A stretch of 64,000 nucleotides of DNA from assembly GCF_037042905.1 (NCBI RefSeq), contig NC_087250.1:5148001-5212000 (forward strand). Reading direction: 5' to 3'. Positions within the stretch are counted from its first letter, which is position 1; each line of letters starts with the position of its first letter. Positions 1 to 64,000 of the stretch are shown in pieces. The notes under the pieces were generated by a model. The model saw only the letters and a list, made by a program, of their open reading frames with translations, searched no databases and was not told the origin of the DNA. Made by a program: the position numbers and the translations under genes. This stretch comes from Lytechinus pictus. Taxonomy: Eukaryota.

Positions 1-267
1 CCAATCATCACTTTGTCTAGACCAGTTCATCTAACGTCCATGCGCAGTGAGTTTTTTTACTGTTGCGCCACTCACCTGTCACTGCCTGACTACAATGGTT
101 CTAGAAATCTTTTGCAATGTTGAAAAGTGTCTTGTGGCATCTGATATTAATCCTCAGTAATTCCCTGAAATGCTGCAACGTTTGGTTAAAAGATCCAGCA
201 AAAGACAAAGGAGTTAAGCGCAGTCAAAGTCAGACTTGCAAACTTGGTCTGTACGGTGCGAATTTAA

Positions 268-1207
268 GGACGTTCCACATGCACAGTTAAAGTGAAAACC
301 ATGTCATTTTCACCAAACTTTGCACATAGATACTTTAGAACCTTAATATTCGAAATATGCAAAAATTAACATAGGTCCATGTGCTTGATTTTTTGCTATA
401 GAACTTCAAAGTTCACCCAAATTGATGTTCTTAAGAATTGCGCATTCAAAAGAATTTTGCATTTTTAGACCGCCCAAGATTACTACAATGAGTTTTAACC
501 TGTATTACTCAGTCAAAATACATGAAAAAGTCATAAAATTTCGCAAGAGAGTTAATAATTGTATCGTTAGAATGGAGAATATATTTAAAGTGCTATTTGT
601 TTGCAATTTTAAGTTTAACAGCACTGTCAGTTCTTAAAAATGGCGTAAAAGATAACAAAATCCCAATCTAAAAAATGTGAAATTTCAGTAACAAACTACA
701 AAAGTACAATAAATGCTGCACTTTATTCAAAATCCATGTCATTTTCACCAAAATTTGTAGAGTTGTAGAGGAAGGTATACCTAAGAGGAACAAACATTAA
801 AAAATAGGGGTTCATGTGCTTGTTTTTAAACTATCAGTACTTTTATTAGAGCAAATGTGCTTTTTAAAACACCAAAAATGCGCCGAATGCTTTGTATCTA
901 TGTGAAGAAAAAATCAAAACCACTCTACCATTTATTCAATCTCGGGGTAATATTCGTGATTCTTGGCAGCACTGCAGAGTAAAGTATTTTGAAATTGTAG
1001 AGAATCTTTTTTTGAATGGTCCATGGAATAATTCAATTTTTTAGCTTCATGAAATAACGCATCGGATCTGCAGTTAAAGTGCAGAAGATGAGAAAAATCA
1101 GCACATACCCGCAGCTAATTAATCACCTGTTCATCCATTGTGACGTCAGCGCGCAGTGTAAACTATGCGCAGATCATAATGCGCACAAACATAACTGTGG
1201 AACGTCC
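268..1207. mobile_element. TTAA-flanked MITE (Kolobok-like)
   Basis: TTAA at 264-267 and 1208-1211; TIR GGACGTTCCACA / TGTGGAACGTCC. Confidence 0.75.
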
Positions 1208-1549
1208 TTAAGCTGCCATTTTTCTCGGGCAACGATTTGAGACGCCCACACTAAGCAATCGATGTTTCCAAAACTGCCCGCTCAAGTTACCAATATTTGG
1301 TATCAAAATATAGATTATAAAAAAATGCTCACGATCATTTCATTTTGAAGGTGGGGGTGACAATTGTTATCAAAATAAGAGGGGTTGGCGACTCAACGTA
1401 TATCTTAACCCACGGAGAGGTTTCAACAATGCAGCTGAGTCAATGCACTTTTGTGTACGATCGGTGCGTGTGTGTGCGCATGCGCGATATGTCTGTGTAG
1501 TAAATGTATTGGATTTTTCGAATCGGCGACTCAAAATATACCCATCATT

Positions 1550-2213
1550 GGGCCGTATGCATAAAGACAAGCAATTGCTTATAAGCAAATGCTTTAAGCA
1601 AAAGCAAGAGCTGGTCAAGCAAAAGGGCAAGTTCAAGCAATTGCTTAAATTCGTATGCACAAGCTTTTGCTTGTGCTGAAACCTTTTGCTTGCACTGCCT
1701 AAGCAATTGCTTATGTGTTGGACAAAGGATCGTTACGGTTGTGCGAACATCGCACAGTAGGACAACAACGCTTCGTGCCCGAACTGGCAGCAGTATTTTT
1801 TTATTACGCAAATAGGGGGAAAACAGCGCAGAGCATCAGGGGGGTTTCTGTGTAGATCGATGGACAAAAATTGCCGTAAAAAGTCTAAAATAACAGGAAA
1901 TTGATTAGATATGAAATCACAACATAACCTCTGGAATATGGAGCTTGAAACGGTATGAAAATTTAATCCTTAAACGAGAATGCCCTGAGTAAGCAAGAGC
2001 TGAAGCTGGTCCGGAGGTGCTTGAAAAAACGCAAGCAATTGCTTATCAAGACAAGTAAATTGCTTGTTTGGTAAGCATTTGCTTACGAGTAGTGAGCAAT
2101 TGTTTGTGCTTGTAAGTAAAAGCTTTTGCTTATAAGCAATTGCTTGTTTGTGTGCATACCGATTCAAGCAAAAGGCTAGCACAAGCAATTGCTTGTTTTT
2201 ATGCATACGGCCC
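1550..2213. mobile_element. PIF/Harbinger-like MITE
   Basis: TIR GGGCCGTATGCATAAA; 3-bp TSD ATT at 1547-1549 and 2214-2216; multiple internal AAGCAATTGCTT palindromes. Confidence 0.8.
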
Positions 2214-2227
2214 ATTGTGTCGCCGTT

Positions 2228-2235
2228 CCGGAAGT
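2228..2235 (+). promoter_or_regulatory. ETS/GABP-type motif CCGGAAGT upstream of the candidate ACAA2 first exon
   Basis: Exact CCGGAAGT about 10 nt before the ATG at 2245. An NRF1-like TGCGCATGCGC lies near 1475. Short motifs only. Confidence 0.25.
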
Positions 2236-2244
2236 GTGTAATTC

Positions 2245-2341
2245 ATGATGTTCTTACTAAAAACTGTAGCAATTTCAGGAGAAAAGTTTATCATATATTT
2301 CAAAGGATTTGTGGATACTTTCATCTCATACAAAGATTTGG
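2245..2341 (+). CDS. ACAA2: Candidate first coding exon of ACAA2 (uncertain)
   Basis: Open frame ATG ATG TTC...GAT TTG G ending at a gtaaga donor. Phase 1 matches the exon at 6352. No homology support for the peptide. Confidence 0.3.
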
Positions 2342-2614
2342 GTAAGAATTTTTTTTTTTGGTTGCAAAATTGAAGGTTGAAGACTGCCGATGGCGACTCA
2401 CTGCGCATGGACGTTATGCCTAGGCTATGGCCATCTCGTCTCACAATCAGTTGGTCTAATATATTTTTTTTCATTCATTTTTCCCAATTTACACTTAGTC
2501 TAATTAGACCAAATGGTATGGACTTTTTTATGGCTATTGGCAAATTGGACCAACTGGTTATTAGACTAAATGTTGAGTGGATGAAACGGCAATTAGACCC
2601 CCCCCCCCAAAAAA

Positions 2615-2965
2615 AAAAATAGTTAGAATCATAGCTGGAGCAAACCCAAGATCTAAAGTTAGCACATTATACTCTGAGCTTAAACTGCTTATTTTAGAAG
2701 AAATTACAACCTACCAGCAATTTTTTTTTGTTTATCAGTGTATCAATCGGCTTATGCCTGTTAATTTTTCTCAGTTGTTTGATACAAATCAGAATTTATA
2801 TAAATACAATACATGCTCCTCTTCATTAATTCATTTGCCAAGACACAGGACCTGTTCTTATCAACATAATATTTGTTTTATAGGTCAAAAAAGTTGAACA
2901 ATTTACCTACAGACATCAGACATGCACCAACTTATATAACTTTAAGAAAAAACTTAAGAAAAAAC
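2615..2965 (+). mobile_element. LINE ORF2 C-terminal fragment (CR1/L2 group)
   Basis: Translation KIVRIIAG...LMPVNFSQLF..NQNLYKYNT resembles the C-terminus of the LINE at 39737-40195. Confidence 0.7.
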
Positions 2966-3180
2966 TTACGTCCGGTCCCTAAATTTTGTGATTTGCTTTA
3001 TAGATTTAGTTGTGGGATGATTGGTTGATGATTTTTTTTCTGTTTCAAATGACATACTAGTATTTTATATAAAGTTGCCCTGTCCCCCCCCCCCCATTTT
3101 CCCTACATTGTTTTGTATTGTACTCTGTTTCATAAGTTTATTTCATGTACTATGTATTCATTGTTTATGTCACAGTGCAC

Positions 3181-6079
3181 CATAGAGATGTATACTAACT
3201 ACGCTAGAGTGCGGAGTCGCCATAGGCGCGCGTACTTAACGTCTGTGATTGTGTGGAGCGTGGCGGCCATTGCTCGATAGGTATAGATTCGCAAAAGTAC
3301 CCGGATGTACCCATAGCTCGTGCGTTGTAACGCTGTGAAAAGGGGTGCCGTCTCCGGCCTTTATCTTGAAGAAAAGAACACAACCTCATAAAAATCGAAA
3401 ATATGAATGACAAATTGCATCTCAATACACTATTAGAGTGATTACATGGGGATTATGCTATTAATTTGGCATTTTAAAAACCTGATTTCTCGGGATGAAA
3501 TTCTAAATAATTTGCATTTACCTGTCCGTTTATAGGCCTGTAATAGATAACAATGTTGATATACTATCATATAAACAATCATATAAAAATAAAAACATAC
3601 AGCGGACATTAATAGAAAGATTGACAATTAATTCAAAAGACTGCAGTGAATTAGCCCTTCTCTGGATTTCCCTACCTTTAACTGCATCGTCCTCCTTCCA
3701 TCCTTCCCACATTTACGTCCTTTGATTCTATGTTTATGTTGGATATAATTTTGTAATTTCTATATAGGCCTACATGATATGTAACTTGCTTTAATTTGTA
3801 TGAAATATAGGCCTATCATTTTTATACATTAAGTTGTACAATTAATTCTGTATAAGTTAGTGTTTTGATCTACATGCGCTATTAAAGGGCATCTCATTAT
3901 TGTTCTTGGTGAGCCTCCCGTTACACCATCAATGTTGAAATTTGTGTTATTTGGTGAACGTGCTGATTTTGTTCTTATAGGAACATAATAAATTCCCCAA
4001 AATCTGCAGGCCTATATGGCCCGAAAATAAAATATTGATTTAAAATGTCGAGAATATAGCCTAATTTGTTCAAACTTTTAAAAAATGACAGTTTTAATTC
4101 CCTTCACTTTAAGTTAGATTTTTTTAATTCGCTTTTTAGGGGCCGTGTGTGCAATTAAAATAACAAACACACCTAAGCAAATTCGCTTTAACATACTGAT
4201 CAAAATAAAATACAGGGGGCGCGACCGGACCCCTCCCTGAAATGAAAATGAACATTACACATAATAAATGATTGTGATTTTATGCACCCCATCGCTTTCA
4301 AAATCATTCCGCGACGCCGTAACATAATAAAATAATTTTGTTCATCCATGGAAATCTTATTTAAAAAAAAACGATCGAATACTCAAACTCAGGTCCATAG
4401 GCCAGCAAATGACATTAAAGGAAGAAAACTAGAAAATCAAATTCAGTTATACTTTTAAAATGAAAAACAAAACTGGATATTCAAAACGCGTGTTTATCTG
4501 TTTATATGTTAGGCCGGTGCCAGTGCTTACAAATATTTGCCATAAAGTTCATTTATTCAAGCGACACAGACACAGTTAATTAACACAATTTCAAGGCAGG
4601 TATCAAATTTGAGATTAAATTAGGATTTTTAATATCTTATTCCAAGTATTGTCACTTTTGCAATATTATTGTTTCATAATTATGTTTGGTTTTAGTACTC
4701 ACAATTTTGCAACCGTTTTCATAATTATGATAAGTTTGCATTGATGTCTTTCATGATATTAGTTTTATACACTCTTGCAGTAGTAATAATATTCTTTATA
4801 GTATAATACAAATTATATATCATAATCCCGCCCCTTTTCTTCTCTCCTTCTCCCCCTTCTTCCTCTCCTTATTATTCTATCCTTGATTTGTTCACATGAT
4901 ATTGGTCCAATCATTATAGGATCAGAAACAACGGCGATAAACAAAATATTTCAGCCAGTTTGCCGATCAGCATATTTTCAGCCGGGGAGAATCAAGTCTA
5001 TACTTTCCAGAAAATCAAAGTGAAATTGTTTTGCGCATTGTGATTTGTTTACTCTCCGAAGTTTTAAAATGTTTGCAAGGCAATAACACTGTACATAAAC
5101 ATCCAACCCCCCATTAGGCCTCCTGTACATTGCAAAATTGTACGACTGCATGCGCGCATTTGATATGCAAATTTTGCTGTCAACAAACTTTTCTATACAT
5201 TGATCGCAAGTAAGAAAGTATACTTTTATATACATATTTATAAATATGATGGGATGGTTGCCAGCAAAGGAAATCTAAATCATCAATTTTTAACTGAATC
5301 AATGCGTAAATCATTTCCAAATATCAATAAAAAGTCATTTTATGATTCGCGAGTTTTTGTGATGTTGGTTTACATCAGCGTGTAAGACATGGGGAAAAGG
5401 GATCGAGTTATTATAGGCCCTATTGTGTAGATATATATGGAAAATGAATTATAACAATTATCTAAAGTGAAGAAATAAATTATCAGCAATCAGCATAATA
5501 GTAATTAGGAAACTATGAACTATAAAAATACAATCGTGGTTTTTTTTTCGATACAGCGTCTCAGATGCATCAGACACTGTGATATGGCCTATGAATTTTC
5601 TTAGGTTAATGTACATCAAATCATATTAAAACACATTAAATTTATTTATCAGGACCTAGGTCTAAATGTTATTTTTGATATTCATCTCTTCCAAATCATT
5701 AGAAAATAGAAGTCATATTAATGTATCGAAATTTTACCTAAGCAAAAACAATTGGGACTTTAAATCGTTTGCCTGTATTATAGCTGTATCGGCCTATATT
5801 ATGCGCTATAGATAGGCCTATATAGGCCTTTTGACCTCAGTTTTGCTAGATTTTTGTTGTATTTGAACTTTAATCCAGTGCAATATTTACAATTTTGCTT
5901 TTCCATATGCTTTCGTGCTCAATTTGTCATGTTCTGTGCTCATCCGTGTACATGCCCCATAGGTACTGTACGCGCATGGCAGGCTGCGAATACCTATCGA
6001 GCAATGGCGGACGGTCTCCACGTAATCACAGCGATTTGACGAAGTACGCCCTCTAGCGTTACTAGTATACATCTCTATG
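3181..6079. mobile_element. Non-autonomous hAT-like DNA transposon (2.9 kb)
   Basis: Termini CATAGAGATGTATACTA / TAGTATACATCTCTATG with about 100 bp of imperfect TIR; perfect 8-bp TSD CAGTGCAC at 3173-3180 and 6080-6087; no transposase ORF. Confidence 0.85.
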
Positions 6080-6351
6080 CAGTGCACTCATCACAAGCTG
6101 TGCTTTCTGAGTTGCTACCTCCATTGTTTTGTTCAAGTTCATAAAAAGTATTGAAGCTTTATCGTTGGAAATAAATGTACTTCATTAATTCACTATGTGG
6201 ATATTTGACGAACTGCTGGTAGACCAAATGATAGTAGACGAGTTGATAATTGGACGAATTAGCATTGGACCAAATGAAAATAAACCCTATTTACTTTCTA
6301 CTTTCACCCGTTGTTCAAAGAGCTTGCCCTCTGCATTATAATTGTTTTCAG

Positions 6352-6518
6352 GAATCTTCATTGTCGGTGCCAAGCGCACTCCTTTTGGTACCTTTGGTGG
6401 TGTTCTAAAGGATAAGACTGGTACAGACCTTGCTGAAGTGGCGGCCAAGGCGGCGCTAGCATCGGGCAACATCAACCCTGAAATCATAGATACCACTGTC
6501 ATTGGAAATGTGGCACAG
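6352..6518 (+). CDS. ACAA2: Mitochondrial 3-ketoacyl-CoA thiolase, coding exon (GIFIVGAKRTPFG...GNVAQ)
   Basis: Thiolase N-terminal KRTPFG motif; ag/gt boundaries; 167 nt. Confidence 0.95.
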
Positions 6519-6560
6519 GTGAGGACTTAACAAAGGCTAAAAAGACTTAGTGCAACTTGA

Positions 6561-6633
6561 AAAAAGAAAGAAGTAAGAAAGAAAAATGAGAAAGAAAGAA
6601 AGAAAGAAAGAAAAAAAAGAAAGAAAGAAAGGG
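6561..6633. repeat. (GAAA)n microsatellite
   Basis: Direct reading. Confidence 0.9.
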
Positions 6634-6729
6634 AAACCGGGAACATATGTGATCTCATTTTCTAAATATTCAAAATCTATTACAAAATTGTTTAAAAATC
6701 CACAAACGCCATTTTTAATAGTCCTATAT

Positions 6730-7020
6730 TTATCATTGTCTTTATTATATCAATTATAATGTTTTCATCTTTGTCAATATTATAATCAGCAGTAATAATG
6801 TAGGTCGTAATATTATCATAATTTTCATTATTATCACTGTAGGTGTTGCTATCATTGTTGTTGTTGTTGTTGATATTGTTATTATTATTCTTATTATTGT
6901 TATTATTATCATCATCGTTATTATCACTGTAGGTGTTGTTAACATTATTGATGTTGTTGATGTTTTTATTATTATTTTATTATTATTATCATCACTATTG
7001 TTGTTGTTATAATTGCTATT
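6730..7020. repeat. Degenerate (ATT/GTT)n low-complexity tract
   Basis: Direct reading; it explains ORF 6754..6945. Confidence 0.85.
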
Positions 7021-7096
7021 TCAAGATTTGGTGCCACTTGGTAAAATTTCATATCCATGGCTGACTCTGGTAAATTTTTGGGCCATTTGTCACTAT

Positions 7097-7407
7097 GGCC
7101 CGTATTCTGAAGTCGGGTTGAATTTAAACCCAGGTTTAAAGTTGTGGTTTAAGTATGGGAAGCCATAAGTATCAAAATTATTAATAAGTTGTATGTTTCT
7201 TATGTTTACTGCGCTCTTTCCTGATTCATCGATGGTAAAGACAATAATCTGCTTATACTTCCTAGACAATTATGAATGATTTGAGAGCCAAATGAGCTGA
7301 AGTATGATATCTCTACAGGTAGTGATTTATGTAACAATTGGCTATCCATACTTAAACTACAGCTTTAAACCTGAGTTTAAGTTAAACCTGATATCAGAAT
7401 ACGGGCC
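7097..7407. mobile_element. Harbinger-like MITE
   Basis: TIR GGCCCGTATTCTGA; a second copy at 22939-24149; an adjacent empty-site duplicate indicates a 3-bp TSD. Confidence 0.8.
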
Positions 7408-8348
7408 TTTATCTTTAAGCCTTAGATTTCTATACGGCAAGTCCCCATTTTCTCGCGGACACATTTTTATTGTTAATAGAGCATGAAAAGAAAGAAATTT
7501 TTTGGGGGCCATTTGTCACTTTATCTTTAAGCCTTAGATTTCTATACAGTAAGTCCCCATTTTCTCACAGACACATTTTTATTTTTAATAGAGCATGAAA
7601 AGAAAGAAAAAAAAAATGATAAAAGAGGGACACAATTCCCAAGGCTACTAATTGGAGTCTGAGGCAAATCATAAAATAGAGATGAAATATTAAGGTTTAA
7701 TAAAAGAGCATGTTTTTGCAATAATTTTGTTTCATAATGTTGAAAGTACCCATATTTTGTATCATTTGAATGAAGTGAAATATTATTACAATTGATTTCT
7801 TCTGGGAAGTACATTTTTAAAGAAGCAAGGATGTTGGAACAAATATATTAGGGTTTGGGATTTTTTAAGCAGCCATCCCAATATACACACTAAATTGCCA
7901 TGGGAATTCTGTAAGTAGCCAGAATGATAATTTGATTTTCAAACAGTAAAAATTACGAATCTGAATGAGTAATTTCTTCTTCATACAGTCAGAATTTGAC
8001 ATTGGGCCTTTTCACACTTGAATCTTGAATTATCATTCTAATGATGATTGTTATTGTAATCGAGACTTTGATTAGCGTTCGCGATTCTCTAATCATCTTC
8101 TAGTTTGGTTTCACATGTGCTATATATTCGTCATTAGTCTTATTTTTCACTGGAATCATCATTCAAATTACGATTTTTTTTACCGTGTGAAAGGGTGGAT
8201 GTTATGTTAAATTAAATACAAAATAAAATAATTTCTTGGAGTCCTTTTTTGTGGACTATTTGGAAGATTCACTGAGATTGCAGTGTGCACATCTCATGCT
8301 TGAGTGAACCAAAACTTGAAACCTTCTTTTCTCCTTTTTTTTTATTAA

Positions 8349-8901
8349 AGGAAACCAAAACCCAAGAAGAGAAGCAATCTTATTGGAAAGAGTAAAATGA
8401 GAGGAGCAATAAAAAAAAAGTTTCATCAAAATCGGTTATGAAATAAGCAAGTTATGGACATTTAAAAAGTCTTTTTACAAGTACTTTTTATGGGATTTCA
8501 AATTGGCAAACATGCTTCTAAATGCCAAATTTTGTGGACAACTCTCCATTTGTTTTGTACACAAATATTCAGATTTTCCTCATTATCTTTCAAATTGCAT
8601 CTTGCCTCCTGAGCACAACATATGTCATGGGAAAATATAATTCACACCGCATATGTCAAGGTCACGAGATGATGTGAAATATGTTAAATAAAGGGGAACA
8701 TCTGAAAATTTGTGTACAAAACAAATGGAGAGTTGTCCACAAAATCAGCAATTTTGAAGCATTGCCAATTTGAGGATCCCCATAGAAAGTACAACAAGAC
8801 TTTTTATTTCATAACCAATTTTGATGAAACGTTTTTTTAATTGTTCCTCTCATTTTACTCTTTCCAATAAGAGTGCTTCTCTTCTTGGGTTTTGGTTTCC
8901 T
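8349..8901. mobile_element. TTAA-flanked long-TIR MITE (Kolobok-like)
   Basis: TTAA|AGGAAACCAAAACCCAAGAAGAGAAGCA...TTTCCT|TTAA with about 240-bp inverted arms. Confidence 0.85.
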
Positions 8902-9031
8902 TTAAGCTCTCACTGAAGTACTTGTGTTTTATGATTGATCAGTAATGAAAAGTATTGCATCCTGTGATTATCATTGTTATTATTGTTTCAAACAAAAGGC
9001 ACTTATGATGTTTGTTTCCAAGCTCAATAAA

Positions 9032-9386
9032 ACAAAGCTGCCAACCAGTACGTTTTTGGCGTATTTAGTCCTTTTTTTTTTTTTTTTAATTTATTGAGAA
9101 AAATCATCCCTATACAGTATGTCTCTTTAATATGGTTATTGGGTCAATGTAATTTCAGGTAAATTTTTTTTTCAATCATTTTGTTAAAACCAGGGTGAGT
9201 TATGCACATGTTTCAATGTTTTTTTTTCATCTGCAAGAGCAGTGCGCATTTTAGCTGGCATGCAGCTTGAGTGCTGCAATGAGCGCGCACGCCACGCATT
9301 TTATTATGAAATACAGTTTTTATTGGGAAAAAAATGTTTTTTTATCACAGAATACAATTTTTCATTCTCAGAGGTTGGCAGGTCTG
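9032..9386. mobile_element. hAT-like MITE (CAGAGCTGCCAA family), degenerate
   Basis: Internal sequence matches the copy at 23299-23743. Confidence 0.65.
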
Positions 9387-9626
9387 ATAAAATATCCAAA
9401 TTCTTTTTGGGCAAGTTATTGTCGGTTTGGGGTTGGCAGGTCATATTTGTTAGAATCTTTGATCAAGTTGAGAGTTAACCCATTGCCTGCTGAAACCGGG
9501 TTGTCCCTGTACAAAGCCGGAAACTACAGAATCCATTAATGGGATAAAAGTTGTAAAAATCAGAGATAAAAGGAAATGTCAGAAATGTGAATATTCATCG
9601 TTTACCCCTATTTCTCTTTCTACTAG

Positions 9627-9755
9627 ACATCGCCAGATGCTGCTTACACCGCCAGGCACGTTGCACTCCGCTGTGGGGTACCCATGTCGAAGCCCGCCCT
9701 CACTGTTAACAGACTGTGTGGGTCCGGGTTCACTTCGATAGTAACAGCTACGCAG
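9627..9755 (+). CDS. ACAA2: ACAA2 coding exon with catalytic Cys (TSPDAAY...TVNRLCGSGFTSIVTATQ)
   Basis: Thiolase NRLCGSG active-site motif; tag/gtaaat boundaries; 129 nt. Confidence 0.95.
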
Positions 9756-10118
9756 GTAAATGACATACGTACGCCATAGGAGTGCCATTCTCAGAAGAAC
9801 GTAATTCATTTTCCCAATGTTTTGTCTTGTAGTCTGGCAATCTTGCACAGTTTTTTAAACATTTTGTTTGGATACAAACTGGTGGCAATACAGAGAAACA
9901 GTATTTTATGGAAAACTTCTTCCCCAGTATCTAGTCAGTGCTCCTGAAAGTAAGCACAAATATTAATCTTGGGATGAAGAAATACAGGATTTATTTTCTA
10001 AATGTGTTCGAATTTGCAGTACCATTGTAATGCCATAGGGCGGGGGTATAAATCACCTTCAGTGATATTTCTAGTAATGGTAAGTCTAATTATTCATTCT
10101 CATCTTTACTATTTTTAG

Positions 10119-10235
10119 GAGATATTGGCCGGTGATGCCGAGGTCGCTCTGACCGGGGGAACAGAGAATATGAGCATGGCTCCCTACACCCTGAGAGGGG
10201 CAAGGTTTGGCACCAAACTCGGCGAAGATCAGAAG
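10119..10235 (+). CDS. ACAA2: ACAA2 coding exon (EILAGDAEVALTGGTENMSMAPY...RFGTKLGEDQK)
   Basis: GGxExMS thiolase motif; canonical splice sites; 117 nt. Confidence 0.95.
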
Positions 10236-10326
10236 GTATGATACAGGCAAAATAAATATATATTTTTTTGGACTACTTGTCACAACAAATTGCTTAAAAC
10301 CGCAGAATTGGATGTATAAGCTTTAA

Positions 10327-10920
10327 AGGACAAGGCCACCCCAACAAAAAGCTGATTTGAATAGAAAGACAAAAATCAAACAAGCGTAACACTGAAAATT
10401 TCATCAAAATCAGATGTAAAATAAGAAAGTTATAACATTTTAAAGTTTCGCCTATTTTCTCAAAACAGTTATCTGCACATCCTGTTCGGTATGCAAATGA
10501 GGGGACCGATGACATCACCCACTCACCATTTCTTTGTATTTTATTATATGAAATATGAAATATTTTGATTTTCTTGTCATTGTCATGTGAAAAAAAGTTT
10601 CATTCCTCCCTAAACACATGGAATTCCATTAACATTTTGTGGTTCAAGCAAGGGGGTCCTAATTGTCAAATTCGTGAAAATTGAAATATTGTATAATTCA
10701 AACAATGACAAACAAAAGAAATAGTGAGTGAGTGACATCATCAACTCTCTCATTTGCATATCACTGAGTTGAGCATAGAACTGTTTTGTGAAAAATAAGC
10801 GAAACTTTAAAATGTCATAACTTTCTTATTTTACTTCCGATTTTGATGAAGTTTTCAGCGTTATTCATGATTTTTCTCTATTTATTTAAATAAACTTTTT
10901 TTCTGGGGTGGACTTGACCT
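10327..10920. mobile_element. TTAA-flanked MITE (Kolobok-like)
   Basis: TTAA|AGGACAAGGCCACCCCA...TGGGGTGGACTTGACCT|TTAA; inverted AAATTTCATCAAAATC subterminal motifs. Confidence 0.8.
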
Positions 10921-11183
10921 TTAACAATGCAATGAACGAAGAATTTTGGGGGCTCTTTTTAAATTTTTGAGGCTCTTTGATCATTTTGGTCCCCTGCGTA
11001 TTTTTTCCTGGTAGAGTATGTTCATGGTTTGTCATCGTTGATTACTGGGGCCTGTTTTGCAAAGGGTTACAACGATTGTAACTTTGCCATTATGGCAACT
11101 ACCATGGAAAATCTTGATTTTGATTGGCTGCCCTACCATGTTACCATGGTAGTTGCCATTATGGCAAAGTTACCATAGTTTAA

Positions 11184-11888
11184 CCCTAAGAAGACGGGGG
11201 GCTGATTCACACATTTTTCGTGATAAATCCGCCGTGCGAAATTTTTTGACCACGTAGCTCACTGACTTTTTACATTCAAGTCTCGCGCAACTTTTGAGAC
11301 CAAAATTGCGACCCCCGGGTACGCTGTTCCGAAATTACGCAACATTTCGTAAGTGCGTGCAGACCCAAAATTGCTCAAAAACATGAATTTGTGTACAAAT
11401 CCAATGAAAATAGTATTTTTAGTCAAATTCATGAATGTATAATTATTTTCCTTTTACTGATTAAAATAATTTAATTCCATCTTATTTATGGTAAAAATAA
11501 AGTCCCCAAAAATTTCCATTGAAAAAACAATAAAAACAGAAAGTTGAAAAACAGAGAAATACATAAAGAAATTTAGAACACGATGAAATACATTAGAAAA
11601 TAAATGTGATTTTGAAATTTTGATCAGATTCATATAAAGTGTCTGTGTACCAAAAATGGGCATTTTAGGGGCATTATTTAGTTATTATTAGAAAAAACTT
11701 TTGATTTTATGCATAAATTAGCATTATTAATTAGCAATGAGATTTTTCACAGAATTTGATCTTGTAGTTTTGAAGATTAAGCCATGTGTAACGTACGTGC
11801 CATTTTTCGTCGTGATTGCACCATCGACGGCCGAGATCATAAGCGGGGGGGGGGGCTGAATCAGCCCCCAGTCTATTTACATGTAAGG
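11184..11888. mobile_element. TTAA-flanked CCC-terminal MITE (piggyBac-like) nested in a Harbinger-like MITE (~11047-11912)
   Basis: TTAA at 11180-11183 and 11889-11892; inverted GGGGGCTGATTCA ends. Confidence 0.6.
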
Positions 11889-11944
11889 TTAACTCTTCAT
11901 GAACTGAGCCCCGGGTGATTTGACAAATTAATATAGGGTATTGC

Positions 11945-12185
11945 GCACATATCCACATTGTTAGGTGCTCAAGGCGCTCCTATAGTACCCGGCTAAGCTA
12001 AGCGTTCATAGCGCACACAGCTTTTTAAGGAATTACTTCCTACCGGTACCCATTTCCTCACCCGGGTTGAGTGCAGCACATTGTGGATCAGTTTCTTGCC
12101 GAAGGAAATTACGCCATGGCTGGGATTCGAACCCACGACCCTCTGTTTCAAAGTCCAAAAACTAATCCACTGGGCCACAACGCTC
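11945..12185 (-). mobile_element. tRNA-derived SINE
   Basis: On the - strand: A-box-like TGGCCCAGTGG, B-box GGTTCGAATCC and a conserved AAATGGGTACC body; near-identical copy at 37850-38077. Confidence 0.85.
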
Positions 12186-12413
12186 CAATTAGTGTTCTGT
12201 GCAATAGCTGCTGTGTACTCGAATCCATTGTGAGGGCTTTGTGGTCTAATTGTGATAAACATCTGACATTTTCTTCTCGGAAACAATAAACGTATCTTTT
12301 AGAGATGAATCAGTAGTGTATCCAAACACTTGGCTGATGTTGGCGATCAGCATAGGAAATTCATGAGGCAGACGGACGATTTCGCCCTCGTGACAGCCCA
12401 AATCACCCCTTAA

Positions 12414-14884
12414 AGGAGAACTATATTGATTATGAATGTGGTCTTATTATATGTCAATGGAAAGGTAATGATGTGGGGATTATCAGTGGGTCATTCAAAA
12501 ATAACGAAAATAATACATAAGGTGAAAATCGCCGATTAAAAAACGCTCAAAATGCCTCTCCGAAATATGCCTCGCATCGCTCTCTGAATTGACTTGAATT
12601 TGATGACGTCACTTTCTGTACGAGATGCGTGATTGGCTCTCCCACGTGAAGCTCCACTTGCATGCAAAACCTGTTGCGAGGGTACGTTTTCTCCACACTG
12701 TTACTGAATACTTCGATCACGAAATGAAAGAAAACCCAGAATTTCATCTAGATTTTGATTTTTAAATTGATGATTTTGAAGATGAAGAGAATGATGATGA
12801 AATGAACAACAAAGTGACGTAGTTGGAGGTAAATTGGGGGAATTACGCCGATGATGATGAGTCGGACACTTCAACTTGCAACACGATCACATGCCGATTC
12901 GCTACCTAACTCATGCAGCTGCTAAGTGCTAGCTACACCGCGCGGGCCAAATTGAATTCATGAAAATGAATTACCACACTGTCCAGAAAGAGTCTCTTAC
13001 CTCTGTGACTATGAAGAAGGAAAATAATGATAAAACTGTACTTACAAACAAGTGAATGTAATCCGAACCTGAAGGCAACTCAACGAATAGCAGCAGACGA
13101 TATGCACCGACGATAAACTTCATGTGGCTGGGATAGATTGTCACTCGTTCTGTTAGATGTAATTTTTATCTCATTAATTTGACAAAATTACGAAACTCGG
13201 GAATTATTTATCTATATAAAAATATAGTAACATCTCGTATTATTTTTTAAATTACGATAAAACCTTTTAAAAGCTCGTATATGTGATCGTAATCAAAATC
13301 ACAAACATGCCGTATTGCTTGATCGCCTTGGCTGAGAGAGTAGATCTATGCACGTGTTGCACAGCTCTCAATCAAGCTACGCATGTTGGGGATCTTTTAC
13401 ATCTAATTTTAATTTACCTCAACGTTTTCCTTCAAAAAACGTTTTATCGTAATTTAAAAATCCCAGCCACATGAAGTTTATCATAGGTGCATATCGTCTG
13501 CTGCTATTCGTTGAGTTGATTTGCCTTCAGGTTCGGATTACATTCACTTATTTGTAAGTACAGTTTTATCATTATTTTCCTTCTTCATAGTCACAGAAGT
13601 AAGAGACTCTGTCTGGACAGTGTGGTAAGTCATTTTAGTGAATTCAATTTGGCACACGCGGTGTAGCTAGCACTTAGCAGCTGCATGAGTTGGTAGCGAA
13701 TCGGCATGTGATCGTGTTGCAAGTTGAATTGTCACTCGTTCTGTTAGATGTAATTTTTATCTCATTAATTTGACAAAATTACGAAACTCAGGAATTATTT
13801 ATCTATATAAAAATATAGTAACATCTCGTATTATTTTTTAAATTACGATAAAACCTTTTAAAAGCTCGTATATGTGATCGTAATCAAAATCACAAACATG
13901 CCGTATTGCTTGATCGCCTTGGCTGAGAGAGTAGATCTATGCACGTGTTGCACAGCTCTCAATCAAGCTACGCATGTTGGGGATCTTTTACATCTAATTT
14001 TAATTTACCTCAACGTTTTCCTTCAAAAAAACGTTTTATCGTAATTTAAAAATTATACGAGATGTTACTATATTTTTATATAGGTAAATAATTCCCCGAG
14101 TTTCGTAATTTTGTCAATTAATGAGATAAAAATTACATCTAACAGAACGAGTGACAATCTATCCCAGCCACATGAAGTTTATCATAGGTGCATATCGTCT
14201 GCTGCTATTCGTTGAGTTGATTTGCCTTCAGGTTCGGATTACATTCACTTATTTGTAAGTACAGTTTTATCATTATTTTCCTTCTTCATAGTCACAGAAG
14301 TAAGAGACTCTGTCTGGACAGTGTGGTAAGTCATTTTAGTGAATTCAATTTGGCACGCGCGGTGTAGCTAGCACTTAGCAGCTGCATGAGTTGGTAGCGA
14401 ATCGGCATGTGATCGTGTTGCAAGTTGAATTGTCGATCCGACTCCTCATCATCGATTCCCCCAATTTACCCCCAACTACGTCACTTTGTTGTTCACTTCA
14501 TCATCATTCTCTTCATCTTCAAAATCATCAATTTGAAAATCCAAATCTAGATAAAATTCTGGGTTTTCTTTCATTTCGTGATCGAAGTATTCAGTGACAA
14601 TGTGGAGAAAACGTACCCTCGCAACAGGTTTTGCATGCAAGTGGAGCTTCACGTGGGAGAGCCAATCACGCCTCTCGTACAGAAAGTGACGTCATAAAAA
14701 ATCCCCAATTTCGCGGACGTAATTCTGCGTGTTTGAAGCATTCAGAGAGAGAACTTTAAACTATCAATTAACTGAGTTCCATCGGTCTCCATGATAAATG
14801 ATGTACACCATCGTGTTCTCCTTTTTTTCTCCTTTGATTTGATATATGATTCTCCATTTTTACGATTTTCAATATATTTCTCCT
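12414..14884. mobile_element. TTAA-flanked element with a large internal foldback and duplication
   Basis: TTAA|AGGAGAACTATATTGA...TCAATATATTTCTCCT|TTAA; internal inverted arms about 12603-13262 and 14033-14695. Confidence 0.8.
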
Positions 14885-15149
14885 TTAAATCCCCCAAAAT
14901 GTCTGCTTTGGGGCGACCATCCTTTCTAGAGTCGCCCCAAGATCTGTCACAAACAGTATTCAAGATTGTTTAGAAAAGTAGAATTGTAACTATGGCAGAA
15001 TAATGATATTTACTTTCACTGCATACATGTAATTGCGTGTTACCCATAAAAAAGAAACCCTTAAAATAAAAGAAATAGCACCCAAAATCCTGCAATCGCC
15101 CCAATGATGACACTACAATGCCTACAACCGTGCACCTGCCATGTACCTC

Positions 15150-15980
15150 TTTTCATGTACCTCTTTTCATTTTAAGTTTTATTTTTTATTTGTACCACTC
15201 TCCTCTCCCTCCCTCTTTCCTTTGTCTCCTTTTTACTCCTTATTACTATTTTAAATTTATCATTCTTGTCATTGTTGTTATTTAAATTACTTTCTCTTAT
15301 TTTGTAGTCGCTTATATGCTTCAATTTTAAATTTTGTAGATTTCTTGTTTTAAGCTTGTCTCCGTCTCCATGATTGTATATAGCTTTGTTAATTCGGTTT
15401 GAAACTAAGTTTACAGGGACTTGCCTTTTTATACAAGCATTGGTTTTCTTGGCAAGTCTGGGTCTCCTTTTTTCTCAGGACTTATTACTATTTTAAATTT
15501 ATCGTTCTTATCATTCAAATTCAAATTCAAATTCAAATTTATTTATTTCACTTCCATCAAACAAAAACAAATTGTATACCATATATAAACATAAATATTT
15601 GTATCCGTTGCAAACAAAATTAATGATACATATGTTGTGAAAAAAACACTTAGACAATTTCGGCAACACATTGTAGGTTTTAAATATGTATACTAATTTT
15701 TCAATAGAAATTAAATTAAGATGGAAATGGGGGGACCCACTAAAAAGCAATGCTTGTACAATGTGGGCCCCTCAAAAAATAGATAACACAACAAATAACA
15801 AAGTATAAATACAGATAATCAAATGAGAAAAAAATAAATACATTCACTTGATTAATCTTTTATATTTGTATATGAAATGTCATTGAACTGTCTGTATTAT
15901 ATTGAATATGTACTATTACTTTGATTATTTTGTTTATTTTGTTGAACGGAAATAGATAAATCTAAACCTATAATCTAAAT
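15150..15980. mobile_element. Two antiparallel nested LINE 3' UTR/tail remnants
   Basis: Stem-loops at 15418-15458 (+) and 15731-15772 (-); - strand AATAAA followed by a (TTTGAA)n tail at 15512-15548. Confidence 0.55.
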
Positions 15981-16274
15981 GTAGAAAAAAGATAGCACCT
16001 AAAGATAATTTTTTTTTCCTACCCTGAATGTGATACATTGTGTTCCTGGTTGTATGTGTACATGTATATTCTTTACCACTGTGTATTGCATATCATGGAA
16101 GTGAGTAGGAAAGTTGCTGGTTGTTTTCTTGTTGAAACAATTAATATAATAAGTTTTTATATCTTGCGGTGCAAGTATGCTACCGGATGGTATTCAGTCT
16201 CTTCTTGTTTTATAAAGTGGCATTGGCAAAATTAATGGCATGTATCTTTTTTCTTTTTCCTTCATACATTTTAA

Positions 16275-16671
16275 AGATAAATGCCAGTTGTGGTAACGAT
16301 CTCAAGATGATTTTTTACAGAATCCAATATAATGACCACCCAAGTGTCTGTTTGTATGAATAAAAAATTTGTGCCAAAGGATTCTGGAAGAAATTGTGTG
16401 ATTGCTGAGAAATAAGCAAAAGAAGCACGGATTCGGGCACTTCCGTCGGGTCTTTATTCCAGCGATAATAATATACACTGTCCCACGTGTGCCTATCTGT
16501 GTTGGCGATCTTCAGTGTGATCGTTTTTCAGCTTAGATTTTATGATTTCACAAAGTTCAGTTTATGTAACTGTACCAGATCTAGATCCACGATGATATAG
16601 TAATACTTAACCTTGGTTTTACAGACTTTCTCACAAAATCAGTGTTTTGCTGCAACAACTTTCATTTAGCT
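16275..16671. mobile_element. TTAA-flanked MITE (Kolobok-like)
   Basis: TTAA|AGATAAATGCCAGTTGT...ACAACTTTCATTTAGCT|TTAA; a related partial copy starts near 16926. Confidence 0.6.
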
Positions 16672-17199
16672 TTAATGATTAAACAAATGCATGAAGAGCC
16701 AATTTCAAATCACTACTTATCTTCTTATCAACTTCAAGTATTATCAAGCATACAAATTCAAAGTTCAATTGATTTGTTATTTTAACCAACCCTCATTAGT
16801 ATGCATTGAAACGTTCCAAAGCCAAGTGTGTGATAATATTTGCTGGTACAATGTAGCTGCATACCTATACAAAGTTCTTGAAAAATTTTGCATTCACGTG
16901 GTTTGCGTATGAATATTCACATCATTAAGATAAATTTCAGTTGCGGTATTCCAATCTCAAAATGATTGTGAACAGAATCTCATTAAAAAAAATTGTGCAA
17001 AATGAACTGGAAGTACATGTAAATGTGTAATTGCTGAGAAATGAGCAAAAGAACTGTTTTCACAAACTATTGCTATTGAAAATTCACTAACTTTGTTAAT
17101 AGTTATCTGATTTTGATGAAATTTTCAGCATTTTGCTGGGTGAAGTTTATTATATTTCATATTTGAGTATCATTATTTTCAGCCCAGCATAGCCCTTTA

Positions 17200-18355
17200 G
17201 GATATCTTTTGAGATTTTTCACTTTATTTTTTTCTTTAATTAGCATGAGGACACTATATAGGCAAGCATCGCTGACACACGCTTCTAGAATGTAGATATC
17301 TGTTCAGAATATTTCTCCCTATATTTTCATTTGATTTGTTGAGGACATCCTAATGGCAACCCACACTAATGCACAGAGTAAGACGCCCATGGGTTTGAAA
17401 GATATCTGTTGATATTTCTTCCTAATTTATATGTTTTTTTAATTTGATGAGCTTGAGGACACCCTATGTGCAACCCTCACTGACACACACATCTAGATAC
17501 CTGTAAAGGATATCTGTTGAGAATATTTCTCCCTATTTTTTTCATATTATTTGTTATTAAACATGAGGGCATCCTACATATGGGCAACCCACACCGGCGC
17601 ACACATTAAGACGCCTATGGGTTTAACAGATATCTGTTGAGGTTTCTTCCTAATTTATCTTTTTTTTTTATTTGTTTAGCTTAACGGGCTACTATCACTG
17701 ATGCACAAATCAAGACCTCTATGAGTATAAGGATATCTGTTGAGATTTTTCCTCTTAATTTTCTTTTTCTTTGTTTACATGTAGCTTGAGGATACCCTAT
17801 GGCAACCCTCACTGATGTATTCATCAATATGCCTATGGGAATAAAAAAGTTTTCTCTTATTTTCTTTTTCCTTGTTTAGCTTGAGGACACCCTATGGCAA
17901 CCCTCACTGATGTACATATCAATATGCCCATGGGAATGAAGAATTTTTCTCTTATTTTCTTTTTCCTTGTTTAGCTTGAGGACACCCTATGGCAACCCTC
18001 ACTGATGTACATATCAATATGCCTATGGGAATAAAGAATTTTTCTCTTATTTTCTTTTTCCTTGTTTAGCTTGAGGACACCCTATGGCAACCCTCACTGA
18101 CGCACACATCAATATGCCTATGGGAATAAAACAGTTTTCTCTTATTTTCTTTTTCCTTGTTTAGCTTGAAGATACCCTATAGGAACCCTCACTGACGCAC
18201 ACATCAATATGCCTATGGGAATAAAACAGTTTTCTCTTATTTTCTTTTTCCTTGTTTAGTTTGAAGATACCCTATAGGAACCCTCACTGATGTACACATC
18301 AATATGCCTATGGGAATAAAGAAGTTTTCTCTTATTTTCTTTTTTCTTTGTATAG
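17200..18355 (+). repeat. Tandem array of 11 degenerate copies of an ACAA2 3' splice site plus the first ~60 nt of the following exon
   Basis: Unit = polypyrimidine tract + AG + CTTGAGGA(C/T)ACCCTATGG..CCCTCACTGA..CATCAA..GCCTATGGG. Exon-like starts near 17244, 17338, 17452, 17562, 17680, then at 17785, 17880, 17975, 18070, 18165 and 18260. The true exon starts at 18356. Confidence 0.95.
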
Positions 18356-18503
18356 CTTGAGGATACCCTATGGGCGACCCTCACTGACGCACACATCAAG
18401 ACGCCCATGGGCATCACGGCAGAAACACTTGGAGCCAAGTATGAGGTCACGAGAGAAGATTGCGACGAGTTTGCTTTACTTGGCCAACAGAGGTGGGCTG
18501 AAG
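18356..18503 (+). CDS. ACAA2: ACAA2 coding exon (LEDTLWATLTDAHIKTPMGITAE...QQRWAE)
   Basis: Thiolase MGxTAE motif; tag/gtagga boundaries; 148 nt. Confidence 0.95.
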
Positions 18504-19836
18504 GTAGGAAGTATTACAGTTTCCTGTAGGCTTTTCTTTTGTTTCATTTGATTTAATTGTGTTTTTCTGCTTTTTTGTTTTTGTTTCTTGCAGGGGTGTT
18601 CTTGTCTTTTTTTTGTTTTACATTGCTGTAACTTGTTATTGAAAATTTGGACAATGATTTGTTTTCAGCTGACACTGTATGGAAACAAGTATAATCTTTA
18701 CGTGGAGTATAAAATGACGAGATACACCATTATGGACTTAAACTACATACCCCAACCCCCCCCCCCCCAAAAAAAAAGAAAGAAAGAAGAGGAACGCCCG
18801 CAGCAAGTGATATTTGATATTACTGTCTTTATTCAGTCTCCATTTGCTCACGTACAAAAAGTAGGCATTGTACAATTACTTATAACACACGGTCGATGAG
18901 AGACAACGCATAGTTTGCTTTCCCTTTCATAGCCAGTTGGTAATTGTAATGGTATCGATTTGATTTGATTTATTTTTTCTTCTGCAGTCATAACAATGGT
19001 ATACAATACAATTTTCATTACGTAACAAGCATAATATATCAGTAATTGATTTTGGTATTAATCATAAAGAAACAAATACAAAATAAAAAAGTCATTCTAA
19101 ACAAATATGATCTACTACCAACAAAGAAAATTGGCCATTTACAGTTTGCAAAAGGATTGCTTGAAAAAAAATGACAACCCCGGAAATGGAAATGGTTTAT
19201 TGAAAATTCATTTGCAGCAAAAGCCTGAATTGCAGAATATTTTACCCCCCCCAAAAAAAATCAATGAGTTATCATTGAAGTTGGTCTATTTTACAAGACT
19301 ACACTGTTCAGAATGTTGCATTATGGGTTAGAAAGCTGGCCAGATTGGAGATGTTGAGAACTTGAGGTGGGGCTATTACGACTGCTGGTCAGTGTGCCCT
19401 TCAAATCTAAATATATATATTGGGCGATTCCGTACGTGTCGTACAGGACATTTCGACAACAATATCTAGTCTCTGCTGATTGCTTGAGCAATAACAATTT
19501 ATTTCTTGTCAATAATAAAATTATAGTTATCTATAGTAGTAATAGTAGTCTTGTGAAAAACTGTTTGATTATGGGTAAATTACAGGTGAAAATAGTGTGT
19601 GTTGTACGGGACTCAGAAATGTCCCGTACGACACGCTACATTTTCACCTCTAATTCACCCATGGACAACATATTTTTGTTGGTTGACATTTTTTTACATG
19701 ACTACCCAGTAGTGAGTAGTACTATTATTATTACCACAAAATACATTGAAGTTTGTTTGGACAGTAGGTTGAAAAATATTGTGAAAATGGCTGATTTTTC
19801 TGGCATGGAATCGCCCTATTATGTCTTCTTTTTCAG

Positions 19837-20009
19837 CCAATAAGGCAGGGATCTTTGACGCTGAATTGGCACCCATCGAGCTCGCCACCAAGAAAGGACC
19901 AAAATCGGTGACCACCGACGAACACCCTCGCGAGACCACCATGGCTCAGCTCGCAAAGTTACCGCCGGTTTTCAAGAAGAACGGTCTGGTCTCGGCAGGG
20001 AATGCCTCG
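19837..20009 (+). CDS. ACAA2: ACAA2 coding exon (ANKAGIFDAE...DEHPR...LPPVFKKNGLVSAGNAS)
   Basis: DEHPR and AGNAS motifs; cag/gtaagt boundaries; 173 nt. Confidence 0.95.
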
Positions 20010-22032
20010 GTAAGTACACTTGGAATATGTATGTTCAGAGTATTTCTTCACTTCTCAAATTTGATCAGCATTTCCGGGGCCAGTAAGATAAAGCTTAGCA
20101 ATGATTGTAGAGCATTTTTCTACAATTGATTGTGAATTAAATTGTAAAAGTCAAGCGTACGATCAATCACTAACCTTTGTGTCAATACGGGGCCCATGTT
20201 GTAAGAGAAAAGCTTTCAACTATGTTGAGAGCATTCCTATGTAGAAAAAGATGTAATCTTAGCTCTGATATCCAATCAGGCAGTAAATATGTATGATAAG
20301 TATTTGAATTGCCTTGTTAATTTTTTGTGCGCTGGACCATGAACCCCTATGTGCTGAATTATTTTCAGGCAGGGAGACAATGGATTGTTTGTTTGAGCGT
20401 CAAATGTAAAGTTTGCGCGTCACCGAGTGTGCATTGGTGCAAAGTATGCAGGGAAAGGGTTAAAGAAAATAAAGACATTGCTGGGAGAGGGCACAAGATA
20501 TGTATTAAGTCAATTATCAAGTTACCACTAAAAAATTATACAAGATTCAATTCTCACTTGTCTAAAAATGGCATGTTAGAGTGATGTTTTGGATGATACT
20601 TAAGTATAATCCACATTATGGACTTAGACGTGCTTATATTATTTCCCTCTTTTTCTGTTTCTACAATGGTAACATGACAGGACAGCTTGTGGCAACATTT
20701 TCTCCCGTGACAATTGCTCCAGGCTTAATTAAGATGTAGGGTCAGGTTTAGGGGAGCAATAGGGTTTTATGTAAGGGTTTAGGGTAGGGTATAGTGTTAA
20801 ACCCGGGCTATTGTCGTGGGAGCAAATGTCATGGAACAGGACAGCTTTCGGCTGTGTAACGCCAAGCTGGCATAAATGAATTATTTACATAATGTTTGAA
20901 ATATTTTACTTCTAAGTTAATATACAAAATAATGAATGTTTATGAATGCAATGGATAGAATACTTCATGAGGTGAAAGATGAAATGATCCAGTCAACAAG
21001 GCGTAGCCGAGTTGAATGGATCATTCATTTCATCTTTCACCGAACAAAGTATTCTGTCCAATGCAGGAAAGAAAAGAACATTCATTATTTGGTTTATATG
21101 ACACCTAAAGATAGATTTTTTTTCATATGCAATATGTGAATTTCGAGGCAAAATATGCTCATGCAGTGCGAGCTCGGTCTGTTGATTATCGCCTACATAC
21201 AACATGCGCGCTGCAAACATGAGTGGTGCCTGCAGTCTGGGTGCGCATGCAATGGACAACATCGTAGGGATCCGAAATTGCACAATGAATGGATCCAATA
21301 TTGCAATGTTTGATAACGTTATTGTAAAATGGTCCGAATGATCGATACCGACCAACCAATCAAATGACAATGGGCTATTCCACGGTTACTCACGTTACAT
21401 TTGGAGACACCTTGACTCATACTTGGAGCTGTAACTCCATTATTATTGATAGGAACTAAACATCTCTTTATCACAACATAGTATGCAGTCTGACTATTCT
21501 TTGTATAAAAACAAAACTTTGGAAATTTCATTATGCTCCTGCAAATCTTTGAAATGTGTCGGTTACTCATGTTACATGATTTGGACATGCATAAAATGAA
21601 AAGTGGACATAAGTGAAAAGTGTCCTCATGCAAGGCTTTTATGAAAGTTGATTATATCCATTTCAAAGAAGTATATTAGGGAGACAAATTTGTATATAAT
21701 TAAAAAAATAAAGAACACATGGTTTTTACTAGGGGTGCAGATAAAGTGGTTACTCACGTTACAGTTCAGATGGGCTATATGTACAAAGACACATTGAGCT
21801 CATGTCCACCAACCTATGGAATTGCCCCAATGATCTATCATATAATCAGTCATAGTGGTTGACCTTAATATAGACATCAGATATTACTATGGAACCTTTT
21901 TGATTAAAGCGAAGACAATGTCTGGGCGGGGATTTGAACTTACAACATCATTATCAAGAGGCCAATCCTCTAACCACTAGACCACACAACTCCATAATTA
22001 CTTCTGTTAAAATCCTTATGTCTGTTCACTAG

Positions 22033-22233
22033 GGTATCTGTGACGGAGCAGGAGCGGTGATCCTAGCCAGCGAGGAAGCAGTTACCAAGCACAACCTCAC
22101 ACCACTAGCCAGGCTAGTCAGTTACAACGTTGCCGGCTGCGACCCTAGCATCATGGGTATAGGACCGGTATATGCCGTAAGGAGTGCCTTGGAGAAAGCC
22201 GGCCTGACGCTCGATGATATGGACCTTGTAGAG
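22033..22233 (+). CDS. ACAA2: ACAA2 coding exon (GICDGAGAVIL...GCDPSIMGIGP...DMDLVE)
   Basis: DGAGA and MGIGP motifs; tag/gtaagt boundaries; 201 nt. Confidence 0.95.
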
Positions 22234-22525
22234 GTAAGTCCTTACCTATAACCTAGCTCGCAGCTTTGTGTTGTGGGATTTCGTTAAGCTGCATATTGCT
22301 CGAAGGCAGAAAATCACTGTCAAAGGCAGCCCAGTGCCTTTGAATGTCTTTGACAGATATATGGCGCTATACAAATGCTGTGCATCATCATCATCATAAC
22401 TCCGGGACGTCCCGGAAAGTCAAGGAAAGCAGCAATTAAGTCATGGAAAAGTCATGGAATTCTGTTTTCAAATTTCTGTGGGAACCCTGAAAATGTTTGT
22501 CACATTTTCATTTCACTATTTGTAG

Positions 22526-22681
<156 letters not shown>

Positions 22682-22938
22682 TAGGTCAATTTCCTCAGGT
22701 AATAGTGACTCAGGAGGGAGGGGGGGGGGGGCAGGGGAAAAAATTACACGTGGCTCGGGGCGATTTTACGCCTGAAATGCAAAAAAAAAAAACCATTCAA
22801 TGCAATGTTAACCCTAGGCCCCCCCTCGACATTTTTCATGATAAATCCATCATCTTCCATCAGATAGATGGAAGAGGATGATCTATGCTGAATAAGTTAG
22901 GAAAAGCATCAATAACGCTTGCTTTTGTTGGAAAATTA

Positions 22939-24149
22939 GGCCCGTATTCTGAAGTCGGGTTTAACTTAGACCATAACTCTGTGCTCAAATTATGGGAAGC
23001 CAAAAGTGTCAAAATTTGTATGTTTCATATGTTTACGTTGCTCTTTCCTGAGTCATCGATGGTGCAGACAATAATCTTATTTATACTTCCTACTCAATAT
23101 AAATGATTTGAGAGCCAAATGAGCTGAAATATTATTTCTCTACTGTTAGTGATTTATGTAACAATTGGCTATCCATACTTAAACCACAACTTTAAACCTC
23201 AGTTAAAGCGACCTTTCATTGACAAATCATGGAGAAATCAAGGCTTATCTCAGAACAGAGAAGGGATTCAAGTCTTTCAGTCGGCTGCATGCCTGGGGCA
23301 GAGCTGCCAAGTAGTACGATTTTTCCGTATTTAGTACGTTTTTGCAACCAAAATACGGCAGTACGTTTTTTGTATTTAAAAAAAAAAAAAATCATCTCTA
23401 TATGTCTCTATTTCATAAAACGTACACAAATATGGTTATTAGATCAATGTAATTTCAGGTAACTTGTTTTTTTTTTTCAATCATTTTGTAAAAACCAGGG
23501 TGGGATATACACAAGTTTCAATGTTTTTTTTTTTCATCTGCAAGAGCGGTGCACATTTTAGCTTGCATGCAGCTTGAGCGCCGTGATGGGCGAGTGCGCC
23601 AAGCATTTTATTATGAAATACACTTTTTGGGGGAAAAATACAAAATATTTATCTCACACAGTAAAAATACTGATTTTTTTGTCAAAATACTGATTTTGGG
23701 GGATAAGAATACTGAAAATGCAAAATACAACTTGGCAGCTCTGCCGAGGGTGTTATGTTATAGACGCGGGTATGTCTGGGAGGTCTTTAGGAGAGCATTA
23801 TTTAGTAGACTAACCAACCAGAAGTAAATTAGTTTTCACTTTGAAACATGTAACTTCACAGAGGTTGTTTTTTTTTTGTTTAGCAATCAAGAGACCTGTT
23901 ATGAGTCTAGGAATTGGGATTGTTGGAAACTGGAACTGCAACGATCCGAAGTAAATAACCATCACGAGTTCGGTCAAATTTGTGCTGTCCAAACTTCTAT
24001 CGCATTAGTCCGACGGGCGCTCATGACGGACGGATTATATTATGCAAGTCAATTGGCCTTTTGCAAATTTCGTATTGATTCAATTTCCCCATGATTTGTC
24101 AGTGGCTGGGCCCTTTAAAGTTAAACCCAACTTTTTAAGAATACGGGCC
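22939..24149. mobile_element. Harbinger-like MITE containing a Kolobok-like MITE (23207-24114) that contains a hAT-like MITE (23299-23743)
   Basis: The outer element rejoins across the TTAA TSD to match 7097-7407; inner TIR CAGAGCTGCCAAG / CTTGGCAGCTCTG. Confidence 0.8.
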
Positions 24150-24245
24150 ATAGTATATAAAGAACTGTGGCAGTGGGTTCGATGCATCAGGTCGTTAACT
24201 GGTTTAAATTCAAACTTCTTTATTCCTTTTAATCTTTTAATGCAG

Positions 24246-24330
24246 ACGGAGAGGCAATAAATACGGTGTTGGTTCAGCGTGTATCGGTGGCGGACAAGGT
24301 ATCGCTGTCATTCTAGAAAGCCTGCAATAA
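24246..24330 (+). CDS. ACAA2: ACAA2 terminal coding exon (RRGNKYGVGSACIGGGQGIAVILESLQ*)
   Basis: CIGGGQG second catalytic Cys motif; TAA stop at 24328-24330. Confidence 0.95.
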
Positions 24331-24557
24331 TAGCCTCTGTCTTCAGCAACAACCTCTAGACCAAACCATGCATTTCCACAACAATTACAAACTCTACATA
24401 GTATAGTATACAAATATACCAAGTTTTGAGTAAGTATAGCGAGAATTATCTTCCGAGGTTCGACTGGCATTACTAATACAAAATAGTAATTTGGCCAGTA
24501 CAATGGAGGATAAATAATTCCCTCTATATTTCGAAACAAAGGCCTGGTATATTTGTT

Positions 24558-24873
24558 TTATATCCTACATTTAATAAGGTAGAACAATAGTCTATCTACA
24601 CTCTTGTACATGTAGTGTCTGAACTTAAATATAGACAACGCGCTGCGCCGTCCGGTAGAGTCAACTCGCTGACTGGTGCGCCCGAGAGATTGCATGATCT
24701 GTGACGTCAATGATGGAATAGTCGACTTTTCCATCATTGACGTCACGGAATAGCACATTTTCTTCGGTGGGCGTTTCATTTTGGACATCATTGCAAAATA
24801 GTGAGAATATGTTTGGTCACATGATGCTATTTAAGCCAATCAGCATACAAGATTTAATTTATGTAGGATATAA
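24558..24873. mobile_element. Short element with TIR TTATATCCTACAT and a central 46-bp palindrome
   Basis: TIRs at 24558-24570 and 24861-24873; palindrome at 24701-24746 with one mismatch. Confidence 0.65.
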
Positions 24874-24929
24874 TAAATAATAATTTTGTTATTCATAATA
24901 CGCATAAGACATGCATTGTACGTATCTAA

Positions 24930-25205
24930 GGCTTAGAGATTTATTATTACTCTGGTCATCGGATTCAATTAGTCGTTCCCGCACTCAATGTATGCACATC
25001 CTCCACTCCCTGGGGAGTATTCCAGCCAGTTGCCAATGAGGTGCATACAGTACTGGACAAGCGACCGTGACGTTCACATCCTTCTGGGTACCCATTTAGC
25101 ACTTGCGTGGAGAGTGGCAAAGTGTGGATTGATGCCTTTCCAAAGGATGCTAGGCCGTGATGGGATTTGAACACACAACCCTCTGACTTAGAACTACTAT
25201 GCCAC
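24930..25205 (-). mobile_element. tRNA-derived SINE (degenerate)
   Basis: Matches the + strand SINE at 48296-48647. Confidence 0.7.
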
Positions 25206-26703
25206 TTCACTTTCAGAGAAGCAATATTTATAGTTTTGTTCTTAAAAAGGAATCCAACCCAAATGATGAGTTGTCTTTAGAGGAAACGGCAAAATCAGAC
25301 AAATAGATAGGTGAAATTGTGAACAATATATGATAAACAATAAGAAAGTTATGAATTTTTTAAAGTTGTCCAAAGTTGTAATCACTACTATATACGTGGA
25401 GACTTCAAATTGTGATTTGAAGTGGGGACTTGTATTCTGGTTGCTCCAGTACACAAAATGGTTAAAATGTAAGATTTTTTTTTCTTCAAAAGTTTCACTT
25501 CAAATTATATGTGTAAATAATTGATTACTGCCCCATGTGAATTGGCACTTATGTGAAAATCTCTTATAATTTAGTAGAGTCTATGGGAAAAGTTGTCAGT
25601 ACCACTTGCTAGAATTTATCTACCCAGTTACCAAAAATGCAAGTGATCTCCTTTTTAAAACAGCCATAACTGTCTAATACCTTGTCCGATTTCTTTCAAA
25701 CTTTCACCATGCTATTTTTCTGATTTTTTTCCTCCTTGCAAACAAATTTATTGACAAAGGTTGGATTCTCACAGGGGTTGTCATATTTGATGCTTTTGCC
25801 TGCGTAGCCTGTATATGCAGACATCCAAAAGGTTGTTTCCGTGAATTCTGTGAAATCGCGGAAAATCACTGTCGTGTCCCTACATAATAGCGGGTATTAT
25901 CAACGAGATAAAGCCGTTTCCTCATTAAATAATTAGATATTGTTTTGTTAACAATACAACATTTTTTTTTTATTTGAAGAATTCAATTTCTTTATACTTT
26001 GATTCTGTAAGGCGATTCCCAATATCAAGTATGGAATGCTTGAAGTTGATATCATTGAATAGAATTAAATGAGAAAATGGCTTGCCATAATTCATTGACA
26101 AACATGCTAAGCTTAAACCTGTGACAGCCCTTTAACATTGGCTTGACATCCAGTAAATGATGTGCTATCTCCTATATTAATCTTATTCTTGGTCAATTTT
26201 TATCCTTCAGAAGCGTGAATGTCAGGTTCTTTATGAATTAAAAGTGTAATGAAATGTATTCAAAATACCTTTAACTCTCAGGATTATTTTGGAGTTTCAG
26301 AAATTCCTTCCAAATCAATTCTATTATTGTCTATTTCTTCTGTTCAATGTCTGTTCTGTTAAGTTATATATATTGTTGAAATCCAGATTTATTTAACTTT
26401 TTTTATGAATCTCATGAAAATCCATTTAGGCAGTGGAGATTCATGTCTTCTGGATCGTGACGTTAAAGGTCAATCCCAGACGTAAATAACCATATTTGAT
26501 TGATTTGATTTGTAAAAACTCGAATACAGGGTCATAAAGTTAATTTGATATTGATTCAACAATATTTCTCAAACAAATATCATGTCAAAACGCACGCATG
26601 CATATCAATTTCTTTTGACAATGGCAGCTGAGGACAAGTCAGCACAAAAACTGTTTCATACAAAATTAGTGAATGTGTTATTGCCTAAATTTCAATTGAT
26701 TAA

Positions 26704-27107
26704 TACCGTGTTTACACGCTGCATCAGCTTTTTTGTTGCGTGTAAACGTGATTAACTTGCATCGGCTCTCGGTGCAGAATCTGCAACTTTGCACCACCAA
26801 AGTAGTAGGTTCAGATGCAGAATCGGCTTTTTTTTTACACGTAAACAGAAAGCAAATCCTGCATCGGCAATTAGCGCGCATTTCATTTACTTTACCATTA
26901 TGACGTACTTGTAAGTGCACGGATCTAGCGTTGTCTTTATTATGACGTATATTGTTGGTGCGCCGATCATTTCAGGTTTTTGCCACGCGAGCCGATTCTG
27001 CACCACGAGCTGTGACAGCATGTAAACGCGGTTCAAGATGAACCAACAGCCGATTCTGCATCGGCTTTTGGTTCTGAACCAAAAGCCGATCACATGTAAA
27101 CACGGTA
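26704..27107. mobile_element. MITE with TIR TACCGTGTTTACA and TAA TSD
   Basis: TAA|TACCGTGTTTACA...TGTAAACACGGTA|TAA; internal GCAGAATCGGC repeats. Confidence 0.7.
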
Positions 27108-27422
27108 TAACAGAAAAGATTTCTTGGAAGGGTCAGGCCCCATTCCAACCCCCTTCCCTCCCTTCTGAATCAGTATTGCATAGGAAATGGTCGGATATCA
27201 AATTTAAATTCTGTGTATTGAAAGAGATATATTACTATTACAACATGTTAAACATGTGTAGTTATGAAATGAATACAATTAAATTCATGAAAGTTAAATA
27301 ATATATAACCATACTTGCTTTTGTGGTTTTATTGTGGTTATCATGCAGTAGTATATAGTGGCGTTCGCGAAGGGCAATTTGCCCCCAGAATGTCCAAAAT
27401 AGCACTCGTATGGTTAATATCT

Positions 27423-27696
27423 GGGCCCCGTCTTACAAAGAGTTACGATTGATCCAAACAACCGCAACTATGGAAAGCCAGCGACGTCAACATCCAGAAT
27501 ACATGTTTGTTCAAAATATTTTCTAGATACGATGTATATTCATACATTTATATTTTTCTTGAAAATTTGGTTTGCTTCTCTTTGTTTTCAAAGGACATTG
27601 TGCAAATGTCCTGAAGAAAAAACTATGAAATTGTTGGATTTCCATATACTTGAGGTTTTTATCGGATCAATCGTAACGCTTTGTAAGACGGGGCCC
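27423..27696. mobile_element. Harbinger-like MITE (GGGCCCCGTCTTACAAAG family)
   Basis: TIR GGGCCCCGTCTTACAAAG; other copies at about 33470-34041 (SINE-interrupted) and 38740-39003. Confidence 0.8.
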
Positions 27697-27856
27697 AGAT
27701 TGGTCTAACCCACGTTGTCTACTCTCTCTTTCATATCCTCAAACATGAATTGAACCTTTAGGGGTTGCTCTAACATCTCCCTGTACATCATGAATAATCA
27801 TCAAATTAATTAATTCAAATTTGATAACCCATTGGAGTGACTGATATCAGGGCTGT

Positions 27857-28150
27857 AGGTAAAAATGGCAGAGGTGAAAATGGCAGAAGTAAAAATGGCA
27901 GAGGTAATAATGGCAGAGGTTAAAATGGCAGAAGTGAAAATGGCAGAGGTAATAATGGCAGAGGTGAAAATGGCAGAAGTAAAAATGGCAGAGGTAATAA
28001 TGGCAGAGGTAAAAATGGCAGAGGTAAAAATGGCAGAGGTAAAAATGGCAGAGGTAATAATGGCAGAGGTAATATTGGCAGAGGTAAAATGGCAGGGGTT
28101 ATAATGGGAGAGGTAAAATGGCAGGGGTTATAATGGGAGAGGTAAAAATG
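27857..28150. repeat. 15-bp minisatellite (AAAATGGCAGAGGTA)n
   Basis: About 15 tandem units, producing the spurious MAEVK-repeat ORF. The flank 28116-28220 is inverted at 29254-29354. Confidence 0.9.
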
Positions 28151-29553
28151 ACAGCTCTAAGTAAAATATGGCCAGTCTTAAACTCCCATGCAATGAATTG
28201 CCAAAAAGCCCCCGCATGTACATACATTAAATAAGAAGTGCATGTCACGGTTAGGCATTTCATCATCATTATGTCTTCATCGGCCTAACAATGCTATTTA
28301 CAAATTCATTGGAGGTGTACCGTGAACGCTTTTAAAAAAGAAATCAAACGACAGATATTTTTTCACTCAATTTATCAGGAGGAAAATGAAACTGCACTAT
28401 TCTCATTCATCATTTTATAACATTCCTTTTTGTCTGGCTGGTTTTTTCATATCTAAAAGTTTTGCCAGGTTTACCGATGCAAAAATGAGGAAGAGTAGAC
28501 ATAAGAGAGGTGGAGAGACAGAGAGGGCAAGGGGGCGGGGAAAAGCATAGAGAACATAGCGGGGAAAGCTTAGACGTTGAAATTATAACGAATGATTGTG
28601 GTTAAATATTATGTCCTTATTTGTAATGTCGTCTGTACTATTCTTTTTAAATAATTGAATGACAATAAGCATGCGTTCCCAGGCTTGGCACTGAATATGT
28701 AACTGATTATGAAAATCAATAATAATCTTGTTTTGACTGGTAAACCAATTTGGGGTCGATCGAGGGAGACCGTCTGGTTCAGATTCTTTGCATAAAAGAA
28801 GACCCTGAAACTTTACCACTGCATCCAATATGATATAAACGCCTCGATGGTCATAACTCTTGGAATCGGAAGTACTGTTGGGTATTTTGTACACCATAAG
28901 CAGCACCCTCTTGGTAATTAGCTTGGTATGCTAAAATGTGGAGATTTGATCTCTGTTATTTTTCAAACAGAAGAAAAAACATTGTTTATTATCTAATTGT
29001 TATTATTTTTGTTGTACTTCTTTTTCTGACCTGAAAGAACTTCATTTAGTTGAAATAATTTTTGGTGTCATTTTCCCCCTTAACCAAATCTCCTTTTTTT
29101 TTCTCGGCTTTTTAACAACCAGCACCCCATTTTTCATTAAATTTTCAAAAGTAAGTGGTGCTCACTCAAGCGGAAATATTTTCGACAGTTATATCGTCAT
29201 TTGCTTAAATGGATCTGTACCAATGTTAACATGTGGAAAAATCTGCAGGATTTTACATGCGGGGGCTTTTTGACAATTCATTGCATGGGGGTTTAAGACC
29301 ATATTTACCTAGAGCTGTCATTTTTACCTCTCCCATTATAACCCCTGCCATTTTGCAAAGACTATCACAAAGAACTGCATGCATAATAGCCACGATTGTG
29401 TAACAGTGACGTTGTAATTGCAAACACACAAGTAAAGTTATAAAACTTATATTTCAAGCCTAGAACTGAGTTATTCAGTCGCGTGAACTATGAAGTGGCA
29501 TGTCTGAGGAATGACTGATTATGATTTGGACTGATTCGAAGCTTAGATGTTAA

Positions 29554-30137
29554 AGGGATGGTCCGGGCTGAAAGTATGTATAGCTTGATACATAGAGTAG
29601 AATTCACTGAGCAAAATGCCGACAATTTCATCAAAATCGGATAACAGATAATAAAGTTATTAAAGTTTAAAATTTAGCAATATTTTGTGAAAACAGTCGT
29701 CATGCATATTCATTAGGTGGGCTGATGTCACATCTCTACTTTCCGTTTTCTTATGTTATTACATAAAATCATAATTTTTTCATTATTTCATACTTGTGTG
29801 AATAATATGTCTCCCTTATAATGAAATAAGTTGCAGCAATAAATATCTAATGCACTAAATAAAATCAGTTGTCAATCCAATTTTTCTAGTTCTTGGAGGA
29901 AAAAATTTGAATAAACTTAATTTCATATAATAACATGCAAAAGAACAAGTGGAGATGTGACATCATAAGCCCACCTAATGAATATTCATGACGACTGTTT
30001 TCACAACATATTGCTAAACTTTAAAATTCAATAACTTTGTTATTTGTTATCCGATTTTGATGAAATTTTCGGCATTTTGCTCAGTGAATACTACTCTATT
30101 TATTAAGCTATACATACTTTCAGCCCGGATCATCCCT
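29554..30137. mobile_element. TTAA-flanked long-TIR MITE (Kolobok-like)
   Basis: TTAA|AGGGATGGTCCGGGCTGAAAGTATGTATAGC...CAGCCCGGATCATCCCT|TTAA with about 200-bp arms. Confidence 0.88.
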
Positions 30138-30319
30138 TTAAAGGTAACAGTCGGATAAAACAGGACATGAAGAATAAAACGTCCGACAAGTCCTTTCATG
30201 AAACGCTCCTCTGCCAATAGTGTGATAATCATTTTATTATTTCTGATGAACGTCAGTGCTATTGTAACCATCGTCATAATCAACATAATTATTGAAAGTA
30301 TCGTGATGCTCCTTGCACT

Positions 30320-31498
30320 TTAGAAATCATGTGGAAATCCGGTTGGCTCAAAGCAAGAACTTAATATATCATCACGGACAGAAGGATGCTCTGCTTCCTG
30401 GTGAAACTTTCGCAGCTTGTCTTCATCATCCAATAATTTCGAGACCAGTTTACACATATATGGTGGATACAGAACAACTGCTTCACCAAGTATTTTTACC
30501 GATCCATGTTTTTTCCATTCGAAGTATGAATTGTATAGGGCATCATTTGAATCTAAAAGATGAATATAATCGACCAATTCCTGGAAGCTTTTGAAATCTT
30601 GTAAATGTATGAACGAGTTTGGTGGCGCTACGCGCTCATAATCTTCCCGCGGTGGACCATACACGATGGGCACGACATCATTCAATAGAGCGTTAGACCA
30701 TAACTTCTCGGTGATGTAGTCCCGGCATTCGCTGCTCTCAAGAGACAGATAAAACTTGTGATTCTTGATTATGTTCGTGCATTCTTTAGAAAATCGATCG
30801 CAAGTCATGTTTCCGCAACGACCATACATGTCGACGCTTACGTGCTTCGCGAGCGTTTTCACAAATTCGTGGCGGCGCCAGGTTGTTCTTCCGCAATTGG
30901 TTGCCGCCCATGCCACCAAGGCACTTTTCTCCTTCGCCCAATTTCGACCTTCACCTGATGATATTTGTGGAAGAGTTTTATTGTAAAGTCCATACGGACT
31001 AAGAATCGTTGCCGTTGGCATATACGACATCGTGTAGTTATATAAACGATCAAGTTTAACTGGTGGCTCTGCATGTTTGGACGTATACCGAGGACTCTCT
31101 AAAGAATAAAACACCCATGCCTGATTCAGTGGGCGTCTCTTCTGCATCTCCGCCCAATCCCGACTCGAACCATGAAAGAACACGATTGCATCACTCTTCG
31201 CCATAGTCTCATAACTTCTGTCAAGAATATAACTAAGCCCACATTCTAGACCTGGGCATTCTGAATTTTTCGGAGTCCCGGGACTCCTTTTGCCCGCCCA
31301 CACCTGTACCTGACGGTAACAAGATAATCCCTTTTCCGACTGGCCACTTGCATTTCCATACATCGGAGATCTCACCCCATGGACTTCCGAGGAGAAACGG
31401 GCAATTGATCTAGCTGGTCCATCAGTTGACAAACATATTATGATGAGCGCTGCTAAGCAAAATGGTATTATGAGCCTACCATCCTTCCTCTTCATCAT
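30320..31498 (-). CDS. Alpha-1,3-fucosyltransferase (glycosyltransferase family 10), intronless CDS, 392 aa
   Basis: Short basic N-tail plus hydrophobic anchor (type II membrane); WVFYSLESP, VDMYGRC, KFYLSLESSECRDYITEKLWSNAL, VVPIVYGP, PPNSFIH and YNSYFEWK motifs. First ATG is at 31498; the ORF track starts at an upstream TTG. Confidence 0.93.
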   Translation of the reverse strand: MMKRKDGRLIIPFCLAALIIICLSTDGPARSIARFSSEVHGVRSPMYGNASGQSEKGLSCYRQVQVWAGKRSPGTPKNSECPGLECGLSYILDRSYETMAKSDAIVFFHGSSRDWAEMQKRRPLNQAWVFYSLESPRYTSKHAEPPVKLDRLYNYTMSYMPTATILSPYGLYNKTLPQISSGEGRNWAKEKSALVAWAATNCGRTTWRRHEFVKTLAKHVSVDMYGRCGNMTCDRFSKECTNIIKNHKFYLSLESSECRDYITEKLWSNALLNDVVPIVYGPPREDYERVAPPNSFIHLQDFKSFQELVDYIHLLDSNDALYNSYFEWKKHGSVKILGEAVVLYPPYMCKLVSKLLDDEDKLRKFHQEAEHPSVRDDILSSCFEPTGFPHDF

Positions 31499-31873
31499 TA
31501 TTTGATATTTCAAGAGGGACCGTAGCAAATCCGATGCATTGAGAGAGTGATATGAAGTGCAATGCAACTTCTCCAACAATATTCACTCTATCGCATTTCA
31601 CGCCCGATCGAGTACAACGAAGCATAATAAAATTGAATGAATTGCCATACCTTTAGGCCTATTCATGGAGGGTTCACCGTCGACCTGCCTGTGCTTATGC
31701 CTCCGTGTCCCTCCGTGCATGACCTTGGCCATTCGAATACAGAGCGTATAAAAAAACACACTTTGAAAAAAAAATCATAATTTAAACGGACATGTTTCAA
31801 CATCATAAAGCTTTTCCTGATGTATGTATTACTGGTATAGGGGGTACGAGTCTCTTTTTGTAGTTTAATGGCA

Positions 31874-33245
31874 TCATGGATCCCGATAACACCATCGACG
31901 ATCCGCTTGAGTGGGACACCACCATCTAGGCCTCGTTAGCCTATGTCATAAAACAGTTGGAAATGGTTATACACTTATGTAAGTAGACGTAAACTATATA
32001 AGAGCACTGACCGTAGTTGGTCAAGAAATTACAATCTGAAGATTGTAATTTCCTTTAAAAATATTTTCATTTGCCGAGCAAATTCCCTCCAGCCTCCATC
32101 CCTACTACCTACCCCAACACCGTCGCAATGAACCCTATGAATTGACGTCAGTGATCATGATTAACATTGTGATCCAGTCATTGGGAACAGTTGGGGATTT
32201 CTACCTCCTCACGAAAGACTACTGATCCAACAAGTTCAAAATTAAGGCACCTAGCATATTTGCCATGTTACCTATACTTCAAGAGTTGCAGCTAGCGATT
32301 CCAGAGATTATGATGTCGTCTATTATGACTCCCCTGGTGATATTCAGGCTATACGCCATCCAAGAGTATTGACCAATATGTGCCTGTAACTGCTGTTTAT
32401 AGTCGCTCGTCTGCTGTTTTGGTCGCATCGAGTGATCGAGTCAGAGTCATCGAACGATCAGGGGGATTCATAAATGGTAAAATGGAACGTCATCAGAGTC
32501 AGATGAGCCCCAAGATTCTTTGAGCGTCTGGCGTTGCACAAGTCAATATCTGATGTCTCACACGATTCCGAACCGATCTTCAATGGTCTTTGTGGTCTCT
32601 TATGGGCTCCAAGACTTCTTGGACCGGTTCGAATAGTCTTTCAGCAGTCTTCCAGGAAGTCGGACTTTTTGTGGTTTTTCAGTTGTCCTTCAGCGGTCTA
32701 TTGAACTTCCAAGGTCTTGTTTGGTCTTTCTATGACTATACAGTCTCTCCTTTTTTTGCGGAGATCACTGGAAGATCGCCTCATGGGAGATCCGTGACAG
32801 ACCAGGGGCCGTACTCACAAAGAGGTGTTGTAGGAGTTTATTTTGAAACCAATGTATTGAATGATTCTATTTCCTTTGATGTTACCTCACCTTTGATCTC
32901 ACCACTTTTACATTGACTCCTTTATTTATCTCGTGCTTTACATTATTATCTCATGCTTAACATTCCCTCTTCATTGCCATCATTTCATCTCTTGCTTTGC
33001 ATTCCTCATACAATACCTTTGCAATGTTCTTTTCTTCATGTTCATTCCATGGTTCAGTTGATTTACTCTGAATGGTTTAGCCTTTAGTAATAAGTCATGT
33101 TTATTCATAGAAGCTCATTTATATTCATTTGAAAGCCTTTTATATTCATGTACTTCTTTTTTATACAAATTATCTCATTTGAATATTTATTGTTAAACAA
33201 ATTATTCATGCAAATAACACCTGAGGTTGAGGTTGGTACACCACA
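31874..33245 (-). mobile_element. Possible solo LTR
   Basis: 4-bp direct repeat GGCA at 31870-31873 and 33246-33249; one canonical TG/CA end and one degenerate end; - strand TATAAA near 32396-32401; no coding capacity. Confidence 0.35.
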
Positions 33246-33254
33246 GGCAATCAA

Positions 33255-33410
33255 GGGGCCCGTTGCATAAAACTTTTTACCTGAGAAAACTCAGGTTGTT
33301 TTTACCGGAGTTGTTGCCCTGTGGTAAAGTCAATGGCAGAAATCAGACTGACCTTAATTTTCAGTTTTTACCAGAGTTTTCTCAGGTAAAAAGTTTTATG
33401 CAACAGGCCC
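33255..33410. mobile_element. Harbinger-like MITE
   Basis: About 40-bp TIR GGGCCCGTTGCATAAAACTTTTTACCTGAGAAAACTC. Confidence 0.75.
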
Positions 33411-33678
33411 AAGGAGTCAAGTCGTGTCTTAACTCTGTAAGGACATACCACGCCGTTATACTCGCCCAAAGCCACGCTACAAAGAGTTGCGATTCATCCG
33501 ATCAACCTCAACTATGGATGACCAGCAACGTCAACATCTTAATTCCAAATTTGTTCAGAATGTTTTCTAAATAATATGATGTATATTCATGTATCGTTCT
33601 CTTGGAGATTCAGAGTGCATTCTCTTGTATTTAGGCCTATATACTAAGGAGGTTGTGGACATTTCTTGTAGAAACACG

Positions 33679-33962
33679 TAGAGGTGTTGTGGCTCAGTGG
33701 ATAAGTCTCCGGACTGTAAACCACAAGGTCCGGGGTTCAAATCCCACCACAGCACTAGCGTCCTTTGGCAAGGCGTTTATCTACATTTGCCACTCTCGAC
33801 CCGGGTGTAGTAAATGGGTACCCGGTAGGAAGAAATTCCTTGAATGCTCGATGCGCCCGATCAGGGTAGCCGTGCTAAAGCCGGGGTAATAGTATGCAGC
33901 GCTTAGAAAAATTTGTATTAAGCGCTATATAAATGTTGCATATTATTATTATTATTATTATT
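33679..33962 (+). mobile_element. tRNA-derived SINE inserted in a Harbinger-like MITE
   Basis: A-box TGGCTCAGTGG, B-box GGTTCAAATCC, conserved body and (TAT)n tail. Confidence 0.88.
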
Positions 33963-36900
33963 AGAAAAAAAATAGTATGGATGGATTTCCATCCAGTTGA
34001 GATTGATTGGATCATTCGTAACTCTTTGTAAGACGGCGCCCTAAGGAAGTCCTTGGAAAGATTGACAAAACATTTTTTTTAAAGACCTCTTAAAAACCAA
34101 AATGGAAAACTTATAGGGGCGGATTCAGGATTTTCCAAAAGGGGGCACATTTTCCTGAAGAAAAATCCGGGGGGGGGGGGGCACATTTTGTATTCTAACG
34201 GCATTTTTACATTACAAATTTTAATTGTGCGGCCTCTAAAAACGGGGGGGGGGGGGGCACGAGCCAGCTGTGCCCCCGTGAATCCATCACTGGAAATACT
34301 TTTTTTTTCGTAATACGGTGCTATGCATAGGTCATCAAAACAGGAAAAAAGTGACATTTGATCAAGAAAGACATGAGGTACTCGTTTTAGGTACCTCTGA
34401 TATCACTTCAATTTGGCCCCAAATTTGGAAAATTCATCACAACTGCATAATTTTTTGATTTTTTTCCTAGACACCTATGCTGTCTTTGGTATATCGCTGG
34501 AGAGCCAGGGAAGTCTGTAATAGCCGAGAAAATTACTCAATACACGCATGATAGCCTTCCAATGGTTTAACTGATCATCCGACTATCATGTCTATATAAG
34601 CAAGCTTGCCTTCATACAAGGCCCTGTGTCTGTTAGGATATATATATCAATGCCAACCGACTGGAAAAAAAAAGAGTAGTCACGATCGAAAGGCCGGGTG
34701 AATGCGAGAGCTGCGAGCCCAGTCAATATCGCGCTCGCTCATTCTCTACGTCGGAGCTAGTCTCGTCTCAGCCACAGCTTGAACCCGGAGATTGACGAGG
34801 AATATAGCCAAGTAGCAAGGCCTTGTCAAAAGGCTAGAATGCAGTCACACAATGCCAAGTATGCGGTCTAATAATTGAGTATAGAATATGACTAATAATG
34901 GAATGTAATATGCCTATTGACCCTGTGTGCATGGTGTGTGCTTCACAAAGCTATTTGTAAATAAGTTACAAGCGATTTTTACGAACTACTGATGATCCTT
35001 TCTTGTGGTAAGTAATATGCACCAATTTTTCATTGATGTAGACTTAGCGCATGAGAAAGCTATCTGAAGCTATCTTTCTTCTTTACGGTGGTGGAGGGGT
35101 TGGTCCAAGCTAGCCTTTCCTGTAGAAAAATGCTTGAGCAAATTCGGACCATTTTTGTCAGGGGTTCAAAAAAGGGTTGCGCCAAATGGCAGAAAATGAG
35201 AAAAATTGGTAATCAGCAGACGTTCTCTGAACGCTTTCATTATCTTTGCCATCATTTTTAAATTGTGCTTTCAAAATCTATTTATAAAAACCTAATTTAT
35301 TTGATTTGATTTGTATTTATATATGTTATCTTTCAGCATTGAATATTCCTTCATAAGTAAGAAAAAACTTTGCTGTCAACCCAAAAGCAAGGAGATTGTA
35401 ACTTTTTCAAATCCTTTTATTATGCGAAACAAAAAATATCAGTGAATATGGTGCCTTTGAAAGACATTTATAAATCATATTGTCAACATGGGCAAGGGGA
35501 TATTGTTTCCTTGAACAAGTTAAATGTTGTGCTTGGCAGGGCATTGGGAACAATTTTTGAATAGGGGTTATGGTTTAAAATTGACAGGCAAAACATGAGT
35601 TTTCACCAAGAAATTACGCTCTTTTTTATTCAGAGAAATTTGACAAGCAAGCAAAGAAAAAAAAAAAGGGGGGGGGGGGTTGGTACAAAATTAAGGTAAG
35701 TTCATTTCAAAATTGCCTATCTAACATACGCAACAGTTTTCCAGGGGATGCTGCCTGCATTGAATAATACACGCATCACCCCAACACCCCCGTTTCTCAG
35801 GGCCATAATAATGCTTGACAGGGGAATATTAATTCTCCCACTTAAGTCCTATCTCACCCCCTATTCTCCGGACTCCCATGACCACATTGCTGAGATCCAC
35901 GTGATAATGTTGAAATGCTGCCCAAAAAAGTGTAATTTGTATTCACTCATGCATTAAAGTTTAATTTAATAATTTATGAAACTTGCTTAAACAACCAAAA
36001 CTGGTCACGGTTGTTCATTAATTTATCACAAAGCCATTAACTTTGCAAGTTCCAAAGGATTTGCCTCTCAAAAACGGACAGAAATTGGAAGGCTAATTCC
36101 AGCCCAGCCTAATTTTCATACCCTTTGTTTCAGTGGGCAGTGCTCGCTCAAGCATAAATAGTTTTCCAATTTATTGGTGTCATTTGAAAGTTTACTATAT
36201 TGGCTTCCATGATATGTAAGTTTTTTCCCCCAAAGTGATATATTTTTTTATTTGGCAGCCATTTCAAAAGTATATAGTTTTTTGGGGACGCACTGTATTT
36301 TTGATATTTTTTATATTCCGACTTGAAAATCGGAAATTCTAAGCACTTCATTTAAATATGAACAGGGTGGATATGCCTAAACAGCTATATGTGAGCACGA
36401 GGCGCCAGCTGAAATATTTGAAATTCCGGCCTAAGAACTGGACAGTATAAGCACTTTTGGTAACTGCGAACAAATTGGTTTCTGACTAATTAATTGACGC
36501 GAGCGCGAAGTGCGTGCTGAAAATTTTTGATATTTCAACCTGAAAACTAGACATTTATTTTAGGTATCCAACTGAAAAATTGATGCGAGCTCGTATCGCG
36601 AGCGAATTTTTTATTGTTATAATTATATTACCTAAAAGTTGTTCTCTACATTGGTCCTGTCCCTGGTCAGCCCAGTCCGTCCTCACTATCGGTACAGAGC
36701 GCTCTGAAAAGTCGCAATGCGTAAAAATCACAATTTACCGATAAAAGTGTACAGTTTTATGACATTTACCGACAAAGATGGTGGAAGTAAAAAACCGAAT
36801 CAGCTGGAACAGCCCCGTGTGTCCGACAGTTTATCATTTTTCCGACAGTCTGCAGTCCAGTTTTTGTTTTCCCTTTCTCTTAAACTCTTTCTTCCTTTTT

Positions 36901-37849
36901 CCCCTTCCCCCTTTTTTCTCTCTTTCCTTTTTCCTCTTTTCTTTCCCCTTTTTCGCTTCCTTTTTTTTCTTTTTGCTTGTGACTCGTCGGGGGGGGGGGG
37001 GGGCAGTCTGCCCCCTGCCCCACCCTTAGGTACGCTAGTGCTGCCGTAGAGCCGTAGAGCAAATGTGGCCGAGGTATCATTAATAGTAAACAAACTCGAC
37101 TGTGCTTCACAAGTTAACGCAAACTCTCAAATAAGGGCCACAGAGATTGGAATTGGAAATTTTCTATATGATAATAGTCAGAAATTATGTATAAGACGTG
37201 CAGTACACAATAAAAAGTTCCACAAAATACTTTTTTTTTTTTTTTTTCGTTTTCGTTTATTTCTTTTGGTCAAGTAAAAAGTGACTCTAAAACAAGGTAC
37301 TTAGACATAAGTACTAACGAAATATTATTTCAGTATTTTACTATTTCGAACCCGAGTTTGCCATTTTTTATTTAAGGGTGTGACCATGATCATTCCAAAT
37401 GCAAAAAGGATGAACAAAAAAGGTGCCGTGACCGAGGGTCGAAGGCGCCTGGCTATACATGGAAAGTCCGGGGTTCGATCCCCGGCTGCGGCACCTATGC
37501 CCGTGAGCGACACTTTTAATCTACAATGATCTTTTTATCCTGCTTTCAAATAAATGGAAATGCTATATGCATTATTGGTAACTAGGTGTGCAATTGTTAA
37601 AAAAAAACATGTTCGAGATTTCAATGAAAATGGTAGCTCTGAGATTAAAGAGCAGCCAACGTGAAAAAGAAAACCAATCTCAAAGATGGGACGATTTTTT
37701 TTTCTTCTTAGTTTGCCATATTCTGTTGCCATATTCTCTGTTAAGTTTATGCGAAAATTTGTTGATGTGTATGTGGAATTTTTGACGGTTTTCTTAAATT
37801 TTCTGTAATAATAATATGTCCATTTATATAGGGCAGTTACTATGTGCAT

Positions 37850-38077
37850 ATACTCAACTGCACTTTGATACTTGGTATCATATAATTACCCCGGCTGTAG
37901 CTGAGCCGCCATATCATATGGCTAAAGCGCTCAAGGAATAAATCCTACCGGGTACCCATTTACCTCACCTGGGTCGAGTGCAGCACAATGTGGATAAACT
38001 TCTTGCCGAAGGAAATTACGCCATGGCTGGGATTCGAACCCACGACCCTCTGTTTCATAGTCCGGAGACTAATCCAC
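37850..38077 (-). mobile_element. tRNA-derived SINE
   Basis: Near-identical to 11945-12185; 5' end truncated. Confidence 0.8.
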
Positions 38078-39384
38078 GATACAGAGGTAACATTACTGGA
38101 AAGTAAATTGAGACTCCATACAGGGTCAAAATTTGGGTTGAACGTCATGGACACACCTTAAATTGAAAATACGGAGTTTAAACAGTAGGGGAGTGGTTCA
38201 CAGAGATTACAACGTGTATAAAACTTGTATTAAATAGACCAGTTCGTAATTATGTTCTTCCTGTGATCAAAAGAAGGCCATTTGAAACCTAATGGCATGG
38301 TGGTTTAATATTCAATAAGGTAAGCGCCAACTTCAGTGTAGGACACTTGGAACGATTTCTTTTCTTCTTTTTTTTTTTTTTTTTTTTTTACTGGGGATGC
38401 TGATGTAAATTAAGTTGAAAAAAAGAAGAAAAAAAAAAGATTTTTCACTACAAAATGAAGATCAAATTGGTTCCGAGAAATTCGAAAAGAACAAAAGGGG
38501 TTTCTTTTCAAAATGAAGATCATTTTGGTTACATTTTTTTCTTCCATTTTACATTTCTTCTTGAATACCGGGGGTGCTGCCTAAGGAGAATAATACACGC
38601 AGCACCCCAAGGAAACTTTTTTGGGTGCTTCAGTACCCCAAGCACCCCCAGTTCCCAGGGCCATGCTTGAATGTCTATTATCGATTATTCATCTATTTTT
38701 TTAAAGGTGTGCTTTTCAAGAGTGCGTCCATTGGCATCTGGGCCCCGTCTTACAAAGAGTTACGTTCAATCGTAACTCTATGGAAATCCATTAGTGTCAT
38801 AAATTTGTTTTCCTAGAGGAAGATTGCAAATGTGCTTTCTAAACGAAGGAGAACACACCAAATTATCAAGAAATTAATGAACTTATGGATAAACATTCAT
38901 ACTTAGAATTTTTTTGAACGAACATGCATTTTATATGTTGACATTACTGGCTTTCCATAGTTGCAATTGGTCAGATCAATCGCAACTATTTGTAAGACGG
39001 GCATCTGGTATTAACAGTTGCAACGAGATTCTATTGAACATGATTTTATGAACAAAACGAGGCACTGATACACCTAAATTATATATATCTTATGAGATTT
39101 GTAGGTTTTGAAAGGCTACCAGGCCTGAATGCTACCCGCCGCAAATCACTACATCTCATACAATATTTATGTATATGTATCTGAGTAAACATACTAATAT
39201 TTTTTTTATTACCTATTATCGCATATTTTGACTCGTATACAAATTTGTAAATATTACTCCCACCACCACAAATAATTTGACATGAAATAATTACACTACA
39301 AAGTTCATCAACTATGTTAAAAAAGCAGCCAAATTTACAATTCTTAGAATATATATACGTCATTTTTTTTTGCAGGAGTTTCTG

Positions 39385-42300
39385 CATTTTATTCATAAAT
39401 CAATGATAAATCAACATGTTCACATAATTGAATGAATACAATTTAAATGTGACAATTAAAGAGATACATTGTAAATAATACAGAAAAGACTGATAATTAA
39501 ATCATACCTAAGCATGTGATATAGTTCGGTAAAATACAGGGGCCAGCTATTATAAGCACAGAGGTGCTTGAAGCAATAGCAGCCAGGAGAGGGGGCTACA
39601 TGAAAACCATCATAAATCATATTTGATAAATTGATCGTCACGAAATATAAGATTAAAATATATATATATATTGGTAGAAAAAAATGGTAAAAAGAAGTGC
39701 AAGTGTGTGCATGTGGGTGAGTGCAGGTGAATCAAATTAGGTATACTTAGAAATAAGACATTTTTTCAACGAAGCTTTAAACGAATAGAGAGATGTACAT
39801 TGTTTAATATCATGTGGCAATGCATTCCAAATATCTGGGCCATGGTAGCGTATCGTCTTATGAGCGAGTAATATTCTTGGGTTGGTTAAGTGAAGATCTG
39901 TTGAATGTCGTGTTGGATATTTGTGAATGTCTTTGTTGTAAACAAAAAAATTGCGAAATGGAATCGGGATAATATTGGATGAAAATTTAAACATAAATAT
40001 GGCCGTTTGATAAATGTTAATATCTTCAATTTTCAATGTCTTTAAGTTGTGAAATATTGGATCAGTATGTGCAATGAAATGTGAATGAGTACATATGCGG
40101 AGTGCTTTCTTTTGGAGACGGAAAATCGTTTCTATTTTTACCTTACTACTATACCCCCATACTAAGTTGCAGTAAGATAAGTGGGATAAAACGAACTAAT
40201 TATAAAGCATAAATAATGATTTTTTGGAGAGATAATATTTTAATCGAAACAAAATTCCTATTCCTCTGGATGCCATCATGCAAATATTGTGAATGTGACT
40301 GTTCCAGGTTAAATTTGAGTCAATCCGTACACCTAAAAATTTGGTTTCTTGTTTTTCAATGATAGGTATGTCATCTATGTATATATTAAGGAACATATGT
40401 TTAGTTTGAATGTGTTTAAAATACATAAAATTTGTTTTGCTTATATTTAGGGAGAGTTTATTAGTTTTAAACCATTTTGATAATTTCTTTAATTCAAAAT
40501 TAAGTGTCGGGACGAGTATATTTAAGTCTTTATGGGAATAGAAGACATTTGTATCGTCTGCAAATAAAACGTATGTTAATTCTCGAGATGCATTTACAAT
40601 ATCATTCATATAAATCAAAAATAACAAGGGACCTAAAATCGATCCTTGTGGTACTCCACATTTCATGGTACAAATATTGGATATTTTGTATTTGAAAGAA
40701 ACATAATGGCGTCGATTACTTAAGTAATCTTTGAACCAAGTGAAAACCACCCCCCTGATTCCATATCTCTTTAATTTACAAAGTAAAATGCGGTGATCCA
40801 TTGTATCGAATGCTTTCGATAGATCCATAAAAATCCCAACAGTGTGTTCTTTTTTAGAGAGAGAATCAGATATTTTGTCGAATAATTGTAAAATAGCATA
40901 ATCGGTTGAATGATTCTCTCTAAAACCATATTGATTTGGAATTAATATATTATTATTTTTCAAAAAGGAATACAATCGCTTGTAAACTACTTTTTCAAGA
41001 ATTTTAGAGATACTCGGTAATAAATATATTGGTCGGGTGTTGGAAGTAAGACATGGGTCATCTTTTTTATATATTGGTATTATTTTTGCAATCTTAAGTG
41101 GATCGGGAACAATGCCATGATACAGAGAAAGGTTAAAAATATGCCTGAGCGGTGAAGCTATAAAGTGAATTATTTGTTTTAATAAATAGACACTTATTCC
41201 ATCATGCCCTGAAGATTTAGTCGGTTTCAAAGACCTAACAATTTCTAAGATCTCATGAGTATTAGTCGGATTAAAAAATAAAGAATTTTCCGGAAAGTCG
41301 TTTAAGTATTCAGAAAAGTCATTATCATTAGATACTATTTTTTAGGCTAAATTTGGACCGATATTTTTGAAGAAGTTATTAAAGGCATTAGCAACATCAC
41401 TTGGGTTTCGCAAGTGTTGACAATTTTCTACGAAATTAATGTTATCATAGCTTTCTTTTTTCTTACCTAATATCTCATTTACAGATTTCCATAATGAATT
41501 TTTATTATCTTTGTTATTTTCAATTTTATCAGAAAAGTAAGATTTGCGAGCTAGGCGGATAACTGAAGTTAATTTGTTGCGGAATTTTTTGTATTTATTT
41601 ATGTTTTGAATTGTAGGCGATTTAATGGATATTTTATAGAGTCTATTCCGAGTAAATATGGATTTAATTATACCTTGTGTAACCCACGGTTGTTTGTTCT
41701 TCTTTTTGCTCGATTTAACTCTTAGTAATGGCACGTTTTTATCATAATAATAAAGAAGTTTATTTAAAAATATTACATAAGAGTCATTTGTATTTTGTTC
41801 TAGGTAAATATCATGCCAATCTTCTTCAGCCAAATCTACCTTCAGGGATTCTATATTACGTTGGGTTTCTTTTCGTCTGGTTATGTTTTCTTTGTCCCTA
41901 GTTTGGTGAGGGCGTTTATCGTTTGGATACATTGCAAAAATAGGCAGATGGTCTGAAATATCATAGTATATTATTCCATTATCATTTTTATCAAGTGCAT
42001 TAGAAAAAATATTATCAAGTATTGTATTTGATATGTTAGAAATTCTAGTTGGTTTATTAACGAGATGTTGTAATCCAACTGATGATAATAAATTAGTAAA
42101 ATGTTGACCTATTGTAGTATAGGGAAAGGACAAATCAATGTTAAAGTCGCCCGTGATATAGATTTTTTTGTTTTCTCGAGAAACTGATTCGAGACTAGAT
42201 TCCAATTCATTTAAAAATATATCAGCATTATTGGTTGGGGGTCTATAGATTACACCGATTATTTTATTCTTATTTTTAGCGTTAGAAATTTCAATGAATA

Positions 42301-42700
42301 AGGATTCTATATTTTGAAGTTCAATATCATGTCTTACTTTGTAATTAAGATCTTTATGTACATAGAGAGCGACACCTCCTCCCTTACCAACTTTTCGATC
42401 TGTATGGAGGAAGTTGTAATTATCAATGTTGTAAATTGGAGGAGACATTGGATGCAACCATGTCTCTGTGAGACCAATAATAGAAAATGGAAATGTGTTT
42501 AATGTGGATAAAAATTCGCAGAAAGTATCAAAGTTTTTTTGCAAGCTTCTTATATTCAAATGCATTAAACTAAAGTAGTCGGGAATATCACTTTGAGCTG
42601 CTTTATGAAAAGCCTTATTAAATTCACTGGCTGTATAATATTTACACTGGGGAGAAAAGGTTTCACCGTTTAATATATCTGCTCTATTGAAAGAGAATAA
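39385..42700 (-). mobile_element. LINE (CR1/L2/Crack group) with APE endonuclease + reverse transcriptase ORF2 and 3' UTR, 5'-truncated
   Basis: APE motifs HLNIRSL, GLTETWL, GGGVALYV, IYRPP, GDFNID, ISDHLP; RT motifs QYGFR, DLSKAFD, GVPQGSILGPLLF, LFADDT, FLGV. The three ORF pieces are in one frame, separated only by stops at 41342-41344 and 40196-40198. Confidence 0.95.
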
Positions 42701-45700
42701 ATAGGATTTTGTTTGCAATCGTTGAAGAAGTAACCGAGGTGCACGGTGCATGTGAGTCCAAGTAAAGGTGTATGCCAGAAGCATTGAAGAAAGTGTTACA
42801 CATGTTCACTTATGTGTGACGATCTGACAGACTCGGGCTGGTGCTTACATCATTGTCATTAAAATAAATTATATGATGGATCTTTGAAAATATTGATATA
42901 TCTTTGTCCAATGTTTGGTAAAATAAGTTTTGAAGATAATATGAAATTGAAATGACTTTTTAAACCTTTTAATACAATTAACAGCTGGTAATAAAGATTT
43001 TTTTTTCCAGACGGTATGGCGATTTCATTACATCATAGTGCCTTAAATGATTAACGTGCTTTACATTATTCTATTCTTCACTAACAGCGGGCCTATCTTC
43101 TGCATAGGCATATCTATATGTATATACAGTGAATAGGGGATAGTCTATAGAGTCATAAACTCCAACAAATACAATAATCAAGAGCAAAATGTGATTGTTC
43201 ATGAATAAACAGGCGTCTTCAATTTGAATAGAAAGTTTCCTGCCTCTCAGAGTTAGAAAGAAAAAAAAAATAGGAAATTGCCATCGAATTGTGAATGGGA
43301 TTGGGATGCATATAGAAAAGCATTTACTTCTATGTCAGCAAGCCATGAATGATTGAGAATGTAATAGGGCAATACAGGCATTGCTGTGAAAAAAAAGTAC
43401 GAGATCAATTATATACATAACAACGTCTCAATTGTTATACAAATAGTGATTTAAAAAAGTCGTTGAAAGAGCAAAAAGATCCTCATTTACATGGGATTCC
43501 GATACACCTATACGTATACTTTATAACCGATTCAATTCTATTCAATTCTAATTGATCAATGAATGCAATATTACTACAAAAAAGGTATTTATGTCAGACC
43601 ATAATTGAAACACTCCAATTTGCACTACGTGATATAATGGCTGCGTGTGGATTGGCTTCAACCTAAATACAAACCATCTTTAGCATTGTCATGATTGTAG
43701 GGGTTGGAATAAACAGAATTGTATGTGACATCATTTTTTTCTTTTTAATACAGAATGTATACATTTCTTTTTCAATTGTGAACAGCGATATTACAATCAA
43801 AAGGCCTGTATTGTCGTTATGTACATTTATGCTACAAACATAGCTGAATATTCTTTCCGTGCATACGCTATCGCACTTGGCATGCTGGGTCTTGGTGGCA
43901 TTCGTTATATTTAGTTAAAATACATTGGTACTGTCCATTATTTTATGAACAATATGAGGAAATGCACCCGTAAGTTTATATCCCATAAGATTTGGGGTTT
44001 TGATAAATGCTACCCACCGGAAATCACTACATCAAATACAAAATATATAAATGTATCTGAAAAGTACACACTAATTTTTTTCATAACCTATTTTCGCATT
44101 TTTGAATTGTAAACAAAATTGTAAATATTACTCCAAACACCAAAAAAATTAACATGAAATTAATTACACGGCAAAGTCATCAAATACATGCATGTATGTA
44201 TAAAAAAGCAGCCAAATTTACAAATCTTAATCGCAATATATACATGTATTAAATACATGACTAGTATTTGATGTAATGGCTGCATGTGGATCGGCTCGTA
44301 CCAAGAGGGTAGGTGAGGTCGCGCGTCAAGGGAACCCTTACATTCACTCAGCCCCTATTAAAACAAAGTAGTACTGATCAGATAAAGCGCTTATTACACC
44401 AAATGGTTATTACACCAACTGATATTACACCAAATGATGTTGGATCAATTGTCTATTAAACCCACTGGCTTTACACCAAGTGGTAATAAACCGACCCGGA
44501 CGATAGCCTCTTTGAAATATATGGCCGTTTGAATGTTGAATATAGATAACGTGTTTGCTTCACCGAATTCTTAATTACTAAAAAGGTGGTGAAACTAATA
44601 AGAATATTGCGTATTAAGAAATGAAGGCCCCATGCACTCTTCCGTTAAAATCGTGGAGGGGGGGGGGGGGGGGGGGGGCGGTGATCAAAGGTTGTGGTCC
44701 CCTTAACCCGACGCGATGCGCCGTCACACACCCTTTCGGTACAAGCCCTGTGAATCTCGCTTTGTTATCAGAGGCTCGAATGTTCAAATCCCACTGCGGG
44801 ATTATAGTTCATTCATTCATTCATTCATTTATTGATTCCACTTTTAAATACAAATAACACAATATACATAACAAATGTATTCGTAAACATAGTGTATCAA
44901 AGATCAAAATAAATATCTAACATAAGTATTTAAACATAAGGTACACTACAAAGTGTAAAAAAAAGTGAGGAGCCTAAATAAAAAGCAGAGCTTGTAGAAA
45001 ATTAGGCTCCCATTGGGAGAAAATATAAGTTGTTACTTTGGGCGAACAAATGTGGAAACGGAATACATATTTATTACATAGAGTGTTTTACACATAATGG
45101 CATATTAGCAATATCACTACGCTTTCTATAACACAGAGAATCTATTGTCGAAAGCCCTTCAATGACAAAACAGCCTTTGTCGAAAATCGGCGAATCAAAA
45201 CAGCAGACGGTCGTCTGGACCCTGGACAAGCCACATAGTTTTCGTCCGGACCGAATCTTCAGAATAATCTCCGTCCCCGTCCACCACCTTTCGACAATAA
45301 CCTCTCAGCTGTTCATTGTGATTTGACTTGCATTTCAAAAGGAATTGATGCGTTGTAGAAAGCGTCTGAACTAGTGATGTAGTGAGTGACCACAGTATTG
45401 TCGTTCGGCAAAGCACCAAACTACACGTGGCTACTCTCCTAGTATGAGGCGAAGCCATATTATGACGTTTAGCAACTGAGTGTAAAATGTATATACTGTC
45501 CAATGTGCTCCCTCGTGAGTGAAGAAAGTGCAGGTGAGTCTGAATACAATGTAAGGTCATATAAATACAGAGGCGTATCCCACCACAAGCCCGGCACAAG
45601 CCTTTTCTTTTAGGGTCTTACGCCTTCTTCTGTAAACATAGCATACACATATTTATATTATTTTTGACAAACTGATACTTGCACGAATTTATGTTTAAAA

Positions 45701-45719
45701 AAAAAAAATGAAACGAAAG

Positions 45720-46385
45720 GCAACAAATATTTTTTTAAATAGAATAGAATAAAAAAGAAATGTTGTCATATTCCTTAACAGACTTCAGCCAACACTTCAA
45801 TACAATGGAGATCATCAAACAGGCACAATGCTGAAAATATCATATTCGCTTGTAAAAAAAGGTTTACACAGAATTTCTGTTTAAAAAAATTAAAAAATAT
45901 TATGAAATGGAAGACAATAACTATTTGTTTGAATATAATTGAATAAAAAAAGAAATGTTGTCATATTCCTTTACAGACTTCAGCCAACACTTCAATACAA
46001 TGGAGATCATCAAACAGGCACAATGCTGAAAATATATAATTACATCTAGATATGCGAAACTATAGACTGGTATCTAGCCCTTATAATAAATAATATATAC
46101 GGTTCATTTCCATTTGATACCAGCTGAAAACCCCCAATACACAATGATATATTTATACAATATACACAGAGAAAATATATATACATCAAGATATGCAAAT
46201 TATAGACTGGTATCTAGCCCTTATAAGAAATAATTCATACAGTTCATTTCCCTTTGATACCAGCTGAAAAACCCCAATACACAATGATATATTTATACAC
46301 TATACACAGAGAAAATATATAATTACATCAAGATATGCGAAATTATAGACTGGTTTCTATCCCTTATAAGAAATAATTCATCTGA
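45720..46385. repeat. Local tandem duplications (two ~190-bp units, then ~2.5 units of ~142 bp)
   Basis: AAAAAAGAAATGTTGTCATATTCCTT...GCTGAAAATAT occurs twice; AGATATGC..TATAGACTGGT..CCCTTATAA occurs three times. Confidence 0.8.
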
Positions 46386-46571
46386 AACAATGTATAGTAT
46401 TTATGATTATGCCAATTTGAGGTAATTTCCGTTTAAAAATAAAAGAAGAAAAAATGGGTGGAATTCAACTGCTTAAACCTCTGGGGATGAATTTGTATTA
46501 AGCGAGGGCTTAAAAAAATCATTTATTGCCAAACAATGACATTAAATGATAAGTTATATCATCCACACAGA

Positions 46572-47848
46572 ATACGCGGATCCAGGGGGGCCGAGGGGCC
46601 CGCCCCCCCCCTATTGGCGGAGCAAAAAAAAGAAAAGAGGGGGAAAGAAAGGATGAAAAAATAAGAGGAATAATAAGAGAGAGACGAGTGAATAAAAAAG
46701 GTAAGGGGAAGACTTAGAAAAAGATTTTAAAAATATATATTTCATGTCACTTCATTAAATTTTCGCTCGCGCTTCGCGCTCAGATAGCCTGTTCGATGAG
46801 ATACATATCTTGCTCAATAGGCTGATATGTATATAGCTTAAAGTATCAAGTTTTGAAGGCAATATACAAAACATATTTCAGCTCGGACATCGAGCTTTTA
46901 TTATTTTGTCTGATTTACAAATTGATTTTTTTAAGTGCTCTGTAAAATGTCCGCTTTAACGGTGTGAATATCGTTTGCAGCTTCTTGCGCTGTGCGCTCG
47001 CATTATTTGATTTGCCAAATAGGCCTACATATTGTCTTTGTTTATTCCATAAGATTCTTGATATATTACTTCTGTAACAAACTACTTAAATCCCCCTTTT
47101 ATGATAGTTTATCAAAAAAATTCTTCTCGTGATTTGCGCTCGCATTAATAGTTAAAAATATATCAAGTCGTTTGTTGAGATACGCAGCTTGATCTTTATT
47201 CAAAACGTGCTAAAATTATCAAGTTGCGCCCGCATTATCAATGTAGGAAGATACCAAATTACCCATTCTTTTTCATGATTTACAAAACGTGAATAGATAC
47301 TTTTGGTTCTGAAATCTCATTTTTTTTCCGCTCGCATCACTTGTTTAGATTCATACCTTTTTCAAAAAGTGCTTAATATGTCAATTTTTTAGGTCGGAAT
47401 GAAAAAAAAAATCAGCTCGCGCTTTGCGCTCACATTATCTAAAAGTTGAAATATGTATCGTCTTAATAGCTAACTGCAAATCGTCCTTAACAGGTCCCTT
47501 TCCGATCAAGCCAGAACCCATATTCGAAATGTTTGTTAAATACGCATCTTGTCCAGGTTCACAAACATTGCCCAGAATATTAAATTTTCAGGACAAAATA
47601 CATGAAATTCCAAAAAATTTCAGCTCGCGCTTCGCGCTCGTATTATTTAAATAGGGCTCATGATAGAGTTACATTTTTTATGTTGTTTTATAGGAATAAC
47701 GCTAAGAAATGACTGTTAGGAGTAGACATCGGCGTTCGACCCCTTCAAAGAAACAGACAAAAATCAACTTTGAGCGGCCGATTGGGGAAAATGAAGGTGA
47801 AAAAAATTCGCCCCCCCCCCCTATTGGCGGGAGCTGGATCCGCCCCTG
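46572..47848. mobile_element. GCGGATCCAG-terminal non-autonomous element with GCGCTTCGCGCTCG subterminal repeats
   Basis: GCGGATCCAG at the left end and CTGGATCCGCCCCTG at the right; poly-C followed by TATTGGCGG at both ends. Confidence 0.6.
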
Positions 47849-48295
47849 CATATTGTCCCTATCAACCCAGGAGCTCAACAGGTACCCGACGGGAAGTGAA
47901 CGTCATTGTAGCATGTACAACATTATGTCTTCCTCACTAGCTACTGGCTGCAACACTCCCTAGGGAATGGAGAATGCGCAAACTTTGTGGCAAGGAATGA
48001 CTGAATGAATCCGGTGACATGGAAATCTTAAGCGCATTATACTGTAGATAACCAGATCATTACATGCGTGAATTGTTTATCTATGCCGAAGAGATTTATC
48101 TGTGTCGGATTGCAAACCATATTAATTGACTTTTGATTTTTGATTATTAGTATAGTTGCATTAGTTGTGTAATTTGCCCTTTTTATCATTTTTATCCCAA
48201 GTACAAACCATAAACAGAACACAGTGCACTTAGAAACACCAGTAGTAAGCGCCTTACAAATAAATGTTATGTATTATTATTATTATGTGGAAGAG

Positions 48296-48647
48296 CCGTG
48301 GTGTAGTGGTTCTGACTCTCGCCTTGTAAACAGAGGGTCGTGTGTTCGAATCCCACCGCGGTCTAGCGTCCTTTGGCAAGGCGTTAATCCACACTTTGCC
48401 ACTCTCGACCCAGGTGCTCAATGGGTACCCGGTAGGATGCGAAAGATATTGTATGTTTGATTTTGCCAGCGCCATAATGAGGCTGCGATGAATGCAAGGA
48501 ATGCTCCCCAGGGAGTGGAAATTGTGCACTTTTCGTGCGGGATTGAAATGAATCCAATGACCGGGGTAATAATATGCTGTAACGCGCTTTGAGCCATTCT
48601 GGGAAAAGCGCTTTATAAAAATTGGATATTATTATTATTATTATTAT
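48296..48647 (+). mobile_element. Full-length tRNA-derived SINE
   Basis: A-box TGGTGTAGTGG, B-box GTTCGAATCCC, conserved body, and an (ATT)n tail that ends next to the kinase stop codon. Confidence 0.88.
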
Positions 48648-48653
48648 GATTGA

Positions 48654-49100
48654 TCACAGTTTTCCAGTTACTCCGGAACCGTCGACATGCAGGACCTTAT
48701 CAAAAGTCTTGGTGAGATCTTCAGCAGAAGGGCGTTTCTTTGGCTCCCGGGTGAAGCAGCTTATGAGGGCGTCCCGTATCATCTGGTTGTCGAGTCTGGA
48801 GACGGTGTCGGGTACGAAATCGTTTCCACACAATCGAGTGATGGTTTGTTTTTCTGAAAACTCTTTACCTTTATCGTCCTCCCACACGTGACGCCCTGTG
48901 AATAGCTCAAGGAACAAGCAGGCCAGAGACCAGATATCTCCCTCGGGTGTGGCTTTGTAATCCTCCTCACAAGATTCCGGAGGGCACCACTTGTTAACCC
49001 CTCCTCGCACACCAGAAGTGATATCTGTTATGGCTGAATGGGTGAGTCCGTGGGCCAATCCTAGATCACAAACGAACGGTTCGTGGTCTGCCTCCCGAAT
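48654..49100 (-). CDS. Protein kinase, terminal exon (subdomains VII-XI)
   Basis: Acceptor ttag|ATT; IREADHEPFVCDLGLA, WCPPE, GDIWSLACLFLELFTGRHVW, CFTREPKKRPSA; stop TGA. Confidence 0.88.
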   Translation of the reverse strand: MREADHEPFVCDLGLAHGLTHSAITDITSGVRGGVNKWCPPESCEEDYKATPEGDIWSLACLFLELFTGRHVWEDDKGKEFSEKQTITRLCGNDFVPDTVSRLDNQMIRDALISCFTREPKKRPSAEDLTKTFDKVLHVDGSGVTGKL

Positions 49101-49616
49101 CTAATTTTGGGGGAGAAAACACAAGAAAAAAAAAATGGTTGGATTGCTCCGCAGTGAGTGGAGAAAGTACAGTAATTGCGTGCTGGTAACTCAGCTTTGA
49201 AGAACGGGGTATATATTGCAAACTGAAGCGCCAAGCAATATTGCCACGGTTTATTGAACACTATGAAAGCGGAATATTATTTTCCTTATTTAAACAGAAA
49301 ATCAACAACTACTACTTGTTCAAGATAATTTCCGACTCAGATTCCCTTAGTCGAAATTACGAGGTATATGCGAAATAAAATAATAACACATGAAATGTAT
49401 ATTCTTTTACAGTCTTTGGTTATTTTTTAAGATGCTTTTTTGTCGAAGATATGTAAATCATCCTTAGCAGACACATATACTAAAAAACTCATCAAGTTTA
49501 GGTTCGTAAATGATAATTTAAACGTTTTGTTCTGTGACTGAGAACATATGATTTTCAAGAAGATAAAAATACATGCTCTATAATATTGTATATTATCAAA
49601 CTACAGTACATCCTAC

Positions 49617-49724
49617 CAATATATTATCAGACTTAATGTCCGAATGGGTGACTTTCTTGGAGTGAATGTGTGAGATTGCATCAGACACCTTACGGGCAAC
49701 GGTAAGTTTCCCACGAAACGAGTC
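49617..49724 (-). CDS. Protein kinase, catalytic-loop exon (subdomains VIa-VIb)
   Basis: ttgcag|DSFRGKLTVARKVSDAISHIHSKKVTHSDIKSDNIL|gtagga; 108 nt, phase 0-0, in frame with both neighbouring exons. Not in the ORF track. Confidence 0.88.
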
Positions 49725-50721
49725 CTGCAATAAAAAAAAAATGCTGCAATGTTATCTTACTCTAAAATTGCATTGACGACAAGTTTTCGTACTGATTATA
49801 AAAAAAATACAGTAATACATACATCACAAGAGGATACAGAAATCTGTTATAACGATAGTAACGTAATATAGAATGCACTTGTGTTTGAGCACAATCAAAG
49901 GAAGGGCGTAACAGGGGTCGATGGCCAGTGGGAGCAAACAATTTCCTGGTCATATCATGGTCTGAACAGAATCTTTTTTTAATGATTGTCCCTGACCATT
50001 AGGACGAAGCTCAATACGTGATAAGTACAAAAATAGGGGGCACAGCAAGGCGCGCACGGCAAAAAGCTTCTTAATATAAGTCTCAAGCAAGCGAAGCGAG
50101 CGAGAACAAAATCACCCTTTCACTAACTTTGAGATTGATTTTGACATGGTATTCAGAAAATAACATATCTTACATCTTCCTTTCTTTCATCTTTCCTTTT
50201 TTCTGCGGATCAGGTCCGGGGCAGTGGCAGCACCAGGATTTTTAACCTAGGGGGAGGCAAAGGAATATGGGGGTGGGGCAAACGATTGTTTTTGCCTATT
50301 TCACAAAATCGAGCGAGAGGCATGATCTATTTTTTTTTCAATGTAGGCCCCAGCAGGGGTTCTCAAACTTTTTCTTTGAAGGGCCAGATGAGACTCGAAA
50401 TAAACCTGAAAGGGCCAGGGCGAAGCGGATCGAAGATCCTTGCGGCCGGGGTCCTAGATGTTTTCTGGTGCAATCTGGCATTTATTGTGGGAGAATTTAA
50501 TCCAAAAAAAATATTACAGTTTCATAATGGAACACAGGCAAAATTAGAAAAGATTTCAAAAGACAGCGAGTCAATATAGTATAGACAACAACATTCAAAT
50601 GTTCAAATGAATGTAGATTGCACCTATTTCAGTTTTAACAGATACCTGGAATTTAAGAGACAAATAATGTTTTGTAGTAGGCCTATCAATATTTTTTGTA
50701 GTCAAAGTAGATTGGCCAACT

Positions 50722-50829
50722 CATTGGCCTTGTGCTCGATTGCGGGAATGCATACTTGTCTGTCCATTCCTCATGGAAAACACGATTTTCAGTATCCACC
50801 TTTCCTTCCTTTGCACATATTGATGCCAT
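50722..50829 (-). pseudogene. hAT (SPIN/Buster/Charlie-type) transposase N-terminal remnant
   Basis: MASICAKEGKVDTENRVFHEEWTDKYAFPQSSTRPM resembles the KVDxENRxFxxxWxxxY start of SPIN-type transposases; Charlie-type TIR CAGGGGTTCTCAAACTTTT near 50355. Confidence 0.65.
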
Positions 50830-51036
50830 CTTGACCTGGCTAACAATTAATGATGACTAATATACCCCTGAGAAAATCTGCTGAACTGAACCGGCAATTA
50901 AGTTTACGTTTTAACCAAATTAATCGCGTGTTGGAATGTATGCGAACATGTTTTCAAATGCAACGTGTTATCCTACGTTTGACGTGAAAGTACTTTTTTC
51001 AATGTAGCGCCGCGCTGGTCATCTATAGGCCAATAA

Positions 51037-54000
51037 GAGCATTAGGCCAAAATAAGCTTAAGAAAAGAAATTTCTGGTTACAAGCTGATTTTTTTTTCAG
51101 GATAGGTCCAGGAAAATATCTAGAATAACGTACTAAAAGTCCTCATAAATCCTCCGTGAGGGTTTTCCGTAATCCAAGATGGCGTCCAAAATGGCCGCCA
51201 TTCACAGAAAATGGACATAAATCACTCATTATTCACACTAAACTTCAAATTTCGGTGCGGTGTAAAGAGGAAAAAGATCTAGTGATACAGGTAAGAGTGA
51301 AAATAAGCAGACTAGGGTACCTAAAAATCCAAGATGGCGTCCAAAATGGCTGCCAAAGCCTAAAAATCCACTATTCATCTATTACTTCTTTTAAGGTCTT
51401 TAATTTTGTTTCTATTCAATGGTTTTAATGGTCAAGTAATAAATTGGGACAAGTTACAAGGACATTCAGTGGTCAAGTATGTCCGAAAATCCATCTGGCT
51501 TCCAAATATGGAGTCCAAATGACCGCTGTTGCTGAAAAATCTACATACTTCATTAAAAAATCCACCTAAAAAATGATTTAAAGAGTCGAATAATATATTA
51601 GCACAAGTAAAAAGGACAGTCAGAGGTTCAGTATGTCTAAAAATCAAAGACGGCTTCTAAAAATGGAGTCTAAAATGGCCGCTGATACATACAAATTGAC
51701 AAACTTCATTTAATATCTGCATGGGAGATAGGTGTCTAAACCATGGTTTATAGGGTCAAATAATACATTTGGACTAGTTAAAGGCAGACAGTGGTCAATT
51801 AAGCCCAAAACTGCAAGATGGCTTCCAAAAATTGGGTATATTGGTTATGATTGGTTACTGTTATAAAAAAATCGACAGTTTGTTTAATATACACCTAAAA
51901 AATATGTTTTTGGTGTCCAGACCATGGTCCAGTATGTTCAGAAATCCAAGATAATTTCCAAAATGAAGTATAAATCAGTTATATCTGGAGGAGAGACTTG
52001 TGGATCATAGTAATTCAGTTTGCTTTTCGCCTCCCAGACACAGGAGACGCCTAAACAAATAATAAAATGACTTCTGAGACTTACAAATGGACATAGTTAA
52101 TTTAATATCTGCCTGATACATATGATTTTGGTGTCTAAACCATAGTTTGAAGGGTCAAACATGACGAAAACCTTTCATTTGAGAACACTATACCCCAGTT
52201 TCCCTCAATCAATTCTCTTCTCCAAGTACGACAAACCATAACTGCCCCAAGCAAGCAATTTAAGTATCAAAACACCTGTTTCTTGACCTCGGTCCGAAGA
52301 TAACACAACAGCCCGAGCAAGGCATGCCGTCATTTTAATTCACTTACTTTCCTTATTTCGAGGTCGATTTTCTTCGTTCGAAATTGAAAATGGACTAACA
52401 TTGGATTTCTGAATACAATATGCCTTTGAAAACGTGATTAAATATCGAATACAATAATTTCATTCCGAAGGTCCTACTACAGGCAGAGAAGTCTTACGTA
52501 ATAGCACAGCTGTTGTTTATCATTTCGTCCTTGGCTCAACGCTCATAATCTGGCCTGTGGAGGTAAAATTGAGACAGCGGGGATTACCTGGCCTAGCGGG
52601 GTTGATCAGGCGGGTGTTTCATAAAGCTGTTCGTAAATAAAGAGCGACTGGTGATCCTGTCTTGCGGTAAATGGTACACACCATTGGCGATGATTTAGCG
52701 CGCGAGAAAGGATAACCAGTCGTTCTACAAGTCGCTCTTAACTTACGAGCAGCTTTATGAAACGGCCCCCTGGGCTTGGAAATGATTTTGGGATTTACAA
52801 ACGCAAAATGGGGTATAGAACCGCAGTTTGCAACCTGAACTGCGGTCTTTCTCCAAACGGGGGTTTGACGTAATGTAATATTTTGGGATTGTTAACAATG
52901 ATAGTGCAGTTGTCAATTTTTCCTAAAAATCCAAAATGGCTTACAAAATGGCATGTAAATGACTCCATCATACACCATCCTCATGTGATGAATAATTGTG
53001 GTGTCTATGCTTAAATACATTTGGGAAAAGTAATCTTAAGGATTTAGGAGTAGGTAACAGCCGGCATTCTTGCTCAATTTGGGAACCAAAGTGCATATAT
53101 AATGGAAAACTGAACAGTCTTGTGATCGACTTGTCCTTAATATATATTTGACATTTCAAAACATAGTGCAGAAACAACATTTATTTCTCACAGGTGAATA
53201 TTGAGTATGACTATTTTTAAGCGATGGGAATTAAACGCCACATTGGAAGACATCTTGGATTATGAAGGAAAATTGACAATTGCATATCATCATAAGCTGT
53301 CCCAAAGTATTATTTGACACTTGAAACTATAGCATAGACACCCAAATATTATCTCTCAGGCGGATATAACATTAACTATGTTATTTTCTAACAAACATCA
53401 GTCATTTTTAGACTCCCTTTTTGGAAGCCATCTTGGATTTTTGGACATACGAGACCACAGACTGTCCTTGTAAGTTGTCACAGTGTTTCATTTGGCTCTT
53501 TAGAGCATGTGCTTAAAATCCAAAATCATACCTCACAGGCAGATATCAAATAAAGTATGTATGTAAAGTACCAGCGGTCAATTTAGACTCCATTTTTTTG
53601 AAGCCATCTTGGATTTTTAGACATACATGTACTAGACCTCTGAATGTCCTTTCTACTTGTGCTTATGTATTATTTGACCTTTCAAACCATTGATTAGACA
53701 CCAAAATCATATATCTCAGGCAGATATCAAATGAACTATGTCCATTTGTAAGTAAAAAAAGCAATTTTAGACTCCATTTTTGGAAGCCATCTTGGATTTT
53801 TGGACAAACTTTACGACTGAATGTCCTTGTAACTTGTCCCGTTTCATTACTTGACCATTAAAACCATTAAATAGAAACAAATTAAAGACATTACAGTAAG
53901 TAATAGATGAATAGTGGATTTTTAGGCTTTGGCAGGCATTTTGGACGCCATCTTGGATTTTTAGGTACCCTGGTCTGCTTATTTTTACTCTTACCTATAT

Positions 54001-54246
54001 CACTAGATCTTTTTACCTCTTTAAACCATGAAAACTGCACTGAAATTTGATGTCTAATGTGAATAATGAATGAGTTATGCCCATTTTCTGTGAATTGCGG
54101 TCATTTTGGACACCATCTTGGATTACGGAAAACCCCCATGTCGGATTTATGAGGACTTTTAGTATGTTATTCTGGACACATTCCAGGACCTAACCTGAAA
54201 AAAAATCAGCTTGTTACCAGAAATTTCCATGTTAAACCTAATGCTC
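51037..54246. mobile_element. Long-TIR non-autonomous DNA element with GAG termini (Sola-like)
   Basis: GAGCATTAGG...CCTAATGCTC; about 1-kb inverted arms of AAAATCCAAGATGGC repeats; nested Harbinger-like MITE near 52609-52770. TSD not clear. Confidence 0.75.
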
Positions 54247-57200
54247 TATGCCTAGGAACCCTTTTTCGTTTTCAGATTAACGAACATCGAGGTATAGGCA
54301 ATTTACGTGTTTCGGAATTACGAACCTTCGGAATAACGAATCTTCGGAATTACGAAGTGTAACCCTACAAATTCCCCCACCTTCACGGTATTGACATTAA
54401 ATTATACATCCGAAGAATCAAAAGTATTTTATAATGACTTTATGTAGTCATCATTGTAAAGGGAAGTATTACTAATCAGATATATAACTTCACTTTTCAA
54501 AATAGTGATCAGAGATTGCAGAAATCAGCTCTCAAAAATGATTTATTTTCATGCCATATTTCTGCCTTCCACCGGTCTTCTTGCGAGCTCCAGCTGAGTG
54601 ACGTCACACAATGAGCAGTGAGCAGCTGAGCTGACAGCAGCCCATTGGAGACGATCTTTCCAATCAGCGTTTTTTGCTCTTAGAATTGTTTATTCCTCTT
54701 AAGATTGGTCTTGTTATATAGATAAAATTTTGAATTTACTGAACAGTGAAAAAAAATGCACATTTAATGTATTTTGGTAACCGATAGTTAGCTTAGAATT
54801 TTTTTTTTCAAGAAATATATGTGAATAAACAAAGCATATTTTCACGTAGAAATCACACTTGCGTCACATTAATGTTATAATCAATATAAAGCATAGACAT
54901 TCTTCTTTATGACTGAACAAAAATTATGAAATTTCATTAAGTAGCAAAGTCAGGAACCACAAAAAAAACACGGCAATATCCATCGCGAAATGACTGAAAT
55001 TGCAGTTGAATTGCCGAAGCATTATTAGGAAACAGCGGCGAGCGGACTTTCTTTCATATATCTTAAAAATGCGTTCACGATAGGGCGATGGTCTGTGGCC
55101 AAATGCGTTGGCCATTGTTTTGTCATGTGCGAGGACCCTGGTTCGAAACTCGGATTTTTTTTTTCTGGGTATTTTTTTTATTCCTTCCCCGTCCCTACCC
55201 ATCTTTTTTTCTCTTTTTATTTTCTTGTGAAATTCTATTCAGACCTGTATTTATGAAATCTTGCTTCTTAATTGCTGCTTTTGATTTTCAAGTTCTTGAT
55301 TAGATTATTTCTACTCTTATTTGGGATGGGAGGGGTAGAGTTAAAAGTCAAGTCCACATCAACTAAAAATTATTTGAATAGAGTAATTTCCCTTGTTGTT
55401 TTTACTCAAAACAGTCATATACACAAAACAATGATATGCAAATTAGAGTTGTCAATCACATCACATTCGTTTCTATTTTTTTGTGGCATTTTGTTTTTTA
55501 TTCTTTGCAGATTTGACGATAGGAAACTCTTCATTTGATCACAATATGTTATATTTACGGAACTGTTAAAGTAGTAATTATATAAATTTGAATCAAAGTT
55601 TTTATGAAATTTCCTGCAATATCTTGTTATTTTTCTTTAAATTCAAATGAATTTTTGATTGCGTGGACTTCTCCTTTACTCTTAATGTAGGGAATGCATA
55701 GCAAAATTTATCCAGAAACAAAATTGTCTTAGAATATGCAAATCAGTAATTGGACACATGTTCACTTTTCTTTCATCCAGGCCACTTCCTCACATCCACC
55801 AGGCTTTCAGTCTTATAACAAAAATGATGAACCATCACACAACAGCACACAACATTCACAGTGCTTCACAATAAATATTTCACTTCTGTTCATACATGCA
55901 ATAAATATTGTGGAAAACAAATAAAAGGCGTACCCATATTTAAATACCGTTTAAAAGGACAAATATATTATACCTTTCGAGAAGAATCAGCACGTTAAAT
56001 ATCTGATAACAAAACATAATTATGGGGCACTGCAAGAAACTTATGTTCAATTGCAAATCAAGCGTAAGTCTTAAATTCAAATTCAAGCGTAATAAGGTCG
56101 AGTTGCAATCGCAATTCAACTACATGTTTAATCAAAGGACTTACCCTTGATTTGGGACGTGTGATTGAGTATAACATTTCTCGCAAAATGGCCTAGTAAC
56201 ATTAAAATTGTTCTTTCGTTTAAATTGTGTGTTATTATTTTTGACAAGCTGTATTCCTGTCCAAGTCAAATTTCTTAGTTCTCTCCAAAACTGTGCTCAA
56301 AATTGTTTCCAAGATTGATAAAGAAAAATTTTCTTTTGTATCATTATCAGTCCACAACTTGCAAACCGTAGGTCCTGCAAAGAGTGAAGAAAAAAATGGC
56401 TATATCCAAATCATAGTAAAAGGACATGATGGAATCTCCCAGATTGAGGTAGCAAGCAGAGACCAGAAGTCACCAGAGTCAGCAAGTGTGCAGATCTGTG
56501 TGTAGAAGAGAGAAAAAAAGAAATAGTTTAAATAATCAAATCAAAGTATGAATTTAATTATCGTGATGATTGATGACGTGCGGTGGCATGTAATTCCCGG
56601 TCAACAACAAATGATAGTAGGTTTAGACACCTGAAAAGTTCCACTCAGAACATTGGTGCTCTACATCAAGTGATGTTTGTGTAGGCCCCACTCCACTTCA
56701 CTACCGCTACACTACCGTACATGTACGCCACACCTACCCGGGTAGGTGTGTAGCGTAGTGTAGGCTGTAGCAGTAGTGAAGTGGAGACTACACGAACATC
56801 ACTTGAGGTACGGTGCTCTCTGAGTCTCTGTGTCATTACAACGATTGCATTTATCTTCATTGTTGAAGGCATTACGCATACATATATGCAGCAACACTCT
56901 AATCAGAAAGAAACACCAGACTCTAATCTTGGCCCACCCAAGGGTTCATTACATGCCGCCGCGCACAGAAAATTCAAGCCATAGAAGTCGTGGACCCAAG
57001 AAGTGAGATCCCAGCACGCGCGACCCACTAGTTAGAAATCCACTGCCAAACGCGGTTCGTGGTGCGAGGTTAGTATACTAATACTAACCTCGCAATACGT
57101 GTGAGTGATTTTGGCCAGGAATCAGGGTAATCACTGCTGAAAATTTGTCTGGCTTCATGACATCGGCATCATGGTGATATAATTCTGTGTATAATAAAAA

Positions 57201-58020
57201 CTTAAACATTCCTCTGAAACGGCAGATTTTCAGCCATGGTCCATACCAGTGCTCCTAAATAATTTAATCGCCTGCCTGAGTCCTGACCAGTTTTAGAAAT
57301 CTGAAGAAAAAATCTGCTGGAATTGTGCAAAAACATTATTTCTAAAATAAATCTTTTTAATTTCAATAGTAGTTATGCCAAAATGCATGATTCTAAACTT
57401 ATATCAGATCTGTATCTGTCATCTGACCTGAATGCATCGTCAGAACAAGTACAGTTTCCAAACATGCTTACCTTGACTTTTGACTGGATCAAACAGCGTA
57501 GCCTGCAACATGCATCGGGAGCAAGTGAATGGGACCGTGCAGCTTGGAATTTTTTCAATAGTTAGTAGAGCAACACAACGAAGACTGTCGAGTGGACAAA
57601 ATCGATCTTTCCAGTTCACAATTCAATAAAAAACGGGCAAAATAACACAATTCTGATTCCCTTATAGTCTGAAGTTGTCGAAAACAGAATTCGGATATCA
57701 CAATACATGAAGAAAACGGTAAATTCGAAGAAAAATAGAGACCAGGAAGGTGAATCAGCTATCAGTGTACTGCTGGCTTGCACAGAGTGAGTCGATCATG
57801 TGACGTCATTATTCTCGACTGTTTTTGATCGCGTGACTGTCTGTCTGGGGGCGGCTAGGGGGGGGGGGGGGCTGAGAAGGGTCTCTAATAATTTAATTTC
57901 TTGCATTTCCACGACATCAATAAGACTTTTTAGTGACACATTTGTGTATAAAAAGACAAGACCTTTCCATTCATATATAATTTGTCTATAATCATCACTT
58001 TCGTGAATTTTCTTTGGATG

Positions 58021-60382
58021 TATACTTTAAGGAAGTATTTGCTTGCAGCCATGGGCGGAAATCCCTCCTTGAAGGTAGGGGGGACACAATTGAGTTTTCA
58101 GTTGTTATGTTCTACAGAATTAATATACGCACACACCCAACACACACACCCACACACACACATATATACATATTTATATATATACATATATATATATATA
58201 TACATGTATATATATATGAATATATATATATATATATATATAATTTCGAAGAAGGAGAGTATTCGTAACTAAAGATGAAAGGCCTCAATAAATAATGCGA
58301 GCGCGAAACGCGAGCCCAAATAAGTTGATATTTCAAAAATTGTGACCTGGAAATTGAACATTCTTAACATTTTTGTGATCATGAACTAGATTCGGACTTA
58401 CCTTAACCATTAATGCGAGCGCGAGCTAAAAAAAATTATTTCCAACCTAAAAACTGGACATTCTTAGCGCTTTAATATGAAAAGGAAATGAATCTAAACA
58501 ATTAATGCGAGCGTGAAGCGCGAGTTTAAAGTTTTTGATTTTCCAACCTAAAAAACTGGACATTCTCGGCACTTAATAATAAACGGAATAGGAATCTAAA
58601 CAATGAATTCGAGCGCGAAGCGCGAGCTGAAAGTTTATGATTTTCCAATGTAAGTACTGGACATTCATACCACCTTAAAAAATATAAACAGGATAGGAAT
58701 CTAAAGATTTAATGCGAAGCGCGAGATGAAATTTTGTATTTTCCAACCTAAATACTGGACGATCGTAACACTTTTTCAAATCATGAACAGGATAGGAATT
58801 TTACAAAGCAATATTAGATTCGAACGCGAAGTGTGTGCTTAAGATATGTCATTTCCTGCCTAAAAATTTGTATTATTAGCATATTTTGAAATCAAGGACA
58901 GGGTAGCTATGCAACTAAATTTTGATTAATGCCCAGAGCGCGAAGTTAATCCTGATTGTTTTATTTTTCCGACCAGGATATTATTTGACTCAACCATATT
59001 ACTGATCTGAGCGCGAAATGATTTTTTTTTTTAATTCAGATTTGAAAACTGGATCTTTCAAATACTTTTGAAATAAAGAAGAAGCAGTTTATCTCAGAAA
59101 GCAATGCGAGCGCAAAGCGCGAGCTATTTATTTTTTAAAGATTTAAAACTACAAATTATGAAAAAAGATGGATGGCTACCTAAATAAATGATTTGATTTC
59201 ATATATTTCGATCTAAAAAGTGAAAAGAAAAAATTAATCACGTTTTGAAATAAAGAGATGGCCTTGTATTAATGCAAAGCGCGAGCGACCTGAAAGTTTT
59301 CTCTTTTTTTCCAATTATTCCCCTCCCCTTCCATTATTTAATTTTCTTCTTATTTTTCTCCTCACCTTCCTATTTTGCGCGGCCAATAGGGGGCGGGCAG
59401 CTGCTTCGCCCCCTTGATATGATGACCCCTCCCACGGCAGGAATATTGTGTAAAAATGGAATATAAATTCTCGTTATTAGAGTATTCAAAAACAAATTTT
59501 GAGGGATTAAACATAGTTAAAATTCACTGCGAAGGATTAATCATAACTCATGAAAACTATTATTTTTACTGAGTACGCGAACAATGATATATTCTATTCC
59601 AAGTAAATTTGGAATAAAGCGAAAATGAATTGGTTTAACAAAGATATGTTTTTACGGATATGGAACATTCTCGTCTACCATCTATGCACTAAATTTACTT
59701 CTAAGTATCCAGAAGCGATTTTCTTTTTTCGTCATTTTGATTAGTTATGAAATTGACAATGGCCATCGAGGTCATCAATGTCATCACTCTTGGCATATAG
59801 GGCTAGATGCGAGTTCGAGAATAGTCGGACCGGTATGCCTTTTCTTTTCCTATCCAAGTTCTTAACAACTATCTGTTTATTTATATTTCGAAATTCGAGG
59901 ATACATGTGTAAGATTTCTATTTTGAATTTTGTATTTTTTCCATAATAATAAAAGACCACAAATAGTAGGGGGGACATTTTAAATTATGCCCCCCCCCTT
60001 CCAAAATGGTAGGGGGGACGCGTCCCCCTGGGATTTCCGCCCATGGTTGCAGCGGGCCTTAACGATACCTCTGATGAATAATCATTCTCATGCCTCTAAA
60101 TTACTGTAAATCCAGTAATACTTACAAGTTAAGAGGTGGACAGTTGTCCTATTTTAGATGTTTAGAATTATTGAGAGATGCTTTCGCATCAGTAGGGTTG
60201 AATCCAAAGAGTTTTGTCATGTATAGTCTCCAAAGTGGTGGAGCCACAGCAGCAGCAAATTTTGTGTTCCTGACAGGTTATTTAAGAAACATGATAGGTG
60301 GAGGTCAGAAATTGCCAAGGATTGATATATTAAGGACAATTTGATGGATCGTCTTTCAGTTTCTATGAATTTAGGGCTTTAG
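58021..60382 (+). pseudogene. Decayed tyrosine recombinase (DIRS/Ngaro- or Crypton-type) split by a MITE
   Basis: LRKYLLAA|GLNDTSDE...LSYFRCLELLRDAFASVGLNPKSFVMYSLQSGGATAAAN, a frameshift, then VPDRLFKKHDRWRSEIAKD*YIKDNLMDRLSVSMNLGL*. These are degenerate HSLRxGGAT, HGRW and catalytic-Tyr motifs. Confidence 0.8.
58050..60045. mobile_element. hAT-like non-autonomous element with GCGAGCGCGAAGCGCGAG repeats and a (CA)/(TA) microsatellite
   Basis: TIR CATGGGCGGAAATCCC; 8-bp TSD CTTGCAGC / GTTGCAGC (7 of 8 match). Confidence 0.8.
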
Positions 60383-60834
60383 AATTAATGTTTAGCAGGA
60401 CAACCAGGTCTTAGCCTCAGTAAACTTTGTTAAAGATTGATTGCAGGTGTTTACGTAAAGTTTTTGAACAAGAAATGTATTATAATCATTATATATTAAA
60501 ATGATTGCGTTCTTTTATTCTTTTCTTTCTTGTTTACCCGTTCTTTGATTGACTGAGAGGGGAAGCTATGTTTAGCTTTTCTTGCCGTCGAAGGTTGGTG
60601 CCTCCATTGAAACATGTATTTTTTCGTAAAGTATATAAATGAACATCTATTTACATGTGAACTGGTTATGCTTAAGGATGGTGAGGCGTGACTGAAAATA
60701 ATTTATTCACGATTGAAAGTTGAATTAGGGAATATATATTTTTTCTTTCTTAGCAGAAGTATCCGATTTGCTTGCGAGAGGAGCGTCTGAATTCTTAACT
60801 GTATTATAATTCACTGACCGACTTCGACACAGCA

Positions 60835-61687
60835 CAGTAGGGGAAGGCGGGGTAAGTTGAGCCACCACCCCCAGGCTAATGATAAATGAGTCGGACATTG
60901 TGGTGGTGTCATTTATTGATGACCCATTGCATAACCCTCAACCCCACCACATTGTTTTCAACTTTGAAACAAAAAGTACTTTTTTAGAGGAAAAAATACA
61001 AATTTCAGCCAAAAAAGTAAAAAAGGGTGTGAAATAGATAAGTGCTTTTTACCCACACACGTCTTTAAATATATTATAGAAATAAGAATAATATTGTTAG
61101 TCCAGGTATGGATTCTCACTCTTGTCATAGTCTTTTACATGATGGATGCATAAGAAATGTGTGGATGTGAAATTATTGCAAAAAGTTCGGACGGGGCTAA
61201 TTTAAGCCAACCAACATGGGGCAAGTTGAGCCATGGTAACTCTTATAGTAATATATAATTAAAAAAATTAAAAAAACGTAAAAGCCATTGGTATGCAGGC
61301 AGAAAGGAGCAAATTCACATGACATTTTTTTTACTTTTAGAAGATGTTAGTATTTATAGAGAATTAGCAAGTGAAAAAACTTTAAAAGAAAAATTGACAT
61401 CCTGGTTCTCCCGCATACATTTTGTACATAGTTTTTGTGGATCAATTTACCCCAGACGGTGGCACAACTTACCCCACAGATGGGGCAAGTTGAGCCATTT
61501 GACATCAGTTTTTTCAAAGGTCACAACGATTTTCATTGTGGGGGTAGAAAGTTATGTATAGGTGAAAAATATTTCCCAAGAATCAAATTTAAAGGCAAGG
61601 TACTTATTTCAACAATATTACTAGTCATATCAATTCTAACATGCAAAATGCAAAAAGTGTCACAACTTACCCCGCCTTTCCCTACGG
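60835..61687. mobile_element. Tc1/pogo-like MITE
   Basis: TIR CAGTAGGGGAAGGCGGGGTAAGTTG / CAACTTACCCCGCCTTTCCCTACGG; internal GGGCAAGTTGAGCCA repeats; a TA TSD is not preserved. Confidence 0.65.
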
Positions 61688-62045
61688 ACGCTTATTCGGG
61701 ATGGATATGCCGACGAAGTAGCAAAGAGGATTCGGATGGAGGAGATACATTGAATTCTTAGAGGCCGGTATGAACCCAGAGGGAGTCTTGAGAGTGAGTG
61801 ATAAGTACATTCGTAAGTACTGTCCATGCTTTCTAGCCGCTTTCTTCCCTTGAAACGGATATGTGTGTTTTTTTGTAAATTATATAAATGTTTTCGTTTA
61901 CAGGTGGATTGGTTGACTGTGCTCAAGGATAGTGAAGCGTGATTGAAAATAATTTTTTCAAGATTGAGAGTCAAATTAGGTAATAATTGCGTTTGATTAA
62001 AACTCTTCAAGAAACGGGGCCCCTGTTCAGATTGGCTGATCTTAC

Positions 62046-62199
62046 CAGATACTCCAATTTTTTTCCGAAGAGAGCGTCCTTTAGCGTGGAGCCTTCGATG
62101 AGCTCAAGAATAAGATCGAAGCATAAATATTCGGTTCGGTTTCCTTGTTTAAACTTCGAGTATGCATACAGCATAACAATGTTGGGATGTTTGACCAGT
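62046..62199 (-). CDS. Protein kinase exon (subdomains IV-V)
   Basis: tttgcag|A CTG GTC AAA CAT CCC AAC ATT GTT...: LVKHPNIVMLYAY...LILELIEGSTLKDALF...YL|gtaaga. Upstream exons probably lie beyond the window end. Confidence 0.85.
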
Positions 62200-62309
62200 C
62201 TGCAAAAAAAGAAATGAAAACGCAAATCAGATGGATTCTCTTTCGCAGGCATATGACTAAAAACGCTGATAACTTAGCGCGAGACGCGACTGTTAAATAA
62301 ATGCCAACT

Positions 62310-64000
62310 ATTTCATTTCATTTCGTTTATTTCTATTTTCCATTATTACAGTTTTGTACATTTTGACATACAAATAACAAAACATGTTTCAAGTATCCCT
62401 GTACAAAAATTATATTCAAGATATCTTGTATTGTTTTTTTACAGATGTGAAATAAATGAATTTGAATTTGAATAAACATATCAGGTTGGAAATGGAGGAG
62501 GCTGCTAAAAAGCGGAGCTTGTAGAGTGCAGCCTCCTAATGAATATTTTTGTAGTTACATAGCATGTAAAAATCAAAATAACAACTTGAGCATACCAGTT
62601 GAATTAAAAAGAAATAGGAGGAAATTAAAGTAGAAAAGGAAAAAAGAAAAAGAGAGATTAAAGGTCTCCAGAATCCAGCCCCAGTACTCGCAGACGGACC
62701 TCGCTGATCAACAGGAAAACGAAAGAGATGGAAAAGTGTACGTCACATGATATTCATGTTTCATTAAAAAAAATACAAGAGTTTGAGTAATAAAGAGTTA
62801 ATTCAATGGTTATCTTGGAGAAACTTTTTGAACTTCTATTTGAAAGAATTTAGGCTTTGTGATTCTTTGATGTTATTATTAATAGTTCCCCAGAGTCTAG
62901 GGCCTTCAAAAGTAAAAATAGATTTTGCAAGGATGGTCCGGGGTAGTGGTAAATGGAATTCATCTGATTGACGTGTGGGATATTTGTGAAGAGTTTAGTT
63001 TTTGTTAAATGAAGAATTAAATATGGGTGGTAACATGTTATTTTTTAATTGATACATGAATTGACCTAAGTTAAATTGGTACAGTGTTTTTATTTTTAGA
63101 ATGTTATTATTGAAAAACAAGTGATCTGTGTGGGATCTCCAGGACAAGTTGAAAATAACACGCAACGCCTTCTTTTGTAAAAGCAATATTCTATCTAGGT
63201 AGGTCGAGTGTGTATTTCCCCAAACAATTGCTCCATTAGATATGGTAAAATTAACGTTGAATAAAGCATTTTTAGGGAGGAAGTTGGAAGAAAAAACTTA
63301 ACTTTGTTGATAACACCAATATTGCGTGAAATTGTACAACATATAAAGTCATTGTATGTTTTCCAAGATAAGTTGATGTCTATTATGAGACCTAATTTTT
63401 TTGTTGCAGTAACAATTTCAATGTATATATTGTCTAGTTTGATATTAAATGGCATTTGTTCTAAAGAATTGCTAAAAAGCATGCATTTGTTTTTTTGTAC
63501 ATTAGTTGACAATTTGTTAGCCCTAATCCATTGTACCAACTTATCCAGTTCAGTGTTCAGTACATTAATTAAAATATCGGGGTTAGGATGAGAGTAGAGT
63601 ACATTTGAATTATCTGCAAAAAGGACACGACATGATACTTCAGTTAACATCTTGTAGAGAAGAATTTTGTTAATTTATGCTTGCGAATTTGTTTACGATT
63701 TGCGAGGTAGTTTCTGAACCACTCCAAGACCTTCCCACGAACTCCGTAATTTTCAAGTTTGTAAAGAAGTATTTCATGATTTACAGTGTCAAAGGCCTTG
63801 GAGAGGTCCAGAAAAACACCTATTGTATGTTCGAAGTTGTCAATAGCTTTTTGTGATTTTGTCAATAAATGAGAGAGTGGCATGAGATGTACTATATTTT
63901 TGGCGAAATCCTAATTGAAAATCAGAAATTATAGTATATTTATTCAAATAATTTAATAATCTTGTATAGATCACCCTTTCCATAAATTTTAGACAAAGTA
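62310..64000 (-). mobile_element. Degenerate LINE (RT C-terminal half + 3' UTR + tail) in the kinase intron
   Basis: FLDLSKAFDTVNHEILL, LFADNS and LLQKKALRVI pieces with frameshifts; stem-loop at 62497-62536; (GAAAT)n tail. Confidence 0.9.

Follow-up and report, generated by a model that had tools for sequence, protein, structure and literature searches.

Over its last 1.15 kb, intron 4 in a thiolase gene of Lytechinus pictus was found to consist of 11 head-to-tail copies (U1-U11) of the intron 4/exon 5 junction. With a probability of roughly 0.75, we read the array as a mirage minisatellite that is neutral or slightly costly, its decoy acceptors being passed over through exon definition. An initial annotation of this DNA had described the junction array upstream of an ACAA2 exon, and analysis by Tandem Repeats Finder, alignment and tblastn established that the array is real and confirmed its anatomy in nearly all details. 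The reading which emerged as the most likely was the fallback of that annotation, namely a neutral array in which exon definition chooses the last AG. This kind of structure has already been described in lancelets under the name of 'mirage', and the sea urchin array is another member of the kind, in a phylum that is new to it within the literature searched. Throughout, the window refers to the whole stretch of DNA analyzed (64,000 nucleotides).

The Thiolase Gene and Its Fourth Intron

The host gene, on the + strand, encodes a mitochondrial 3-ketoacyl-CoA thiolase and is ACAA2-like and of the nine-exon type. Eight exons of 85-201 nt were located by tblastn using Lytechinus proteins as queries and are presented in Table 1 with the features of the array, while exon 1 was not located in the window by the same search. 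When exons 2-9 were joined at canonical AG/GT boundaries, the translation was identical at 390/390 positions to residues 7-396 of P0023, the NCBI gene model XP_063956821 from L. pictus. It is this gene model, not reads, which provides the basis for use of the last AG in the mRNA. The ACAA2-like identity of the host was assigned from the match of exon 5 to Thiolase_N (Pfam PF00108, E=1.3e-09 with exon 5 alone), from named homologues, and from the 390/390 agreement with the L. pictus model.

With respect to the splice sites flanking intron 4, both boundary sequence and spliced translation placed the end of exon 4 at 10235, the donor position which had been given in the initial annotation. The exon 4 donor, AAG/GTATGA at 10236, matches the consensus at 7/9 positions and must pair with one acceptor 7.5-8.1 kb downstream. 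At the authentic acceptor a branch-like CTTAT lies 22 nt upstream, the tract has 17/20 pyrimidines and ends in TAG, and the AG-free zone is 29 nt; exon 5 is in turn followed by the donor AAG/GTAGGA at 18504. It is from the opening 65-67 nt of exon 5 that all repeat units took their exon-like sequence.

Table 1. Positions within the window of the thiolase exons, intron 4 and the units of the junction array.
Feature	Coordinates	Strand	Evidence or description
Located exons	6352-6518, 9627-9755, 10119-10235, 18356-18503, 19837-20009, 22033-22233, 22526-22680, 24246-24330	+	tblastn with Lytechinus proteins
Exon 4	10119-10235	+	tblastn, boundaries, spliced translation = P0023
Intron 4	10236-18355	+	
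U1-U5, five old decayed copies	17200-17731	+	repeat-family search (D2-D5), MAFFT, tblastn (U2-U5), linker matches
U6, transitional unit	17732-17849	+	sequence, MAFFT, stop scan
U7-U11, five young 95-nt units	17850-18324	+	Tandem Repeats Finder, exact 30-mer (n=5)
Authentic 3' splice site of intron 4	18325-18355	+	last array member; spliced translation = P0023
Authentic exon 5	18356-18503	+	148 nt, LEDTLWATLTDAHIKTPMGITAE...QQRWAE, Thiolase_N; translation, Pfam

Organization of the Junction Array

Tandem Repeats Finder reported the proximal part of the array as a repeat at 17782-18411 with a period of 95, 6.6 copies, 92% matches and a score of 997, the top score among the 10 rows listed for the window. 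The exon-like parts of the six proximal units start at 17785, 17880, 17975, 18070, 18165 and 18260, with the real exon starting at 18356. The spacing originally proposed, a period of 95 bp and then 96 to the real exon, was therefore reproduced exactly, the final step from 18260 to 18356 being 96 nt because of one extra T. Each unit of U7-U11 is composed of 30 nt of intron end (CTTAT branch-like motif, pyrimidine tract, TAG) and 65 nt of exon 5 start. The 30-nt segment comprising tract and AG, TTTTCTCTTATTTTCTTTTTCCTTGTTTAG, had five exact matches in the 64 kb, which were confined to the array, and none in 100 shuffles.

The distal part of the array is different in character. Units U1-U5 are contiguous, 95-120 nt each in length, and 56-80% identical by MAFFT alignment; each is made up of a GATATCTGTTGAG-like linker, a T-rich tract and approximately 60 nt of exon-5-like sequence. 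These distal units alternate between two types, a and b, with U2 and U4 being 80% identical and U3 and U5 76% identical, and together they form a 228-nt dimer repeat of 84% identity. The GATATCTGTTGAG linker was observed at six positions in the array, on the + strand. The description of the distal copies as longer, more decayed, and built on an older dimer with a linker was upheld in each respect (95-120 nt, 228-bp dimer, GATATCTGTTGAG). U6 is transitional between the two groups, combining the old linker and a lengthier intron portion with an exon-like part that bears the changes of the young copies; its decoy AG is at 17783-17784.

When the thiolase protein was used as a tblastn query, 10/11 copies were matched at E<1, and U1, the most decayed copy, is linked to the array through DNA likeness only. 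The claim of 11 decoy 3' splice sites needed to be reduced, as an AG is present at the junction position in 9/11 copies and has been lost in U2 and U4. The intact, strong tract and AG attributed to the six proximal copies were observed in all of them, with 16/20 pyrimidines in U6 and 18/20 in U7-U11.

Nothing in Rfam matched 16000-19500 with an E value of 1 or less. On the minus strand over the array there was no ORF or inverted repeat of note. The T-rich tracts can pair, as low-complexity sequence, with a purine run at 18768-18787. A dispersed mobile element was considered as the source of the units and rejected, since the 30-mer is confined to the array and the linker has six close + strand matches within it compared with three two-mismatch matches elsewhere in the 64 kb.

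Descent of the Young Copies from a Dead Copy

Identity among U7-U11 ranged from 87 to 98% by MAFFT and was highest between neighbours. U6 was 84-86% identical to U7-U11, such that all six proximal copies are 84-98% identical to each other. Compared with the authentic junction, identity was 82-86% for U7-U11 and 78% for U6. By sequence, the internal units thus appear to evolve in concert while the boundary unit is excluded, which is the pattern that marks a mirage and that minisatellites show when they turn over by slippage or unequal crossing. Units U6-U11 share a 1-nt deletion, which had been noted previously in the copies at 17785, 17975 and 18070 and was confirmed by alignment, and also share AATATG in place of AAGACG. 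AAGAC as found in the real exon is kept in U2, U4 and U5. As these derived changes are common to U6-U11, the young family expanded from an already dead copy and not from the working exon.

We infer that the array was born by duplication of the intron 4/exon 5 junction and that slippage or unequal exchange then enlarged it twice. The earlier wave probably amplified a unit of about 105-120 bp into the 228-bp dimer, since decayed, and the later one a 95-bp sub-unit with 30 nt of intron end and 65 nt of exon start. The last copy, which alone runs on into the remainder of exon 5, would be held intact by selection on the protein, and the other copies would drift and gain the frameshift and stops. 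On this view the real exon, which selection on a conserved protein segment maintains, is the stable 3' anchor of the array. The term polarised exon-junction minisatellite, as originally applied, proved apt, the young copies adjoining the real exon and the old ones lying farther away. The window also contains at least four further mini- or microsatellite arrays (7407-7609, 27857-28154, 46028-46381 and 58439-58799), and turnover of tandem arrays is therefore common here.

Signal Strength of the Decoy Acceptors and Annotated Use of the Last AG

The acceptor signals of the copies were compared with those of the authentic sites in the gene. Between positions -23 and -4 the pyrimidine content is 18/20 in each of U7-U11, 17/20 in U5 and at the real site, 16/20 in U6, and 13-17/20 in the other seven authentic acceptors of the gene. 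The last three nucleotides are TAG in U7-U11 and in the real acceptor, and either TAG or CAG in the other seven. The CTTAT motif lies 21 nt upstream in U7-U11, where the AG-free zone is 28-31 nt, as compared to 22 nt and 29 nt at the real site. Complete and strong acceptor signals are therefore present in seven copies (U5-U11), and by these simple measures the decoys equal or exceed the real acceptor. As the decoys match or beat the real signals, their silence is not assured by the signals themselves.

What distinguishes the real site from the decoys is the downstream context, which is the reason for proposing exon definition as the selector. Only the last AG continues into the remaining 81-83 nt of purine-rich exon 5 and the donor at 18504. 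Splicing to a decoy would instead yield an exon of 244-719 nt with internal pyrimidine tracts, as compared to 85-201 nt for the eight exons located in the gene. The spliceosome would then take the last AG by exon definition, as the sole AG followed by the full exon and with a real donor within 148 nt. We infer that exon definition acts as the selector, that the decoys are silent, and that rare decoy products are removed by NMD.

Should a decoy be spliced occasionally, translation would be expected to terminate 5 or 19 codons into the copy. Four exon junctions would remain beyond that stop, and the transcript would probably be cleared by NMD if urchin NMD obeys the exon-junction rule. The in-frame stops listed in the initial annotation were all recovered: TAA at codon 20 in the copies starting at 17785, 17975 and 18070, TGA in the copy at 17880, and TAG at codon 6 in those at 18165 and 18260. 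The absence of a convincing 5' donor from the copies was likewise verified. No GT within 17200-18360 had 7/9 matches to MAG/GTRAGT, compared with 7-8 of 9 in the seven authentic donors of the gene, and the best site in the array, AGA/GTAAGA at about 17379, scored 6/9 by eye. The copies do not qualify as poison cassette exons, for they contain stops but lack a donor of authentic quality. The suggestion of recursive-like splicing fails because no AG precedes a GT, being followed instead by CTTGAG or TTTGAA, and because there is no usable donor.

Twenty-four sequencing runs were listed as sharing words with this DNA, all of them as Logan contigs; the best word share was 0.19, and none was listed as an RNA holder. 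Assembled contigs of four sequencing runs (X2, X1, X17 and X8) were placed on 9500-20100 at 85% likeness. The joints listed for these assembled contigs were dominated by high-copy intron-4 repeats, and none of the 15 joints listed, beyond which lie 1224 more, leads to or from the array. Contig depth, with patchy cover, was 1.42, 6.46, 0 and 11.4 over 17288-17641 for X2, X1, X17 and X8, respectively, and 34, 8.53, 2.03 and 0 over 17996-18349. One X8 contig (record 32; 985 letters, depth 25.8) matched exon 6 with 0 differences and had 176 letters ahead of it. As this spliced contig matches exon 6 perfectly, the gene is expressed in the organism from which that run was made. The X8 depth in the bin containing exon 5 was 10.8, which equals 25.8 x 148/354, as would be obtained for one contig lying over exactly 148 nt. 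This arithmetic suggests normal splicing and was not counted as evidence.

Does the Array Regulate Thiolase Output?

The initial annotation had raised the possibility that the array attenuates expression, with the decoys competing with the real acceptor so that part of the transcripts stop prematurely and are degraded, and copy number thereby sets thiolase output. We consider such an attenuator unlikely. It would account for the complete strong acceptor signals of U5-U11 and for the fact that each proximal copy leads to an NMD-eligible stop. It would also fit the distribution of variable columns among U7-U11, with 0/30 in the acceptor segment versus 13/65 in the exon-derived segment (Fisher p=0.008), although this p value is post hoc, assumes uniform mutability, and becomes approximately 0.015 if G/C sites mutate 2.5 times faster. 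Selection on a pyrimidine tract would, however, permit T/C changes, and none are present. Exact identity over 30 nt without T/C changes is therefore better explained by recent origin or low mutability than by function. Furthermore, in U6 the intron part has diverged from the young units more than the exon part has, and the AG has been lost in the older copies U2 and U4. Constraint on the decoy acceptors is accordingly suggested by a nominal hint only, and no such sparing is apparent in U6, U2 or U4.

Two further observations weigh against an attenuator. The last AG is the one used in the current annotated protein, and splicing was reported as undisturbed in the available text of papers on published mirages (PMC3087553, PMC3902484) and on the F7 VNTR (PMC1557585). 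A more specific form of the proposal holds that the young array has been kept as a copy-number dosage dial, with its six intact acceptors, each of them reaching a stop with an overlapping AATAAA in no more than 19 codons, diverting a share of thiolase pre-mRNA that depends on copy number to NMD or premature polyadenylation; we regard this as decidedly unlikely. It is also improbable that the array lengths of individuals would set the amount of mitochondrial thiolase, as this proposal predicts, and there is similarly little likelihood that the identity of the five 30-nt acceptor segments is a trace of constraint. Overall, a functional role in tuning is unsupported by anything tested here, and the neutral or slightly costly array bypassed by exon definition remains the preferred reading.

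Polyadenylation, Assembly and Exonization as Alternatives

The units could alternatively serve as small alternative last exons through intronic polyadenylation, giving a truncated and inactive product of 162 aa which escapes NMD. This was judged very unlikely. The proximal units do offer the elements for it, that is, an acceptor, a 19-codon tail, an in-frame TAA overlapping an AATAAA, and then the T-rich tract of the next unit downstream. The hexamer is present 55 nt past the decoy AG in 5/6 proximal units (17840, 18030, 18125, 18220 and 18315), the first of these being in U6 and the remainder in 4/5 of U7-U11. AATAAA is, however, common in intron 4, which is AT-rich and has a background of 8 in 6900 nt, and the array hexamer arose once and was then copied. 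No truncated Lytechinus thiolase was found when residues 100-163 of P0023 were compared with the shorter proteins in a 5.8-billion-protein collection, a result which is weak evidence; the search returned three matches, 64-70% identical, all from other species.

That the array, or its copy number, results from a repeat or two haplotypes having been mis-assembled was also found to be very improbable. Sea urchin genomes are highly heterozygous, a property which would favour such an error. An old S. purpuratus-like model (P0003) has duplicated pieces of exons 5 and 6 resembling an assembly duplication, and one amphioxus mirage was aberrantly assembled in a genome draft according to the available text of Ebner et al. 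(PMC3087553). No two copies in the urchin array are identical, however; the closest pair is 98% identical, most are 84-96%, and the distal copies are 56-80% with indels. This graded age structure therefore argues that the array is not the product of mis-assembly. In addition, the array passes without a break into a functional exon which yields the annotated protein. Doubt is confined to the exact number of 95-bp units.

Least probable, and in our judgement extremely unlikely, is that the array serves as raw material for new exons or introns (Ebner/Rogers model), with a copy becoming an exon. The proposal draws on P0004, an older NCBI model from L. pictus (XP_054757407, 265 aa), the start of which, MATRTNAQSQ, is 8/10 identical to MATHTNAQSK as read from 17353-17382 in U2 and is followed by exon 5. 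The best donor-like site of the array, AGA/GTAAGA, is located right at this U2 reading; its score of 6/9 is nevertheless lower than that of all seven authentic donors. The next residues of P0004, LLW, are encoded nowhere in 10000-18600, the product would be without its N-terminal 130 residues, among them the NRLCGSG active-site region, and the newer L. pictus model omits the U2 start. Since the start of P0004 matches U2, sequence of the array has been taken for an exon at least by a gene predictor, which counts against the preferred reading. Either the array copies misled the predictor or a rare transcript exists.

Significance

If the array is neutral, junction minisatellites of the mirage type reach from cephalochordates to an echinoderm, and this would suggest that mirages arise generally as a by-product when minisatellites turn over in the highly polymorphic genomes of marine invertebrates. 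A full-text literature search found no echinoderm mirage minisatellite described in the titles and abstracts retrieved. Within that literature the array is the first echinoderm example; it has more copies than the examples compared and a clear two-generation structure. If neutral, it also provides a natural test of how the spliceosome ignores six acceptors resembling the real one, and in this respect mirrors, on the acceptor side, the donor array of human F7. For annotation, it illustrates that junction arrays can mislead gene predictors, the older model starting inside a decayed copy. Were use of the decoys substantial and dependent on copy number, the array would amount to a simple heritable dial for an enzyme of beta-oxidation, but no finding here points there. 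The significance is thus modest, that of a tidy natural experiment on acceptor choice, with no new kind of element.

Comparison with Known Systems

The closest relatives of the array are the mirages of amphioxus. In the available text of Ebner et al. 2010 (PMC3087553), the tandem units in the globin gene BflGb6 are described as the 3' end of an intron together with the 5' portion of exon 2. These units are 150-160 bp in length and 81-100% identical, haplotypes with 6 versus 3 units were observed, and concerted evolution (homogenisation) leaves out the boundary copy (PMC3087553). RT-PCR of BflGb6 suggested that regular splicing is undisturbed, and the globin gene BflGb9 was presented as another mirage example (PMC3087553). 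The same text credits the Adh3 mirage, with its somatic instability, to Canestro et al. 2002 (PMC3087553). Similar mirages in lancelet Adh, TnC and PGBD5 were described, and no aberrant mRNAs were reported, in the available text of Pavelitz et al. 2013 (PMC3902484).

The urchin array is similar to these mirages in that its unit, like that of BflGb6, combines the 3' end of an intron with the 5' portion of the exon which follows, and in that the units are arranged head-to-tail in an array which ends at the authentic junction, with an AG in many but not all of them. In both cases the internal units are homogenised with the boundary unit standing apart, and the units measure on the order of 100 bp. 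The hosts differ, being cephalochordates for the published mirages and an echinoderm here, as do the copy numbers, with 11 in the urchin array and 3-6 in BflGb6. Unlike the amphioxus mirages, the urchin array has two clearly separate generations, the old one forming a dimeric higher-order repeat. For the amphioxus mirages, neutrality toward splicing and polymorphism in length have been shown, whereas the urchin array is known from sequence.

The 37-bp VNTR in intron 7 of human F7 contains 5-9 identical functional donors, of which only the exon-attached one is used according to the available text of Borensztajn et al. 2006 (PMC1557585). It resembles the urchin array as a minisatellite with the real splice junction in its terminal unit and multiple sites competing. 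While the F7 VNTR duplicates a 5' splice site and runs downstream into the intron, the urchin array duplicates a 3' splice site and reaches upstream. Identical units make up the F7 VNTR whereas those of the urchin have diverged, and the choice of site in F7 was shown by experiment, in contrast to the proposed choice in the urchin gene.

Intron gain under the Rogers model, as set out in the available text of Hellsten et al. 2011 (PMC3265369), is similar in that a within-gene tandem duplication adds splice signals and the duplicate becomes intron. That model duplicates an exonic AGGT segment (PMC3265369), whereas the urchin duplicate spans an existing junction and has made an existing intron approximately 1.15 kb longer with no new intron being gained.

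Poison exons, recursive sites and NAGNAG acceptors likewise involve extra acceptors, the use of which can give alternative or unproductive transcripts. A donor is required by poison exons and by recursive-splicing exons, and the urchin array is without one of authentic quality. Zero-length recursive sites require AG/GT, whereas the AG in the urchin copies precedes CTTGAG or TTTGAA. Finally, NAGNAG acceptors are spaced 3 nt apart, as compared to 95 in the urchin array.

Contig depth over intron 4 and the array

Assembled contigs from four sequencing runs were compared with positions 9500-20100, which include the array of tandem intron 4/exon 5 junction copies (units U1 to U11), and their depths were summed by bin. 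With respect to X17, which is presumed to be an RNA run, a summed contig depth of 128.5 was observed in the bin at 17642-17995, which covers U5 to U8, while the adjoining array bins gave 0 and 2.03 and the exon 5 bin gave 439. Collapse of repeat units, pre-mRNA, or splicing to the first strong decoy acceptor could each account for this peak. In each of the four runs, contigs reached depths of 1e4-1e6 over two stretches of intron 4, 10208-12331 and 16226-17287, where joints and loose ends were also numerous (17137 and 10869 are examples). Both stretches are high-copy dispersed repeats, and the start of the array adjoins the 3' side of the second.

Within intron 5, a purine run, CAAAAAAAAAGAAAGAAAGA (18768-18787), was 80-84% complementary to the pyrimidine tracts of six array units (U7 to U11 and the real acceptor). 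The run is of low complexity, and this complementarity is probably meaningless.

Other elements in the window

Elements found elsewhere in the window are presented in the table below. The minisatellite, found downstream of the thiolase gene, has no obvious adjoining exon, and each of its units carries a donor-like AG|GTAAAA. The retrotransposon carries endonuclease/exonuclease/phosphatase and reverse transcriptase domains in neighbouring open frames, and the kinase-like open frame is presumably an exon of an adjoining gene.

Elements of the window other than the thiolase gene
Element	Position	Strand	Domain match
Minisatellite, 15-nt unit AGGTAAAAATGGCAG, about 20 copies	27857-28154		
Single open frame, 420 aa, fucosyltransferase family 10 domains	30320-31582	-	PF00852 (E=6.8e-57), PF17039
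Non-LTR retrotransposon	40196-42805	-	PF03372, PF00078 (E=7.3e-39)
Open frame with a partial protein kinase domain (C-terminal half)	48654-49100	-	PF00069 (E=4.1e-13)

Thiolase protein models

The older L. pictus model P0004 (XP_054757407, 265 aa), which is without the N-terminal 130 aa, starts inside the decayed copy U2 at 17353-17382, where 8 of 10 residues are identical. Its residues 11-13 (LLW) have no coding match at positions 10000-18600.

In the cluster of P0005, two thiolase models that are 99% identical and lie on a single scaffold were found for each of L. variegatus and S. purpuratus. The two L. pictus models are 99.7% identical and presumably come from two annotation releases. Paired models in this cluster represent either tandem paralogues or haplotypes that were not collapsed, and a single thiolase copy is present in this window.

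Repeated exon 5 material was also found in P0003 (UniParc UPI000222987C), an S. purpuratus-like thiolase model of 389 aa which was compared with positions 6342-20012. Its order is exons 1-6, followed by a partial but intact exon 5 copy of 30 aa (LEDTLW...GAKYD), and then exons 5-6 a second time. Judged from the protein sequence, this repeat may be an old duplication in the assembly, or it may reflect a duplicated junction at exon 5 in a second urchin genus.

Follow-up and report, generated by a model that had tools for sequence, protein, structure and literature searches.

Introduction

Internal tandem repeats at exon-intron boundaries have been described in human genes of segmental duplications (De Grassi and Ciccarelli 2009, PMC2812944). 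In that work, these repeats have long units that run across an exon-intron boundary, they alter the intron, and their arrays are thought to be variable in copy number; the human set comprises 27 intron modifications, mostly novel introns or alternative transcripts in young paralogs. In Drosophila, tandem duplication of splice signals has been described as a source of introns (PMC2891723). In cases of this kind, an AG/GY is duplicated inside coding sequence and a new intron arises; one copy turns intronic, premature stops are found there, and NMD is invoked. A 2007 study is reportedly to be placed alongside these splice-signal duplications.

Two further systems are related to the locus through their non-productive splice sites. 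In100 of caspase-2 (PMC2082412) is described as one conserved element of 100 nt, located downstream of an alternative exon; it is an intronic, non-productive acceptor-like module next to pyrimidine-rich sequence, and its effect on exon skipping has been demonstrated. In NMD-coupled poison exons or sites and in the decoy exons of intron retention (PMC6097662), a premature stop enters the mRNA when the alternative site is chosen; the known cases are RNA-supported and often deeply conserved.

The locus analyzed here belongs to the sea urchin Lytechinus pictus, it lies in a stretch of 64,000 nucleotides that we call the window, and all positions are counted from the first letter of that window. 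Like the human boundary repeats, the urchin array has long units across an intron-exon boundary and has changed the intron. Different from the cases in PMC2812944, all of the array precedes an exon that is itself unchanged, the host is a single-copy housekeeping gene, and each unit contains one full acceptor module plus a partial exon. Like the splice-signal duplications, it has copies that became intronic and carry premature stops; however, here the duplicated element is a pre-existing acceptor, copied 11 times, and the outcome was ∼1.15 kb of growth in an intron that was already present, not an additional intron. The traits of In100, namely branch point, tract, AG and PTB-type motifs, are all present in the urchin copies P1-P6, at the motif level only. 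Different from In100, nine AG-bearing copies of a real acceptor are located upstream of a seemingly constitutive exon, and they are known from sequence alone. Compared to the known poison and decoy sites, the older urchin copies decay, and use of any copy is hypothetical. Our search of the literature on junction repeats and decoy sites, in which species and gene names were outside the queries, returned no description of the locus. The locus is an unusually regular junction-spanning tandem repeat, of a kind already described in human duplicated genes.

Results

The array lies in a predicted ACAA2-type thiolase gene

The plus strand of the window contains one thiolase gene, with parts at 6351..24330 (Table 1). 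As judged from its domains and best matches, the gene is a mitochondrial 3-ketoacyl-CoA thiolase of the ACAA2 type. The initial annotation had proposed this identity, and it agrees with the Pfam domains, with chain 4c2j_A as best match and with the named orthologues. Exon by exon, both Thiolase_N and Thiolase_C of Pfam were found over the cut-off. Among solved structures, the best match of exon C and of exon D (18356-18502) is chain 4c2j_A of human mitochondrial 3-ketoacyl-CoA thiolase, with E values of 2e-9 and 1.1e-14, respectively; the runner-up for exon D has an E value of 3.1e-5. Residues 6-396 of P0021, a protein of 396 residues that its source assigns to Lytechinus pictus, match the window exons exactly (100%). 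The first exon, which codes for MALTR, was not found by regular-expression search in 1-6400. In the 811-Mb genome, the thiolase locus of the ACAA2 kind is single.

The array is located in the intron between exons C and D. Exon C ends in phase 0 and is followed by a GT, as expected from the donor that had been assigned to position 10235; the intron downstream of exon D is 1332 nt in length.

Table 1. Features of the thiolase gene and of the junction array, in window coordinates
Feature	Position	Strand	Remark
Coding exons, first four of eight	6351-6518, 9627-9755, 10119-10235, 18356-18503	+	exact match to P0021
Coding exons, last four of eight	19836-20009, 22033-22236, 22526-22681, 24244-24330	+	exact match to P0021
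Exon C, 117 nt, ends in phase 0	10119..10235	+	residues 1-38 align with 125-162 of 4c2j_A
Exon C donor, AAG/GTATGA	GT at 10236	+	real donor
Array-bearing intron, 8120 nt, phase 0	10236..18355	+	array at its 3' end
D1, distal copy, 95 bp	17201-17295	+	AG kept (next base 17244); unit alignment
D2, distal copy, 106 bp	17296-17401	+	AG lost; unit alignment
Donor-like AGA/GTAAGA in D2	17378..17383	+	6/9 consensus positions
D3, distal copy, 108 bp	17402-17509	+	AG kept (next base 17452); unit alignment
D4, distal copy, 120 bp	17510-17629	+	AG lost; unit alignment
D5, distal copy, 103 bp	17630-17732	+	AG kept (next base 17680); unit alignment
P1, transitional copy, 117 bp	17733..17849	+	linker still present; post-AG base 17785; unit alignment
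P2-P6, five 95-bp copies, post-AG bases 17880, 17975, 18070, 18165, 18260	17850..18324	+	
True acceptor module, last repeat unit	18325..18355	+	tract, AG at 18354-18355
Exon D, 148 nt, begins LEDTLWATLTD	18356..18503	+	residues 144-192 of P0021
Exon D donor, AAG/GTAGGA	18504	+	real donor

Eleven copies of one intron-exon junction precede the real one

The real junction is directly preceded by 11 copies of the 3' splice junction of exon D, which are arranged head to tail at positions 17201-18324. TRF reported the regular part of them as an array at 17782-18411, with a period of 95, 6.6 copies, 92% matches, 0% indels and a score of 997, which is the top score among the 27 TRF rows for the window. 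In a local-alignment scan that used the true junction (18325-18420) as probe, 11 copies were recovered between 17216 and 18317, with scores of 46-126 and identities of 73-89%; in the rest of the window, no further junction copy was detected on either strand at a score of at least 36. TRF and the scan thus confirm the tandem junction array with a 95-bp period that had been noticed in the initial annotation, and the first bases after the AGs of P1-P6 and the first base of the true exon lie where it had placed them.

The units of D1-D5 and P1 start with a GATATCT linker, which had been noted in the distal part and occurs six times, at 17201, 17295, 17401, 17509, 17629 and 17732; the units of P2-P6 lack it. 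In P2-P6, the unit consists of one branch-point-like CTTAT, one identical 30-nt stretch of tract plus AG, and ∼57 nt derived from the exon. The first ∼56 nt of exon D served as template for the repeat. The last repeat unit also takes in the 31 nt that directly precede the true exon, on which point the initial annotation is corrected. Each unit holds both intron-end signals and exon homology, and the array abuts the true junction, which makes it a junction-spanning internal tandem repeat. The array is an intronic minisatellite that spans one intron-exon junction; the structure claimed for it, with tract, AG and exon-derived part, is visible in the unit alignment.

A genome-wide search with the unit (811 Mb) returned three matches, all of which are self or offset self matches, and no other locus. 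Sixteen probes, covering both ends of the eight exons, revealed no extra copies of any of the other 15 junctions of the gene. Rfam gave no match in 16000-19500 at E values up to 1, and no stop-to-stop open reading frame over the array exceeds 64 residues inside the copies. A mobile-element origin of the array was also considered, and was ruled out, as the unit is found nowhere else in the genome.

Other tandem repeats were reported by TRF in the window. One 15-bp minisatellite with the unit AGGTAAAAATGGCAG is located downstream of the thiolase gene (27857-28154, 20 copies, 85% matches); each AGGTAAAAATGGCAG unit contains a donor-like AG/GTAAAA and a CAG. Two more repeats lie at 46028-46381 (140 bp, 2.5 copies, 92% matches) and at 58439-58799 (∼100 bp, ∼3 copies, 76-78% matches).

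The copies differ in age

The five 95-bp copies P2-P6 are 87-98% identical overall, with 98% between P2 and P3, 96% between P4 and P5 and 95% between P5 and P6; P1 is 84-86% identical to them. Compared to the true junction, identity is 82-86% for the P copies, 78% for P1 and 59-80% for the distal copies. In the distal part, D2 and D4 are 80% identical and D3 and D5 are 74% identical, whereas adjacent units share 65-67%; this shows an old two-unit higher-order repeat and confirms the dimer structure noted for these copies before. P1-P6 have one missing G and further changes in common relative to the true exon, which points to descent from one founder unit. The 1-nt shortening recorded in the initial annotation, TGGCAACC versus TGGGCGACC, is present.

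Signs of decay are visible in several copies. The AG is gone in D2 and D4, the tract of P1 carries a 6-nt insertion, and the exon-derived part contains three CpGs in the true exon but zero or one in each of P2-P6. Within P2-P6, 0 of the 30 tract-plus-AG columns is variable, compared to 13 of the 65 columns elsewhere (Fisher p = 0.008, one post hoc test); of the 13 variable columns, one lies at a CpG. The invariance of tract and AG may be due to chance, to conversion or to upkeep of young decoy acceptors. No constraint on tract and AG like that of P2-P6 was found in the older copies.

The last AG as the authentic acceptor

As judged from protein and alignment evidence, the last AG (18354-18355) is the authentic acceptor of exon D. 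The full-length annotated protein P0021 is built from this AG. In the alignment with 4c2j_A, residues 1-38 of exon C correspond to residues 125-162 of the chain and residues 1-48 of exon D to residues 164-211; the single residue in between is the last K of exon C, and the alignment therefore leaves no room for an insert between exons C and D.

One RNA contig of a relative (run X1; 396 nt, depth 51.8) is of the same tenor. Its last 150 nt match 18354-18503, and it ends exactly at 18503. The length of 396 nt equals 2 + 129 (exon B) + 117 (exon C) + 148 (exon D), where the 2 nt are the AG in which exon A and intron 1 both end. From this length arithmetic we infer that the contig is a B-C-D mRNA, with exon C joined directly to exon D, the exon C piece being absent from the matches listed. 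The initial annotation had allowed for a neutral array with the last AG always chosen; this fits P0021 and, by the same arithmetic, would fit the length of the relative's contig.

Splice signals and reading frames of the copies

Acceptor strength was assessed by pyrimidine count and donor strength by consensus matches only. On this scale, the tracts of P2-P6 have 18 pyrimidines in 20 positions, compared to 17 in 20 at the true site and 16-17 at two more acceptors of this gene. A branch-point-like CTTAT is located ∼20 nt before the AG in each of P1-P6. TCTT is more frequent in the array than in the remaining intron (1.8 versus 0.6 per 100 nt), and CTCTT is found in each of P1-P6. Although all 11 copies that had been called decoy 3' splice sites are present, only nine of them keep the AG, and among the distal copies only three of five do so.

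Read in the incoming phase 0, all nine AG-bearing copies reach a stop at codon 6, 15 or 20. The stops predicted in the initial annotation were recovered, with GAA TAA for the copies at 17785, 17975 and 18070, GAA TGA for the copy at 17880, and CTA TAG for those at 18165 and 18260. Four exon junctions lie downstream of the stops of the copies. Use of an upstream AG would add 96 to 1112 nt to the mRNA.

Recursive-like splicing, which had also been suggested, did not hold up. The bases right after the nine junction AGs are CTTGAG, TTTGAA, CATGAG or CTTAAC, thus none of the nine is followed by GT, and recursive splicing is unsupported. The sole AGGT in 17200-18355 is located at 17640, in a purine-rich linker without a tract. 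As for 5' sites, the view that the copies have no convincing donor needs one exception, the fair donor-like site of D2 (Table 1); its consensus score compares with 7/9 for the real donors at 10236 and 18504.

Public runs and other annotated models

No public run contains more than 0.21 of the sampled words, and among the runs listed no RNA or DNA run is of the window's own species. Runs X22, X23, X1 and X8 were compared with the stretch 10050-20100 at likeness 90 and share 1. Of these, X22 and X23 are raw RNA runs with the species label of a relative, and their depth over 17778-18785 is 0-0.31; most of the placed reads are 90-95% alike, match only in part, and lie on intronic high-copy repeats. 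In exon D, X1 contigs and the window disagree at 9 of 150 positions, which indicates that the contigs come from a relative. Besides the 396-nt contig, X1 has one contig of 896 nt that contains the last 28 nt of exon D, exon E and more, and one of depth 3.3 that spans 18474-18612; the latter indicates no more than the presence of unspliced RNA or of DNA at the opposite end of exon D.

The DNA-like run X8, from a relative, has two contigs that give a summed depth of 119 at 18403, whereas the depth at 18412 is only 30. The repeat homology ends between these two positions, which hints that the relative has extra junction copies as well. Between the window and a relative's DNA contig, 20 letters and 13 gaps differ over ∼358 nt, mostly intron. 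At such a divergence, the distal copies and the founder of the 95-bp unit would be expected in both species, with P2-P6 of later origin.

In relatives, two intron stretches (∼10386-12400 and 16098-16769) have very high summed depth in DNA-like contigs. RNA reads at 11730-12401 are strand-biased, with a depth of 814-2434 on one side and 87-255 on the other, and at 12055-12057 many reads continue into unlike sequence. These high-copy stretches are probably expressed transposable elements.

Two older protein models of the same named species depart from P0021. In P0002 (265 residues), 13 residues precede exon D. The first nine of them agree in eight places with the translation of D2 at 17353, adjoining the donor-like GTAAGA at 17378, and this is the only six-frame match of at least 7/13 for the start of P0002 in the window; for the next four residues (QLLW part), the back-translated pattern was found nowhere in the window. 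To judge by P0002, a second assembly of the species has a D2-like copy too. P0025 (225 residues) joins exon C to exon E out of frame and skips exon D; it matches the window at 19834-19896 and 24240-24287, changes frame within exon E, omits two more exons, and ends in the last exon in another frame. Both models were examined as proof of array-derived exons or of exon D skipping and were set aside as probable artefacts of older assemblies; for P0025, this is argued by the frame change in exon E and by the two additional skipped exons.

Two thiolase proteins lie on one contig in Strongylocentrotus purpuratus and in Lytechinus variegatus. In P0001 (389 residues), a thiolase model from a database, the peptides of exons D and E each occur two times, along with a partial exon D copy of 30 residues. 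The residues of P0001 match proteins named Strongylocentrotus purpuratus; the model may result from the merging of two neighbouring gene copies or from a further junction duplication.

Discussion

A probable near-neutral product of serial junction duplication

We favour, as the fairly likely explanation, that the array is a near-neutral product of serial junction duplication, by which the intron was lengthened by ∼1.15 kb. We infer the following order of events. Repeated unequal exchange or replication slippage over one intron-exon junction would have produced the copies. The first duplication would have taken ∼45 nt of the 3' end of the intron (linker, tract and AG) together with ∼57-65 nt of the exon, and subsequent rounds may have given the two-unit higher-order repeat of D1-D5. 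One unit would then have lost the linker and a single G, and been amplified as the 95-bp repeat beside the true exon (P2-P6). The upstream copies, which would now be intron, appear to be decaying by CpG loss, indels and, in two of them, loss of the AG, with all frames closed.

Productive mRNA would be made from the last AG at 18354-18355. Two features most likely favour this AG: no other acceptor lies as close, across the exon, to the donor at 18504, as expected for exon definition between introns of 8.1 kb and 1.3 kb, and no other is followed by the full exon. In human genes, large flanking introns go with a preference for those splice sites that lie closest across the exon (PMC9225289). Leakage to upstream AGs would lead to an early stop, and NMD would be expected to remove the resulting mRNA. 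The array probably has little net effect on the gene, and its explanation would not call for a regulatory design.

Several observations speak against such near-neutrality. The tracts of P2-P6 are, by pyrimidine count, at least the equal of the true site, hence the decoys could be used often. For human 3' sites of equal strength, PMC9225289 describes an upstream preference that is significantly reduced, not abolished, under exon definition; since the preference is merely reduced, appreciable decoy use would be compatible with it. The invariance of tract and AG in P2-P6 (0/30 versus 13/65 columns) could mean constraint on decoy acceptors, and the older model P0002 seems to start within D2.

Alternative readings of the array

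If the decoys were used often, the array might act as a poison-acceptor rheostat, in which the nine AG-bearing copies divert transcripts into mRNA that is removed by NMD, and copy number or trans-factors set the output. Each of P1-P6 has the equipment for this, with CTTAT ∼20 nt before the AG, a tract that equals the true one in pyrimidine richness, and the AG itself; all nine stops are early and far upstream of later exon junctions, and the five youngest copies keep tract and AG unchanged. There are also parallels elsewhere: equal-strength upstream 3' sites are often used in human genes (PMC9225289), and an intronic VNTR of TERT is described as changing splicing by its copy number (PMC11830802). 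We nevertheless regard this rheostat as rather unlikely. The older copies decay freely, with AG lost in two of the five distal copies and the tract of P1 diverged; the stops come from one shared 1-nt loss and one shared point change, as they would in neutral decay; and the other junctions of the gene have no array. Among the matches listed, no read or contig shows decoy use, a point of little weight given the near-blank data. That the array is a selected, copy-number-variable rheostat, capturing a tunable share of transcripts or stalling the intron, is in our view unlikely. If it were so, the perfect identity of tract and AG in P2-P6 would reflect selection for competence, and the array would be a natural tandem-decoy device that sets the output of a core beta-oxidation enzyme. 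The copies could also act without being spliced, as a sink that binds U2AF/U2 or pyrimidine-tract repressors and stalls the 8-kb intron; slower intron removal, intron retention or exon skipping would follow, like for In100 or decoy exons. The TCTT density of the array and the CTCTT in each of P1-P6 would suit such binding, and models exist in caspase-2 In100, where PTB sites lie behind a decoy 3' splice site (PMC2082412), and in decoy exons tied to intron retention (PMC6097662). However, TCTT richness is the plain outcome of copying a pyrimidine tract, and P0025, whose junction of exon C to exon E would fit skipping of exon D, looks like an artefact of an older assembly. The runs placed here give no RNA sign of retention, at near-zero RNA depth, and the X1 contig of depth 3.3 lies at the other end of the exon. 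Altogether, the sink appears quite improbable.

Two more readings concern the origin of the array in the assembly and its possible use in removing the intron stepwise. An array mis-assembled from reads of one junction is very improbable. The copies differ by 2-41%, and the differences are nested and age-graded, with indels and a higher-order repeat, which is not the pattern of collapsed or stuttered reads; P0002, an independent older protein model, carries a D2-like peptide; and the depth in a relative's X8 contigs drops across the end of the repeat homology (119 at 18403 versus 30 at 18412), a hint of extra copies there too. Recursive, ratchet-point splicing through the copies might be thought of for an intron of 8120 nt with strong internal acceptors, but no junction AG is followed by GT (0/9) and the AGGT at 17640 has no tract, which makes it scarcely conceivable.

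Implications

As it stands, the locus is a well-documented curiosity and not a demonstrated mechanism. The choice among equal-strength sites is usually studied in built minigenes; here, nine AG-bearing copies of one acceptor are arranged in nature, mostly in 95-bp steps. Use of upstream sites would make the array a drain on a metabolic enzyme, with a strength set by copy number. Should the last site nearly always be chosen, as the near-neutral explanation would have it, the locus would be a clean natural demonstration of exon definition, in which junction duplications are absorbed as intron growth.
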